From a candidate division FCPU426 bacterium (GTDB lineage Bacteria; Oederibacteriota; Muellerivitia; Muellerivitales; Muellerivitaceae): a DNA stretch of 60,567 nt. The notes beneath the pieces are model-generated. The model had not been told where the DNA came from and made no database searches. It saw nothing but the letters and a program-made list of their open reading frames with translations. A program made the translations under genes and the position numbers. Where the stretch lies: positions 1 through 60,567 of the forward strand of contig CAWKAR010000014.1 in NCBI GenBank assembly GCA_963847625.1, given 5' to 3'. Shown piece by piece: positions 1 through 60,567 of this stretch. Position 1 is the first letter of the stretch. Every line of letters begins with the position of its first letter.

Positions 1-62
1 TCAGCTTTTGGAGTTTCAAAAACTAATTCATTCACTCACCTAAAAACTAAGGAGGCAAAACC

Positions 63-972
63 ATGAGGAGGAACATCGCCGAGGAAATCACCAACCGGAT
101 TTTGGAGGACCTGGAAAAGGGCGTCACGCCCTGGGAGAAACCCTGGAAACAGAGGAAGGGCTTACCCCTGCCGGTGAACGCCAGCACGCAGAAGAGGTAC
201 AGGGGTATAAACACATTTTGTTTGTGGCACCAACAGATAGAAAAGGGGTTTTCCTCCCCGGCCTGGATCACCTTCAACCAGGCCAAGGCCTTGAAGGGAA
301 CGGTGCAGGAAGGGCGAGAAGGGGACCGACGTGGTTTTCTACAAGAAGCTTTCCAAGACCAAGAGCCTCAACCTGGAGGATGAGGTATTGCTTGAGGAAC
401 AATCCTTTTGGGTTCTTCGGACCTATACGGTTTTCAACCTGGACCAAGTGGAAGGGCTGGACCACATGAAACCGAAGGCGGAAACCGTCGAGCCCTTCCA
501 GACCCTGGAGGAGGCCGAGGGAATTTTGACGGATTCGGGAGCGGAAATAATCCTCGCACCCGTTGACCAGGCCTTTTACGACCGCAAGACGGACTTCATC
601 ACCCTTCCCTTGAAAGAGAGCTTCGAGAGCCGCGAGGCTTTTTTTGGCGTCGCTTACCACGAAATTTGCCATTGGACCGGCGCAAGCCACCGCCTCAACC
701 GGGAATTCGGGAAGCGCTACGGGGACCAGGCCTACGCCTTCGAGGAACTGGTGGCCGAAATGGGAGCCGCCTTCCTTTGCGCCTCCGTAGGCATACCCTA
801 CACGACCCGGCATTCCAACTACATCGGGGACTGGATTCAGGTCTTGAAGGACCACAAGCGGGCCATCTTCACAGCCGCCGCCAAGGCCCAGGCCGCGATG
901 GACTTCATCTTGAAAACTGAATTCGTTGAATCCGGCTTGGTCGAGGCTACGCCCGACAAGTCGGTAGCCTGA
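63..972 (+). pseudogene. ardC: ArdC-like ssDNA-binding antirestriction protein (DUF1738 + zincin-like domain), split by a +1 frameshift near 306
   Basis: ORF 63..383 has the ArdC N-terminus (PWEKPW, YRGIN, WITFNQAKAL). ORF 331..972 has YTVFNLDQ, HEICHWTG and YAFEELVAEMGAAFL. Removing C306 restores the in-frame VRKGEKGTDVVFYK. GGAGG RBS upstream. Confidence 0.85.
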
Positions 973-984
973 AAGGGGACCAAC

Positions 985-1464
985 ATGAAAAGGCAACTTG
1001 TCATGAGATTCAACCTGGATGCTTTCCCCGCGCCGACCGTTCCGCCTACCTCGTGGTCGGAGGCGCGTGAAACTTACAAGCGGGGGCCGGTGGTGGAGAG
1101 CCCGGATAAAGCGGTGGAGTATTTCAAGCGGTTCATCGGGGGGAAATCCAACGAGGCTTTCCTTTGCATGTACCTGGACCACCGCAACCACGTTCTCGAC
1201 TGTGTTTTGATGCAGGAAGGAACTGTGGACCATACCGCTGTCTACCCCAGGGAGATTTTCAAGAAAGCTTTTGAGCTTGGAACGGCCAGCGGCTTGATCC
1301 TGGTCCACAACCACCCGGGCGGGAGCCTGGAACCCTCCGAGGGGGACCGGGCACTGACCCGGCAGATCATGACCGCCGCCCGATCCTTGGGGTTTACCGT
1401 CCAAGATCATTTGATTGTGGCCCACGAAGGGCATTTTTCCTTCCGCCATGCGGGATTACTTTGA
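985..1464 (+). CDS. radC: RadC-like JAB-domain protein
   Basis: E-x-F-x-x-x-x-LD, GTVDHTAVYPREI, LVHNHPGG...PSEGD and DHLIV JAB/MPN motifs. Confidence 0.92.
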   Translation: MKRQLVMRFNLDAFPAPTVPPTSWSEARETYKRGPVVESPDKAVEYFKRFIGGKSNEAFLCMYLDHRNHVLDCVLMQEGTVDHTAVYPREIFKKAFELGTASGLILVHNHPGGSLEPSEGDRALTRQIMTAARSLGFTVQDHLIVAHEGHFSFRHAGLL

Positions 1465-1478
1465 AAGGAGATTTTGAA

Positions 1479-1667
1479 ATGAAAATGAATTGTTGGGTTT
1501 GCGGGGAGGAATTGGAGGTTCCCGAAAAGAAAATTCGGGAATTCCAAAAGGAAAATCCGGGGGAAGAACCCTTGGCCGCTTGCGGGAAAATTTCCTGCTC
1601 CCCTTGCTTCCAGGCCGTGATGGGCAATTACCTGAGAGTCGTAAAGGAATATTCAGATAGTCCTTAA
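1479..1667 (+). CDS. small hypothetical protein with CxxC motifs (possible Zn finger)
   Basis: AAGGAG RBS; CWVC ... CSPC; follows radC in the same orientation. Confidence 0.6.
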   Translation: MKMNCWVCGEELEVPEKKIREFQKENPGEEPLAACGKISCSPCFQAVMGNYLRVVKEYSDSP

Positions 1668-1687
1668 CGGACCGGGAGGGAGAAGCC

Positions 1688-1906
1688 ATGGAAAACCAAA
1701 CCAGAGGGATCAGGAAGAGGGACCGCATGAACCAGGGAATCAAGCAGGGCGAAAGGCCGGAGAAAATGGGGTTTGAGACGCCCTATTACATGTACTCCTT
1801 TTGCCGGGTTTGTGGGACACGGATGTACGTCCGGGTTCAGGACTTGGGGAAGATTTGCCCGGATTGCGATCCGGATCAAAGGGATGAAATCCGGAAAGGA
1901 GATTAG
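1688..1906 (+). CDS. small hypothetical Zn-ribbon protein
   Basis: GGGAG RBS; CRVC...CPDC motif pair. Confidence 0.65.
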   Translation: MENQTRGIRKRDRMNQGIKQGERPEKMGFETPYYMYSFCRVCGTRMYVRVQDLGKICPDCDPDQRDEIRKGD

Positions 1907-1908
1907 CC

Positions 1909-2151
1909 ATGGAGTTAAACATCGAAATTCCAGGGATCAAAAAGGTTCTTTATGAATTGGTTTTTGTTCGTGGATACCAACAGCGGATTGTCACCAAGGT
2001 TTATTTCAAGAACAAAAGCGCCTTAACTTTTAGCGGCTCTTTACCCAAGAAGGAGGCCCGCCGACAGGCCGTTATCCAGAAGGCCCTGGAAGCCGGGATG
2101 ACACCGGAGGAAGCGGAGATTTTCGCGGACTCAAAGGCCCAGGTTCGATGA
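1909..2151 (+). CDS. hypothetical protein
   Basis: AAGGAG RBS; starts 2 nt after the previous stop; 80 aa. Confidence 0.6.
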   Translation: MELNIEIPGIKKVLYELVFVRGYQQRIVTKVYFKNKSALTFSGSLPKKEARRQAVIQKALEAGMTPEEAEIFADSKAQVR

Positions 2152-2170
2152 GGGGAAACGGGGGAACCAA

Positions 2171-2211
2171 CCGCCACCGGGCCGGTGTTGCCTTCGTGAC
2201 CCCGGTGGTGG
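2171..2211 (+). terminator. GC-rich hairpin after the ardC-radC operon (possible terminator)
   Basis: CCGCCACCGGG ... CCCGGTGGTGG inverted repeat; no clear U-tract. Confidence 0.3.
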
Positions 2212-2605
2212 CGCGGGTTCGATGGAAAAAAGGTGGGGTTCTTTGTAGTCAGTAGCTTGGCTTATCGTTTGAGTTGTTTGCTCCGAGGGCTTCAATTCCA
2301 TTTTGTTGAAAATCAATCAGTCGTTCCTCTGAAGCCGGAAGGCTTATATCAGCTAAAGTCCCTTTCGGGCAGGGTGAATCATTCATTGAATTCCGGGGAA
2401 AATGCAGGATGACGAACAGTCAAAAGAGGTCCAGGATTGGCAAGTACCGGGAAAAATTTGGAAAGCGGCCAATATTTGTTCGAGAAAAATTGGACCCTGG
2501 AATTTATCATCGGTTATCGCTTGGAACCATGTTAAACATAAAATGCCAGCGGGTTTGAACTATAATTATTATTCTCTTATTCTTTCTTTTTGCGGGAGGC
2601 AAATA

Positions 2606-3133
2606 ATGGCGGGCAGTGATCGAGCCACCGAATTAACCCGGCGATTATCAGCGATACTCGAAGATTGCAAACGAATCAAAAAATCTTTGGAAAGCTATCT
2701 AAAGGATTCGGATGATCGTCCTGATATTCATTTTGAAATACTCCGCATTTTGAGCAACGCCCTTGCCGCCTATGAGCTTATTGTTCCCGTAAAAGAAGCC
2801 GGAGAATTCCACGGTATTCCCCATGAATCAATGAAAGAGAATAAAAAGTTCACCATTCGTCATACCGAACGCCCTGAGGATTGGGATTTCCGGCCCTGGC
2901 TTTCAGAAAAACTTAACCGAATACAGGAAGCCGCCAAAAGCATGGTGAAGTACTGGATCATGGACCCGGGAACCATCAAACTTTCCGAAGATTCCCCGGT
3001 CTCACCGAAGGAGTGGGTCCGGGATGGAGCGCTTTTTGGTTTTAGGGAAGTGGAGATTTTGGCACTCAAGGTGTTCCAGGAAGTGTGCATGGATACGGTT
3101 GAAATCAAACCATCGGTCACGGAAGAAGGATAA
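2606..3133 (+). CDS. hypothetical protein (~175 aa)
   Basis: GGGAGG RBS before ATG 2606 within ORF 2402..3133; no family recognised. Confidence 0.6.
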   Translation: MAGSDRATELTRRLSAILEDCKRIKKSLESYLKDSDDRPDIHFEILRILSNALAAYELIVPVKEAGEFHGIPHESMKENKKFTIRHTERPEDWDFRPWLSEKLNRIQEAAKSMVKYWIMDPGTIKLSEDSPVSPKEWVRDGALFGFREVEILALKVFQEVCMDTVEIKPSVTEEG

Positions 3134-3265
3134 AAAAGAGAACCGGCTGGTTTGACGATGGAAGAGACAAATGAGAACCGGATGTTTATTTCGTGGAAAC
3201 CGGATTTCCAGCTCTCCAATGCCAATGACATCCCCCTGGAACCAAAAAGATGACTCCTTGATAGG

Positions 3266-3293
3266 TGTCAGAAAAAGACATATAATTCTGACA
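3266..3293. promoter_or_regulatory. inverted-repeat operator overlapping the abiE promoter
   Basis: TGTCAGAA-N12-TTCTGACA overlapping a TATAAT, directly upstream of the abiEi RBS; AbiEi antitoxins autoregulate via such inverted repeats. Confidence 0.65.
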
Positions 3294-3309
3294 AAAGGAG
3301 TTATTACCC

Positions 3310-3906
3310 ATGAGCCCCCTCATTGAATCCATACTTAGCTCATCCAAGGCAATGCCGGAGGGAAGCGTATTGTCCCCCAAGGAGTTTTTGGGAAAAAACA
3401 CCCGCGCCGCGGTGGATCAGGCTTTTACCCGCCTGACGAAAGCCGGGAAATTGATCCGGGTTGAAAGGGGCGCTTACGTTGCCCCCGTGGAAGGCCGTTT
3501 TGGCAGCCGGCCCCCGTCCCCGGAAGCCGTCATCAAGTTTATCGCCATCAAGAAGGGCGAGGAAGTATCCCCCAACGGGGCTGTGGCGGCCAACGCCCTG
3601 GGCCTCTCCACCCAGGTCCCCGTCCAGGAAGTGTTTATCACCTCCGGGAGGAACCGTACCCTGAAACTCGGGAAACGAACGATCCGGTTCAAGCACGCCC
3701 CGAGGTGGCAGTTGTCTTTGGGCAACCGTCCGGCGGGAATGGCCATCCGCGCCCTGGCATGGATCGGGGAGGCGCATGGGCCGGAGGCCCTGTCCAAAAT
3801 CCGGTTGAAACTTCCCAAGGTGGAATGGGAGTTGATGGTCGCTTCGAGGGCTTCATTCCCGGAATGGATCGCGAGATTGCTGGGTGAAGCCGGCCACCTT
3901 GGCTGA
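3310..3906 (+). CDS. abiEi: type IV TA antitoxin, AbiEi-like (DUF6088 family)
   Basis: RAAVDQAFTRLTKAGKLIRVERGAY winged helix; AANALGLSTQVP; overlaps the nucleotidyltransferase toxin gene. Confidence 0.85.
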   Translation: MSPLIESILSSSKAMPEGSVLSPKEFLGKNTRAAVDQAFTRLTKAGKLIRVERGAYVAPVEGRFGSRPPSPEAVIKFIAIKKGEEVSPNGAVAANALGLSTQVPVQEVFITSGRNRTLKLGKRTIRFKHAPRWQLSLGNRPAGMAIRALAWIGEAHGPEALSKIRLKLPKVEWELMVASRASFPEWIARLLGEAGHLG

Positions 3907-4918
3907 GTCCTATTTTTCCCTATCAAGGGCGGACCGTAAGGAAGCCCTGAAGGCCGCTTCTGCCAGGACAGGCCGCCCGGCCTACCTCTTGGAAAAGGAC
4001 GTTTGGGTCGTCTGGACCCTGGCGGCGCTGTTTGAATCCGCGATTGCCCCGGCCCTTACTTTCAAGGGTGGTACTTCTCTTTCCAAGGCTTACAACGTCC
4101 TCAACCGGTTCTCCGAGGACATCGACCTGACCTGCGGCATCCGCGAGTTCATTCCCGAAATCAAGGCTGGGGAAAGCGGCATTCCCGCCACCCCCAGCAA
4201 GGCGAAAAAATGGTCCGATAAGGTCAGAAAAAGCCTGCCGGGTTGGATTACGGGGAAAGTCAGGCCGATCCTCTTGGAAGCCCTCCGGCAAGGCAAACTG
4301 GACGCGGAATTCACGAACAGCGGAACCGACAAGGAAAAACTCCTGGTCAATTACCCTCCATTAACAGAGGGCTCCGGTTATGTCAGTCCCACGGTGCAAC
4401 TGGAGTTCGGCGCGCGCTCCACCGGCGAGCCGCGCGAAAAGAGGCTCATCACCTGTGATATGGCGGCCAAAATGCCGGAATTGGCCTTTCCCGAGGCGTC
4501 CCCCAATGTCATGAGGATTGAAAGGACCTTTTGGGAAAAAGCCACGGCGGTCCATGTTTATTGCCGGCAATCGGAAGCCCCGAGCGTGCGTTTTTCCCGC
4601 CATTGGTACGACTTGGTTGAAATATCGCAAACGGTTTATTTTCAGGATGCCGTTGGGGACAAGGACCTGGCCCAGGAAGTGGCCCGGCACAAGGAAATGT
4701 TTTTCAGGGAAAAAGACTCCAAAGGAAAACTTGTTAGTTACCTCAATGCCGTCAAGGGCGACATTCAACTGGTCCCCCAGGGAAAGGGATACCAAGATTT
4801 AGCCTTGGATTATGGAAAGATGACGGAAGCGGGGTTGATCCCAAGCCCGCCAAGTTTCGAGAAGATCATGACGGATTGCGGAAAAATAGAGGCTCGAATA
4901 AACAGTGGAAATAGTTAG
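3884..4918 (+). CDS. abiEii: type IV TA toxin, AbiEii/AbiGii nucleotidyltransferase
   Basis: LEKD..., FKGGTSLSKAY..RFSEDIDL, ERTFWEK, RHWYD motifs. Confidence 0.92.
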   Translation: MKPATLAESYFSLSRADRKEALKAASARTGRPAYLLEKDVWVVWTLAALFESAIAPALTFKGGTSLSKAYNVLNRFSEDIDLTCGIREFIPEIKAGESGIPATPSKAKKWSDKVRKSLPGWITGKVRPILLEALRQGKLDAEFTNSGTDKEKLLVNYPPLTEGSGYVSPTVQLEFGARSTGEPREKRLITCDMAAKMPELAFPEASPNVMRIERTFWEKATAVHVYCRQSEAPSVRFSRHWYDLVEISQTVYFQDAVGDKDLAQEVARHKEMFFREKDSKGKLVSYLNAVKGDIQLVPQGKGYQDLALDYGKMTEAGLIPSPPSFEKIMTDCGKIEARINSGNS

Positions 4919-5053
4919 AAGAGTTCTCCTTCGGGCGCTTCAACCCCACCCCATGAGCGATTGATCGATCATTCTCCCTGAACACGGAGGCTTTCTTCCA
5001 TTGTGCGTGATTGCCGGTGGTACTAAAATCAGCGCCGGCCGTAGTTAAAGGAT

Positions 5054-6108
5054 GCCGAATTCACGGAGTAAGTGCAACACTTCGCCGGAAGACTTCCGCC
5101 GGAGTTTTAAAGCCCAAACATTTCCTGGGCCTGTTATTGAGCCATCTTTCTATGGTCCTGAATTCTTTGAAGGACACTTTAGCAAGATCAGTCTTTTTAG
5201 GCAAATGGCGGCGGACAAGACCGATAGTATTTTCCACCGTACCTTTTTCCCAACTGTGGAAAGGGGCGCAGAAAAAGGATTTTGTACCAAGCACGTGGTT
5301 GGTTTCCAAGTGGTTGGTGTTTTCGGTTCCGTTGTCATAGGTCAGACTCAGGCGGGCGTCTTGAGGGAAGCGGCATAAAGCGCGGTTGAGGCTATGACTC
5401 ATTTGGCGAGCGGTCTTTCGTTTGAGCTTTCCCAACTTGGAAAAACGGCTTTGACGCTCGACGAGAGCCCGCATAGCAACTTTACTCTGACGAGAGACCA
5501 TGGTGTCGGTTTCCCAATGGCCGAATTGCTTGCGTTGATTGGCGATCTCGGAGCGCTTATCGATGGAAACACGGCCTGGGATATGGTTTTTGGCGTGCTT
5601 ACGGCTATGGCCAAATGAGAATCGTCGCCGGTGGTGTCGAACTAGGCAAGGAATCAGCTCAGTGGCTTCAGCATAAACCCACTGATAGATAGCTTCAGGA
5701 CCAATGGTTTGCTTAGGCCGTAGGTGACCTAATCGACCTGAAATGAGTTCTGGAGACCAGCCTCGTTTCAATTGACGACGGACGTAGGCACGAATTCGTT
5801 TTGTTTTCAGGCGTAAACGGCGTGCTCGTTGTTGGTTGCGGTCAACATACCGTTGATGGGCTCGATGAGAAAGATAATAACCAGAACGGATAGGGGGAGC
5901 ATTGCGCTTGAGTTCCCTGGAGAGGGTGGAAGGAGACCTCTTCAAGGCGCGTGAAATTGCTCGAAGGCTAAGACCCTTTCCTTTCAAGACGGATAAATGA
6001 TCTCTTTCTTCAACGCTTAAATGCTTGTATTTCTTTTTCATAGCCGCATATCCTATTCATGCGGCCTTCTTCAGACACTAAGTGTTGCACTTACTTATGG
6101 AACTCGGG
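5054..6108 (-). mobile_element. IS30-family insertion sequence (copy A)
   Basis: Imperfect 29-bp terminal inverted repeats sharing AGTAAGTGCAACACTT (5054-5082 / 6080-6108); 3-bp target duplication GAT (5051-5053, 6109-6111). Confidence 0.88.
5061..6041 (-). CDS. IS30-family transposase
   Basis: N-terminal HTH (LSVEER..SLRAISRAL.RSPSTLSRELKRN); DDE core GHWETDT, TYDNGTE, WEKGTVEN; NNRPRKCLGFKTP. Confidence 0.95.
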   Translation of the reverse strand: MKKKYKHLSVEERDHLSVLKGKGLSLRAISRALKRSPSTLSRELKRNAPPIRSGYYLSHRAHQRYVDRNQQRARRLRLKTKRIRAYVRRQLKRGWSPELISGRLGHLRPKQTIGPEAIYQWVYAEATELIPCLVRHHRRRFSFGHSRKHAKNHIPGRVSIDKRSEIANQRKQFGHWETDTMVSRQSKVAMRALVERQSRFSKLGKLKRKTARQMSHSLNRALCRFPQDARLSLTYDNGTENTNHLETNHVLGTKSFFCAPFHSWEKGTVENTIGLVRRHLPKKTDLAKVSFKEFRTIERWLNNRPRKCLGFKTPAEVFRRSVALTP

Positions 6109-6117
6109 GATGATTTA

Positions 6118-6411
6118 ATGACCAAAAAATATTTTTCACTGCAAAAAGAAGCGGATAAATTCTGCTTATTCGTGGGTATCAAACCCGATAAAGTGGACCG
6201 GACCAAATCGTTAATGGTTGAATTCTTTTATGAGGAGGGGACCTGTAACACCCATAAAAAGACGCCTGAACTCATCCGGGTGGAATATGAACCTTTGGAA
6301 AAAGACACCATCAATTTAAGGTACCTTTGCTGTTGTGAAGAATATAAAACCAAATTACAGGGTTTGGTTTACCCGTTTCTAAAGAAAGACGCCGAACTTA
6401 CAAAATCATAA
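6118..6411 (+). CDS. hypothetical protein
   Basis: 97 aa from ATG 6118; its likely RBS (AAAGGA) is left on the far side of the IS30. Confidence 0.55.
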   Translation: MTKKYFSLQKEADKFCLFVGIKPDKVDRTKSLMVEFFYEEGTCNTHKKTPELIRVEYEPLEKDTINLRYLCCCEEYKTKLQGLVYPFLKKDAELTKS

Positions 6412-6592
6412 ACCGAATACCCTGAAAGCCCTTCCAACCTTCCTTGCCGTAGTTCTTATTCCTAAATCCTCTATTCAACGAGCTCGACAACTTTACAGTC
6501 GTTAAACCGCTTTCCGCTAAATTATCCCGGATCGAAGCAAAATTTTTTATACAGCGATATCCTTACTATGTGTCCTGTTGGGTGGGGGATAT

Positions 6593-6835
6593 ATGGAACA
6601 AATGGAATCAAAACGGTGTTTTATCCTCAACAAAGATATCTACTTGATCCATGAGATAACTATGGATTTAAGGGACAACCTGATTATCAAAAGCAGGGGG
6701 GACAGGAGATGTAGCGAAGCTTTTAATTGCGATAAACTTAAAAATAAATGCAAGTGGGTTTCGATGGAATATAACTTTGATGGAATGAACCCCAAAAACC
6801 TGCCGCCTGCGGACGAAAATCCCCTTAACAATTAA
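6593..6835 (+). CDS. hypothetical Cys-containing protein
   Basis: GGGGGA RBS; 80 aa with RCSEAFNC...KCKW. Confidence 0.5.
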   Translation: MEQMESKRCFILNKDIYLIHEITMDLRDNLIIKSRGDRRCSEAFNCDKLKNKCKWVSMEYNFDGMNPKNLPPADENPLNN

Positions 6836-6841
6836 TCCCGA

Positions 6842-7405
6842 TCAAGCATTTCCCCGATTGTCGGTCGTATCCACCGGAAAGATTTTGGATTCGTGCTTTT
6901 TCAACACCATATCCAGGTCGATCCTGTTATCCGCGAAACGAATCAATTCCTTTGGATGAATGTCGGGAAACAAGGCTATTTCCACGTGCTTGCCGGTTTG
7001 CTTGACCAACTCCAAGACGGGGGAATAGTCATCGTCCTCGGTGACGAGAATCGCGGTGTCATAAAGGTTTCGCGCCGCGTAAAAGACCAATTCGGAGGAA
7101 AGCAAGACCTCTACGCCCTTTTCATGGTAACTGTTATTAACGTGGTTGAGCACCATACGGCCCAAGCGAAGCTCCAGATAAGGGGTACGGTCGAGGGAAT
7201 CCAGGAACGGTTGCTGGGTTTTGGCTTTTTCAGGGAAGTTTTTCTGGTCATAGGCGACGTTATAGTAAAAAGAGCGCACTAATTCCCGTTCAGACCCGGC
7301 CAGGGCGGAACTGAGTTGGTAGTAATCAACCCTTGTCGCAAGGTTATTCCTCTTGAGACCGAAATAGAAATTATTCCCGTCGATAAATACGCAGACTCGT
7401 TCCAT
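6842..7405 (-). CDS. NYN-domain (PIN-like, LabA/DUF88) protein
   Basis: VFIDGNN, EKGVEV, AILVTEDDDYSPVL..VKQTGKHV motifs. Confidence 0.88.
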   Translation of the reverse strand: MERVCVFIDGNNFYFGLKRNNLATRVDYYQLSSALAGSERELVRSFYYNVAYDQKNFPEKAKTQQPFLDSLDRTPYLELRLGRMVLNHVNNSYHEKGVEVLLSSELVFYAARNLYDTAILVTEDDDYSPVLELVKQTGKHVEIALFPDIHPKELIRFADNRIDLDMVLKKHESKIFPVDTTDNRGNA

Positions 7406-7775
7406 GAATGCCTTTTTCCATTCCTGATTTGTTTTAAAATGGGGATTAATTATAAAAGGGAAAAGTCGAAAAACCATATAATTGAGCATTTGCTAATGAG
7501 AGCGTAATTCATTGTATCGAGGGAATTGTCTGAATTCGACTTAGGACTGAACACTAAATGGTTTTTATTACGAAAGATTTTTTGGAGGAAGCCCTTCCCA
7601 GGGAGAGTTTAAACGAAACGAAATATATATTTTAATGCTTCTTATATGGTTTTAATGACCTCGCAATCTTTCTTTATTTCAATAAAAACGAGTGAGATTT
7701 ATTATCCTCGAAAAAGACTTTCATAGCCGCTTCTGTAGGAGTATGGTAAATCATCTTCTACAGATGGTGGTTTAT

Positions 7776-10490
7776 ATGGGATTTTATTCTTATTGGGGAA
7801 AATCGGATTACACGAATCCCGAATCTTGTACCTATCATCCCCTTGCTTTTCATTCCCTGGATGTAGCCGCCTGTGGCCAGGTGTTATTACGGACCCATTC
7901 CGGTTGGCTGTCGAACATATCAAAAGTTTCCGGTATGTCTGAAATCCCTTTACTCAAATGGTTGACTTTCATTCTGGCGATCCACGACCTGGGTAAGTTT
8001 TCTGATGGTTTTCAAAACAAAATCCCGGAACTTTTCGAGAAACTTCAACAACGCAAGACGCGCTCGGCCAACACAGAACGGCATGATGTTCTGGGCTTCG
8101 CTTTTTGCAAAACCAAACTTCCTGGATGGCTTGTTGATAAGTTTCAATACGGTGGCTGGGATACTGATACCTTTCGCGATCACTTGGAGCCGTGGCTTGC
8201 GGCTGTCACTGGGCATCATGGTCGTCCCCCAAAAACACAAAACCTTTATGGGCCGCTTTTGGATGAGCAATTTCCGGAAATAGTTGAGAAAGATATTTAT
8301 GGTTTCCTGGAAGTATTGGTTCCGCTGTTTTTGCCAAAAGGAATACCATTCCAATCGGATGAAGACGTGATTGATTACTATGAGGCATTTCCCAAGGCTT
8401 CCTGGCTTGTGGCGGGGCTGGCGGTGGCGGCGGATTGGCTGGGGTCCAACCGCAATTGGTTCCCCTATTGCGAGGAAACTGAAATTGCTTTGGGGGAATA
8501 TTGGAAAAAGAGGGCATTGCCCCAGGCCCTGAAGGCTGTCCAAGAAAGCGGATTGAGCGGTGTTGATGTAGCGCCCGTTCAGGGACTGAAAAAACTGTTC
8601 AATCTCGAAACGCCGACATCCCTTCAAACATTGGCTGAAAAAATTGAAATACCCGAAGGCCCTCAGCTTTTTATCGTGGAGGAGGTGACAGGCGGAGGAA
8701 AAACTGAGGCGGCTATCGTCTTGACTCAACGGATGATGAAACGGGGGCTTGGGAACGGCCTTTTCCTGGCTCTTCCCACCATGGCGACCGCTAATGCCAT
8801 GCATGAACGCGTCCAGAAGGTTTACCGCCACCTGTTCAGTGCAGAGTCCACCCCATCGCTGGTCCTAGCCCATTCCATGTCCCGCATGAAGAAACTGGGG
8901 TTGGAGGAAAAGAACAAGCCCGATGGTGGTTACCGTGGCGAGGACAACCCAAGCGCCTCGCAGGCCTGTTCCCAATGGCTTTCGGACAGCCGCAAGAAAG
9001 CCCTATTGGCCGATGTGGGTGTGGGCACGATCGACCAGGCCCTTCTTTCTGTTCTCCCTGTGAAACACCAATCCCTGCGCCTGTTGGGTTTGAGTCGGAA
9101 GATTCTGCTGGTAGACGAAGTCCATGCCTGTGACGCCTATGTCCTCCGGTTGCTTTGCAGGCTTTTGAAATTTCACGCGGCCTGGGGAGGGTCGGCCATT
9201 CTTTTGTCGGCCACCCTGCCGATGGGGATGCGGGCGAAATTGCTGGAAGCCTTCGCGGAAGGGGCCGGTTGGGCCACACTTTCGCCGCAAAAATCCGTTT
9301 ATCCGTTACTCACCCATTTCTCGCATGAAACCCTTCTCGAAAAACCATTTAAGGCGAACTCGCGGTTGGCCCGTCGTGTCCAGGTGGAATTTCTGCTGGA
9401 CGAACCGGATGTCTGGAAAGCGATTAGCGCGGTTTTGGAAAAGGGTCGTTGCGCCTGCTGGGTCAGGAACACAGTAGCCGACACTATGGAGGCATACGAG
9501 GAAGCCGTCAAACGTTTTGGCAAGGATAAGGTTCGATTATTTCACGCTAGATTTGCCATGGGTGACCGCCTGGAAAAAGGGGCTTCCATTCAGGCAGACT
9601 TCGGAAAGGGAAGCAAATTGGACCAGAGGGCGGGAAAGCTTGTCATCGCCACTCAGGTCGTGGAGCAGTCGCTCGACCTGGATTTCGACTATATGGTGAC
9701 GGACTTGGCGCCAATAGATTTAATTCTTCAAAGAGCGGGCCGCCTGATGCGTCATTCGAGGGATGCAAAAGGTAATCCTATCCAAGGGCTGGACCAAAGG
9801 GGTGATGTGGTGCTTGGAATCTTGATGCCGGAAGCAACGGAAAACACCGGGAAAAAATGGTATCAAGATCTGTTTCCCAAGGCGGCTTGGGTATATCCCC
9901 ACCACGGCCAGCTTTGGCTGGCGGCGCGATGGCTCCAGAGAAAGGGTGGTTTTTCGGTGCCTGGTGATTCCCGCGACATGATGGAAACCGTTTATGGGGA
10001 AGATTTCTTGGAGAAACTACCGGAAACTTTGAAGGATGTCGAATTGGGCGCGGAAGGGAAAGATAAAGCTGATAGTTCCGTGGCGGCATTCAACGCACTC
10101 AATCTGGAACTGGGATATTTAAATACAGATACCAAATGGGACGATATGAACGCACCCACCCGCCTGGGGCAACCCACTATAATGGTTCGCTTAGCCCGCC
10201 AAAAGGACAACGTATGGGGGCCTTGGTGGGAAGGGGAAGGGATCGTTTGGGAAAATTCCCAGCTATCAATCCGTTTGGCTTTGGTGGCGGAGGAAGCGCC
10301 GGAGAATAAGGCGATAACCGATGACCTACGCAAGACGATGCCTGATGAGGGGCGGTATTGTGTTGTAATACCCCTGCGTGAGAAGGACGGTCGTTGGATG
10401 GGAAAGGCCCTTGGTAAAGATAAGAAGGCCGTGGCTATTGAATATGACGACGAGTTTGGATTTCGTTTAACAAGAGGTGACGACGAATGA
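7776..10490 (+). CDS. cas3: CRISPR-associated HD nuclease/helicase Cas3 (type I-E)
   Basis: HSLDV..IHDLGK HD domain; TGGGKTE, DEVH, SAT and QRAGRLMRH SF2 helicase motifs; start uncertain (ORF opens at 7692). Confidence 0.96.
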   Translation: MGFYSYWGKSDYTNPESCTYHPLAFHSLDVAACGQVLLRTHSGWLSNISKVSGMSEIPLLKWLTFILAIHDLGKFSDGFQNKIPELFEKLQQRKTRSANTERHDVLGFAFCKTKLPGWLVDKFQYGGWDTDTFRDHLEPWLAAVTGHHGRPPKTQNLYGPLLDEQFPEIVEKDIYGFLEVLVPLFLPKGIPFQSDEDVIDYYEAFPKASWLVAGLAVAADWLGSNRNWFPYCEETEIALGEYWKKRALPQALKAVQESGLSGVDVAPVQGLKKLFNLETPTSLQTLAEKIEIPEGPQLFIVEEVTGGGKTEAAIVLTQRMMKRGLGNGLFLALPTMATANAMHERVQKVYRHLFSAESTPSLVLAHSMSRMKKLGLEEKNKPDGGYRGEDNPSASQACSQWLSDSRKKALLADVGVGTIDQALLSVLPVKHQSLRLLGLSRKILLVDEVHACDAYVLRLLCRLLKFHAAWGGSAILLSATLPMGMRAKLLEAFAEGAGWATLSPQKSVYPLLTHFSHETLLEKPFKANSRLARRVQVEFLLDEPDVWKAISAVLEKGRCACWVRNTVADTMEAYEEAVKRFGKDKVRLFHARFAMGDRLEKGASIQADFGKGSKLDQRAGKLVIATQVVEQSLDLDFDYMVTDLAPIDLILQRAGRLMRHSRDAKGNPIQGLDQRGDVVLGILMPEATENTGKKWYQDLFPKAAWVYPHHGQLWLAARWLQRKGGFSVPGDSRDMMETVYGEDFLEKLPETLKDVELGAEGKDKADSSVAAFNALNLELGYLNTDTKWDDMNAPTRLGQPTIMVRLARQKDNVWGPWWEGEGIVWENSQLSIRLALVAEEAPENKAITDDLRKTMPDEGRYCVVIPLREKDGRWMGKALGKDKKAVAIEYDDEFGFRLTRGDDE

Positions 10491-12061
10491 ACTTGATCCA
10501 AGATGCCTGGATTCCTGTAAGGCGAAAAACCGGCGAGGTGGTTCGTATCGCTCCGTGGCAGGTGACGGAAGGAAATGGAGAGGAAAATGTCGAACTGGCC
10601 GCGCCCCGGCCCGATTTCAACGGTGCGCTTATCCAATTTCTGATCGCTCTTTTGCAAACGGCTTGTCCTCCGAAAAACATCGGGGTGTGGCGCGAATGGT
10701 TGAAAAGTTCACCTAAGCCGGATCAGTTGAAGAAGGTTTTTGAGCCCTTCGCCAAGGTGTTTGAACTGGATGGGGACGGCCCCCGATTCATGCAGGATCT
10801 GACGCTCAAGACCAAGGATTTGGAAACAAATGGAATTAGCGTACTCTTAATCGAAACACCGGGTGAAAACGCGAAAAAAAAGAATACGGATCACTTTATT
10901 AAGCGTGATCAGGTTGTGAATCGACTATGCGAACCCTGCGCGGCCTTAGCCCTATGGACTCTTCAAATTAACGCGCCTGCCGGGGGCCAGGGTAATCGTG
11001 TGGGTTTGCGAGGGGGTGGGCCCCTAACAACATTGGTTCGCTTGGATAAATTCTGGCCCAGTATTTGGGCCAATGTTTTGGAAGAAAAAGACTTTTTGTC
11101 TAAAGGGGGGGAACCCAAGAAAAAAGAAATGAAAGATATTTTTCCATGGGTCGAAAAAACAAGAACGAGTGAACGCAACCAGACGACAACCCCCGAGGAT
11201 GTTCATCCACTTCATCAATTTTGGGCTATGCCCCGCCGAATACGTCTTGAATTTCAAAAGGCGGAAGGGAGTTGTGATCTTTGCCATAGAAAGTTCAATA
11301 TTTTTTGCAGTGAATATTTCACGAAGAACTATGGGTTTAATTACGGCGGCGCATGGAACCATCCTTTAACCCCTTACACGACAAGTCAAAAAGACCCCAC
11401 TCCTTTACCTTTTCATCTCCACGAGGGTGTCGGTTACCGCCATTGGCTGGGGTTGGTACAGGCCCGGGTCGAGAAAAAATATTCCTTTCAACCAGCCCGT
11501 GTGGTGGAACGCTTTAAGGGGATTCGGGTTGGTAATGGCGGCTGGTTCAGGTTGTGGGCTTTTGGATACGACATGGATAACATGAAAGCCCGTTGTTGGC
11601 ATGAGGGGGAAATGCCGGTTGTAACTGTTGATAAATCCATAGAGGTGAAATACGAGCACTACGCCATGGCTCTTGTTTTAGCCGCAGAGGAAGCAGCTAA
11701 CTTGTTGAAGTACCGCCTTCGTTTGGCGTTGTTTGGCGATAGAGCGGAAGCCCGGGGTAACTTGTCATACGCATTGGACAGTCTTTGGGAAAAGAGTGAA
11801 AAGGCTTTTTACGATTATTTGGAAAAATTGAGGATGAGCCTGGAAAAAGGTGGCGATACCTTGCCTGAAAGGGAGTCGTGGCGGGAGTTGTTGGCGAAAA
11901 TCGCTGATGGAATTTTCAACGACGTCACTCAAAACGGGTTTTTCGAGGCTGTTGAGCCGGGCAGGGTGGCCAGGGCATGGAAGCAATTACAGTGGGGAAT
12001 GAACGGAAAGAAGATACGAGAGATATTGGAATTGTCGGTCGATGAAAAAGTAAGCGTGTAG
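10487..12061 (+). CDS. cas8e: Cascade large subunit Cas8e (CasA/Cse1)
   Basis: MNLIQDAWIPVRR, RPDFNGALIQFLI, NAPAGGQG.RVGLRGGGPLTT; position after cas3. Confidence 0.93.
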   Translation: MNLIQDAWIPVRRKTGEVVRIAPWQVTEGNGEENVELAAPRPDFNGALIQFLIALLQTACPPKNIGVWREWLKSSPKPDQLKKVFEPFAKVFELDGDGPRFMQDLTLKTKDLETNGISVLLIETPGENAKKKNTDHFIKRDQVVNRLCEPCAALALWTLQINAPAGGQGNRVGLRGGGPLTTLVRLDKFWPSIWANVLEEKDFLSKGGEPKKKEMKDIFPWVEKTRTSERNQTTTPEDVHPLHQFWAMPRRIRLEFQKAEGSCDLCHRKFNIFCSEYFTKNYGFNYGGAWNHPLTPYTTSQKDPTPLPFHLHEGVGYRHWLGLVQARVEKKYSFQPARVVERFKGIRVGNGGWFRLWAFGYDMDNMKARCWHEGEMPVVTVDKSIEVKYEHYAMALVLAAEEAANLLKYRLRLALFGDRAEARGNLSYALDSLWEKSEKAFYDYLEKLRMSLEKGGDTLPERESWRELLAKIADGIFNDVTQNGFFEAVEPGRVARAWKQLQWGMNGKKIREILELSVDEKVSV

Positions 12062-12064
12062 TAA

Positions 12065-12595
12065 ATGGGAGGGAATATGCCAGAAAACGCTGCATGGCCC
12101 AAATTCAAGTCGAATGAGAAAGCGGGCGGTTTGTTATTGGAGTGGTGGAAAGAATTGACTGAGAATCGGGGTGACAGGGCGGATTTAAAAAGGACCTCGA
12201 AACCTGTGGCTGTTATGTTCAATCCAGCTTATCACCGGTTCCGTATCCGTCTTCTATCGGCTGGTTTCAATGTCAATAACGAAAGATTAGCTGTGGTTGT
12301 GGGTTTATCAGCGCGGGTTAAAGATAACAATTCATCCAAGCCAGTAGCCCGACAGATGGGGGAACTCAAGTCGGCTGGCCGCCAATCTGTTGCCGAATTG
12401 CGATTTCGGAGGATATTGGAAACCGATCAGCCGGAAGAATTGTTTCCGATATTAATTAGAGCCTTATCGCTGTTGGGAAATACCGTCAATCTTTTGGATT
12501 TGGCCGATTCCGTTTACGGTTGGAACGACTTTCAACGGAAACGGTGGGCGTTGGAATACTATTCGATGCTTCCTGAAAAAGTTTCTAAATCATAA
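12065..12595 (+). CDS. cse2: Cascade small subunit Cse2 (CasB/Cas11)
   Basis: RGDRADLKR, SELRFRR-like (AELRFRRIL), WALEYY; operon position. Confidence 0.92.
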   Translation: MGGNMPENAAWPKFKSNEKAGGLLLEWWKELTENRGDRADLKRTSKPVAVMFNPAYHRFRIRLLSAGFNVNNERLAVVVGLSARVKDNNSSKPVARQMGELKSAGRQSVAELRFRRILETDQPEELFPILIRALSLLGNTVNLLDLADSVYGWNDFQRKRWALEYYSMLPEKVSKS

Positions 12596-12618
12596 CGAAT
12601 TACGAAAAGGAGCATGTC

Positions 12619-13677
12619 ATGGGAAATTTTCTCCAGTTGCACTTGTTGACTAGCTATCCCCCCGCCAATTTGAACCGGGACGATTTGGGCCGGCCTAAAA
12701 CCGCCGTGATGGGAGGTGTTCAAAGGCTCCGCGTTTCCTCGCAAAGTCTCAAGCGGGCATGGCGAACTTCGGAATTGTTTGAGGAAGCCCTCAAGGGTCA
12801 TGTTGGTATCCGAACAAAGGAAATGGGCATCAAGGTTTTCAAGAAGCTCCAGGAAAAGGGTGTATCCGATAAGAAGGCGAGGGAATGGGCACAAAAGATC
12901 GCGGAACAATTCGGGAAATTAAAAGAAGCCAATAAGGAAAAAGAAAACCAGGATCTGGAAATCGAGCAATTGGCCCACTTCAGCCCTGAGGAAGATCAGG
13001 CTATTGAGCAATTAGCAAATAAACTGGCTAAAGAAGAACGGTCTCCCAAAGAGGAAGAACTGAAACTGCTCCGAGAAAAACATAAAGCCGCCGATATCGC
13101 CCTTTTCGGTAGAATGCTGGCGTCCAGTCCGGTTTTTAATACCGAGGCTGCGGCCCAAGTGGCGCATGCCGTCACGGTTCATAAAACGGCCGTTGAGGAC
13201 GATTATTTCACTGCTGTGGATGACCTGAACGCGGGAATAGAGGACGCAGGCGCGGCACATATCGGCGAAACGGCATTCGCCGCCGGGTTGTTCTACCTCT
13301 ACGTGTGTGTGGACTGTGACTTGCTGGTCGGGAACTTGAGCGGGGATAAAGATTTGGCTAAGAAGACACTCAAGGCTCTGACGGAAGCGGCGGCTACCGT
13401 AGCTCCCACAGGCAAGCAAAACAGTTTCGCTTCCAGGGCCTATGCCGGTTACGTGCTGGCCGAAAAGGGTAAGCGCCAGCCACGCTCTCTCGCGGCGGCG
13501 TTCCTGAAGCCTGTGTCTGGAACGGATTACGCGGACGAGGCTATCAAAAAACTCAACGAAATAAAAGACAAGATGGACAAGGTATATGGCCCCATCGCGG
13601 AGAAGTCTTATGAGATTGACGCGGTTAATGGTAAAGGGACATTGAAGGACTTGTTGGAATTCGTAGCGGATATTTGA
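12619..13677 (+). CDS. cas7e: Cascade backbone Cas7 (CasC/Cse4)
   Basis: NLNRDDLGRPKTA, RVSSQSLKRAWR, DIALFGRM, DDYFTAVDD, PTGKQNSFA. Confidence 0.96.
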   Translation: MGNFLQLHLLTSYPPANLNRDDLGRPKTAVMGGVQRLRVSSQSLKRAWRTSELFEEALKGHVGIRTKEMGIKVFKKLQEKGVSDKKAREWAQKIAEQFGKLKEANKEKENQDLEIEQLAHFSPEEDQAIEQLANKLAKEERSPKEEELKLLREKHKAADIALFGRMLASSPVFNTEAAAQVAHAVTVHKTAVEDDYFTAVDDLNAGIEDAGAAHIGETAFAAGLFYLYVCVDCDLLVGNLSGDKDLAKKTLKALTEAAATVAPTGKQNSFASRAYAGYVLAEKGKRQPRSLAAAFLKPVSGTDYADEAIKKLNEIKDKMDKVYGPIAEKSYEIDAVNGKGTLKDLLEFVADI

Positions 13678-13684
13678 GGAAACC

Positions 13685-14401
13685 ATGATCGACTACTTGG
13701 TTTTCCAACTTTATGGCCCCATGGCGGCTTGGGGTGACATTGCCGTGGGCGAGGTAAGACCCGGTGTAATTAGGCCTTCCAAATCCGCTGTTCTTGGTTT
13801 GGTGGCGGCTTCTTTGGGCATTAAGCGAGAGCAAGAGGATGAGCAAAGGAAATTGACGGAGGGTTATGGTTTCGCCGTCAGGGTGGATCAGCCCGGTGCG
13901 CCTTTGACCGACTACCATACCATCCAGATGCCGCCCGCCAGCGAGACCAAAAAACGGGGGATGCATACCCGCAAGGATGAATTGGAAGCAGAGGAACTTG
14001 GAACAATTCTTTCCAGCCGGGATTACCGTACCGATTCCGTGTCCACTGTGGTTCTTTGGGCCAAGTCCGGTGCGCCTTATTCCCCCGCGCGATTGGCCCA
14101 AGCCTTGGCAGAGCCTTGCTTTGTCCCTTACTTGGGCCGGAAGTCATGCCCCTTGGCCCTGCCGGTACAAGCCCAGGTCATACAGGCGGTGACTATTCGC
14201 CAAGCTTTGGAAAATGCTTCATTCGCCTCGAAAGAATGGGTTGGTGATTTGGTCGGGCCGGGCCGAAAGGCCCTTTATTGGGACAAGGAAGGTAATTCCG
14301 GCCTGGAACCCCAGCATGAGTTCACAGCCAGGGATATTGCTATTTCCCGGGTTCGTTGGCAATTCGACACGCGGCATGAAAATCACGCGATGCTAGATTA
14401 G
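13685..14401 (+). CDS. cas5e: Cascade subunit Cas5 (CasD)
   Basis: LYGPMAAWG, PSKSAVLGLVAASLG, DYHT, YLGRKSC. Confidence 0.95.
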   Translation: MIDYLVFQLYGPMAAWGDIAVGEVRPGVIRPSKSAVLGLVAASLGIKREQEDEQRKLTEGYGFAVRVDQPGAPLTDYHTIQMPPASETKKRGMHTRKDELEAEELGTILSSRDYRTDSVSTVVLWAKSGAPYSPARLAQALAEPCFVPYLGRKSCPLALPVQAQVIQAVTIRQALENASFASKEWVGDLVGPGRKALYWDKEGNSGLEPQHEFTARDIAISRVRWQFDTRHENHAMLD

Positions 14402-14410
14402 GGAGGCCCC

Positions 14411-15127
14411 ATGTATTTTTCCAAGGTGGCATTGAGGCAGGATGTGGACCCGAATCGTTTGGCCGGGTTATTGGGAGGAAATGAATACCGGGAACATCAA
14501 ATCCTATGGAAGTTTTTCCCTGGTGTGGAGAAACGCACCGAAACGAAGCAAAACGGGAAGGACGAACGTGCCTTCCTGTTTCGGCGGGAAGCCGGGAAAT
14601 GGCCATGCTTTTATATCATGTCCTCTCGTAAGCCCCTCGCCGATGGGGATGGCGGTGACCTTTGGACTTATCAGTCCAAGGAATATAGTCCCCAAATCCA
14701 TGCTGGTCAGCGACTAGCTTTTTCCCTGCGGGTGAACCCCGTACGTTCCAAGGTTCCGAGTGAGAAGGGTAAAAGAGGGGTGCGGCACGATGTGGTTATG
14801 GAAGCCAAGACCCGCTTGAAAAATGGCGGCATTCTCAAGAATCAATGGCAACCAACGCCCGAACTGATGGCCGAGGAAGGATGGAAATGGCTTTCCGCAA
14901 GGGCTCCGAAAAATGGTTTTGCCATTGCAAAAGGGGAAATTCGCGTTGATGGCTACCGGCAACATTGGTTATCAAAACGGGGTGGTAAACCTATAAGGTT
15001 TAGCACCCTGGATTTTCAGGGTATTTTGACGGTGGAAGATCCCGGTAAGTTCAAAGAGGCTCTTTTTAACGGTATCGGCCCGGCGAAGGGGTTTGGATGC
15101 GGGCTGATGCTAGTGCGGAAGATTTAA
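14411..15127 (+). CDS. cas6e: crRNA endoribonuclease Cas6e (CasE/Cse3)
   Basis: HQ.LW..F, FSLRVNP, C-terminal GIGPAKGFGCGLM Gly-loop. Confidence 0.95.
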   Translation: MYFSKVALRQDVDPNRLAGLLGGNEYREHQILWKFFPGVEKRTETKQNGKDERAFLFRREAGKWPCFYIMSSRKPLADGDGGDLWTYQSKEYSPQIHAGQRLAFSLRVNPVRSKVPSEKGKRGVRHDVVMEAKTRLKNGGILKNQWQPTPELMAEEGWKWLSARAPKNGFAIAKGEIRVDGYRQHWLSKRGGKPIRFSTLDFQGILTVEDPGKFKEALFNGIGPAKGFGCGLMLVRKI

Positions 15128-15132
15128 AGGTA

Positions 15133-16339
<1,207 letters not shown>

Positions 16340-16410
16340 TGCTTGGGTGTTTTTTTAAGCTACGGAGCCATTTGTCGGAAAAATGACGCTTTAAAGGGCC
16401 TTTTATAAGT
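16340..16410 (+). promoter_or_regulatory. CRISPR leader (short, 71 bp)
   Basis: Lies between the cas2 stop and the first intact repeat; degenerate repeats are at the opposite end of the array. Confidence 0.7.
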
Positions 16411-19225
16411 GCGTTCCCCGCGTACGCGGGGATGAACCGCCACGATGCGCCGGTAGTAACCGATGGAAGGCGTTCCCCGCGTACGCGGGGATGAACCGAA
16501 ATTGTACGGTCTGCGTTCCCCGCGTACGCGGGGATGAACCGAAATTCAGCCAGCCACCGGCGGGAGGTAAATTGCGTTCCCCGCGTACGCGGGGATGAAC
16601 CGAAGGAAAAAATGAAATTTTCGGAAAAGTTAAAGCGTTCCCCGCGTACGCGGGGATGAACCGGACGGGAAATGCGCCACCGTCAACCGCAACGGGCGTT
16701 CCCCGCGTACGCGGGGATGAACCGGACGGGAAATGCGCCACCGTCAACCGCAACGGGCGTTCCCCGCGTACGCGGGGATGAACCGGTCACGAAAGCGTCT
16801 CCCGTGGAATGACCGGCGCGTTCCCCGCGTACGCGGGGATGAACCGTTCAACTATTTATCTTCTTTCGTGTTTCCAAAGCGTTCCCCGCGTACGCGGGGA
16901 TGAACCGTAGGGCGCGTGAAATAAATTTCCTGTGTTATCGCGTTCCCCGCGTACGCGGGGATGAACCGAAAGGGGACGAGTCAAAGCTGGTTCTTGATTT
17001 GCGTTCCCCGCGTACGCGGGGATGAACCGATCGATAACATCCTTTCACCGCTCCCCTCCACGCGTTCCCCGCGTACGCGGGGATGAACCGCTTTTGACGG
17101 AATTGGGAGTCGAACCGTGAGGGCGTTCCCCGCGTACGCGGGGATGAACCGTAGACAAAGCCCATCCATCAAATCTTTCTAATGCGTTCCCCGCGTACGC
17201 GGGGATGAACCGTTACTCAACCCCTATCAGCTATACCGTGGGAAGCGTTCCCCGCGTACGCGGGGATGAACCGGTTACCGGCCAATCCTTCGGGACCGGG
17301 ACCACGCGTTCCCCGCGTACGCGGGGATGAACCGATGCCTCCGCGCTTGCGCCCGCGTTCATGTGGCGTTCCCCGCGTACGCGGGGATGAACCGATTCAA
17401 ATGGGAATACTCGTTGGATTACTGGCGCGTTCCCCGCGTACGCGGGGATGAACCGCATGAGTTGGTGGTCGGAAAATTATTGGGCGGGCGTTCCCCGCGT
17501 ACGCGGGGATGAACCGTGATTGTGAACAGCAACGGTACTTATCAGCAGGCGTTCCCCGCGTACGCGGGGATGAACCGGGTGGCAACGTTTGTATACCTGC
17601 TCACGGAAAGCGTTCCCCGCGTACGCGGGGATGAACCGGTTACACCAGCTTTTGGTGATATCTTTACCATGCGTTCCCCGCGTACGCGGGGATGAACCGA
17701 CCCCCGCGAAAAAGCAGAACAACAACTCTTTGCGTTCCCCGCGTACGCGGGGATGAACCGAAAAAAATAACGGAGAAGCGGGCTATTCTTAAGCGTTCCC
17801 CGCGTACGCGGGGATGAACCGCCGGAGGTGAAGGAAAAACATCGGGCGTACATGCGTTCCCCGCGTACGCGGGGATGAACCGATACCACTTCGCCTTGTT
17901 GAGTTTGTTTCGCCGCGTTCCCCGCGTACGCGGGGATGAACCGGAAAATGAGGTCCGGGAATTGTGCAAAAAACTGCGTTCCCCGCGTACGCGGGGATGA
18001 ACCGGAAACCCAGCACCTAAAGGAAACCCCGACTGAGCGTTCCCCGCGTACGCGGGGATGAACCGTTACTCCCGGGGTCGTCGGAGGATATACGACGGCG
18101 TTCCCCGCGTACGCGGGGATGAACCGCTTTTTAGCTTCTTTGGCCGCTTTCTTTTCTGGCGTTCCCCGCGTACGCGGGGATGAACCGACGTTGTTCATAG
18201 ACCGAGTAGTTCGGCGCGAGCGTTCCCCGCGTACGCGGGGATGAACCGAATCATCCGATAGCCACCGGGGTATTGGTGATGCGTTCCCCGCGTACGCGGG
18301 GATGAACCGGTAGGTTCTGTAGGCTTGTTTTTTGTTTTCATGCGTTCCCCGCGTACGCGGGGATGAACCGAAAAATGAATTTAGGAATATGTTGTCCATT
18401 ATGCGTTCCCCGCGTACGCGGGGATGAACCGAATACTTTAGGAATCATCCTTTATCAAGAGCAGCGTTCCCCGCGTACGCGGGGATGAACCGTTGATTAT
18501 CTGGGTCTTTTTCATGGGTAAGAGGCGTTCCCCGCGTACGCGGGGATGAACCGGTGCTGTTAAATGGGATACCTATAAAGCAATCGCGTTCCCCGCGTAC
18601 GCGGGGATGAACCAGGAGTTGTCCCTGGTGGGAATACCTCTTTTCGGGCGTTCCCCGCGTACGCGGGGATGAACCGCTGCCCAACCTAGTGTGGAAGAGG
18701 AAGCTGCGGCGTTCCCCGCGTACGCGGGGATGAACCGACCCAACTGTAGCACAGGGATAAAAGCTCCCAGCGTTCCCCGCGTACGCGGGGATGAACCGTT
18801 TTGGCGCTTCGGACGATTCCTAAGCGTAAAGCGTTCCCCGCGTACGCGGGGATGAACCGTGATTTGGACTCCTACATCTCTTTTTGACACAGCGTTCCCC
18901 GCGTACGCGGGGATGAACCGACCCCATGGTAGGGGTCGCGGGACGGCTCACCGCGTTCCCCGCGTACGCGGGGATGAACCGATTTTCCTATGGGTCCAAA
19001 TCATCTCACAACTGCGTTCCCCGCGTACGCGGGGATGAACCGAAACATTTAGTTGGGGGCCATTTGTTTGTTGGGAGTTCCCCGCATATGCGGGGATGAT
19101 CCGAGTGGTTCGGCCAGGGTTGCCCCGAAAAAAAAGTGTTCCCCGCCTGCGCGGGGATGAACCAGAGCCGGTCTTCACCGAGTTCGGCGACCAAATGCGT
19201 TCCCCGCGTATGTGGGGATTAATTA
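16411..19225 (+). CRISPR. type I-E CRISPR array, 47 repeats / 46 spacers; repeat GCGTTCCCCGCGTACGCGGGGATGAACCG
   Basis: 29-bp repeat at mostly 61-bp period, counted by hand from 16411 to 19197; last three repeats (19075, 19136, 19197) degenerate. Confidence 0.98.
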
Positions 19226-19726
19226 CAAAATCTGTACCTAAGACGCCAAAAGAGGGAAGCGGCCATTTCGCAGCTTTTACGGGAGGAGCGCTGGTAGAAT
19301 TGAAGCCAAAACATCAATTGCGGTTTCGCAGAACGTGATGAGAGAAACATTACGCTTAATATTGTCAAGATCCACCAGGTTTTGGGGTGATCTATCAACA
19401 AACTCTCCTGAGAAATTCAAAATGGTGGTTCGTTTCACCTGGTCAGTATTTTACCTTTTCCAAATAAACCAATATCAATTAAGATTTCATTTTCTGCCAG
19501 TACGTCCTCGAACATTTTTTCAAAATTCCAGGTTCCTTTAAAAGATTCAAACCATTTTTGCCCTAGGACGACCCAGAATTATTTTTAAAGATTTTGGTTC
19601 ATCATAAAAATCTTTCGGGGAACAAACTAACGGGCCCGGAAGGGCCCGAATTAGATAACATGCAGGCCGTTCCTCCCGCCGGGATAGAATCCCGGCAGGA
19701 GTGTCTAGCTCTTAAGGAGGAACGGC

Positions 19727-20794
19727 ATGAGAAATAGTAGCACAGTGGAAAGAAGGGTTGGTATCACCAAGAAAGACTGCGTTTACGTTGGTTTAGATGT
19801 GCACAAACGCAGTATTTACGCGGCAGTCAGAGTGAATGGGGTTGAGGCTGGGATAAAATCCCTGCCGGCTGATCGTGAGGTCGTAAAAAGATTTTTGGAG
19901 AAGTACCAGCTAGGTTTGCGGAAAGTGGTGTACGAAGCCGGCCCCACGGGATATGGATTAGCGAGGCGGCTGAAAGATGTTGGAATACCGGTAGAGGTAG
20001 TTGCCCCTGGAAAGATTCCCAGATCGGTTGTGGAAGGGGCCAAGTCAGACCGCCTGGACTGCCGGATGCTTGCCGAATACGCGGAGAAGGGGCTATTGCG
20101 GGCGGTAGTGATACCGACCGTAGAAGAGGAAGCATACCGCCAGGTATTGAGGCTGAGGAGTTCATTGGTAGAGAAGAGAAGGCGTGTGAAACAGCAAATT
20201 AAGGGTTTTCTCTTGCAATACGGCCTTGAGGAACCGGAAGGTCTGAGCCATTGGTCACGGAAAGCCGTGAAGGCTCTTGGAAAGATCGAATTGAATAAGG
20301 CGCTGCGTTTCACGCTGGATAGGTTTTTGGAGGAGTTTTATTACCTGGAAGATCAACTGGGAAAGGTGAAAGACCAAATCAAGGAGCAATACAGCTCGAA
20401 GGTCTATGAGAAAAAAACCAGGATATTGAGGAGTCATCCAGGGGTCGGAGAAGTGACGGCGGCGCAGATGCTGGCCGAGGTGTATCAGCCGGAGAGATTC
20501 CAGAACGCGAAACAAGTGGTGGCATATGTTGGATTGGCACCCCGAGTGAGGCAAAGTGGGGAAAGCCGGAAGGAAGGGCCATTACTAAAAGCAGGGAAAA
20601 ATCATTTGAGATCGGCTTTGTTGGAAAGCGCCTGGGCTTGGATTCGGGTGGATCGGCAGGCGGCGAAGATTTACGGAAGGTTGGCGAGAAACACAGGAAG
20701 CCCCAATAAGGCCATCGTGGCGATGGCTAGGAAGATATTGGTTCACCTGTGGACAATGTTGGTTCGGCAAGAGGCTTATCGGCCATTGGCTTAA
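19727..20794 (+). CDS. IS110-family DEDD transposase/recombinase
   Basis: VGLDVHK, YEAGPTG, KSDRLD (DEDD); C-terminal PGVG...GLAPRVRQSG domain. Confidence 0.95.
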   Translation: MRNSSTVERRVGITKKDCVYVGLDVHKRSIYAAVRVNGVEAGIKSLPADREVVKRFLEKYQLGLRKVVYEAGPTGYGLARRLKDVGIPVEVVAPGKIPRSVVEGAKSDRLDCRMLAEYAEKGLLRAVVIPTVEEEAYRQVLRLRSSLVEKRRRVKQQIKGFLLQYGLEEPEGLSHWSRKAVKALGKIELNKALRFTLDRFLEEFYYLEDQLGKVKDQIKEQYSSKVYEKKTRILRSHPGVGEVTAAQMLAEVYQPERFQNAKQVVAYVGLAPRVRQSGESRKEGPLLKAGKNHLRSALLESAWAWIRVDRQAAKIYGRLARNTGSPNKAIVAMARKILVHLWTMLVRQEAYRPLA

Positions 20795-20990
20795 GCAGGT
20801 TAAAAGGAGTGGTTTAAGTTTCGTGATTCGATTTTTGGGGATGACCACGGCTAATTCCGGTGTCTAGAACACGCCCATTAGGTGGTGGCTCCCTTTATTA
20901 CGTATCGGATCTTATCATGTGCCTTGAGCACGAATAGCAGGATGAATTCACGAAAACTTTGGACCATTCAATAAAATCACGGGGCTTGAC
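20795..20990 (+). ncRNA. putative bridge/seek RNA of the IS1111-type element
   Basis: 3' non-coding region as in IS1111 elements; contains CTAATTCC and ATAGCAGGA matching the predicted circle junction; exact RNA ends unknown. Confidence 0.55.
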
Positions 20991-21030
20991 GAACGGCCTC
21001 ATAGCAGGAATTATGAATTCAGGTAGGTTC

Positions 21031-21065
21031 AACGGGCGCGGTTACGCCCGAATCTTGAATTCTGG
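21031..21065. repeat. REP-like palindrome, second copy of the IS1111 target
   Basis: AACGGGCGCGGTTACGCCCGAATCTTGAATTCTGG matches the reconstructed empty site AACGGGCCCGGAAGGGCCCGAATTATGAATTCAGG at 27/35 positions, with a compensatory stem change. Confidence 0.6.
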
Positions 21066-21130
21066 CTGATGAATTATGAATTGAGTTCTTCCAACCAGTT
21101 TATGGGCTGAAGTGATAATTTAAAAATATG

Positions 21131-21224
21131 TACCCTAAGGGGTATAATTTAAGTAAATAATATAAAATAATACCCGAAAGGGTATAAAAACAAAGTAATT
21201 AATATATTTATACCCTATCGGGTA
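21131..21224. promoter_or_regulatory. three palindromic operators TACCC-N4-GGGTA upstream of the hipB-like gene
   Basis: Copies start at 21131, 21171 and 21211 (exact 40-bp period); TATAAT nearby. Confidence 0.8.
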
Positions 21225-21236
21225 TATAATTGGCAC

Positions 21237-21455
21237 ATGGAAAAAACACTGTCTGAGTTCGTTATCAAAAATAGGAAACGCATGAAATTGACCCAGCCTG
21301 AGCTCGCTGAGCGCGCCGGCGTTGGTTTGCGTTTTCTACGTGAATTGGAACAGGGCAAGAAGAACCTAAGGACAGACAAGGTCAACCAGGTCCTAAATCT
21401 TTTCGGGCAAACGCTGGGGCCGGTGCCCATGGAAAGGGACCGCCATGAGCCTTGA
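21237..21455 (+). CDS. hipB: HipB-like XRE HTH antitoxin/regulator (y4mF type)
   Basis: LTQPELAERAGVGLRFLRELEQGK HTH; first gene of the hip module. Confidence 0.85.
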   Translation: MEKTLSEFVIKNRKRMKLTQPELAERAGVGLRFLRELEQGKKNLRTDKVNQVLNLFGQTLGPVPMERDRHEP

Positions 21456-21849
21456 GGATACCCAAACGGGTCCGTTGCCCAAGCCAATGGATTCATTTAG
21501 GCGCGGCCAAGTTTATATCCATGACAAGTATGCCGGATTGATCGAGGAAAGCGGGGAGGGCTACTGTTTTTCCTATGACACAGCCTATCTGTCCGGGCCC
21601 AACCCGGTTCCAGTCAGCCTGACCCTTCCGCTCAGGGCGGAACCTTACACATCCAATATCCTTTTCCCTTTTTTTGACGGTCTTATTCCCGAAGGATGGC
21701 TTTTGGATGTTGCCGTAAAAACCTGGAAAATGGATCCCCGCGATCGAATGGGACTCTTGCTCAACACGTGCGAGGATTGCATCGGCGCCGTTTCCGTCGT
21801 GGATACATCCCGGGAAAAAGGGGCGGCGCGTGGCCACAACGGCAGGTAA
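21445..21849 (+). CDS. HipA N-terminal-domain protein (HipS-like)
   Basis: F.YD..YL, VSLTLPL, FPFFDGLIPEGW, DCIGAV. Confidence 0.88.
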   Translation: MSLEDTQTGPLPKPMDSFRRGQVYIHDKYAGLIEESGEGYCFSYDTAYLSGPNPVPVSLTLPLRAEPYTSNILFPFFDGLIPEGWLLDVAVKTWKMDPRDRMGLLLNTCEDCIGAVSVVDTSREKGAARGHNGR

Positions 21850-22810
21850 AACGGGCAAATGCCTTATTTGTTATGGGAATACCGCCGATGCCGGCGCTCC
21901 ATACCACGCTGGGTGTTGCCGCAAACTTTTCGGGAAAACCACGGCGCCTGTGCTTGACCATGGCCTCGCGGAGATGGAAGCCCTCGCGGGAAAGGTGATT
22001 CAAAGCCGGTTGGCGGTCACCGGAATTCAACGGAAAATATCCCTGGATTTTGAGCGGCCGTCACGCGGTAGGAAAGCGTCCGCGCGACTCACCATCGTCG
22101 GGCTTTGGGGGGGATACATCCTCAAACCGCCAACGCCGGATTATCCCTTTATGCCGGAGGTCGAAGACCTCACGATGCGCCTGGCCGGTATTTGCGGCAT
22201 TCCCACGGCGGAACATGGACTGATACGGCTGAAATCCGGTGAAATGGCCTTTATTGCGCGCCGGTTTGACCGCGTCCACGCCAAAAAACTCGCCATGGAG
22301 GACTTCTGCCAATTGTCCGGGAGGATGACGGAAGACAAGTACCGCGGTTCGATGGAAAAAGCCGGGGATGTCATTTTGAAGTGGTCAACCAACCCAATAC
22401 TTGATGCCGGCAGATTTTTGGATATTGCCCTGCATTCCTATATCACCGGCAATGCCGATATGCATTTGAAGAATTTCTCCCTCATCACCGAGGAGGACGG
22501 GACTATCCACCTGGCGCCCGCCTATGATTTGCTTTCAACCAAGCTGTTGATCCGGGATGACAAAGAGGAATCCGCCCTCCCCATCAACGGAAAAAAGAAC
22601 AACCTTCGGCGGGAGGAATTCGTGAATCTTGGGCTCAGGTTGAAAATCACACAACGTGCCATCGAAAACACCTTTCGCCGTTTTGGCGGCAAGATCCGTC
22701 CTATGTGTGAGATGGTGCGCCTGAGTTTTTTGCCGGCCGCGATGCAAGACCAATTCATCGAGTTGATACAAACGCGTTGCGTTCGATTGGACATTAAGCC
22801 GTCAGATTGA
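21830..22810 (+). CDS. hipA: HipA-family Ser/Thr kinase toxin (HipT-like)
   Basis: TGIQRKI, EDLTMRLA, RRFDR, MEDFCQL, GNADMHLKNFS, LAPAYDL. Confidence 0.92.
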   Translation: MATTAGKTGKCLICYGNTADAGAPYHAGCCRKLFGKTTAPVLDHGLAEMEALAGKVIQSRLAVTGIQRKISLDFERPSRGRKASARLTIVGLWGGYILKPPTPDYPFMPEVEDLTMRLAGICGIPTAEHGLIRLKSGEMAFIARRFDRVHAKKLAMEDFCQLSGRMTEDKYRGSMEKAGDVILKWSTNPILDAGRFLDIALHSYITGNADMHLKNFSLITEEDGTIHLAPAYDLLSTKLLIRDDKEESALPINGKKNNLRREEFVNLGLRLKITQRAIENTFRRFGGKIRPMCEMVRLSFLPAAMQDQFIELIQTRCVRLDIKPSD

Positions 22811-22991
22811 CATGCAAAAAAAGCCTACCCATTACGCTCTAAAGCCATATCTTTCGGGGAACATCCGGGGGACTTTGAAAGCCTCCAAATCGTGAAATTA
22901 GTCAATTATTATGCGTTCAACCGAAACCCTTGAGACGTGGTTCTTGTTCCTCTCCGCAATCATGACTTCTCCAAATGTCCAGCGGGTCTTA

Positions 22992-23288
22992 TTAATTTCC
23001 GGATTTTTCACGGCTGCTAACTGCTTTATTCCCGTTGCCGCCATAAACAGGGTCATACGGCAAAAGATCATGGATTGAACAGCCGAAAATTTTCGCGAGC
23101 CTGTACAAATACAAAATATTGATTTGAATCGCTTCCGTTTTATGTTCCCAGCGGCGGACTTCCCGGTCGCACGCATCCACTTTCTCGGCAAGATACTCCT
23201 GGCCGAAACCTTTTTCGGCCCTTTTATTGGCGATGATTTGTTGGATTTCCATTAGGAACGATATTTCGGAAGGGTCTGAATAAGGCAT
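22992..23288 (-). CDS. XRE-family HTH regulator divergent from the transfer operon
   Basis: KRAEKGFGQEYLAEKV..CDREVRRWE...LYRLAKIFGCSIHDL; start uncertain (23252-23321). Confidence 0.75.
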   Translation of the reverse strand: MPYSDPSEISFLMEIQQIIANKRAEKGFGQEYLAEKVDACDREVRRWEHKTEAIQINILYLYRLAKIFGCSIHDLLPYDPVYGGNGNKAVSSREKSGN

Positions 23289-23457
23289 TTGGAAATGGTA
23301 GTTCAAAACGAAAAGTGACAACAGGACATCAATGTCCGGCGGACTTTGAAGTCCTGGTCAACGCTTCATAAATATTTAAAAATCTCATCCTCGGCACATG
23401 GGCAAAAGCAATTCGGTTAAACAATGAGGGCCCGTCGGCTCATAGGGAGGGTGAAAT

Positions 23458-24537
23458 ATGAATAAAACCCGGCTTATTGTTACGAGTCTTTTTTTGACAG
23501 GGATTCTTGGAACCTGGTTTATAGGCTGCCAATCCAATCGCGGTCCCTCTGTTCCTTACGATATTGGTTTTACTCCTACCCCTGATCGAATCCATGGATC
23601 TGTTAGCGCATTCGTGGAGGATAAGGGGATTGGGGTTCCCAATGTGATGGTTGAGGCGATACCGCCTTCTGGGGTGACGGTCTATAGCCAAGCGACCACT
23701 GCCAGCGGGATCGCCACCTTCAACCCGACATGGTTGGATATAGGGAATTGGACTTTCGTGGTCCCGGCCCAAACGCCTTTTCCATTCGCCCCCAGTACCA
23801 TCACCATGCCTGTCTCCGTTTCAAATCAGACCGCCAACTTCAATTCTGCGGGGGCGACGATTTATTTGACCCCGACTGTGCCGGAATCTTTCACTTCCAC
23901 GAATCCTGGAAATCCATTCACCTACAGCCTTGTTTATAGCCAACCCGGAAACTTATTCATTCCCGGGAAGATCGCTTTCACTGCATTCCCGAATAATTGG
24001 AGCGGAACTTACGGACCAACGACGATTGGATATGGAAGCGCCGATACGGCCTCCATCACTGTTACGGGGCTTAATTGCGTGGACCTGCCACCCAGTTTTT
24101 CGGTGACAGCCCTCGACCTGGAACCAACTCCTTATCCCAGGGCTTACAGTTCGCCCCAGACCATCACCAAGGGATTCACTTCCTCAGTCACTGTGACCGT
24201 TACCAATAACCTCATAGGAATCGGTACTTGCGGGAGCAATAACGCCTTTCAATTCGACGGGGGCTTGAAAATCACCGCCACGAATTCCTGCACGCCGGTC
24301 ACCGTTTGGTTCACCAGCGGCAATTGCTGCAATACCAACGTCTCCATGAACGGACAGTCGGTGAATACCGAGGATTGCGGGGGACCGAAATTTACCCTAG
24401 GACCGGGCAATTACGGGTTCACCATCAATACCACCCAATATTCCCCGGACTTGTACTACTCCTACCTGGGAAAAACGGGTTATGTCGCGGTTCCCATCAA
24501 CGGATCAACCACCACCGTCTTTACCGACTCCTATTGA
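23458..24537 (+). CDS. putative lipoprotein, beta-rich extracellular domains
   Basis: Signal peptide ending WFIGC; Thr/Gly/Pro-rich; GGGAGG RBS. Confidence 0.75.
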   Translation: MNKTRLIVTSLFLTGILGTWFIGCQSNRGPSVPYDIGFTPTPDRIHGSVSAFVEDKGIGVPNVMVEAIPPSGVTVYSQATTASGIATFNPTWLDIGNWTFVVPAQTPFPFAPSTITMPVSVSNQTANFNSAGATIYLTPTVPESFTSTNPGNPFTYSLVYSQPGNLFIPGKIAFTAFPNNWSGTYGPTTIGYGSADTASITVTGLNCVDLPPSFSVTALDLEPTPYPRAYSSPQTITKGFTSSVTVTVTNNLIGIGTCGSNNAFQFDGGLKITATNSCTPVTVWFTSGNCCNTNVSMNGQSVNTEDCGGPKFTLGPGNYGFTINTTQYSPDLYYSYLGKTGYVAVPINGSTTTVFTDSY

Positions 24538-24561
24538 AAGGGAACCATATGAAAACCATTT

Positions 24562-25613
24562 CCCCAGTTCAATAACGAAGTGCAACACTTAGACCCGGCA
24601 GAACCCGGGGGTTATCCTAAGTGCTATGAAATCATCCTACAAGCATCTGTCGTTAGCCGAACGTGAAGAAATTTCAGTTTGGAATGCTGAAGGCCTCTCC
24701 CTTCGGGAAATCGCACGCCGTCTGGGCCGTGATGTATCCAGCATTTCCCGAGAACTGAAGCGCAACGCCCCTCCTATACGATCTCGCCGCTACCTGCCCG
24801 CCAGAGCTCACATGCGTGCAGAACACCGAAACCGTCTTTCACGTACTCATTTAAGGCTTAAAAATCCTGAGATTCGCCGTTTAGTACTGCGAGAAATACC
24901 TCGTGGACTCTCGCCCGAGCAAATTGCCGGTTTTCTTCGCCGGGAGAAACCAAAACTTTCCGTTTCCCATGAAGCCATCTATCAATTCATCTACTGCGAA
25001 GCTCGAAACCTCATTCCTCATCTAGCCCGGGCCCATCGAAAACGTTTGCGACGTTGGCACACTCAAAAACATCGCAAAAGCCATATTCCTCAACGTACTC
25101 CCATTACCCAACGACCAGCTATCGTTGAAACAAGACAGCAATTCGGGCACTGGGAGGCCGACACCATCATCTCCCGGAAAAGCAAACCCTCACTTCTGGT
25201 TATGGTCGAGCGCAAAAGTCGTCTGGTGAAACTGGCTTGGCTACCTCAAAAATCAGCTTTCCACACTAGAGCCGCAATCAACCGTCGGTTGGTTCGGATT
25301 TCAAAAGGCCTCCGCCGTACCATCACATACGACAATGGCTCCGAAAACGTCGAACATCTCCAGGTGAATCGTGTTTCAGGCACTCGTTCATTCTTTTGTT
25401 TGCCCTTCCACAGTTGGGAGAAAGGTTGTGTTGAAAATACTGCAGGTCTTGTTCGTCGCTTCTATCCCAAGAAAACGGATTTTGCTACTATAACCCCAGC
25501 GAATGTACGACGCGTGGAACGGATCCTAAACCATCGTCCTCGCAAGTGCCTTCGTTTCAAAACGCCGGAGCAGGTCTTTAGTCAAGGTGTTGCACTTACT
25601 GGTTGAATTCAGC
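24562..25613 (+). mobile_element. IS30-family insertion sequence (copy B)
   Basis: Imperfect 29-bp terminal inverted repeats with AAGTGCAACAC core; 3-bp target duplication TTT (24559-61, 25614-16). Confidence 0.9.
24626..25606 (+). CDS. IS30-family transposase
   Basis: HTH LSLAEREEI..SLREIARRLGR; GHWEADT, TYDNGSE, WEKGCVEN, NHRPRKCL. Confidence 0.95.
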   Translation: MKSSYKHLSLAEREEISVWNAEGLSLREIARRLGRDVSSISRELKRNAPPIRSRRYLPARAHMRAEHRNRLSRTHLRLKNPEIRRLVLREIPRGLSPEQIAGFLRREKPKLSVSHEAIYQFIYCEARNLIPHLARAHRKRLRRWHTQKHRKSHIPQRTPITQRPAIVETRQQFGHWEADTIISRKSKPSLLVMVERKSRLVKLAWLPQKSAFHTRAAINRRLVRISKGLRRTITYDNGSENVEHLQVNRVSGTRSFFCLPFHSWEKGCVENTAGLVRRFYPKKTDFATITPANVRRVERILNHRPRKCLRFKTPEQVFSQGVALTG

Positions 25614-26368
25614 TTTCGATTCTAGCCATTGCTTTTTTATTAGCCGGTTGTGAAAAAGGGCCTTCCGGCCCAACCGGGTCCCAAGGCCCAGCCGGACCGA
25701 CCATCCCGACTTATTCAACAGTATTCGAGAATGGGATTTATCCCGATTCGGGATATGGCGGGTCGGACACCCATTGGATCGATGGAAGCTTTCCCAATAT
25801 CGCCCCTGGTACAGGTGAAATCTTGGTGGCCACTGGATCAACCACCTCGAACGTGGCATTGGGTTTGTTGAGGTTCGACCTGTCCTATGGCATTCCCTCA
25901 AACGCCACCATCACCGCCGCGAGCCTCCAGTTGGCCACGGAAACCACCACGAACCTTTCCACAGGCACTTACGTTTTCGGCATCCACCAGGTCATACCAC
26001 CCCCAGCAGGCCAGGTGCCTTGGAACGACTCAAGCACCTGGAACGTTCTTGTAACCCCATATGGATGGGATGGGGGAGCTAGTTCACCCATTACTGCAGG
26101 CGTGGATTACAACCTGGCTTATATGGACGCGGTGACTGTTACCGCTACGCAAGTGAACACGACCCAAGTCCTTCTTGCCTGGAACATCACGCCATCCCTT
26201 GCCCAGGTTTGGGTGAACAAGGCCAACAACAATTACGGGGTTTTAATCTCGCCAGAGCCGGAAACAAGCGGGTCGCTTTCTGGCTCCATATCGTTTTGGG
26301 ACAACACGGGGAACAGCCAGCAAAAACCGAAGATGTTGGTTACCTATACCATTCCATGAGGGGGTTAT

Positions 26369-27595
26369 ATGAAAGTGATGAAAAGTATATTTTGCATTTT
26401 CTGCCTGCTGGCTCTGTTAAACGTTACTTCCGTATATGCAAAACCCAAGGGGAAGAAAACACCAACCCCCACACCTAGTCCCACTGCGACACCCAAGCCA
26501 AACTGGGTTCCGCCGCCTTACGTGGACAACGAATCCAAGGCCCTCAACGCGAATGTTGCGGCCCATTACGGCAGTGACGCGTCAGGGAACCTTGGGTTTT
26601 CCTTGCTCGACCTTTCCGCTGTCCGAAAACTTGACGAGAACGACGTTTCGGCGCAGGGAACCGTCAGGGTCACCAAATCCTTTTCCTCATCCGACGACGG
26701 GGTAGGCCTTCAGTTAAGGGAGGCGAACTTCTCTCTTTCTGAACCTTGGATGGAGGCGCGGATTGGGCGGATGGATTTGTCGGATATTGTCAGCACTACG
26801 CATTTTTTCGGGCGTTACCCCTTAATGGGCTTGAGACGGCTGGACGGGATCAAGCTTTATATCCCCTTCAAGTTCTTTTTCGGGGTGGAGGATTACAAGA
26901 GCGTTTCCAGCCCGCCGACTTCTTTGAGCTTTTTCTATTTTCCAACCCTTCTTTCAGCCCAGGACGCCGTTATTGACGGCTCCCAGGGGTATTTCATGGG
27001 CCAGCTTAGGATGAAACTCAATTTCGGTGATCTGAGGACGGTTCTTCTTTTCAACCTGGGGGCCAGCGCGGCGGATGATTTCCAGTATTCCTCCATGAGC
27101 GGGAACCCGGCTTATTCCATTTGCGGGGAGGCTAATTTCGCCAGGGACTACACCCTTTACTTCGAGTACGGGGTGCAGGACTCGGCCCACTCAGGCGACA
27201 CGAACGCTTTCGCCTTCGGGGCCAGGGGGGAGCACATTTTCACCTGGCACTTCCTGTCCCTGGACCGGATCATCCTGGAGGCCCAAATCCCAATTGCCAA
27301 CAATCCCGATAATCCCTTCACCGGAGGGAACGGAATCGACCCGCCGTCCGCACAACTTCCCCAGAGGGCCTTGTACGGACAGGCGCGGATAAGAATCCGT
27401 TCTATTTTCATCGATTTCAACGTCACCGATTCCCTTGGCGATTTCACCTTCGCCCGGTTGAATCCCACAAACATTAATACGCCGTTGCCCATGCCGGTTG
27501 GGGGCGGGAACGAGACAAACGGGCTTGAAATCCCTCTCCTTTCGCCCGGTTACAACACTTACGCCTTCAGCATTGATACAGGGGTCCAGTTTTGA
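26369..27595 (+). CDS. secreted protein, possible outer-membrane beta-barrel
   Basis: Signal peptide, TPTP linker, alternating hydrophobic beta-like segments, C-terminal ...IDTGVQF. Confidence 0.6.
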   Translation: MKVMKSIFCIFCLLALLNVTSVYAKPKGKKTPTPTPSPTATPKPNWVPPPYVDNESKALNANVAAHYGSDASGNLGFSLLDLSAVRKLDENDVSAQGTVRVTKSFSSSDDGVGLQLREANFSLSEPWMEARIGRMDLSDIVSTTHFFGRYPLMGLRRLDGIKLYIPFKFFFGVEDYKSVSSPPTSLSFFYFPTLLSAQDAVIDGSQGYFMGQLRMKLNFGDLRTVLLFNLGASAADDFQYSSMSGNPAYSICGEANFARDYTLYFEYGVQDSAHSGDTNAFAFGARGEHIFTWHFLSLDRIILEAQIPIANNPDNPFTGGNGIDPPSAQLPQRALYGQARIRIRSIFIDFNVTDSLGDFTFARLNPTNINTPLPMPVGGGNETNGLEIPLLSPGYNTYAFSIDTGVQF

Positions 27596-28098
27596 GGTAC
27601 TTCGTACCTTTTATATTTTTAGTCATTACGCCAGCCTTTGCGGATGAGAATCCCTTTATGGCTGTTCGTGAAAGGGACCAATGGGCCATTGAGCAGGTCA
27701 TGGAGCATAAGGCCCCGGATGATTCATGGGCTGGGAATTCAAGCGGGGAAACTCCAGGCGCACACCGGGCAAAGAGGGCCGTGCCGAAGGCACTTCCAAC
27801 CGCAATCTCTTTCCAGACTCAAACCTACAACTTTCAAACCGAAACTGATGTGGCCAAAGTCAACGCTTTGGTTACCAATTTCGGCCCCAATTTCATCATC
27901 GATATTTCCAGCGACCAAACCATCCAGGGATGGCTTTTGAAGCGCCAATCCACCAGGGAAGTTTTCCTGAAAGGGGGGACGCCAACGGACAACCCCTATA
28001 AGTGCCGGATCAGGGTGGACCGGCCTTATATCAAGGATTTCGGACTAACCGTTTATGTCACCCAGGACAGCGACCCGGCATTCGTTCAGCTCTATTAA
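27592..28098 (+). CDS. hypothetical secreted protein
   Basis: Signal peptide (..ITPAFA); TTG start overlapping the previous stop. Confidence 0.6.
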   Translation: MRYFVPFIFLVITPAFADENPFMAVRERDQWAIEQVMEHKAPDDSWAGNSSGETPGAHRAKRAVPKALPTAISFQTQTYNFQTETDVAKVNALVTNFGPNFIIDISSDQTIQGWLLKRQSTREVFLKGGTPTDNPYKCRIRVDRPYIKDFGLTVYVTQDSDPAFVQLY

Positions 28099-28111
28099 TC
28101 AAAGGTGAACT

Positions 28112-28555
28112 TTGGATCAGAACATTTCGGAAAATTTCAGGGTACTGCATCCATCTTTTTTCCAATACCTTTCCGTTTTCATCGTCCCCTTGGCCTTGTT
28201 TCTTTTGGTCCCCCAGGGAGTGAGGCTTGTCTATGTCCTCAGGGGATTCTGGATTCTTGAAGTTTTCCTATTCCTTTGCGTTTGGTTATTCCTATCTACT
28301 ACCAAGTTCATCATAAAACCGGATTGGTTTGAAATCCGCACCGGAATCCTGGCGAGACGTTCCAGATCCATTCCTTACGACAAGATCATCAACATCACTT
28401 GCAAACAAAATCTTTTCCAAAAGCTTTTCAATATCGGTGACCTTTTCATTGAAATACCCGGTGTGGAACCGTTTGGAGTCGCCTTATCAGGTGTTGAAAG
28501 ACATGAGGAACTAGCGGAACTGTTTTTCACCCTCAAGAAAAAGGGTGAGATATGA
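28112..28555 (+). CDS. bacterial PH-domain (bPH_2, YdbS-like) membrane protein
   Basis: Two TM helices then RTGILARRSRSIPYDKIINI...QKLFNIGDLFIE. Confidence 0.8.
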   Translation: MDQNISENFRVLHPSFFQYLSVFIVPLALFLLVPQGVRLVYVLRGFWILEVFLFLCVWLFLSTTKFIIKPDWFEIRTGILARRSRSIPYDKIINITCKQNLFQKLFNIGDLFIEIPGVEPFGVALSGVERHEELAELFFTLKKKGEI

Positions 28556-29412
28556 AAGGGATTTTCTTTTCTTTGCTTATTTTGTCCCTGGCCCACCTGC
28601 CGGTTTTCGCCAGTCCCGTTCCAGATGATCCCAAAATAGAGGAGGCCTTGAAGGCGAACGTGGTGGATTTTAGGGACTGGCTCATGAAACAGCTTTCCCA
28701 GTTTCCCAAGGCCGATCCAGCAAAGGCGGTTGTGAGGAGTTATGCCGTCGCCCCACGGAAACCACACGTTTTTACGGCCAACCAGTACAACCAGGCGAGT
28801 CATTCCAGTTGGGTGAAGTGCCAGGTCATGCAGGGACTTTCCATCTTGAGCCAGCAACTCGCCAATACCGCCGGGACGGCTTTCGCACCCCAAAGCGCCA
28901 GCCAACTCCAGCAATACGCTGTCCAGTTGCAGCAAAGCGATGACCCCCAGTTCCAACAGGCGGGAAATCTTTACAGCCAGGAAGCCCAAGCCTTGCAGTC
29001 GGGGAATATCCAAGGGGCCGACCAAGCGGCCAACCAGGTCGCGGCCCTGCCCCAACCATATGTCGCACCCGGATACCAGCCCACCCAAAGTGAAAGCCAA
29101 TTGGCGCAGGTCTTCAACCAGGTTGTAGGGACGGTCATAGCCAGCTTGGGTGGAATCCTAGGAACCTTGGTTGTTTCCCAGCTTTTGCAGGCCCTTGGGA
29201 TACCGAATTTAAGTTCCCTCTTGGGGACGGGACAGCAATTGGGGACATCCCTTGGGTCGGGACAGAGTTCTGGAACAGCCCTAAATACAGCAGGAACCAA
29301 CACGAATCAAACCGGGGGAAGCGTCGCCCTCCAACAATTGGGGGGCGTCAACGTCAAGCAACTGCAATCCCAGGGGTCGGCTAACGCTGGCGGGGCACCG
29401 TCAGCCCAATAA
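28552..29412 (+). CDS. secreted Gln-rich helical protein (possible minor pilin-like T4SS component)
   Basis: Signal peptide; Q/A-rich helices; immediately upstream of the pilin-like gene; function inferred from position only. Confidence 0.5.
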   Translation: MKGIFFSLLILSLAHLPVFASPVPDDPKIEEALKANVVDFRDWLMKQLSQFPKADPAKAVVRSYAVAPRKPHVFTANQYNQASHSSWVKCQVMQGLSILSQQLANTAGTAFAPQSASQLQQYAVQLQQSDDPQFQQAGNLYSQEAQALQSGNIQGADQAANQVAALPQPYVAPGYQPTQSESQLAQVFNQVVGTVIASLGGILGTLVVSQLLQALGIPNLSSLLGTGQQLGTSLGSGQSSGTALNTAGTNTNQTGGSVALQQLGGVNVKQLQSQGSANAGGAPSAQ

Positions 29413-29428
29413 ATTGAAGGAGTAGAAC

Positions 29429-29791
29429 ATGAGGATAAGAAGCAAGTTGGTTTGGATAAAGACGGTCTGGATTACGGCTTTAGTTTTCATGTGCGCGGAT
29501 AACGTTCGTTCCCAGGCATTGGCGAGTATGCCGGAATTGTCCCCCCTCAAGATGATCATCCTGTTTCTCCTGGACGCCTATGGCCTTTGGAAGATTTTGA
29601 TGTGCGTCAAGAACGTCCTGGACCATCTGGCCGAATCCAGCAAGGGGGACACGACAGCTAAGGACCGGGTTTGGGGAAGTGTTCTTGCCATCGTGGGAAT
29701 CCTCATGGCGGGAGTTGTTTTGAACGTTGTCATCCTCAAAGCGGGCGAATTCGGGGCGAAACCCGTCAGTTCCGTCCTGTCGGGGAGTTGA
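29429..29791 (+). CDS. VirB2/TrbC-like pilin candidate
   Basis: 120 aa; signal peptide plus two hydrophobic helices separated by a polar loop; upstream of virB6/B3/B4-like genes. Confidence 0.5.
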   Translation: MRIRSKLVWIKTVWITALVFMCADNVRSQALASMPELSPLKMIILFLLDAYGLWKILMCVKNVLDHLAESSKGDTTAKDRVWGSVLAIVGILMAGVVLNVVILKAGEFGAKPVSSVLSGS

Positions 29792-31669
29792 ATGGTCAAG
29801 CGGCTCCTACCCCTCATCTTTATATGCCTTTTGGGAGCCCCAAGGGCTAATGCCGTATCGCTCTTATCAACCGATAGCGGCCCATCCTCACAGACTATCG
29901 AGCAGGGGGTGTCGGGTGGGATTTTTGACGCCATGGCCAAACACGCAGGGGATTGGGTCGCCCAGGGGATGGATAAGATCGGGGATTGGGCCTTACAAAC
30001 CCTCTTCAAGATTTACGACAAATATATCGGCACCTTCCTCATCTATATCCCGAATTTAGCCTCGCCCAATACCTATAATGCGTTGACCAATAACATGGGG
30101 GCCAACGCTGTCCAGGTGGTCTTGAATCTCCTGAAGATCAGTAGTGGAACGGGCCTTTTTATCCTCATTGTGGGGTTTGTGATCGACACGGGGCAAAGGT
30201 CATCCGGTCTTTGGAATAGGTTTGTTGACCCAAGTCTTGTCATTGGATTCGTGGCGGCTTTCCTATGTCTTTTCGCCTGGCCGACGATTTTTTCTTATTT
30301 AACGACTGGCGTGACGGCCATGGGTTACTACATCTACAACCAGAACACCCTGAGAACTTCAGGGGTTTTGGAGGGTTTCCAGAATATCGACTTGAATGCG
30401 GATGGGGGGGCCAACACCTTCCAATTGTCCCAATACGACTTCCGGGGAAATTTCATCACTGTCCAGGGAGTCATTTGGAACCTGATTTACCTGGTTGCCT
30501 TGGGACTGGTAGTCATTGGTTTTTACAACTGCTATTCGGCGATTTCGGCTGGTGACTCCCAAAAAGGGAATTCCAGGTTTTTCCAGGCCATGGGCGGGAT
30601 CATCCTTATCCTTGGAATGCCCACCCTTGTCCATGTGCTGATCTCAAAGGGTGCCGACACCATCAGTAATCAAACACCTGGCATCTTTTCACTCCAGGGA
30701 TTAGTCCAGGATAACGGGACCCAATATCCCCAGCAATCGGGTCAGGCTTCAACCAATATCGGGACAGCGGGAAACACGACTGCGGCAGCGCCAACGAGCA
30801 GGTTGGCCGAGTTTTCAGCCGGGTTGCTCAAGTGCGGAGTCGCCATTTGGGGGCTCATTACTTGTTTCGCGGTCATTTTCGCAAAGTTCTTTCAGGTATT
30901 GAACTTGTGGGTCTTGTTCATCCTTGGCCCCATCTTTATAGGCTGTCTAGGGCACCCCGCGACTGCTCCCATCTTTGGTGCGGCGACCAAGTACTTCGTA
31001 AAACTCCTTCTTTATTCGGTCATCTGGGCCATCACCTTGGTCGGTCTTTACCTGATCCCAAACATCAATTGGGGGGTGGAAACAATCGGGGTTAACAGCC
31101 TTTTGACGGCTGTGGCGGTACTGGCCGGTCTTCAATTGATCTCCAACGCCCAGGAATTTGCCGCACTTTTCACATCCTTCAAGGGAGGGAATTTGAAAGG
31201 GGAAGGAATCAATGAATTCGCCCGTGACACCAAAGGGGCTGTTTTAGGGGCTAATAAGGCAAGGCTTGGGACATTTGGGGCCATGAAGACGATGACGGGG
31301 GAAACCAGCCAGGCCATGGCAGCCGCAACAGGCGCGGCTGTGGGCTCCATTATTCCTGGAATTGGGACCGCTGGGGGAGCATTGGCCGGGCAAAAGTCCA
31401 TGCAGGGGTTGAACACCATCGCGAAATTGGGAGGGCTAGGCGGCAAGCCCAAAAGGGAAGATCCGGACAACCCGGTTTCCGGTTTTCTCAAGAAATTCTC
31501 AGGGAACGTCATCGCGGGAAGCCTCAAGAGGGATGCCCAGGGTAGTGGGTCATTCTCGACCAATGAAAACGAGAAAAGAAAACTTGTCGGCGATTACGCC
31601 AAAAAGCTTCAACAAGGGAAGAACTATAAAAGGCCGGGGCAGGGACCCCAGGGGAAAAGGACCGTTTAA
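29792..31669 (+). CDS. VirB6/TrbL-like polytopic membrane protein
   Basis: Many TM segments, LFILGPIFIGC motif, Gly/Ala-rich basic C-terminal tail typical of TrbL. Confidence 0.65.
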   Translation: MVKRLLPLIFICLLGAPRANAVSLLSTDSGPSSQTIEQGVSGGIFDAMAKHAGDWVAQGMDKIGDWALQTLFKIYDKYIGTFLIYIPNLASPNTYNALTNNMGANAVQVVLNLLKISSGTGLFILIVGFVIDTGQRSSGLWNRFVDPSLVIGFVAAFLCLFAWPTIFSYLTTGVTAMGYYIYNQNTLRTSGVLEGFQNIDLNADGGANTFQLSQYDFRGNFITVQGVIWNLIYLVALGLVVIGFYNCYSAISAGDSQKGNSRFFQAMGGIILILGMPTLVHVLISKGADTISNQTPGIFSLQGLVQDNGTQYPQQSGQASTNIGTAGNTTAAAPTSRLAEFSAGLLKCGVAIWGLITCFAVIFAKFFQVLNLWVLFILGPIFIGCLGHPATAPIFGAATKYFVKLLLYSVIWAITLVGLYLIPNINWGVETIGVNSLLTAVAVLAGLQLISNAQEFAALFTSFKGGNLKGEGINEFARDTKGAVLGANKARLGTFGAMKTMTGETSQAMAAATGAAVGSIIPGIGTAGGALAGQKSMQGLNTIAKLGGLGGKPKREDPDNPVSGFLKKFSGNVIAGSLKRDAQGSGSFSTNENEKRKLVGDYAKKLQQGKNYKRPGQGPQGKRTV

Positions 31670-31960
31670 ATGGCAATACCCCTTGAGAAGGAATCCAAAA
31701 TGTGGGGGCTTTTTTATTCCTCGGACTTCCACAAATTGATGTTTGTTTTCATCGGGGATGCCATTGCCTTCGTGGGTTTCATGATCTTCTGGGGTCTGGA
31801 AGGGTCCCTTGTCATTTTTTTCGGAATCCTGATCCTCGCCACCCTTTATTTCGTGATGAAGAGTTTTTGGCCTGAAAGGCACCTGGAAAACATCATTAGG
31901 TACAACAGGGAACCCAAGAGTTTTTTTCCGGGCCGGGAACCCAGCGAGTTGGAAATATGA
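31670..31960 (+). CDS. VirB3/PrgI-like small membrane protein
   Basis: 96 aa, two TM helices, overlaps the virB4 start. Confidence 0.6.
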   Translation: MAIPLEKESKMWGLFYSSDFHKLMFVFIGDAIAFVGFMIFWGLEGSLVIFFGILILATLYFVMKSFWPERHLENIIRYNREPKSFFPGREPSELEI

Positions 31961-34530
31961 GCGGATTATTCAAATCCAGGGCCAAGAACAACCCAGTGGC
32001 GGGGTTGTTGAGAATCAGGTCTGTGGGGCCGGGATACCTCGTCTTGAGGAACCCGGAGCAATATGCCTGCCTGTTCAAACTAGCTGGCGGGTTGAACCCA
32101 TGGATGGAAGACCCCGAAGTGTTGGGGGAAAAGGTCAGGAAACTGGACTCGGTACTGGCTGATTTGAGGAGCGGGGAGGAAGTCCAATTCCTGACAAAAA
32201 GGGTTTTGGCCGATGTCGAGGATGTTATTGGTCGTTATAACGAAAGAATCCATGAGAACGCACCAGAAATTTTCAGGAACCAGTACCCGGAATTCCTGGG
32301 TAATTGGCTCAGGCGGTTCTATGCGGATGAAAGGATTTGCCATTTCAGGTCTTACGTCCTTTTTACGGTTTCTACACCAACAGTTTCTAGCAAGAAGAAG
32401 GAAACGAAGGTTTCCCCGATTGAGGAGGTTCTCAGGCGGGGGAAATCCTGGGTTTCGCAGCTAAATATCGTAGGACTTGAGCCCCAGGAGGCCACTGAGG
32501 AGGAAATCTTCACCCTCTTATATGAGGAGTTATCCCTCGAAAGATTCCAGGGAAATCCCGACAGGTTCAAGAAAACATCAGGTTATTCGGGGGGTGAATA
32601 CGGAATTCAAACCCTGCGTGAAATGCTTTCCACTACCCCTTGGGATTTCAGTGACCCCAAGTATTTCAAAGTGGGGGAAACCTTTGGAAAAACCCTATAT
32701 GTGACGGAATTTCCTTCTTTCAACGAACAGAATCTATTTTTCCAGGAACTTTACGAGCGTACCGACGATTTCAAGGTTTCTTTCTATATCAAAGGGGTGG
32801 ACTTGTTTCGCGCCCAATCCATCGTGGAAAAACAAATCCAAAGCGACCAGGGGGCCTTGTGGAAACGCCAGAACGTCATGAACTTCGAGGCCCAGGCGGC
32901 GCTGGATTACCGCCAAAGCGTCCTTTCACTCGTTTCCGAAAGGAAAACATCACTCGCCAAATTCTCCCTCTACATCACCTTGTTTTCCAAAAGCCAAAAG
33001 GAACTTTCCTCAAGTTATGAAAGCCTTTCCCGGATGTTCAAGAACGTCCATCCCCTTTCAGGCTACGCGGAGCAGAAACGACTTTTCCTCTCCACCCTAC
33101 CCCAGGCAACCGATTTGGCAGGCCATGAACACTTACAGGCCACAGCAGTCATGGCAAACGCCGTTCCGTGCCTGTTCGAGCCCCTGGCAGATACCGACGG
33201 AGTTCCATTGGGGAAAACCCTTTCGGGTGAAATGGTTCATTTGAACCTTTGGGGCAGGGAAACGGAGAACTGGAACGTTCTTGTGGTGGGCTCATCCGGC
33301 ACAGGGAAATCTTTCAGCATCAACCAGCTCCTGATTAGGAACCTTCCCATGAACCCCTACATCATGATCATCGACAAATCTCAATCGTATAAGACCCTAT
33401 GCCGCTTGGCGGGAGGCAGATACCTTAATTACGACCTGGACAGCAAACACCACCTAAACATCTTTGATTATCCCTTGGATGAGATAAAGGAAAAGGACGC
33501 TGAGATCGACCCAGAACATATTTCAAGCATCATCATGTACCTGGGGGTGGTGCTGGCCAATATCAAGGAAAACCGAATCGAGGAATCGGAGGAATTGGAC
33601 AAGGCCCTGCTCCAGGAGGCAGTCAAACAAACCTACCGGAACACTATAAGCGAAGGGCGGGTGCCCCTATTAACGGACTTGAAAGATACCCTTTTAAAAA
33701 CCGCAGATGACAAGAAAGTTCCAGCCGAATTCCAATACATTTGCCGCAAGCAAGCCGAGGTCTTGAAGCTTTTCACGGGCAAGGGAATGTATGCCAACCT
33801 GACGGATCGTGAATCAACCGTGAAAGCGGACAATTCCTTCATTGTCTTCGATACGTCGGGCATCAGCGACAACGACAAGAAGGCCGTGGGTTTGGCAGTA
33901 TTCGTTATTTCAAATTACTGCCTATCGAAAGCAAAAAAGAACAAGGAACTAAACCGGTTATCCCAACTTGCCATGGACGAGTGCTGGTATCTGGCCCAAT
34001 ACCCTGCTGGATTAGCTTTTTTACTCCGTATCGCCAAGACTGCCCGGCATTTGAGGCTCCAGCCGATTTTCGCAACCCAGGAAATCGGGGAGTTTTTCGG
34101 GGTGAAGGGTGTGGAAGCCATCCTCAAGAACACCTCCACCAAAATCCTTTTAAAACTGGTCGGGGATGACATCGACCACGCCAAAGGCCTCTTACAACTA
34201 AACCCGAACCAGGTGGAAAAGGTCATGAACCTGCATTTGGTGAAGGGGGTCTATTCCCAAGCTCTGATCCACCAGACCCTCCGTCAGGGAATCGTGAACA
34301 TCTATCCCGACGAACTGGCCTACCACATCGCAACTACCTATGGCCCCGAAGCCGCCATCCGCGACCAATATCTTGAAACTTACGCCCCGGACGAAGACCC
34401 GGTTTCGACATTAGGAGCCATCGCCAAGTGGATTGAGGACAAGGAAACCAAGACAGTTTTGAAACCCGCTCCAAAGGAAAAAGACGGTCAGGCGGTCGTA
34501 AATAAGCCAAATGAGGTTGCCATGAAATGA
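31957..34530 (+). CDS. virB4: VirB4-family conjugative ATPase
   Basis: 857 aa; VVGSSGTGKS Walker A, IIDKSQSY, MDECW Walker B, TARH...ATQ. Confidence 0.93.
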   Translation: MSGLFKSRAKNNPVAGLLRIRSVGPGYLVLRNPEQYACLFKLAGGLNPWMEDPEVLGEKVRKLDSVLADLRSGEEVQFLTKRVLADVEDVIGRYNERIHENAPEIFRNQYPEFLGNWLRRFYADERICHFRSYVLFTVSTPTVSSKKKETKVSPIEEVLRRGKSWVSQLNIVGLEPQEATEEEIFTLLYEELSLERFQGNPDRFKKTSGYSGGEYGIQTLREMLSTTPWDFSDPKYFKVGETFGKTLYVTEFPSFNEQNLFFQELYERTDDFKVSFYIKGVDLFRAQSIVEKQIQSDQGALWKRQNVMNFEAQAALDYRQSVLSLVSERKTSLAKFSLYITLFSKSQKELSSSYESLSRMFKNVHPLSGYAEQKRLFLSTLPQATDLAGHEHLQATAVMANAVPCLFEPLADTDGVPLGKTLSGEMVHLNLWGRETENWNVLVVGSSGTGKSFSINQLLIRNLPMNPYIMIIDKSQSYKTLCRLAGGRYLNYDLDSKHHLNIFDYPLDEIKEKDAEIDPEHISSIIMYLGVVLANIKENRIEESEELDKALLQEAVKQTYRNTISEGRVPLLTDLKDTLLKTADDKKVPAEFQYICRKQAEVLKLFTGKGMYANLTDRESTVKADNSFIVFDTSGISDNDKKAVGLAVFVISNYCLSKAKKNKELNRLSQLAMDECWYLAQYPAGLAFLLRIAKTARHLRLQPIFATQEIGEFFGVKGVEAILKNTSTKILLKLVGDDIDHAKGLLQLNPNQVEKVMNLHLVKGVYSQALIHQTLRQGIVNIYPDELAYHIATTYGPEAAIRDQYLETYAPDEDPVSTLGAIAKWIEDKETKTVLKPAPKEKDGQAVVNKPNEVAMK

Positions 34531-35123
34531 CCGAACCGAAAAAGGAAGACGGACATGACATTCTTGATCTTCTCGATAAGGAACCTGAGAAAAAAGGGTA
34601 TGCCGGGAAAATCATCTTTGGAATCGTTATTGCCCTGGTCGGTTTTGGTTCCACCCTCTTTTGGGGAAGAGGGGCTCATGTTGCTGATTCCAAGAAAGAG
34701 GTTTCCGGGGGTAGCGTGCAAGTGGGGGATAAGGACCCCCAAACCAGGGAGATAACAGACTTTGCTGAGAAGTTTTCCATCATGGCTTTCAACATCAGTT
34801 ACACCGATATCAACCGCCAAGTGGACAAGGTGGCGAACCTCATGAGCGACAACATGATGTCCTATTACCAGGAGGCCTTCCTCGATCCTAAATGGGTCGC
34901 CTTCCTTACGGACACCAAGGCTTACGTTTCCTATCAGCAGATTGACCGGTCGAGCGTGGAAAACACGGACGGAACCCATTACTGGGTGAAGGTCATCGGC
35001 AAGAATCTTTACAACTCCGACGCCAGGGGGCCGGGGTCCCAGATCGAGTTGCCCTTCCACCTTGTGGTGGTGGTGAAGAAGGAGAACGGGAAGCTGATCG
35101 TGACAGATTTCCAGAGGTTTTAG
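34527..35123 (+). CDS. VirB8-like (NTF2-fold) bitopic protein
   Basis: Single TM then helices and beta strands ending KLIVTDFQRF; directly after virB4. Confidence 0.55.
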   Translation: MTEPKKEDGHDILDLLDKEPEKKGYAGKIIFGIVIALVGFGSTLFWGRGAHVADSKKEVSGGSVQVGDKDPQTREITDFAEKFSIMAFNISYTDINRQVDKVANLMSDNMMSYYQEAFLDPKWVAFLTDTKAYVSYQQIDRSSVENTDGTHYWVKVIGKNLYNSDARGPGSQIELPFHLVVVVKKENGKLIVTDFQRF

Positions 35124-35127
35124 CCAT

Positions 35128-36600
35128 ATGGAAGAAAACGTATTGCAGATAAACCCGGAGTTGGCCAGGCGGTGTCTTCAATCCGCCCATTTGTGCATGG
35201 AGACGAACCGGTTCAAGGAAGCCTTGAAGCTTTTTGATGAGGTCATCTCCAATCACCAGCCCCAGAACGTGGAAGCCCACCTGGAAGCGGCCAAAATTTA
35301 CGCCAGGTACAAACAACCTCATTCCATCCTCAAGGTGATTAACAGGCTCCACAACTTCTCCCCAAAGACACCTGAAAGCCTCGTATTGCTTGCCCGAGCC
35401 CAATACCAAATGGGACTCAATTCCGATTGCCGGGAAAGTTTAGGGGAGATTTTCGCCATGAAGAGGGATTTCCCCGAAGCCGTGGCGTTGGAGGCGGAAT
35501 TGTGCATCCGCACCGGAAAATACGAAACAGCAGTCGAGAAGTTCGAGACCTTAAGCCTCAGGTATCCCAAGAACTACAACTACTTGACGCTTTTGGCAGT
35601 TTCTCATTACGCCTGCGGACAATTCCACCGCACCATCACCCTATGCACGACCCTCATGCAGGCAGGTGTTACTGATTCCAAAATTACCCGCCTATATGAA
35701 ATGGCTAAAAAGAAAAGACGGCATGAGGCCTTGGGAAAGCTGAAGAAAGTCAAACCCCTCAAATGGCTTTTCGCACAAATCTTCGACCCTTTCCTGGAAA
35801 AGGAGATGCGTGCCGAATCGGAAACCCAGACCACCCAGGAGGATTTGGTCCAAGAAACCTTGGTAGACCATCGAACCGGCCTTTTGAACGACCGGGCGGC
35901 GGTACAGCAAATACCAGCCCTAGCCGCCCGTAGAAAAAACCAATTTTTTCTCGCCATGGCAGATATCGACTTTTTCAAATCCTTTAACGACGTCCACTAC
36001 AACCACCAGGTTGGAAACGCCGTATTGAAAGCCTTGGCCAAGGCGGGCCAGCAAATCTTCACCAAAAACAGGATTTGGAGGTATGGAGGCGAAGAGCTTG
36101 TTTGGGTGCTGGACGGGACCGAAGAAGAGGCGATGGAAAAAGCGGAGCAATTCAGGAAACACTGTGAAGAGAAGGTGGTGACTGAGACGAATGAAATCAT
36201 CCAGAAAGAGGACATCCGCCACTTTACGGATGGGTTTGACCACAAGAAGGACGATCTGTTTCTTATCCACTACCCGGTGACCATATCCCAAGCCCTCGTT
36301 GAATGGGGGGAAGACGGCACCAACCTGGAAGGAATTATTACGGCGGCGGACCACGGTCTATACACCGCCAAAGATTCAGGACGGAACACGGTGGTCTTTC
36401 GGGGAACTCCCAAAAGCGCCGGGCCAAAACCCGTCAAATACACCCCAGAACTTCTCGAAATCCTCCACGAGTATTCCACCAAGAAAGGTTCCGCCAATTG
36501 GTGGGTCTATTTGGAGAAGACCAACGAAAAGGGGAAAAACGAGGCATTGGAATTCGCAAGGAACACCCTGGCTGACAAGGAGGTGATAACGAAAAAATAA
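35128..36600 (+). CDS. TPR-repeat diguanylate cyclase (GGDEF domain)
   Basis: N-terminal TPRs; DHRTGLLN, MADIDFFKSFND..NHQVGN, RYGGEEL, ADHGLYTAKDSGRN. Confidence 0.9.
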   Translation: MEENVLQINPELARRCLQSAHLCMETNRFKEALKLFDEVISNHQPQNVEAHLEAAKIYARYKQPHSILKVINRLHNFSPKTPESLVLLARAQYQMGLNSDCRESLGEIFAMKRDFPEAVALEAELCIRTGKYETAVEKFETLSLRYPKNYNYLTLLAVSHYACGQFHRTITLCTTLMQAGVTDSKITRLYEMAKKKRRHEALGKLKKVKPLKWLFAQIFDPFLEKEMRAESETQTTQEDLVQETLVDHRTGLLNDRAAVQQIPALAARRKNQFFLAMADIDFFKSFNDVHYNHQVGNAVLKALAKAGQQIFTKNRIWRYGGEELVWVLDGTEEEAMEKAEQFRKHCEEKVVTETNEIIQKEDIRHFTDGFDHKKDDLFLIHYPVTISQALVEWGEDGTNLEGIITAADHGLYTAKDSGRNTVVFRGTPKSAGPKPVKYTPELLEILHEYSTKKGSANWWVYLEKTNEKGKNEALEFARNTLADKEVITKK

Positions 36601-36637
36601 TTTCGTATTGGTCATTAAATTCATAAGGAGAAGAAAC

Positions 36638-36979
36638 ATGGGTCTGAAAATCAGGATTACCAGGATGTTTCCCTATGACGGGGAACACACGAAGGCTTTT
36701 GTCGGAGCAAAGGTCCAAATATCTGGTCGTGTCTTTGGTTACAACGAATTAACGCTTGTGAAGAAGAAAGACGGGGATGGTTTTTTCTTGGGCCTTCCTT
36801 CTAGGCCTGGAAGGCAGGAGGGAGAGTACCACGATATTTGCTACATGGACGCAAATACCGGGAAAGACATTGAGAAAGTCGCAATCGCCGAGTACGAGAA
36901 GAAAATCAAGGAAAGCGCACAGGTGCCTATAGAGGATAACCAAGGACCGAGAGAGGAAAGGAGAAAAGTGAAAAGGTGA
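36638..36979 (+). CDS. spoVG: SpoVG-family nucleic-acid-binding protein (paralogue 1)
   Basis: TKAF..., GFFLGLPSR...GEYHDIC, IEKVAIAEY; AAGGAG RBS. Confidence 0.75.
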   Translation: MGLKIRITRMFPYDGEHTKAFVGAKVQISGRVFGYNELTLVKKKDGDGFFLGLPSRPGRQEGEYHDICYMDANTGKDIEKVAIAEYEKKIKESAQVPIEDNQGPREERRKVKR

Positions 36980-37010
36980 CGGGCAGAATAAAAATCAAAG
37001 GAGGAAGCAA

Positions 37011-37313
37011 ATGGCTTTAAAGGTCAAGGTTACGAGGATGTACCCCTACGAAGGGGAGAACACGCAGGCGTTTTTCGACGTGAAGGTTGCCATCGCCAGT
37101 TATGAGTTCTATTTCAACGACCTGACATTGGTGAAGAAGAAGGATGGGGATGGGTTGTTCGTGGGTTTCCCATCCCGCCCAGGCAAAAAGGATGGGGAGT
37201 ATTTTCACTTTTGCAACGCCAACAAAAAGGCGAAGGCGGAAATAGAGAAGGCTGCGGTGGACGAATATAAGAAAAAGGCCAAGGAAAAAGAACCGGCTGC
37301 TGAGAAGGGTTGA
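37011..37313 (+). CDS. spoVG: SpoVG-family nucleic-acid-binding protein (paralogue 2)
   Basis: TQAFFDV, GLFVGFPSR...DGEYFHF, IEKAAVDEY; GGAGG RBS. Confidence 0.75.
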   Translation: MALKVKVTRMYPYEGENTQAFFDVKVAIASYEFYFNDLTLVKKKDGDGLFVGFPSRPGKKDGEYFHFCNANKKAKAEIEKAAVDEYKKKAKEKEPAAEKG

Positions 37314-37354
37314 AGATAAAGGCTTTTTAGGAAACCTCGCCTTTGGGAGTGGGC

Positions 37355-37675
37355 ATGGATAATCGAAGAAAGGAACAACGCAGGAAAGCGGAGCGGCGTC
37401 GCTTAGCAATGGAAAAAATGGTCACTTATCGGGAGGCTGCCGATTACGCGCACGTTTCCATAAGAACGATTATTCGATGGGTAAAAATGGGCAAACTGAA
37501 GGCGAGGTATGTTTTTGGAAGAAATTCGAGGATTAGCATGACGTCCCTTAAGGTAGTCATCAATAAGATGCCGGAAGTTAAATCGGGTTCAAAAAAAGTT
37601 ACTGATTTGTTATCATCGAAGCATCAGGAAGCTGGGGCGGAGGGAGGCAGAAATGCCAATCAACGTCCAGCTTAA
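37355..37675 (+). CDS. xis: excisionase-like HTH protein
   Basis: VTYREAADYAHVSIRTIIRWVKMGKLKA...RIS winged HTH; overlaps the integrase start. Confidence 0.8.
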   Translation: MDNRRKEQRRKAERRRLAMEKMVTYREAADYAHVSIRTIIRWVKMGKLKARYVFGRNSRISMTSLKVVINKMPEVKSGSKKVTDLLSSKHQEAGAEGGRNANQRPA

Positions 37676-38969
37676 GCAGAGAGTCGGGCGCGACAAGAAT
37701 TTGCGCCCCTACTGGTATTTTTATTGGTTGAGCCAGGAAGGGAAGGCGCGTTTTAAAACAACGCGATTCCCTGTCAGGGAATACCCGGATTTGGCCGCGA
37801 AGAAAGCGGCCGTTATTGAGCGGGCCAGGGCAGAGTTGCAGACCCGCTTAAACGACGGGGTTGACCCAACCAAGGTACCGGTTGGAAATATGAAGTTTTC
37901 GGAGGTTGTTGACCAGTACCTTGACGATCCAGTGTTGAAGATCCGGGAAAAAGTCTCTTACCAGAGGAACATCAAACAAAAAATTGATGTCCTAAAGGCG
38001 ATGTTTGGCAATTTCGAAATTCGCCAGATGACGGTAAAGATAGTTTCCGAATGGTTCAACTCAAGGAGAAAGTTGGTAAAAGACGGAAGGGGCCGCGAGA
38101 GTTGTGCTAACGCTTGGAACCTTCTGGAATACAAGGGTCACTTGGGTAGGATATTCCGATGGGCAAAAAAGAAGTCCATTGCCAGGAACAATCCGATCCT
38201 TGAAATCCTTGATCTTGATCCAAACTTTTTCCCGACGCCCCCCAGGCGCCAGATCGTCACGGTGACGGATGAGGAAATTTCCGCCATGCTGGACGCGATG
38301 GACCAGCTGGAAGAACAGCAAAGGCGGTTATTGGTTCATCCGGATAGGATACCGGTCGCTTTGTTCCGGGATGTTTTCCTGTTCCGCTTATACCAGGGGA
38401 CCAGGGTCCAGGAAGCGTTGGATATCCAGGTCAGTGACCTTTCCAGGAAGGAATTAAGGGATAGAAATCGCCGGGTCGTAGGACACAGGAACTTTGTCTT
38501 CATAAAGCCTGGAAAAACGGGGGAAGGAAGGACCATCCCCGTCTTGAAAATGGCCGAGGAGATTGTCTGGAGGAATATCCAAAATAAGAAGCCGGAAGAC
38601 TTCTTATTTTCTGTTGCGGGTAAGCACTTAAAAACTTGCAACATGAGGCGATTATTTGGTAGAACTATCGACCTGGCTTCCAAGATAATACCGGACTTAA
38701 AGGCAAAGGGGCTTCGTTTTTACGATCTTCGCCACCTCTGTTTGACGAGAATGGCCTTACAGAAGGTAGGCGATAGGCTGCTCGGGAATTTCGCGGGTCA
38801 TCGAAGCAGGACGTCCACGGACTATTACGTGAACTTTGCTGAGAATGACCTGGTGGACGCAATTGAGATGGTTGAGCAGTCCTACGGGGTCGAAAATACT
38901 TTGCCACGGCTTAGCCACAAGCCTTTTTTGACAGGAGAAAGTGCAGAAAAGCCTGATTTGCGGGAATAA
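37653..38969 (+). CDS. int: tyrosine recombinase/integrase
   Basis: Arm-binding-like N-terminus; catalytic R (GTRVQE), K (KTGEGR), YDLRH (H replaced by Y in HxxR), GH, Y (TDYY). Confidence 0.93.
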   Translation: MPINVQLKQRVGRDKNLRPYWYFYWLSQEGKARFKTTRFPVREYPDLAAKKAAVIERARAELQTRLNDGVDPTKVPVGNMKFSEVVDQYLDDPVLKIREKVSYQRNIKQKIDVLKAMFGNFEIRQMTVKIVSEWFNSRRKLVKDGRGRESCANAWNLLEYKGHLGRIFRWAKKKSIARNNPILEILDLDPNFFPTPPRRQIVTVTDEEISAMLDAMDQLEEQQRRLLVHPDRIPVALFRDVFLFRLYQGTRVQEALDIQVSDLSRKELRDRNRRVVGHRNFVFIKPGKTGEGRTIPVLKMAEEIVWRNIQNKKPEDFLFSVAGKHLKTCNMRRLFGRTIDLASKIIPDLKAKGLRFYDLRHLCLTRMALQKVGDRLLGNFAGHRSRTSTDYYVNFAENDLVDAIEMVEQSYGVENTLPRLSHKPFLTGESAEKPDLRE

Positions 38970-39000
38970 CTCAGCGGTAGAGTGCAACCTTGCCAAGGTT
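38960..39000 (+). pseudogene. 5' half of tRNA-Gly(GCC), probable att core
   Basis: GCGGGAATAACTCAGCGGTAGAGTGCAACCTTGCCAAGGTT: acceptor 5' strand, D-arm and anticodon arm intact; no T-arm GTTCRA follows. Confidence 0.85.
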
Positions 39001-39096
39001 AAGCCCGAATTTGGTTTCCCGTTAAAAATTGTTGGGAAATAAAATAAAAAATCAATTTTTGTCCCGCTTCCCCGACAATTCATCGCAAAGAAAAAA

Positions 39097-39359
39097 TGCC
39101 AGAAAGTGCCGTAAAATGACAGGGTGTGACAAACTTTCTGTGCCAAATCTGTGCCACTGTTTTTTCGAATGCAACCCTTTATAGGTTGCGTAAAATCATT
39201 ATTTCACAAACCAAAAACTCAAAATTTTACTGTGCCACTTTTTCTTGGAGTGCAACCCTTCTAGGTTGCAACGAATCATAACAAATCTAGAATTTTTTAT
39301 AATTGAGTGTAACCGTATTAAGGTTGCATATGATTTCGATGTTCACACTTGTGCCACAG
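39097..39359. repeat. array of integrase arm-type (TG(C/A)C(A/G), TGTGCCA) and core-type (TGCAACC-N6/7-GGTTGC) sites
   Basis: TG(C/A)C(A/G) at 39097/107/117/127 (10-bp period); TGTGCCA at 39139, 39150, 39231, 39351; cores at 39170, 39251, 39308. Confidence 0.8.
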
Positions 39360-39536
39360 GAGAATGAAGAGAGTGATTTAAACCTGACCTTGTCGAACAA
39401 GAAAAACGGAGGAATTTTCATTGTTGTATATAAATTAAGGTTAGGAAACGGTTTCTTTATAGGGCAAAAATGATATTTGGTCGGCGTTTGTAGTTTGGTC
39501 TAATAATTTCTAATAGCCTTGAAAGGAGTTTAACCA

Positions 39537-39722
39537 ATGTCAGGGCGTAAAGTTATGGCGACTTTTTATGGAAAATACGCTAAGTACGAGGTAATTAAAC
39601 CTGAAAGTAGTGATTGGTCAAATCCGGGATTTTACATTTTCAGGGATGGCGAGCAAATTAGCGGCGGTTATGATTCGCTCGAAGCTGCTGTGGAGGAAGC
39701 GAAAAAATTAAGCGGGAATTAG
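39537..39722 (+). CDS. small hypothetical protein
   Basis: AAAGGAG RBS; 61 aa. Confidence 0.65.
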   Translation: MSGRKVMATFYGKYAKYEVIKPESSDWSNPGFYIFRDGEQISGGYDSLEAAVEEAKKLSGN

Positions 39723-40281
39723 ATCTGGTGATTCTATGGAGTTATAACTCGTCTGCAATGCGACGGATTTAGCGGGCTGATGGTGTCCAACATGGACCAC
39801 GGTTCAGGGTGATTATTTTCGCATTGATGTTACGGTGCGTATTACGGCATACGATGTTCATCGACCAAAGGCGATTTTTAAAACAAATATTTCTGTATCT
39901 GACATTTGTGGGAACAATAATATTTTTCCCATTGGTGGGATATTTGGAGAAGGGGATGTTAGAAAAGAACTTGCTACAGAAGTCATAAATATTGTTAATA
40001 AATCAATAAAATAGTAATTTAGAGGAAAAAATGAATTTGTGAAGCTGATAACAGCCTGTAGTGTCTTTGTGCATTTCTATCAGCATTTCTCGTTTTTAGG
40101 AAAGTCCAGAATCTTATACATTCCCTCCAGTATCGTCCTTTTGTGCCGCCGGTATTTGTCCTTGTAAATCCCAAAGTTGATTTGCATGGATTTTCCACCG
40201 TCTTGAATGCTGTTATCATATTTCGAGCATTTAGAAGTGGGAGTTTTTCAGAGGTTAAAAATATTTAGTGGAGCGAAATAA

Positions 40282-41244
40282 ATGCTTTCTTTGCGGCCTA
40301 TGCGAACAATCGAATTTCCAATAATTCCAGGCTACTATCGATCATACGCAGTTAGTGCGGAAATTAAAATACAATCGGGAGTTTTTAAGAAGGTTAAATG
40401 TGCCAGCATTATTGACCATATTGATCAATGGCCAATAATTTCACCCGCCATTCTTAAACGTCTCGGCAGTCCGCGAGTAGGTAAAGTTTTTAAATGGACT
40501 GAAGATTGGGGACCAACGGGTGAGTTAGTGTTAAAACTTTCAATCCGGATTAATCGTAAAAATGACAATCTATCTACATCGTTTTTCGCTAGAGTTGGAA
40601 AGACACAAAAAGGATACGACTTGATTCTGCCTGACTCGGTTCTTTATTCGTTAGGGGATTGCATGTGCAATGATAAAAGTCTTTGCCTTGGATATCCAAA
40701 AACTTATTTATGGTCCAGTACTTCTTTGGACGAATTATCAAAAAAGGCTGTTCTTATTCTCGGTAATGATACGGAGCCTCATTTAAGTATTTTGAGGCTC
40801 ATTGAAACAACTATTAATCAATTGCGTCCGTTTCAAGGTTGGCTTCTTAAGGACTATGCTGACCAACCATCTCACAACCTTATTCGAAAATTGCTTGCAA
40901 TGGCTTCTAGTAGTTCATTTACGATAATTGAAGATTCGAAACCGGGTGGTCAACTACTAGAACTAGGTGTGCTTGGCTCGCTTCCTTTTCCTATTGCTGT
41001 ATTAAGAAATAAAAATTCCAACTCATCGTGGATGGTCGACCCACTTATGGAAAATAAAAATTTTCGTAAAGTTTTTTATTACGATTTAAAAAAGGATCCT
41101 CTTACTTTAATAAAAGCAGTTGGTCAATCATTTACTTGGGCGAGGAACATTATTGTTGATAAGGCGCAACATCTTAACTTAACCTACCCTTGGCGTGATG
41201 TTGATTTTAAATTGTGGAATGAATTTGGTGACGTTGATAGATAA
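40282..41244 (+). CDS. hypothetical protein: degenerate retropepsin-like N-terminal domain plus NDT/TIR-like C-terminal domain
   Basis: IIDHIDQWPIISPAILKRLG...YDLILPDSVL; AVLILG...FTIIEDSKPGGQLLELGVL; AT-rich; domain calls by eye. Confidence 0.55.
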   Translation: MLSLRPMRTIEFPIIPGYYRSYAVSAEIKIQSGVFKKVKCASIIDHIDQWPIISPAILKRLGSPRVGKVFKWTEDWGPTGELVLKLSIRINRKNDNLSTSFFARVGKTQKGYDLILPDSVLYSLGDCMCNDKSLCLGYPKTYLWSSTSLDELSKKAVLILGNDTEPHLSILRLIETTINQLRPFQGWLLKDYADQPSHNLIRKLLAMASSSSFTIIEDSKPGGQLLELGVLGSLPFPIAVLRNKNSNSSWMVDPLMENKNFRKVFYYDLKKDPLTLIKAVGQSFTWARNIIVDKAQHLNLTYPWRDVDFKLWNEFGDVDR

Positions 41245-41307
41245 GTGTTAAAAATGCATGAATTTGAGGGTTCAGAAAAAAATCGTGGTAACTTTAATTC
41301 TTTGGTG

Positions 41308-41397
41308 TGCAACCTAAGGAAGGTTGTGCGCTAACCTGTATACGTTTCCCTGTAACGGTTTTAAAAAAAGAAATTTCACTGGCACAGATTTGGCACA
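41308..41397. repeat. att-like core plus inverted arm site closing the cargo
   Basis: TGCAACC-TAAGGAA-GGTTG at 41308; TGGCACAGATTTGGCACA (41380-97) is the exact reverse complement of 39139-56. Confidence 0.8.
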
Positions 41398-41475
41398 ATA
41401 CTCTTTCGAAAAATATATTTATTTTCTTTCGCTTTAATTGTTCATTCGAAAATTCCATCCTAGAATTACCGCATC

Positions 41476-43341
41476 ATGTCCTTTTTCAAATCCGTCGAGA
41501 AACACACCCCTACTGTACTGGTCGGATTTGCCGTCTATTCTGGCGTTAAATTCACTCTGGAAGTTCTTGGCGTCATCTCTCCATCGGTAACCCCCTTTGA
41601 CACCCTTTCGGCCCTTTCCGTTGGTTTCCTCTTCATGTTTGAGAAGCATGTCCGTATTGACCACCTCTTGGCTTTTGCCCCCGCCGTTATAGCCCTGGCT
41701 TTTTGCCATGACTTTTTCGGGGTTTTCCTGGGAAACGAGGGGTTCACGGGGGACGTGGTAATGGGCCTTTCCATCCTGATCGGTTTTTGCATTTATTTCA
41801 TCCATTTTTACATGCGGCATACAACGGAACACCAGGGTGTGTCGCCAACCCATGAAGGAGGGAAATTTTCGCTTTACCTGGACGAAGAAAACAAGTTTTT
41901 CATCCCCGCCGAACTTCTCAAGTACCACACGGAGGTTATTGGATCTTCCGGAATGGGCAAAACCAACATCTTCAACCACATGATCGAGCAGGGGATCAGG
42001 AACGGCTTGGGTATGTTTGTTTTCGACGCCAAATCCAACTACAACAAGCACATCCCCTATTACGCCCAGAAATATGGACGTCTCCACGATTTAAAGTATT
42101 TCGACTTAGCTGACATAAAACGTAGCCAGACCTACAACCCAGACTTCAAAGACAAACCAGATGAGGTCTTTAACGGTCTGATGAAGTCGATCTTTTATGG
42201 TCCTGTAACCCAGGAATATTACCGGGACCAAGCCAGCGACGTTTTGAGCAACTTAACGAATCTTCTTTTTATGGAATTCAAGCACGTTACCCGGATGGAT
42301 TACCAGAACCTGATATCCAACGAGATCAGGTCTTTTGACACAATCAAAGTATTGGCTAAGAAACATGAGGACACCGTCTCGGGAAAATACTTTTTGGAGA
42401 AGTGGGTCAATATGTCGGAGAAGGACCGGGAATTGAACCTTTCGGGCCTGACTAGCAAACTTGCCCGGTTCACAAATAGGGAATGGTCACCTCTTATCAA
42501 TACCCTGAACCCAGATATCAAGATGAAGGACGTGGTTGAGAAACAACAGATATTCCTATTTGGGACCTCTTCCCTGGTGAACCAGGAAGACTCTAAACCG
42601 GTCATTATTTCGGCCCTAATAGACCTGGCGGGGGTAATAGGGAGGCGGTTAATTGAGAAGCCGGAAAGACCCTTTTTCGTGTTTTTGGACGAGTTCTATA
42701 CCGCTGCATATCCCGGCCTAAACGACCTTATTTCCCTTGGTCGGGAAGCCAATGTTTGCTTCTTCCTGGCCCATCACAGTCTGGGCCAACTGGGGGCAGT
42801 CAGCCAGGAATTCAAGGACGATATCCTTACCAACACTAATCACAAGATCGTGATGAACATCACCGAAAAAGACACAGTGGATTTTTTTGCCGCCATATTC
42901 GGAACCAAAGTCACCATGAAGGACGTTTTATCCTATGACACCCGAGTACCCCAACCCAGGGGGAAGACCGTGAAACCGGATGAGGAATTCATCATCCATC
43001 CCAATTATTTAAGGGGAATGAAACGTGGGGAAGCAGTATGCAGAATCGTCTATGTCTCAGGGCCGAAAGTTTTCAAGATGAAGCTTAAGGAAGTCAAACC
43101 TCCACCCCGAGAATTTGATTATGTGGGCTGTGTTCCTATAAGGGATAACCACAAAAAATCAAATCAATACAACAAAATCGATTTACCAAAAGTCGAGACA
43201 CCCTCGAAAACGACCCCTAAAAATGTTGAAGCAAAAAAACCGCCCAAAGAAATCCAAAAAGAAGAACCTAAAACTGACGCGGAATTATTATCCAAGGGGG
43301 AGGTTTATTCTAAAAAACTAGGGAAAGGAGAAGTTCATTGA
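41476..43341 (+). CDS. virD4: type IV coupling protein (VirD4/TraD/TrwB-like)
   Basis: N-terminal TMs; HTEVIGSSGMGKT Walker A, VFDAK, FLDEF Walker B, GREANV. Confidence 0.9.
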   Translation: MSFFKSVEKHTPTVLVGFAVYSGVKFTLEVLGVISPSVTPFDTLSALSVGFLFMFEKHVRIDHLLAFAPAVIALAFCHDFFGVFLGNEGFTGDVVMGLSILIGFCIYFIHFYMRHTTEHQGVSPTHEGGKFSLYLDEENKFFIPAELLKYHTEVIGSSGMGKTNIFNHMIEQGIRNGLGMFVFDAKSNYNKHIPYYAQKYGRLHDLKYFDLADIKRSQTYNPDFKDKPDEVFNGLMKSIFYGPVTQEYYRDQASDVLSNLTNLLFMEFKHVTRMDYQNLISNEIRSFDTIKVLAKKHEDTVSGKYFLEKWVNMSEKDRELNLSGLTSKLARFTNREWSPLINTLNPDIKMKDVVEKQQIFLFGTSSLVNQEDSKPVIISALIDLAGVIGRRLIEKPERPFFVFLDEFYTAAYPGLNDLISLGREANVCFFLAHHSLGQLGAVSQEFKDDILTNTNHKIVMNITEKDTVDFFAAIFGTKVTMKDVLSYDTRVPQPRGKTVKPDEEFIIHPNYLRGMKRGEAVCRIVYVSGPKVFKMKLKEVKPPPREFDYVGCVPIRDNHKKSNQYNKIDLPKVETPSKTTPKNVEAKKPPKEIQKEEPKTDAELLSKGEVYSKKLGKGEVH

Positions 43342-44147
43342 GGGGCCTGAAAGAAATGACTGGAATTGAAATTGAACATCTGGCATGGATTCATTCCAAT
43401 AAATTTACAACTCCAGAATTGTTTCATCTGAAGTTCCTTCCTAATCAGAGTTCCAGGAACGCCTACAAAATTCTAAAAAAATACACCAGCTTGGAAAGAG
43501 ACCTTTTACACGTTTTTAAGACACCAGTAGGAAACAGTAACCTTTTCTTCTTAACTGCGGGGGCCTTGAGAACGTTGGATGAAAATAACAAAATTTTAGT
43601 TCGATCCAACAAGTATCCAATCAAGATCAACACTCATGAGAAAGAGCACGACCTAATGGTTCAGACAATCCGAATAACATTCGAATCTTTGGATGAACTT
43701 GGGGATATTTTTTGGGTTTCAGATTTTGAGATGCGGTCAGGAATTACACCTTCAATTAAGGCGGAATACCTGGAAGGGAAGTTGAATAAGGAAAGATGGC
43801 GCTCTAATGGGGCCAATCCGAATCCAAAAGGAAGAAGAACACCGGATGGATATTTTGAGGCAGACATGGAAGGCCGAAGAATCTCTTTCACACTTGAGCT
43901 TGAGAACCATCATTACAATGAAACAATTCTTCAAAGGATGATCGATAATTTAAAAAACGGCTTTCCTCGCGCCCTCAAACTAATCGTTTCCGCAACACCC
44001 GGAAATGCTGTCCGGATGATCCGTTCCCTTCAAACTAGAATTAAACCCGATGAACAGCAACAGTGGTTCGTTTCCGATTTTGAGAGGGTAACCACCAAAC
44101 CGTTTAAAAAATGCTGGCACCAATTGAATAAATCATTAGCGGAATAG
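43338..44147 (+). CDS. replication-relaxation family protein (putative relaxase)
   Basis: N-terminal wHTH (FFLTAGAL), HDLMV, RTPDGYF...LELE PD-(D/E)xK-like motif; coupled to virD4. Confidence 0.65.
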   Translation: MRGLKEMTGIEIEHLAWIHSNKFTTPELFHLKFLPNQSSRNAYKILKKYTSLERDLLHVFKTPVGNSNLFFLTAGALRTLDENNKILVRSNKYPIKINTHEKEHDLMVQTIRITFESLDELGDIFWVSDFEMRSGITPSIKAEYLEGKLNKERWRSNGANPNPKGRRTPDGYFEADMEGRRISFTLELENHHYNETILQRMIDNLKNGFPRALKLIVSATPGNAVRMIRSLQTRIKPDEQQQWFVSDFERVTTKPFKKCWHQLNKSLAE

Positions 44148-44169
44148 TCGAAATATCGAAAAACGGCCC

Positions 44170-44198
44170 TTGAAATAGTGTCAACCATAGGCGACAAT
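44170..44198 (+). promoter_or_regulatory. sigma70-like promoter with overlapping palindromic operator for the TA pair
   Basis: TTGAAA-N17-GACAAT; TGTC-N10-GACA palindrome. Confidence 0.55.
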
Positions 44199-44213
44199 TA
44201 AAAGGAGAGGTAA

Positions 44214-44564
44214 TTGGAAACAACACCTTTTGAATTAAAGGATTATGAAACGCCGGATGGACGATGCCCTTACCAGGAATGGTATTCGGAGTTAATTAAA
44301 AAAGACCTAAGGTCTGCAACCGCTTTAGAAAATAGGGTTAGGCGGTTAGAAAATGGCTTGCTTGGGGATTATGACGACGTTCAGGACGGTATCCTTGAAC
44401 TCAGAATTCATGTAGGCCAAGGTTTTCGCATATATGTCCGTAGGATTGGTAGAACCATGATGCTTTTGCTTTCCGGCGGGGAAAAGAAAACCCAGGACCA
44501 AGATGTTAAAAAAGCCAAGGAATATTGGAACGAATTTAAAAGTAGAAATAAAGGAGTAAAGTGA
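44214..44564 (+). CDS. type II TA toxin, RelE/HigB-like (addiction module killer)
   Basis: YETPDGRCPYQEWY, RLENGLLGD, ELRIHVGQGFRIY, LLLSGGEKKTQDQD. Confidence 0.9.
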   Translation: METTPFELKDYETPDGRCPYQEWYSELIKKDLRSATALENRVRRLENGLLGDYDDVQDGILELRIHVGQGFRIYVRRIGRTMMLLLSGGEKKTQDQDVKKAKEYWNEFKSRNKGVK

Positions 44565-44863
44565 TGAAAGGCATTAGAGACCATAAATCAGCGATCATTG
44601 AACATTTAAAAACCAATGAGAACTTTCGAAAAGCTTACCTAAATGAAGCCCTTAACGAGGATGAACCTGCGGTTGTTCTTTCTATGCTTCGCGACATCGT
44701 AGATGCGACTAGGGGGTTCACAAAACTTGCAAAAGAAACAGGCTTGGCTAGGCAAAGTCTTTATAAAGTCTTGTCTGAAAAAGGGAATCCTGAATTTGGA
44801 AGTGTTTGGAAGATCGTCCGCATATTGCGGAAAAAGAATCAAGCTTTGGTGAATGCTCGGTAA
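44561..44863 (+). CDS. addiction module antidote (HTH antitoxin)
   Basis: AYLNEAL, GFTKLAKETGLARQSLYKVLSEKGNP.F. Confidence 0.9.
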   Translation: MMKGIRDHKSAIIEHLKTNENFRKAYLNEALNEDEPAVVLSMLRDIVDATRGFTKLAKETGLARQSLYKVLSEKGNPEFGSVWKIVRILRKKNQALVNAR

Positions 44864-44867
44864 AATT

Positions 44868-46793
44868 TCATTTACCACCGTGTGGAAGGCTTTCTAAAAT
44901 GTTTTGAGCCGAAGGATTGCTCGGATCGTTTTTCAAGACACGTTCCAAGCATAGTCTGGCTTCGTCGTACCGTTTAGCTAAGTAATAAAAGACGCCGAGT
45001 TTGTAGTAAAGGTCGAAATATTTCCCGCCTGATAGATTTAATGCTTCCAAGAAAAATGCCTCGGCAGTTTGAGGATGGTTTTCCAATAAAAAAAAAGTCC
45101 CCATATTTGAAATCCCGATGGGATAATTCGCCCGCGTGTAAAAACCCTTCAATAAAAAATCCCATATAGTGGGTTCGGGAAGTTTGATGAATTCAGTTGC
45201 CCTTTCCAGGACCTGATTCTGGATATTGTATTCGGCCATAATTCTGGAATCGTCAAGGGCTGGCACTTGAGGCGCGTAACCTTTCTTCAAATAAATTACG
45301 GTATTCTCATCCAAGTAAACCGGTCGCCAATCATTGTTATTTTGGAGATCAGAGACCCAACTCGTGGACATAGCTGGATTGAAAAATAAAATATTTGCGG
45401 AATTTTGGTCCGCCAAGGATGTTATTTTTCCTGTGTACTGGGTAGAAATGTATTCCGCGAATAGGTTCTCGCCCATTACCTCAAGACGGCCATCGATAAA
45501 TACCTTTTGAGGACCTTTCCAGTCCAACCAGCCTCCCGGATTCAAAGCATTTAATATCCTTCCATCTAAATGGTTTTGAATAAGGAAATCAGTGGCTCGA
45601 ACGGGTTGACTTTCATCGTTCACTCCCAGGCCGAACCGTTCGGTCCGGCGGTCGTCCACATAATAGGCGTTTGTGATGACCCGCAAACCTAGACCCGAAA
45701 GTAGGGTTATTAGGATCAACGCAACCCATGATCGGGATAGAATCACTTCTGTTATTTTGCGTAACCATGCCCATTCCAGGTCCTTTAAACAAGCGGCCGT
45801 TATGGGCAGGCAAATGAGAATGAAAAGCGGAATGTTTCGAACGGCATTCGCCGATAAATAAAAGAAAATAGCGACTAGGAAAAACTCGTGTATTTTCCGT
45901 TTCTTCCAGGTGATCAAGATCAAAAACAATAAAAGGAAACTGAATAGTTTATAACCCCATAACTGGGCAAACGGCATAATGGGAATGTCGTATTGGACCC
46001 AAGGGGACATGAATTCATTTATATTTGAATGGAAAAGTTTAGTGTGAAGTGTCTGCCAAAGTTGGAACGGGAATAATATCCCCCGGAAAAAATATGGGTT
46101 TAACAGGCATAAAACCATAGCTAGGCCCGAAAACCGCCCCAACTTCGAATCTGCCCGGCGTTGATGGAAGATACCAGAAACCAAATAAACAATCATCAAT
46201 CCCCAACCCAGGATAAATAAACCTTCCATGTTGGCCCAAACAACCTGGAGGATTGGAAGAAGGTAAAGAAAATCCCTTTTCCGGGCCGTTCTTTGCTCCA
46301 ATGCCAAAAGCATAACACTCATAAGCAACCAACTAACGATTTCAGGCCGAACCTGAAAACGAATTTCACATTCCCATATAGCCCATGCAAACAATAGTGT
46401 GGATATCCATGTAGGCGTCCCGGTTAATCGAAGACGTGCCCATAGAAATGAAAAGACCGCGATTATTAAAACAACATTAAATAATGTAAGTAGAGAATAG
46501 CTGCCGGAAATAAAGAGCAAGTAAAGAACGACTTGATAAAGCCAATGGCCATCAACATAATCGTGATCGGGAACTGTGTAGGTGAAGGTATCCTTTGCGG
46601 GGAAACTATGATTTTGAAGTATCCACTGGCCACTCCTAAGGTGAAAACCTAAATCCAAGTCTTGAATGGTATGTGCGCTTAATAGGACCAGTAGGAGGAA
46701 ACAAGAAATAAGTGCCCAGGACCAAGGATTGATAAAAAAAGATCGGATTGAGGCCGAAAGAGGACGGGTTTGTAGGGAAGATTGAGTTGACAT
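44868..46793 (-). CDS. polytopic membrane protein with C-terminal TPR (GT-C glycosyltransferase-like)
   Basis: DLDLGFHLRSGQWI, RPEIVS, WANMEGLF, VFIDGRLE; many TM segments; TPR tail; start uncertain (ORF opens at 46892). Confidence 0.7.
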   Translation of the reverse strand: MSTQSSLQTRPLSASIRSFFINPWSWALISCFLLLVLLSAHTIQDLDLGFHLRSGQWILQNHSFPAKDTFTYTVPDHDYVDGHWLYQVVLYLLFISGSYSLLTLFNVVLIIAVFSFLWARLRLTGTPTWISTLLFAWAIWECEIRFQVRPEIVSWLLMSVMLLALEQRTARKRDFLYLLPILQVVWANMEGLFILGWGLMIVYLVSGIFHQRRADSKLGRFSGLAMVLCLLNPYFFRGILFPFQLWQTLHTKLFHSNINEFMSPWVQYDIPIMPFAQLWGYKLFSFLLLFLILITWKKRKIHEFFLVAIFFYLSANAVRNIPLFILICLPITAACLKDLEWAWLRKITEVILSRSWVALILITLLSGLGLRVITNAYYVDDRRTERFGLGVNDESQPVRATDFLIQNHLDGRILNALNPGGWLDWKGPQKVFIDGRLEVMGENLFAEYISTQYTGKITSLADQNSANILFFNPAMSTSWVSDLQNNNDWRPVYLDENTVIYLKKGYAPQVPALDDSRIMAEYNIQNQVLERATEFIKLPEPTIWDFLLKGFYTRANYPIGISNMGTFFLLENHPQTAEAFFLEALNLSGGKYFDLYYKLGVFYYLAKRYDEARLCLERVLKNDPSNPSAQNILESLPHGGK

Positions 46794-47125
46794 GAGGTGG
46801 ATTATAACAAACGTTCCATATTTCAAATGGAGAAGAGATATTGAACTAGGGAGACCAATCAACAACCTTCTAAAAGCCCGTTTTAAATCCATCTATTATC
46901 GATATTGGGTCAATTTGAAAGAACATGTTATGATTTTTGGGGATTAAAAAAGAATCAACCTTTGGTTCACGCCCGGTAAAATTTCATAAAAGGGTTTGGA
47001 GTCAAATATGTTGCTATTTCGATATAGCGTTTAACCGTTGAAACCAAATTTTCAAATAGACAATGAATATTCTTTAATGTATTAACCGTAGTGTTTTTAT
47101 TGAATTTCTTACTTGGTGGGTTCAT

Positions 47126-47335
47126 ATGGAAGAATTCATATTTGAGCACGCAAAAACCGGTAATAGATCCAAAATTAAAGCCGTTAATTCAGATGACGCC
47201 CTAATCCTTTGTTTCAAGATAAATGGTTGGAAGGGAACCGAGATTCTTTACCTAGGCCGTGCCGCCGTCGTTGAAAACCCCGCATTTTTAAAATACAGGG
47301 ACGAAATACATTACATTCCCGGAAGTAATTTCTAA
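47126..47335 (+). CDS. small hypothetical protein
   Basis: 69 aa with ATG and GGTGG RBS-like sequence. Confidence 0.4.
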   Translation: MEEFIFEHAKTGNRSKIKAVNSDDALILCFKINGWKGTEILYLGRAAVVENPAFLKYRDEIHYIPGSNF

Positions 47336-47560
47336 AAAATTGCCCAAATTCAGGAAATCTTTTTTTCAAGAAAGATACCCTTTTGAAGCGTAAAAACAGG
47401 AGGAGTAATATAATAAAGTGACAAATATAAGAGACGATTTATCCGAAAAATAACAGTAACTAACAAAACCATAGAAAAATATGAGTAAAAATTGGGAATA
47501 AAAACACGCCATATACCACTATATAGCAGAGATCAAGTCGTTTCCGTTTGGAGGCGTAAA

Positions 47561-48658
47561 ATGAGAATTAAAAATTTCAGGATTGTAGGAATTTTATTCG
47601 CAATATTTGTTTTGCCAATAGCTTGCCAACGTTACCTTCCTACCGCACCCAAGCCTAAGGGAATAACCACACCTAATGGGGGCGTCGTATCGACCCTAGC
47701 AGGTTCAGCAGGAGTCAGTGCTTTTGCCAACGGGACTGGAACCGCTGCGGCATTTTGTGGCCCCGCTGGTTTAGGGGTTGATTCCTCCGGGAATGTTTAT
47801 GTTGCGGATACTAACGACGATCTGATTCGTGAAATTACCCCCGGGGGTGTTGTGTCAACTTTGGCAGGGACGTTAACTGTTTGCGGGTCTATCAATGGTA
47901 CCGGGCCATCCGCATCATTTTGTGGTCCCCTTGGAGTCGCAGTGGATTCGTCCGGGAATATTTATGTTGCGGATACTTGGAATTATTTGGTCAGGGAAAT
48001 TACCTCTGGAGGTGTTGTATCAACTTTGGCAGGGTCGGCAGGAGTAACTGGGGCCACCAACGGTACGGGGACAGGAGCATCTTTCTTTGTTCCTACTGGT
48101 GTTGCGGTAGATTCTTCCGGGAATCTTTATATTGCTGATATGGATAACCAATTAATCAGGAAAATTTTCCCAGGTGGCGTGGTAACGACATTGGCAGGGT
48201 CGGCAGGAGTAACTGGGGCTACCAACGGTACGGGGACAGCCGCATTGTTTTGTTATCCGTCTGGAGTCGCGGTTGATTCCTCCGGGAATGTTTACGTCGC
48301 GGATAGTGGAAATAATTTGATTCGTGAAATTACACCCGGGGGGGTTGTTTCTACCCTGGCTGGGTCGGCAGGAGTTACTGGGGCCACTAACGGAACGGGG
48401 AACGGCGCACTGTTCTATGGTCCTTCAGGAGTTGCTGTCGATTCATCCGGGAATGTTTACGTCGCGGATAGCGGAAATAATTTGATTCGTGAAATTACCC
48501 CCGGAGGGGTTGTTTCAACCCTGGCTGGGTCTGGGTCTATAGGTTCATCAAATGGGACAGGAACCGCTGCATCATTTAGCAATCCTTATGGTATTGCAGT
48601 AGGTTCATCTGGAATTGTTTATGTCTCGGATGCTTGTCTGATTCGTGAAATTCAATAG
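47561..48658 (+). CDS. NHL-repeat beta-propeller lipoprotein
   Basis: Lipobox PIAC; six [21 protein letters not shown] repeats; GGAGG RBS. Confidence 0.9.
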   Translation: MRIKNFRIVGILFAIFVLPIACQRYLPTAPKPKGITTPNGGVVSTLAGSAGVSAFANGTGTAAAFCGPAGLGVDSSGNVYVADTNDDLIREITPGGVVSTLAGTLTVCGSINGTGPSASFCGPLGVAVDSSGNIYVADTWNYLVREITSGGVVSTLAGSAGVTGATNGTGTGASFFVPTGVAVDSSGNLYIADMDNQLIRKIFPGGVVTTLAGSAGVTGATNGTGTAALFCYPSGVAVDSSGNVYVADSGNNLIREITPGGVVSTLAGSAGVTGATNGTGNGALFYGPSGVAVDSSGNVYVADSGNNLIREITPGGVVSTLAGSGSIGSSNGTGTAASFSNPYGIAVGSSGIVYVSDACLIREIQ

Positions 48659-49021
48659 TTTTTAAATACATACCTGATTGAATCGTTAAACCCTCAAATT
48701 CTTTTCTTTAAAGATTTTTACTTCTACATAAACTGCACAATAATGGACTTTATTAAGCTCATTAAAGCAATATCACGCTCCTTTTTCTGCACTAATAGTG
48801 GCTCCCCTAAAAATCCTATCTTGTTAAGCGGTTACCATTCGCATTGATTTATTTTTCTCCAACAACTTTTGATGAATACTAGAAAAATTGGCTTTTTGTT
48901 CCAAACCAGTAAAAACGTTAAAACTAAATTTTATATTATTTGTTTTGCTTTTATTTTTTTCGGGTCTAGTATTTTGTCCGGATAGGTTTTCCCCTATTGT
49001 TCTAGGTCGTTGGAGGTAGAT

Positions 49022-50041
49022 ATGAGGCGTGATTTTTATTTTTCGATTTTTAGCCTTTTTTTCTTATCCTCTTTTTTTGTTTCCTCGATTTCCTATTGCC
49101 AAAATGGCGGCGTGGTGTCAACCCTTGCGGGATCAGCAGGTGTTAGTGGCTCTACTAATGCTACAGGTACCGCAGCTTCTTTCTTATTTCCCGCAGGAAC
49201 CGCAATTGACGCATCAGGTAATATCTTTGTTGCAGACGCAGGTAATAATTTAATTCGTAAAATTGACACCAATATTTTGGTCTCGACTTATGCTGGTACC
49301 GGAGCTGATGGTAATGATAATGGACCGGCTTCTATGGCTTCTTTTTTGGCTCCTTTAGGTGTCGCGGTTGATACCTCCGGGAATGTCTATGTGGCAGATT
49401 TACAAAATAATGCAATTCGGGAAATTACTTCTAATGGTGTAGTTTCGGTATTTGCTTCTGGTTTTAACATGCCAAATGGGCTTGCAGTTGATTCCTCCGG
49501 GAATGTCTATGTCGGCGACACAAATAATAATTTAATCCAAAAAATATCCGCAAATGGTTCTGCAACGACTCTGGCAGGATCTGGTTCTCCAGGGTCCTCA
49601 GACGGTACTGGAAAAGCTGCTTCTTTTAATTCACCCAAAGGACTAGCTGTTGATTCCTCCGGGAATGTCTATGTAGCGGATACTAACAACAATGTAATTC
49701 GTGAGATTTCTCCTAACGGAGTTGTAACAACCCTTGCCGGCTCGGCAGGAGTCACTGGGGCCACCAATGGCACAGGGAGTGCCGCATCATTCTATCAACC
49801 AACAGGAGTAGCTATTGATTTCTCCGGAAATATTTATGTTGCGGATTCTTATAACAATCTAATTCGGGAAATAACATCTGGGGGTGTTGTTTCGACTTTG
49901 GCCGGGTCGGGTGTGGCCGGGTATGCTGATGGAACTGGAACAACGGCAAGTTTCACTAATCCAAGCGGTGTTGCGGTCGATTCTTCCGGTAATGTCTACG
50001 TTTCGGATACCGGTAATGAATTAATCCGGAAAATACAATAA
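49022..50041 (+). CDS. secreted NHL-repeat beta-propeller protein
   Basis: Signal peptide; six NHL repeats, paralogous to the upstream gene. Confidence 0.9.
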   Translation: MRRDFYFSIFSLFFLSSFFVSSISYCQNGGVVSTLAGSAGVSGSTNATGTAASFLFPAGTAIDASGNIFVADAGNNLIRKIDTNILVSTYAGTGADGNDNGPASMASFLAPLGVAVDTSGNVYVADLQNNAIREITSNGVVSVFASGFNMPNGLAVDSSGNVYVGDTNNNLIQKISANGSATTLAGSGSPGSSDGTGKAASFNSPKGLAVDSSGNVYVADTNNNVIREISPNGVVTTLAGSAGVTGATNGTGSAASFYQPTGVAIDFSGNIYVADSYNNLIREITSGGVVSTLAGSGVAGYADGTGTTASFTNPSGVAVDSSGNVYVSDTGNELIRKIQ

Positions 50042-50106
50042 TGCTAATTAAGAACAATTTAATTGCGCCTTAATCGCAACTTGGTTTATTGCAGGAGGCT
50101 TTGCTT

Positions 50107-53100
50107 ATGAAGCGAGTTTTTGAGTTTTTTTTCCATTTATGTTCGATTAATGTTTTTTTTAATGTAATATTTCTTGGTTTTTTCCTTTTTCAATCTCCGC
50201 AACTTTGTTATTCACAAGCTTTCACTTTCACTCCTACATCCACATACACTTCCTTACCGCAGCCTAATTGTAATGTCAATTGGGTAACAGTGGGCACCGC
50301 TTCAGAGAGTGGAAATGCTATTACTTTTACAAAGAGAACCAGTGGTGTCCAGGCCGGTGCCGCATGGGATCCAAATTTAATTAACCTTAACAATAGTTTT
50401 GGGATGACTTTTGCGGTTTATTTGGGGGCTGCCACTATAGGCGGTGATGGAATGGCTTTTGTTATTCAATCGGAGGGTCTAGCAGCGATTGGAGGGGCCG
50501 GAGAAGGACTTGGTTATGGAAATAGAACTATGAACAATGCATATGCTGCTCCCATAAGCCCTTCCGTGGATGTGGAAATTGATACATGGCAAAATGGGGG
50601 TTGGCCTATTTATGACCCTATCTACGACCATATGGATGTGGCAATTGATGGAAATTTGGCGGCGACCTATCCAACCACGCCGGTGCAAGCGAGCGCGACA
50701 CAAACTAATATAAAAGATGGAAGAGAACATAGTTTCGCAGTTTCTTGGAATGCTCCAACTTCAACAATGACAATATATTTTGATGGTTCCTTACGGATAA
50801 CCTACACGAATGATGTAATAAATAATGTATTTGGGGGCAATCCAAATGTGTATTTCGGTTGGACAGGTGCCACTGGAACTGAAACTAACACACAGTACGT
50901 TAAAATAGCTTCGATACCTTGTCCTCCCACACCAACGAGTACACCGACAAACACCCCGACGAATACTCCAACTCTGACTCCGACATATACTCCAACAATT
51001 ACACCTACACCCACACCTACAAATACTCCGACGAACACTCTTACTATGACTCCCACGTTTACTCCGACAATTACGCCTTCCTCTACGCCGACTAATACTC
51101 CAACCAATACACCCACTTCTACACCTACAAATACGCCTACGCCTACTTTTACTTTTACGCCCACAAATACTCCTACACCCACCCCCAGTTTTACGCCAAC
51201 TTACACATTCACACCAACCCCTACAAGCACACCGACTAATACATTTACTAATACATCAACACCGACACCCACTAACACTCCTACCTATACCCCTACTCCA
51301 ACACCTACTAATACACCAACCAACACACCAACGATTACACCCACCTCTACTAATACGCCGACTATTACTAATACACCAACTAAGACTCCAACAAGCACTA
51401 ATACTGGAACGTCGACCCGGACGCCCACGCGCACACCCACAGCTACTAAGACTAGAACACCAACAATCATGCCTACTGTTACGCCGACTAATACACATAC
51501 GAGGACACCTACTGTTACACCCACGCGCACACCGACTGTAATGCCTACATTTACACCAACTAATACCAGAACTCGGACGCCCACCGTGACTTACACGCGG
51601 ACAGGAACAATACTTCCTACAGCGACACCGACTGTTACTAGGACCAGGACTCCCACACAAACTTACACGCGAACAAATACAGTCCTTCCCACAGCTACGC
51701 CATCCAATACCCCCACGCGGACACCCACAATTACACCTACACGAACTCCAACTATTCTTCCTACTCACACACCTTCCAGCACAGCTACCAAGACACCTAC
51801 GGTGACTCCGACGCGAACACCAACAAACTTGCCTACGGTGACGCCGACGAATACCCCCACTAGAACACCTACAATTACAGCAAGTGTAACGCCTACACCT
51901 ACCATAACTTTTTCTGCTACACAAACTTCTACAATTACATCGACACCCACTCCAATGTGCTGCGGTCAGTTTTCTGTGTCATTTGGTTCTTCGGGAGCTG
52001 GAAATGGCCAATTTGGAACCGCATGGGGTATGGCAACCGGAAGCGGGAGTGCGGCAGGTACTATTTTTGTCGGCGATGGAAGTAATAATCGGATAGAGGT
52101 ATTCAACACAAACGGTGCCTATGTCACCTATTTTGGGGGTCCGGGTTCTGGTAATGGTTTATTCAGTGGACCTTATGGAGTTGCGGCTGATTCCTCGGGA
52201 AATGTTTATGTCGCGGACCAAGGGAATAACTTAATCCAGAAGTTCACTTCCAACGGTGCAGGGGGCTACGGATTTACCACTCAATGGGGTGGTAGTGGAC
52301 CAGGAAACGGCCAGTTTGAAGGTTTGTATGATGTCGCGGTTGACCCAACAGGAAATACCGTCTATGCGATAGATATAGGCAATAATGGAAGGGTCCAGGC
52401 ATTCTCATCCATTGGAGGCTGGGAAGCTACCGCAAGCTCTGTCACAACGGCGGGACTATTTTCTATGCCGAGCGGTGTCGCTGTGGATTCCAATTATGTT
52501 TATGTTTCTGATAAAACTCAAAATAAAGTCCACAGGTTCGACTATAAACTGGACGTGACCGGTTCCTCGTTTATTACTTGGGGTGGTACGGGAACTACAA
52601 ACGGCCTATTTGAAGGGGCTAACCGGGTAGGCACCGATAGTTCGGGAAATGTTTATGTTTCCGATATTACTGATGATCGGCTTCAAGTTTTTGATCCCAA
52701 TGGCGCTTATTTGTGCCAAATCGATATAAATGAAGAATACGGTTTATACGGAATTGCGCTCGATCCGGCCTCGGATATCTTTGTGATTGTAAACCAGGAT
52801 TTCGTAAACAAATATGTTCCGTGCGCAATCAACACTTACACCCCGACACCAACCATTACATCGACACCCACACCCATGTGTTGCGGTCAGTTTTCTGTGT
52901 CATTTGGTTCTGCGGGATCTGGAAATGGCCAATTTAATTCCGCGTGGGGTATAGCTACCGGAAGCGGGGGTGCGGCAGGTACTGTATTTGTCGGCGATAA
53001 AAGTAATAATCGGATAGAAGTTTTCGACACGAACGGTGGCTATGTCACTTATTTCGGAAATCCGGGTAGTGGGAGTGGTTCGTTCAGTGGACCCTACGGG

Positions 53101-54108
53101 GTTGCGGCTGATTCCTCTGGAAATGTATATGTTGCGGATCAAGGGAATAACTTAATTCAGAAATTTACTTCTAACGGTGTGGGGGGCTACGCGTTTTCTA
53201 CCCAGTGGGGGGGAATGGGCACAGGGAACGGCCAATTTGAATATATCTACGATGTGGCTGTCGATCCAACAGGAAATACCGTATATGCGGTTGATATGGG
53301 CAATGGATCAGGAAGGGTCCAGGCATTTACCTCTATTGGCGGATGGGAAGCTACTGCATCCTCTGTTACTACAACAGGCCTTTTTGTCCATCCAGAAGGT
53401 GTAGCCGTTGATTCCAATTACGTTTATGTGACGGATTTTTCTCAAAATCTCATTCACAGGTTTGACAGGCAACTGGACGTGTCCGGTTCCGCGTTTATTT
53501 CTTGGGGTGGCGGTGGAAGTCCGACTCGGGTTGCGACCGATTCATCAGGTAATGTTTATGTTACCGGAAATGGCCAGATTCAAGAGTTTGACGCGAATGG
53601 TAAATTTTTATGCCAAGTTACTCCCAATGGAAATTCTATGTGGGGGATCGCTGTCGACCCGGTCAATGAATTCTTTGTGATAGAGAATTATAGTCAAGTA
53701 TATAAATTCGTTCCGTGCGGGACTTCTGGCCCAATATCATTGGTATCCAAATCCTCAAAAGAAGTCCGCGTTTTCACACCCACTCCAACTGCCACTGCTA
53801 CATCTACTCCGACCGTGGGGAGTGTCTCCGTGGCGGCTGTTCCTAACCTCTCACGGGATGGGGAACCAGTTCATCTGCGCGTCAACCTGGTTCATCCCGC
53901 TTCTGTGCGTTTATCAATTTACAATTTGCTGGGGGAATTGATCTATCAGAAGACAGCTGATGGAAATAGCGGCTCAAACGATTTGGTTTGGAGTTTGGAA
54001 AACAAATCTAAACAATCTGTAGCCAGTGGTTTATATGTTTATGTCCTCCGAATTGATGATGGCGGAAATCAAAATCAGTATACTGGTAAAATTGCAGTCA
54101 TTCGTTGA
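50107..54108 (+). CDS. large secreted protein: L-type lectin domain, Thr/Pro-rich linker, two NHL modules, C-terminal FlgD/Ig-like domain
   Basis: [22 protein letters not shown] (legume lectin); ~340 aa of TPT repeats; duplicated [15 protein letters not shown] blocks; IYNLLGELI...VASGLYVY tail. Confidence 0.88.
50926..51954 (+). repeat. low-complexity Thr-Pro (TPTNTPT / TPTRTPT) coding repeat
   Basis: ACN-CCN codon runs with varied third positions. Confidence 0.85.
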
Positions 54109-54281
54109 GCACCTTTTCTAATCCGACCTAAATCTTTGCGTCCCACATTGCACACTCTAAGCCTTTATCAGGCTTGAGCCATTTTTTTTAACCTCGTGAC
54201 CTTGGTTGGTTTCCACGATATAGAATTTATTTTATTAGAAATCGTAATGCTTGTTTGATTTCTATAGCTATAATCTGAGGA

Positions 54282-55901
54282 TTGTTAGATCAACAAATCC
54301 TTAACGTGAAATCGGTAGGTCAGGCACCTTTGCTAGCTCATCCCGAATATCATTTCAGCCGAAAAAACCTTTGGATATTAATAAGCGCGTTTTTCCTTAT
54401 AGGTTTAATCCGTATTTTAAATCACTCTATGTGGGGGGATGAACTCCAAGTCTGGGTGATTGCCCACAAAAGTTTATCCCTTTTCCAATTGTTCCATAAC
54501 ATTCGTTATGAAGGTCATCCCTGCCTGTGGTTTCTTTGTGTGTGGATACTCTCCTCAATTTGGAATAACCCTGTCATCATGCAGTTGTTCCATATCCTCA
54601 TTGCCACTTTTTCCATTTGGGTGGTTTTCAGATACGCACCTTTTTCACGCTGGATTAAAATATTATTTGCGACGGGGTATTACCCATTTTGTGAGTACGC
54701 CATTATCAGCCGGGGTTATTCGTTGGTTGTTGCCTTAGCTTTTGCTTTTACTGCGGTTTTTTGTTTCCCTAAACGCAGAGTACTTCTCATGGCTATCCTG
54801 TTGTTTGTTATGACCCAGGTTGATGTTTTCGGGACAATCTTGGCAATATCTTTCTCTTTTATATGGTTATTGGATGAATTTATGCGCAGGGGAAAAAAGG
54901 TATCTTCTTTTGTGCATACCCCTTTCAATTCTCTAGGATTCGCAGTTGTTTTAGTGATACTCGGGATTATTTTGGCCGTAGTGGAAATGAAGCCGCCTGC
55001 GGACAGTCCGTTTTCTCTTATTAATTTTTCACTTAATTTAAAGAGATTTACTATCGAATCACAGGGAATATTTCAGGCGTTCTTCCCTTTACGCCCTTGG
55101 TCAGATATCGGTCAGCAACCAAGTGGCTACATGATTTTACCCGCAGTATTTCTTGCGCTGGTTGCCTTTCTTTGTGCCGTGCGAAACCGTCTGTCATTGG
55201 TATTGCTTTCAGTTGGTTTCATTGGGATTTGGTCTTTTGTTTGGATAAATGGATATTTTATTGGTATGAGTCCAAGATGGTCCGGCTTTATTCTCGTCAT
55301 ATTTCTTTGTTCCCAATGGGTAGCCCAAGCAGATGGTTTCGGATACATCAATGAAATAGTATTGCCCCAAACTCTGCATAACACTGGGCAAATTCTTTGG
55401 AAACCGTTTATGATTTTTACGCTCTTAGTATCACTTGCTGGAAGCGTGGACTTCAACATAGGGGAATTATCGATGCCCTTTTCGACCGGAAGAGAAGTGG
55501 CCAATTATATAAAGGAAAATAATTTCCAGGATTTGCCAATTGTTGGTTCCATAGCACCATTCATGACAACCATCAGTGCTTATTTAGACCGACCCATTAT
55601 TGAGGCGGCAAATGGGCGATCAAGTTATTTCTACGTCCGCGACCGATTTGTGGATATGCCTTTAAGCGGCTCTCAATGGGGTGAAGTTGTCCATCGGTTG
55701 GGTCGCGAAAAAGGGGATGTCCTTATTATTACCACCTACCCTATACAGGACGCTCCAAGGGATTTTCGTTTCCTTCGAAATTTTTCACAGGGGAAAAGAG
55801 AGGGATACGGGATATATATATGCCAATCATCCAGCTCAACCGCTAATGCGAAGTTTATTCCTACAAATCAATTTTCTGGTCTTCCGCCAAGCGGCCACTA
55901 G
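54282..55901 (+). CDS. polytopic membrane protein (GT-C glycosyltransferase-like)
   Basis: HSMWGDE in the first loop, YEGHP.LW, EYAIISRGY; many TM segments. Confidence 0.7.
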   Translation: MLDQQILNVKSVGQAPLLAHPEYHFSRKNLWILISAFFLIGLIRILNHSMWGDELQVWVIAHKSLSLFQLFHNIRYEGHPCLWFLCVWILSSIWNNPVIMQLFHILIATFSIWVVFRYAPFSRWIKILFATGYYPFCEYAIISRGYSLVVALAFAFTAVFCFPKRRVLLMAILLFVMTQVDVFGTILAISFSFIWLLDEFMRRGKKVSSFVHTPFNSLGFAVVLVILGIILAVVEMKPPADSPFSLINFSLNLKRFTIESQGIFQAFFPLRPWSDIGQQPSGYMILPAVFLALVAFLCAVRNRLSLVLLSVGFIGIWSFVWINGYFIGMSPRWSGFILVIFLCSQWVAQADGFGYINEIVLPQTLHNTGQILWKPFMIFTLLVSLAGSVDFNIGELSMPFSTGREVANYIKENNFQDLPIVGSIAPFMTTISAYLDRPIIEAANGRSSYFYVRDRFVDMPLSGSQWGEVVHRLGREKGDVLIITTYPIQDAPRDFRFLRNFSQGKREGYGIYICQSSSSTANAKFIPTNQFSGLPPSGH

Positions 55902-56045
55902 GGAATGCAGCCGATCAATCGGGAAATATGTATGTAGCCGGCTCTTTTAGAAACCATTTAAAAATGCCCGCGTTAATTTCTGATTGTGGAAATAATAAAA
56001 TTGAGTTGTCCCATCTTCCTTAAAAGCTGTTCAACGGAAATTATT

Positions 56046-56537
56046 TTAAATCCCCTCGAAGAGTATTTTGATACCGCAACCTAAACCTTTTTGAATTTTG
56101 AGGATATTCTTTAACCAAATATTTCTATAACCGCATTCCACGAACCCGATGGAATTACCCATCATCCCTGCTTTTTTCCCTAACATTACCTGTGACCAGC
56201 CGTGTTGTAAGCGTAACTTCCGTACATTCGACCCAAATTTAAGAATAATCTGACGGTCATTTAGGGTATTAGGTTTATCAGTAGTTATCTTTTTTAATTT
56301 GAAAGATATAGGTTCCTCAAAAAGGTCTTTTACATCACATCCCAAAGCCTTTTGGATCCTGACGATATTTTTAAGTGATGTTCCTCTATGCCCGTATTCC
56401 ACGAACCTGATGAAGGTGACATTCAACCCTGTTAGCTCGGCAAATTTTATTTGGGACCATCCTCTTTGGATACGCAACCTCCGGACGTTACCCCCGAATT
56501 TCAGGATCATCCGGATGTCGTTTTTATCATTAGGCAT
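56046..56537 (-). CDS. tandem double XRE-HTH regulator
   Basis: Two similar domains FG.NVR.LR.Q.GWSQ...E.G.R...LKNI..IQK.LGC. Confidence 0.85.
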   Translation of the reverse strand: MPNDKNDIRMILKFGGNVRRLRIQRGWSQIKFAELTGLNVTFIRFVEYGHRGTSLKNIVRIQKALGCDVKDLFEEPISFKLKKITTDKPNTLNDRQIILKFGSNVRKLRLQHGWSQVMLGKKAGMMGNSIGFVECGYRNIWLKNILKIQKGLGCGIKILFEGI

Positions 56538-56586
56538 ATTTAACCCCAAAAGCCCTTTTATTACTTTTCACCAGAATCATTATCCC

Positions 56587-56625
56587 TTGACCCCATTCCG
56601 AAACCCGCGGTATACATAAGTATAC
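56587..56625 (+). promoter_or_regulatory. putative umuDC promoter with palindromic operator
   Basis: TTGACC-N18-TATACA; GTATAC-ATAA-GTATAC overlapping the -10. Confidence 0.45.
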
Positions 56626-56664
56626 ACCTGTATTCCAGTTGCTTTAGGGGAGGGTTTTTAAGCC

Positions 56665-57129
56665 ATGCGCGCCCATTATCTCGGTTCCATCGAGGAGTTT
56701 CAAAACGTCTTTTTGACCCTGGTCTTGCCCCCGGTACCATGTGGGGCACCAGGCCCACCGGAGTCCTACCGGGAGAGACGGATTCAACTAACCGACCTGG
56801 TGGACCACCCCTACGCCTCATACCTCTGGATCGCCTCAGGGGATTCCATGATCGGAGCTGGCATCCATTCGGGGGATTTTTTGCTGGTGGATAAGTCCCT
56901 GCTCCCGGCCCCAAACGATATCGTCATCGCCGCCCTCAACGGGGAGCCCATCGTCAAGAGGCTCAGTATCGAAAACAAGAAAGTCCTGCTGCTTCCCGAA
57001 AACCCGGAGTTCAAGCCCATCCCCATCGACCCCGAGGAGGGGATCAAAATGCTCGGTGTCATCACCTATACCATCCATCCCTTGAGAGGTTCCAGTGGAG
57101 TACGTCGTCGCCTTGGTGGACTGCAATAA
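56665..57129 (+). CDS. umuD: UmuD-like S24 peptidase subunit of Pol V
   Basis: VPCG cleavage site, GDSMIGAGI catalytic Ser, IVKRL catalytic Lys. Confidence 0.9.
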   Translation: MRAHYLGSIEEFQNVFLTLVLPPVPCGAPGPPESYRERRIQLTDLVDHPYASYLWIASGDSMIGAGIHSGDFLLVDKSLLPAPNDIVIAALNGEPIVKRLSIENKKVLLLPENPEFKPIPIDPEEGIKMLGVITYTIHPLRGSSGVRRRLGGLQ

Positions 57130-58366
57130 CTTCTACGTCTCTTGTGAGCGTGCCTTTAATCCCCGGCTCTACAACCGCCCGGTCGTGGTTCTCTCGAACA
57201 ACGACGGCCTGGTGATCGCCCGGTCGAACGAGGCAAAGGCCTTGGGCATTGAAATGGGCGATGCCGTGTTCATGAGGCGGGACTGGGTTAAGGAACACAA
57301 CCTCATTGTCATGTCCTCCAATTATCCCCTTTACTTCGACATGTGCGACCGGGTGAGGGAGGTGCTTTCCCTATTCACTCCCAGGCTTGAGAAATACTCC
57401 ATCGACGAGTGCTTTCTGGACCTGTCTTCTATCCCCCTTGAGGAATTGGAGGGGTATGGAAGGAGGATCAAGGAGATGGTGGAAAGGTGCACCGAAATAC
57501 CCGTGTCGGTGGGAATCGCCTCAACCAAGGTATTGGCAAAGGTCGCCAACAAGATCGCCAAGAAGTCGGCCAAGGCCAGGGGGGTCTTGAATCTCTTTAA
57601 GTCTCCTTACCTGGAAAAGGCATTGGCCCAAACGGACGTGGGGAACCTTTGGTACGTGGGACCGGCCTATGAAAGACTGCTCAAGGAGAACGGGATCAAC
57701 AACGCCCTGGAATTCAGGAACGCCCCGGAGCATTGGGTGAGGGCCAGGATGACGGTCGTGGGAGCCAGGATTCAATCGGAGTTGAAGGGGGTGTCCTGCC
57801 TACCCCTGGAGCTGGTGCCCCCGGCCAAGAAGATGGTGGGGACGGCCCAGGGTTTCGGGGTCTTAATTGAGTCCCTGGAGGAGATGAGGGAGGCCGCAGC
57901 GGCCAGGGCCTCGGAGGAGGCCCTCAAACTCCGGCAGGAGAAGCAATGCGTAAAGGAACTGACCGTCTGGATCAATACCCACCCTTTCGGGCATGACCCC
58001 CAATATGGGGACGCCCGGACGGTGGTTTTTCCGGTGGCCACCAACGACACCTCCACCCTGATCAGGTACGTGGTGGCGGTGGTGGAAAAGCTGTACAAAA
58101 AGGGTTACCGGTACAAGAGGATAGGCCTGAACGCCGACAAGCTGGAGCCGGAGGACGCCGTCCAAGGGCACTTGTTCATCCGCCCTGAGGACATCCGGAG
58201 GCCGGTCTTGATGAGGACCATCGACCAGTTGAATGAGGTCAAGGGGGCGGGAACTGTCAGGATGGCCTCGGTGGGGATCAACCAAAGGTGGCTGACGAGG
58301 TTCGAGAAACAGTCGCCGCACTACACGACCAGGCTCAGGGACCTACCCATTGCCAGGGTGCCTTAA
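57095..58366 (+). CDS. umuC: UmuC-like Y-family translesion DNA polymerase
   Basis: LVDCNNFYVSCER, VLSNNDG, YSIDE, TKVLAKVAN, SPHYTTR (DUF4113 tail). Confidence 0.95.
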   Translation: MEYVVALVDCNNFYVSCERAFNPRLYNRPVVVLSNNDGLVIARSNEAKALGIEMGDAVFMRRDWVKEHNLIVMSSNYPLYFDMCDRVREVLSLFTPRLEKYSIDECFLDLSSIPLEELEGYGRRIKEMVERCTEIPVSVGIASTKVLAKVANKIAKKSAKARGVLNLFKSPYLEKALAQTDVGNLWYVGPAYERLLKENGINNALEFRNAPEHWVRARMTVVGARIQSELKGVSCLPLELVPPAKKMVGTAQGFGVLIESLEEMREAAAARASEEALKLRQEKQCVKELTVWINTHPFGHDPQYGDARTVVFPVATNDTSTLIRYVVAVVEKLYKKGYRYKRIGLNADKLEPEDAVQGHLFIRPEDIRRPVLMRTIDQLNEVKGAGTVRMASVGINQRWLTRFEKQSPHYTTRLRDLPIARVP

Positions 58367-58424
58367 CCAGGGGAAATACCTGGCTTTGAAGTTAGGGATT
58401 GGGGTTATTTGTCCTTCCGAAATT

Positions 58425-58792
58425 AGTTCAATCCATTTGAACTCAAAAAGCGCGTTTGGGGATTATTTCAGGCGGGTTTTAAAAAAATTCGCAGCCAAAT
58501 GATGGGGGTTTTTCCGGGGGTCGCCGCCGACTTTAAAGGCCTGATCGGGGATGTTGTGGGCGTGACGTGTGGCCTTTTATGGAAAGGGTAAAGGGTCGAG
58601 GGAATGGGCTTAAACGTTGGAGAATCGGGACTGAAGGAGGATTGGGAATTGAACGGCCCGAATCATAAGGGGAGTGACCAACGGAAAAACATGCCTTGGG
58701 GTATGGGAGTTGGGGGATGGTAGTGCTTCCAAAAGCAGTTCAATTCATTTGAACTCAAAAAGTGGGTTTGAGGATTGTTTAAGGCGGATTTT
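58425..58792. repeat. 56-bp imperfect direct repeat (58425-58480 and 58737-58792), each with an AGTTCAA-N5-TTGAACT palindrome
   Basis: Direct alignment of the two copies, 312 bp apart. Confidence 0.8.
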
Positions 58793-58805
58793 CTCATGCT
58801 GCGAT

Positions 58806-58864
58806 GGCGAACCCCCCTATCTACGCATCAAGTAATGATGCTAGAAACGATAGGGGGGTTCGCC
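58806..58864. repeat. long hairpin (16-bp perfect stem with a nested stem-loop)
   Basis: GGCGAACCCCCCTATC / GATAGGGGGGTTCGCC; inner GCATCA/TGATGC. Confidence 0.8.
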
Positions 58865-59227
58865 CTCTCCGCAAGAGAAAACCTTTATAAATCATAGAAA
58901 CTTAACTTGATGAGTAGATAAAGAGATAATTAAAAGAAAGACAATAAAGAAACAGAAAAAGACAACAAATAGAAACAGAATGGTAGGACGTGAGGGAAGT
59001 GGTAGTAGGAGCCAAAGGTGGTGCAGGTAAAAAAGACCGTAGCAGATGGAAGAAGTGGTAGGTGAGTGTCAGAGGTGGTAACGGCAGGGTGGATGGTAAT
59101 GAGAAAGTGTTAGGTGGAGGTCAGTGGGGGTAACGGCATTGGTGGGTTGGAGGGTATTGGCAGGGGAATTAGGAGCCGGAACTAGAGCAGGTAAAAGTCA
59201 AAAAGAATCCTATGACAATTCCAAAGA

Positions 59228-59266
59228 CAACCCTGCCTCCTGGGAACCCCCCAGGAGGCAGGGTTG
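59228..59266. repeat. perfect 17-bp inverted repeat hairpin
   Basis: CAACCCTGCCTCCTGGG-N5-CCCAGGAGGCAGGGTTG. Confidence 0.85.
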
Positions 59267-60345
59267 AATACACGATAGAAGGTTGTTTTTATACCTCATT
59301 ATTGGATATCCATGGTTTAGAGGATTAAATAGATACGGTAAATATCCCTAATGAGAAAGCTTTAGGCTATTTAAGGGGGGAACGAAAAAGGGGAACGGCA
59401 TCCCTTTTTCGTGGGTCTTCCCCCTGGGCCAAGCTTCCCGCAAAAGGCGCGGGAATCCTGGCCGCACCCCTTTCCCCGGGGGCGTCTGCCCCGCAAGCCC
59501 CTGACCAAACCGGGGAAAAGCCCCCCGTTTGGATCCCCCCTTAAAACCGGTGGTGGGTGAGCGGGGTGGTAGCTGTGAACTCCCTTTCATTTCCCGCAGG
59601 GGACCCCGCCAAGCGGAAAACCTCATTACGCCTTTTTATCTAGCACTCCGTGGGGTGGTGAAAGGCTTCATTTCGGTTTGTCCGATTGGCCCTTCCCCTG
59701 CGGCGGCGGCACGCCCGGATGAACGAAAAATGCCATCCCGGCACGCCGCCGATAAATGAAAGGGGCTTTTGAGTCCTCAGGGCCGTTCCAAAAATGGGAA
59801 ATTTCGTGGTAACAAAAGTGATACCCACTCGGTTTCCCATTTTTGAAAAGCCTTCGGCTGTGCCCCTGGCGGGGCACCGGCGCTTCGGGTAGCGGGGATT
59901 CCGAAAAAGAACCGTGCCCGGCAACGGCGGTAGTGGGTGGTGAAGTGGTTTTTTCCTTCCTTGTGGATCTTGGTGGTTGGTCCTTCCTGAAGTTCAGCAG
60001 CAAACCCATAAAGCAGACATAGAGGGTCCATTAGTCCAGGTAATAGGACGATGGATAGTTTCGGGAGTTCGTCCCGAGGACCAATGACGGTTTTTCTGAC
60101 CGATACGGCCCCCCTTGCTAAGGCAACTTTTGCGCCAGCCGGAATGCGCGGCTGTCACAAAAGTAAAGGGTGGCCTTCCTTCGTTTTTCCCTCCCTCATG
60201 TTCAGGACGTTTGCCGCACGAACTCCCAAAACTCCCGCTTTTGCCTTCCCCTCCCCCCTCAGGTTTTGAGGGGGGAGGTGGAAGGCGGTTGTTTTAAGGC
60301 GAAGAACCTTCAAGAAAAAACAAAGGGAAAAAGGGGGTGAGGGAA

Positions 60346-60480
60346 ATGGACGAAAAGAACAATCAGGAGAAGGAGCCCAAGAAGGCGGAGAGAACGGAGC
60401 CGGAGGCCTTGGGTTGGAAGGTGACGGACGAGGAGATCGACCGGGTTATCCGCAAGCTTGAGGAAGGTTGGAGCTTTTGA
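60346..60480 (+). CDS. small hypothetical protein (44 aa)
   Basis: GAGGG RBS; MDEKNNQEKEPKK...LEEGWSF; followed by another RBS and ATG at 60493 whose ORF runs off the window. Confidence 0.4.
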   Translation: MDEKNNQEKEPKKAERTEPEALGWKVTDEEIDRVIRKLEEGWSF

Positions 60481-60567
60481 ATAGGGGGACTTATGGCGCA
60501 TCCGACGTTTGAAGTCAGGAAGTTCAAGGCCTTGGGGAAGTACGAAATCCATTTCGGGAAGGATTCG

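Follow-up and report, generated by a model that had tools for sequence, protein, structure and literature searches.

The core array and the question it raises

The window analysed here, a 60,567-nt stretch of DNA from a candidate division FCPU426 bacterium that constitutes a whole contig (C14) of genome G000, raises the question of why a tyrosine integrase gene is followed by several tRNA-anticodon-like cores with differing overlaps, bracketing about 2 kb of cargo. Contig numbers without a prefix refer to G000 throughout. All five cores reported in the first-pass annotation were recovered on the forward strand with the same positions and overlaps, including the TGCAACC to TGTAACC variant at 39308. 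Core T (38983, overlap TTGCCAA) is the tRNA-Gly core, and core X (39170–39190, CTTTATA) is the exchange point. Two mini-units follow: the first (39191–39270) contains one arm heptamer (39231–39237) and ends in a core with the 6-nt overlap CTTCTA (39251–39270), and the second (39271–39328) ends in a core with the overlap GTATTAA (39308–39328). Core Y (41308–41328, TAAGGAA) lies beyond the cargo. Across 2000 dinucleotide shuffles, the interval 38960–41397 had 0.016 cores on average and never more than one, against five in the real sequence. The 18-bp doublet at 39139–39156 was likewise confirmed to have an exact inverted copy at 41380–41397, and the interval described as AT-rich (39329–41307) has 37.5% GC, against 51.9% for the genome. 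The 81-bp tandem unit proposed earlier stands in its spacing but not as a full-length repeat, as 35 of 81 positions are identical in ungapped comparison and the likeness is confined to the first ~31 nt (87%).

G000 contains 330 copies of the half-site TGCAACC (1 per 13 kb), a sequence that equals the anticodon stem that Int uses in the tRNA. Perfect TGCAACC-N6-8-GGTTGCA palindromes were found at five sites in G000, five in G001 and one in each of three further genomes, and were absent from 94 of the other 97 genomes searched. All 10 sites in G000 within one mismatch of the full palindrome are located at the ends of these ICEs or at the tRNA. Overlap lengths across the cores are 6, 7 and 8 nt, with different overlaps on common flanks.

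A junction of two tandem ICEs

The anticodon arm previously noted after the integrase gene is present but was incompletely described, since the tRNA-Gly(GCC) 5' half (38960–38982) precedes the core; together (38960–39003, forward strand) they form the right end of an upstream ICE and the left end of a downstream one. The stretch is a junction of two tandem ICEs rather than one attP. This ICE lineage, which has a rare integrase, inserts into the anticodon loop of tRNA-Gly(GCC) and reconstitutes the 5' half of the tRNA. Besides integrase and xis genes, attL and attR were identified at the chromosomal target in G025:C2, where the intact tRNA-Gly (attR) and the split tRNA with its 5' half (attL, at G025:C2:202207) lie ~32 kb apart. 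An intact tRNA follows the same int end in G000:C19, G001:C3, G025:C2 and L068, and each of the four distinct int ends (window/G001:C16, C19/G001:C3, G025 and L068) finishes in the tRNA-Gly 5' half with TTGCCAA. Core T junctions with this overlap, as expected of tandem accretion, were observed in C14, C15, C29 (twice), G001:C6 and G001:C16, and account for only one of the five cores. A filled/empty pair showing the whole element at a secondary host site was not found in the loci compared. G000 and G001 have stretches of ~100% identity in common, while the chromosomal genes of the two genomes are ~75–83% identical, which may hint indirectly at excision and conjugative transfer.

The conjugation backbone is visible on both sides of the junction. 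VirB6-like and VirB4-like genes of the upstream copy (29792–34530, forward strand) match the Pfam families TrbL and P-loop_TraG, their VirB4/TraC NCBIfam matches being below cut-off. The first backbone genes of the downstream ICE (41476–44147, forward strand) encode a VirD4-like coupling protein (TrwB_AAD_bind, TraG-D_C) and a candidate relaxase. Pfam matches of the VirB4-like and VirD4-like genes are above cut-off. The relaxase assignment, to a replication-relaxation family, is a lead: it derives from Atlas matches (0.94) with PF13814 on 17–29% of members, and the NF041423 match is below cut-off.

Integrases, arm sites and end geometry

Upstream of the junction, an excisionase-like xis gene (37409–37675, forward strand; TIGR01764 at 28.9 bits with a cut-off of 28.8, HTH_17 below cut-off) overlaps the gene for Int-A, a three-domain tyrosine integrase of 438 aa (37653–38969, forward strand; PF00589). 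Residues R251, K288, R360, H383 and Y392 are invariant across nine homologues, and the N-terminal domain is presumably arm-binding. The structure model (pLDDT 68) best matches full-length lambda Int and the Tn1549 Int; an integron integrase ranks only 37 among its structural matches, and no NCBIfam integron-integrase model scored above cut-off for either Int-A or its paralogue Int-B (G000:C19 / G001:C3, 56% identical). The Int clade is narrow: members occur in 3 of 99 phylum genomes, and a search of 1.84 billion representatives gave 3 clusters at E≤1e-30.

A second arm type had been overlooked. The doublet TTTGCCACGGCTTAGCCA (TTTGCCA-N4-TTAGCCA) lies at 38900–38917 on the forward strand, inside the 3' end of int and 83 nt before the tRNA core, and keeps this position in G001:C16, G025:C2 and L068; we designate it the Int-A-type P-arm doublet. 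The doublet next to the array, TGTGCCAAATCTGTGCCA (39139–39156, forward strand), is of the other type, and an identical copy precedes the core by 70 nt at the paralogous int of G000:C19 / G001:C3. The earlier reading of the five cores as attP of the adjacent int is not supported, given this difference. Because its arms match Int-B, unlike the adjacent Int-A, the array probably represents the downstream ICE's left end, served by Int-B, an assignment that rests on arm sequence, the Int-B contig (C19) and the window contig being unjoined.

Between core T and the P' arm doublet, the downstream ICE has a conserved P' segment (39004–39138, forward strand) with homologues at the left ends in C15, C29 (twice), C32, G001:C6, G001:C16, G025:C2 and G019:C54; phased short repeats near 39097–39131 may represent Xis sites. 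The inverted Int-B-type doublet (41380–41397, reverse strand) is situated 69 nt from core Y and resembles an inverted P-arm end. Equivalents of core Y precede virD4 at C15:22397, C20:51824, G001:C6:316886 and G001:C7:7961. Within a module, both arm doublets invariably belong to the same type, whose arm-to-core distance is reproduced at the inverted end: 68–69 nt in Int-B-type inverted ends versus 70 at the Int-B P arm, and 80–81 nt in virD4-linked Int-A-type ends versus 82–83 at the P arm. The arm-proximal overlap bases are CT in all five Int-B-type X sites. Read from the arm side, the overlaps of the inverted ends begin with T in 7 of 8 cases, the eighth (6 nt long) beginning with C. Homology between an inverted end and a P arm was significant in one of five matched-type tests (p<0.01).

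Flank exchange at the cores and variable cargo

Alignment of related copies shows, at the level of sequence, a left-end order of attL/P' arm, extra palindromic core(s), variable cargo, a core with an inverted P-like doublet, and virD4. The same alignments show that ICE copies have evidently swapped flanks exactly at the palindromic cores (TGCAACC-N6-8-GGTTGCA). When C14:39170 is compared with C32:26570, the left flank is identical at 50/50 positions and the right flank at 8/50; against C29:88285 the values are 49/50 and 15/50, and core X differs from these sites at 3 of 7 overlap bases. The compared X sites with a common left flank have overlaps that differ at 2–3 of 7 bases, and the probability of at least 3/7 differences is 0.001–0.006 at 3–6% divergence. 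At core GTGATCA the break is reversed: G000:C15 and G001:C6 match at 10/50 positions to the left and 50/50 to the right, and are 99.9% identical from the core onward, the match starting at the core. Exchange at identical or near-identical spacers holds at GTGATCA but not at the X sites, where the overlap differs and one flank is unchanged. We abandoned the idea that overlap and right flank invariably move together, as GGGAAG stays with the left flank (C32 versus G001:C6). The homology breaks bear out, as far as alignments can, the proposal that the cores act as integrase crossover points.

Extra core(s) follow the P' arms in 8/8 distinct left ends with a P' segment (G000, G001, G025 and G019), a count that is not made of independent cases, the copies being kin, and in 0/4 left ends of sibling ICEs with other integrases. 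Single-protein scanning of genome contigs yielded no homologous locus, while alignment scanning yielded one, the G025 contig. The metagenome scan returned a single contig, 1.9 kb long, that carries int and an intact tRNA, and protein search of viral contigs gave no homologous locus. Another 28 arm plus half-core pattern matches in viral contigs were judged to be chance, having neither a full core nor int.

The cargo differs among related copies, which is consistent with the cargo-variable platform suggested earlier. Ahead of core GTGATCA, C15 encodes TetR/OEP/AcrB (an RND efflux operon) and G001:C6 encodes Cas12b-Cas1-Cas2 (a CRISPR system); no close native homologue of the efflux cargo was found in 99 genomes (best 67–77% over parts). 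The window cargo (39329–41307, between core 39308 and core Y) is a decayed mosaic rather than tidy cassettes. It comprises a single arm heptamer (39350–39356), a 61-aa ORF (39537–39722), a transposase-start relic (~40055–40270) and a 320-aa ORF (40282–41244) without a match in Pfam, PADLOC, Atlas or the homologue search. Promoter-like matches, sought as a cassette promoter Pc, numbered 10 versus 7.8 expected, none outstanding. Neither a cargo unit at two different core positions nor an empty X|Y site was found among the copies compared.

An invariant interval in related elements had been named as evidence against recombination, and it was encountered in part: G001:C16 has all five cores, identically ordered, inside a 70-kb contig, while other copies vary in cargo. 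The G001:C16 copy is identical to the window at 412/412 and 569/569 positions either side of a deletion that removed 1.54 kb of cargo away from the cores. Fast movement of the array is not evident, as this copy keeps all cores and its deletion is non-core.

Proposed cargo exchange and its alternatives

On balance, we lean towards an ICE lineage whose left end carries, besides the usual one, a further site for recombination by the lineage's own integrase, at which Int would exchange cargo. Anchored at the P' and inverted arms, Int would recombine these cores with cores at the ends of sibling ICEs or in decayed ICE remnants, or with half-sites present by chance. Identity would be required only at the 1–2 overlap bases beside the arm-bearing half, as in CTnDOT. 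The remaining overlap bases could come from either partner, which would explain the varied 6–8-nt spacers. Each event would add or replace one unit, so that cargo would accumulate, be swapped and then move together with the element. Such events could also have left the 57- and 81-bp units, which are too short to be former circles. A further step, which we put forward only tentatively, is that the site is a selected, dedicated capture platform: a second attP built from the ICE's own P' arm and an inverted P-arm copy, in which one lambda-type integrase would load, replace and re-order multi-gene cargo between double-stranded palindromic cores without overlap identity, while its use of tRNA-Gly stays strict.

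The serious rival, though on the unlikely side, is an unselected pile of scars, in which a sloppy integrase, through tandem accretion, integration off target and imprecise excision, left the cores behind as junctions of CIME-like remnants, and cargo is captured accidentally at chance half-sites without a dedicated platform. In G000, ICE copies and remnants indeed form a decaying tandem array, the TGCAACC frequency is enough to bound 2–8-kb captures, lone cores and arms occur at G001:C3, G001:C7, G019:C34 and C15:16269, and cargo ends often resemble decayed ICE ends. Several attL sites have a degenerate P' half in core T; therefore, one good half-site can suffice. Against this stand the recurrence of an extra core with inverted arms in three genera, with both arm types and matched geometry, the lack of extra cores in the tandem sibling ICEs, and a perfect GGTTGCA cargo-side half in 8/8 inverted ends. 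The scars of repeated integration suggested by the first-pass annotation would partly share their mechanism with a platform, and the two are not separable here.

A library of alternative attP overlaps, with extra cores opening other chromosomal targets, appears improbable. Provided that the overlaps of attP and attB match, changing the 7-bp overlap redirects mv4 Int to new targets (bioRxiv 10.1101/2023.11.06.565760), and modules also lie away from the tRNA-Gly locus (C29, C32 and G019:C54). Yet 0/13 non-tRNA overlaps equal any host tRNA anticodon loop, host sites with the four window overlaps (4–5 mismatches) were no commoner than with shuffled overlaps, every distinct int end still finishes at TTGCCAA, and no ICE bounded by Y and X within an otherwise contiguous host site was found, so the target-switching claim was not borne out. 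It is very improbable that the palindromes are operators of a host- or ICE-encoded transcription factor: their dyad symmetry and placement upstream of virD4 and cargo genes would fit, but a spacer of 6–8 nt, breaks of homology at the sites, a half-site equal to the tRNA anticodon stem and absence from nearly all other genomes would not. Least credible is an assembly artefact of collapsed repeats; the window is a whole contig of a 63-contig assembly with several ICE copies, but the independent genome G001 has the same array.

Comparison with known systems

Like the favoured cargo exchange, CTnDOT (IntDOT) and Tn916/Tn1549 combine a three-domain tyrosine integrase, arm sites and differing partner overlaps. 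At the first cleavage site, IntDOT requires identity of a single base (PMC2817482), and Tn1549 has crossover regions of 5–7 nt (PMC5871717). Differing overlaps of variable length are also present here, as deduced from products rather than reactions. However, this ICE uses a fixed tRNA-Gly site with identical overlap and has its variable overlaps in an internal, cargo-bracketing array, unlike those transposons, where they lie at the two ends of the inserted element; whole-element insertion at several non-homologous sites was not encountered here.

The pdif modules of Acinetobacter plasmids, as described in PMC13141974, also place shuffled cargo between short double-stranded tyrosine-recombinase sites with varied spacers. 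They depend on host XerC/XerD and on asymmetric 28-bp sites with identical or near-identical spacers. The ICE cores are instead symmetric (TGCAACC/GGTTGCA, without 11-bp halves around a 6-bp spacer), linked to Int arm sites and derived from the tRNA anticodon stem, and their overlaps differ at 2–3/7 with the flank unchanged. Integrons resemble the locus in having one platform, variable cargo at recombination sites and growth beside integrase-binding repeats, but they carry single-gene cassettes, whereas this ICE has no IntI-family integrase and its cargo consists of multi-gene operons or mosaics. No attC-type long hairpins were detected beyond the cores; the folds are made of 7-bp core arms, and the bottom strand of 41250–41340 gave z = -0.34. 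CIME-ICE accretion (ICESt1/ICESt3, SXT tandems) similarly leaves tandem copies and remnants at a single tRNA site and captures genes through cis-mobilisation (PMC5704250, PMC5812530). Its junctions repeat the attB overlap; here, only core T does so, and the other four cores have overlaps that differ from it and an additional inverted arm doublet beside them. Islands with a 5' tRNA fragment share the anticodon-loop crossover and restored gene; they are a minority class (159/3919 in Islander, PMC4383910), making the targeting seen here unusual but known. In our best reading, the exchange site works like pdif modules or integrons and belongs to neither.

Our literature search found no description of this architecture, most subscription journals and bioRxiv supplements lying outside its coverage. 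Cargo pick-up by ICEs at fixed hotspots is mostly unexplained, for example in the cargo regions of Pseudomonas syringae ICEs (PMC10945833). This locus displays together the crossover points, the enzyme with its arm sites, and two cargos that appear swapped (efflux operon, Cas12b CRISPR); integrase-driven capture is therefore directly testable. The proposed route to gene capture resembles that of integrons and uses different parts. If a dedicated platform is real, integrons and pdif would be joined by a third cassette system of independent standing, operated by an integrase that the element itself encodes. An integrase that joins kilobase DNA at a 7+7-bp palindrome with little overlap identity, and does so in two arm-specificity variants, would have engineering interest too.

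Two smaller observations concern contig C29. Positions 87952–88022 were considered as an int remnant and rejected, the segment being a tRNA promoter region present in relatives. A 3-kb repeated element lies after the core at C29:88285.

ICE setting and integrase

The window, which makes up the complete contig G000:C14, is ICE DNA, with VirB6-like and VirB4-like genes, xis and int on its left side and virD4 and a candidate relaxase on its right. As cargo, the ICE holds toxin-antitoxin genes and a type I-E CRISPR-Cas system (7692-19230) whose long array is not the same in G001:C16, a contig of a related genome. Because the tail and head of the window adjoin each other in further copies (G000:C20 of the source genome, G025:C2 and G001:C16), 38960-41397 is the junction of tandem ICE copies. 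Two SpoVG-like genes in tandem (36608-37313) lie directly 5' of xis-int and are kept in sibling ICE copies.

The integrase of the window, Int-A (37653-38969), belongs to a narrow clade, found within the phylum in 3 of 99 genomes, with 12 homologous proteins at E<=1e-20 and three clusters at E<=1e-30. The structures nearest to its model (pLDDT 68) are full-length lambda Int and Tn1549 Int, and the catalytic R, K, R, H and Y are invariant in the homologue alignment. The H-x-x-R motif reads Y-D-L-R in Int-A, and Y357 is invariant among 9 homologues. More copies of the same conjugation backbone were observed in G000 (C3, C11, C19, C20, C36 and C52), some adjoining other integrases and tRNA-Thr, a sign that integrase modules have been exchanged. 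A candidate oriT, a hairpin-containing conserved segment in the interval between inverted arms and virD4 (G000:C20:51600-51730, C29:58170-58310, L064:7700-7860), is missing from the window copy.

The core array and the tRNA-Gly site

Re-inspection bore out the five palindromic cores (type TGCAACC-N6-8-GGTTGCA, at 38983, 39170, 39251, 39308 with the variant TGTAACC, and 41308), their overlaps and the inverted 18-bp arm doublet (39139 and 41380), while the 81-bp tandem unit of the first-pass annotation shrank to a likeness over the first ~31 nt. The five cores occupy 2.4 kb; 2000 shuffles averaged 0.016 cores and never held more than 1. A reading of the palindromes as transcription factor operators is opposed by their distribution, since perfect copies number five each in G000 and G001 and one each in three of the other 97 genomes, the remaining 94 having none, and all ten near-perfect sites in G000 lie at ICE ends or the tRNA. 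G000 contains 330 copies of the half-site TGCAACC, and ends captured by chance are therefore possible.

The target of Int is the anticodon loop of tRNA-Gly(GCC), with the 5' half supplied by the element. The int gene, arms, 5' half and intact tRNA stand together at G000:C19, G001:C3, G025:C2 and locus L068, and a split tRNA-Gly copy (G025:C2:202207) lies 3' of the gene found ahead of this tRNA in most relatives. Core 38983 is an int-end/tRNA 5'-half junction of this kind. Islands with a 5' fragment account for 159 of 3919 in Islander (PMC4383910). An int coding stretch (38604-38690) resembles the promoter-like region that lies 5' of tRNA-Gly in G022, G026, G030, G011 and G009, five relatives, and at G000:C29 and G001:C6; most other relatives carry a different region. 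This stretch may serve as a transcription source for the restored tRNA operon, and these hosts may have retained an int-derived promoter.

Both G000 and G001 encode two integrases of 56-57% mutual identity. Int-A (window, G001:C16, G025 and L068) is accompanied by TTTGCCA-type arms 82-83 nt 5' of the core, and Int-B (C19 and G001:C3) by the arm TGTGCCAAATCTGTGCCA, 70 nt 5' of the core. Both array doublets (39139 and 41380) belong to the Int-B type. Judged by arm sequence, the array is probably the left end of the downstream ICE, and the int gene of that ICE would lie off the contig.

Extra cores and inverted arm ends across ICE copies

In the tRNA-Gly lineage, an extra core stands 3' of the arms in all eight distinct left ends with a P' segment (the window contig C14, C15, C29 with two, C32, G001:C6, G025:C2 and G019:C54), a count that excludes G001:C16, a duplicate of C14, and four weak matches without P' segment, and that is not independent, the genomes and ICE copies being mutually related. 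No perfect 7-N6-8-7 palindrome was found in the left ends of four sibling ICEs that carry other integrases (C11, L108, L110 and L111; two truncated virD4 loci, L106 and L113, were set aside), where tRNA and P' arms are followed by virD4 within a few hundred bases.

A core with inverted arms lies 5' of virD4 in C14, C15, C20, G001:C6 and G001:C7, and a core with an inverted arm end occurs without virD4 in C16, C29 and G019. These ends match the P-arm-to-core spacing of their own type (68-69 nt where the P arm has 70, and 80-81 nt where it has 82-83), the remaining ones having distances of 60, 61 and 88 nt. Of five sequence comparisons with the P arm, one showed clear homology (p = 0.0007) and four showed weak homology or none. 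C16 contains two inverted-type ends joined head to head, and G001:C6 an 8-nt and a 6-nt overlap separated by 17 nt. G019:C54 (L217:4100-9330) carries a full arm/core module together with four cargo ORFs and the 3' fragment of a tRNA-Cys. The left flank of the TTGCCAA core of this module is not tRNA sequence, and the G019 genome has no close int match. At G000:C15:16269-16400, a ~110-bp piece has perfect inward half-sites at both ends, a different overlap at each, and an arm doublet inside. The tRNA promoter-like region flanks it on one side and the tRNA 5' half on the other; it is possibly an Int-mobilised mini-element.

Probable crossovers, variable cargo and alternative explanations

Cores C14:39170, C29:88285 and C32:26570 are alike at 49-50 of 50 bases on their left and 8-16 of 50 on their right, with overlaps differing at 2-3 of 7 bases. 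G000:C15 and G001:C6 are 99.9% identical across 7.2 kb from core GTGATCA, with 10 of 50 bases matching on its left side; 5' of this core, the former encodes TetR/OEP/AcrB and the latter Cas12b, Cas1 and Cas2. This type V-B system (L219:4342-10392, G001:C6:309341-315391; Cas12b of 1299 aa, Cas4-Cas1 fusion, Cas2 and array) occupies, as cargo, the stretch from the arm/core module to core GTGATCA, and the equivalent slot in G019 holds four ORFs, including one OLD-like ATPase. Arm-side overlap bases recur (CT at five sites of the 39170 kind, T in 7 of 8 inverted ends), and bases beyond are variable and can be carried along by either flank.

Judged by its products, recombination at the cores would follow the pattern expected of an IntDOT-like or Tn1549-like enzyme. 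IntDOT requires identity at a single base, located at the first cleavage site (PMC2817482), and Tn1549 crossover regions measure 5-7 nt (PMC5871717). Overlap tolerance would be similar to that of CTnDOT/Tn916, and the array is not a member of that group. It resembles pdif modules and integrons in its way of working and belongs to neither, differing from integrons in integrase family and attC folding and from pdif in site structure (PMC13141974).

The earlier proposal of an overlap library, with extra cores as integration alternatives for target switching, was not sustained: none of 13 overlaps equals a host anticodon loop, and the host-genome search for four window overlaps gave background level, although mv4 Int can be retargeted by altering the overlap (bioRxiv 10.1101/2023.11.06.565760). 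CIME-type accretion (PMC5704250, PMC5812530) accounts for core 38983 and the tandem but leaves the extra cores with inverted arms unexplained. The feature is real, and it probably represents an ICE lineage in which a further recombination site, of Int type, serves for exchange of cargo; no description of such an architecture was found in the literature searched. The extra-core array may be a selected platform, or it may be a recurrent scar pile.

G001:C16 has the same five cores with identical flanks (412/412 and 569/569), and its loss of 1.54 kb of cargo, via a 2-base overlap lying outside the cores, counts against core exchange. The window cargo is a mosaic that combines an orphan ORF, a 281-bp segment sharing 96% identity with ICE DNA at another place in G001, and the beginning of a transposase-like ORF, presumably IS5-like, that exists in multiple copies. 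Among the copies compared, neither a cargo unit at two different positions nor an empty site joining 39170 to 41308 was found. Between G000 and G001, genes are arranged differently near ychF, smpB-rnr and a glycosidase region; core-bearing modules mark the joins (G000:C29 and C32; G001:C6 and C7), and Int-driven chromosome rearrangement is a possible cause. In G000, tRNA-Gly is separated from its customary 5' neighbour.
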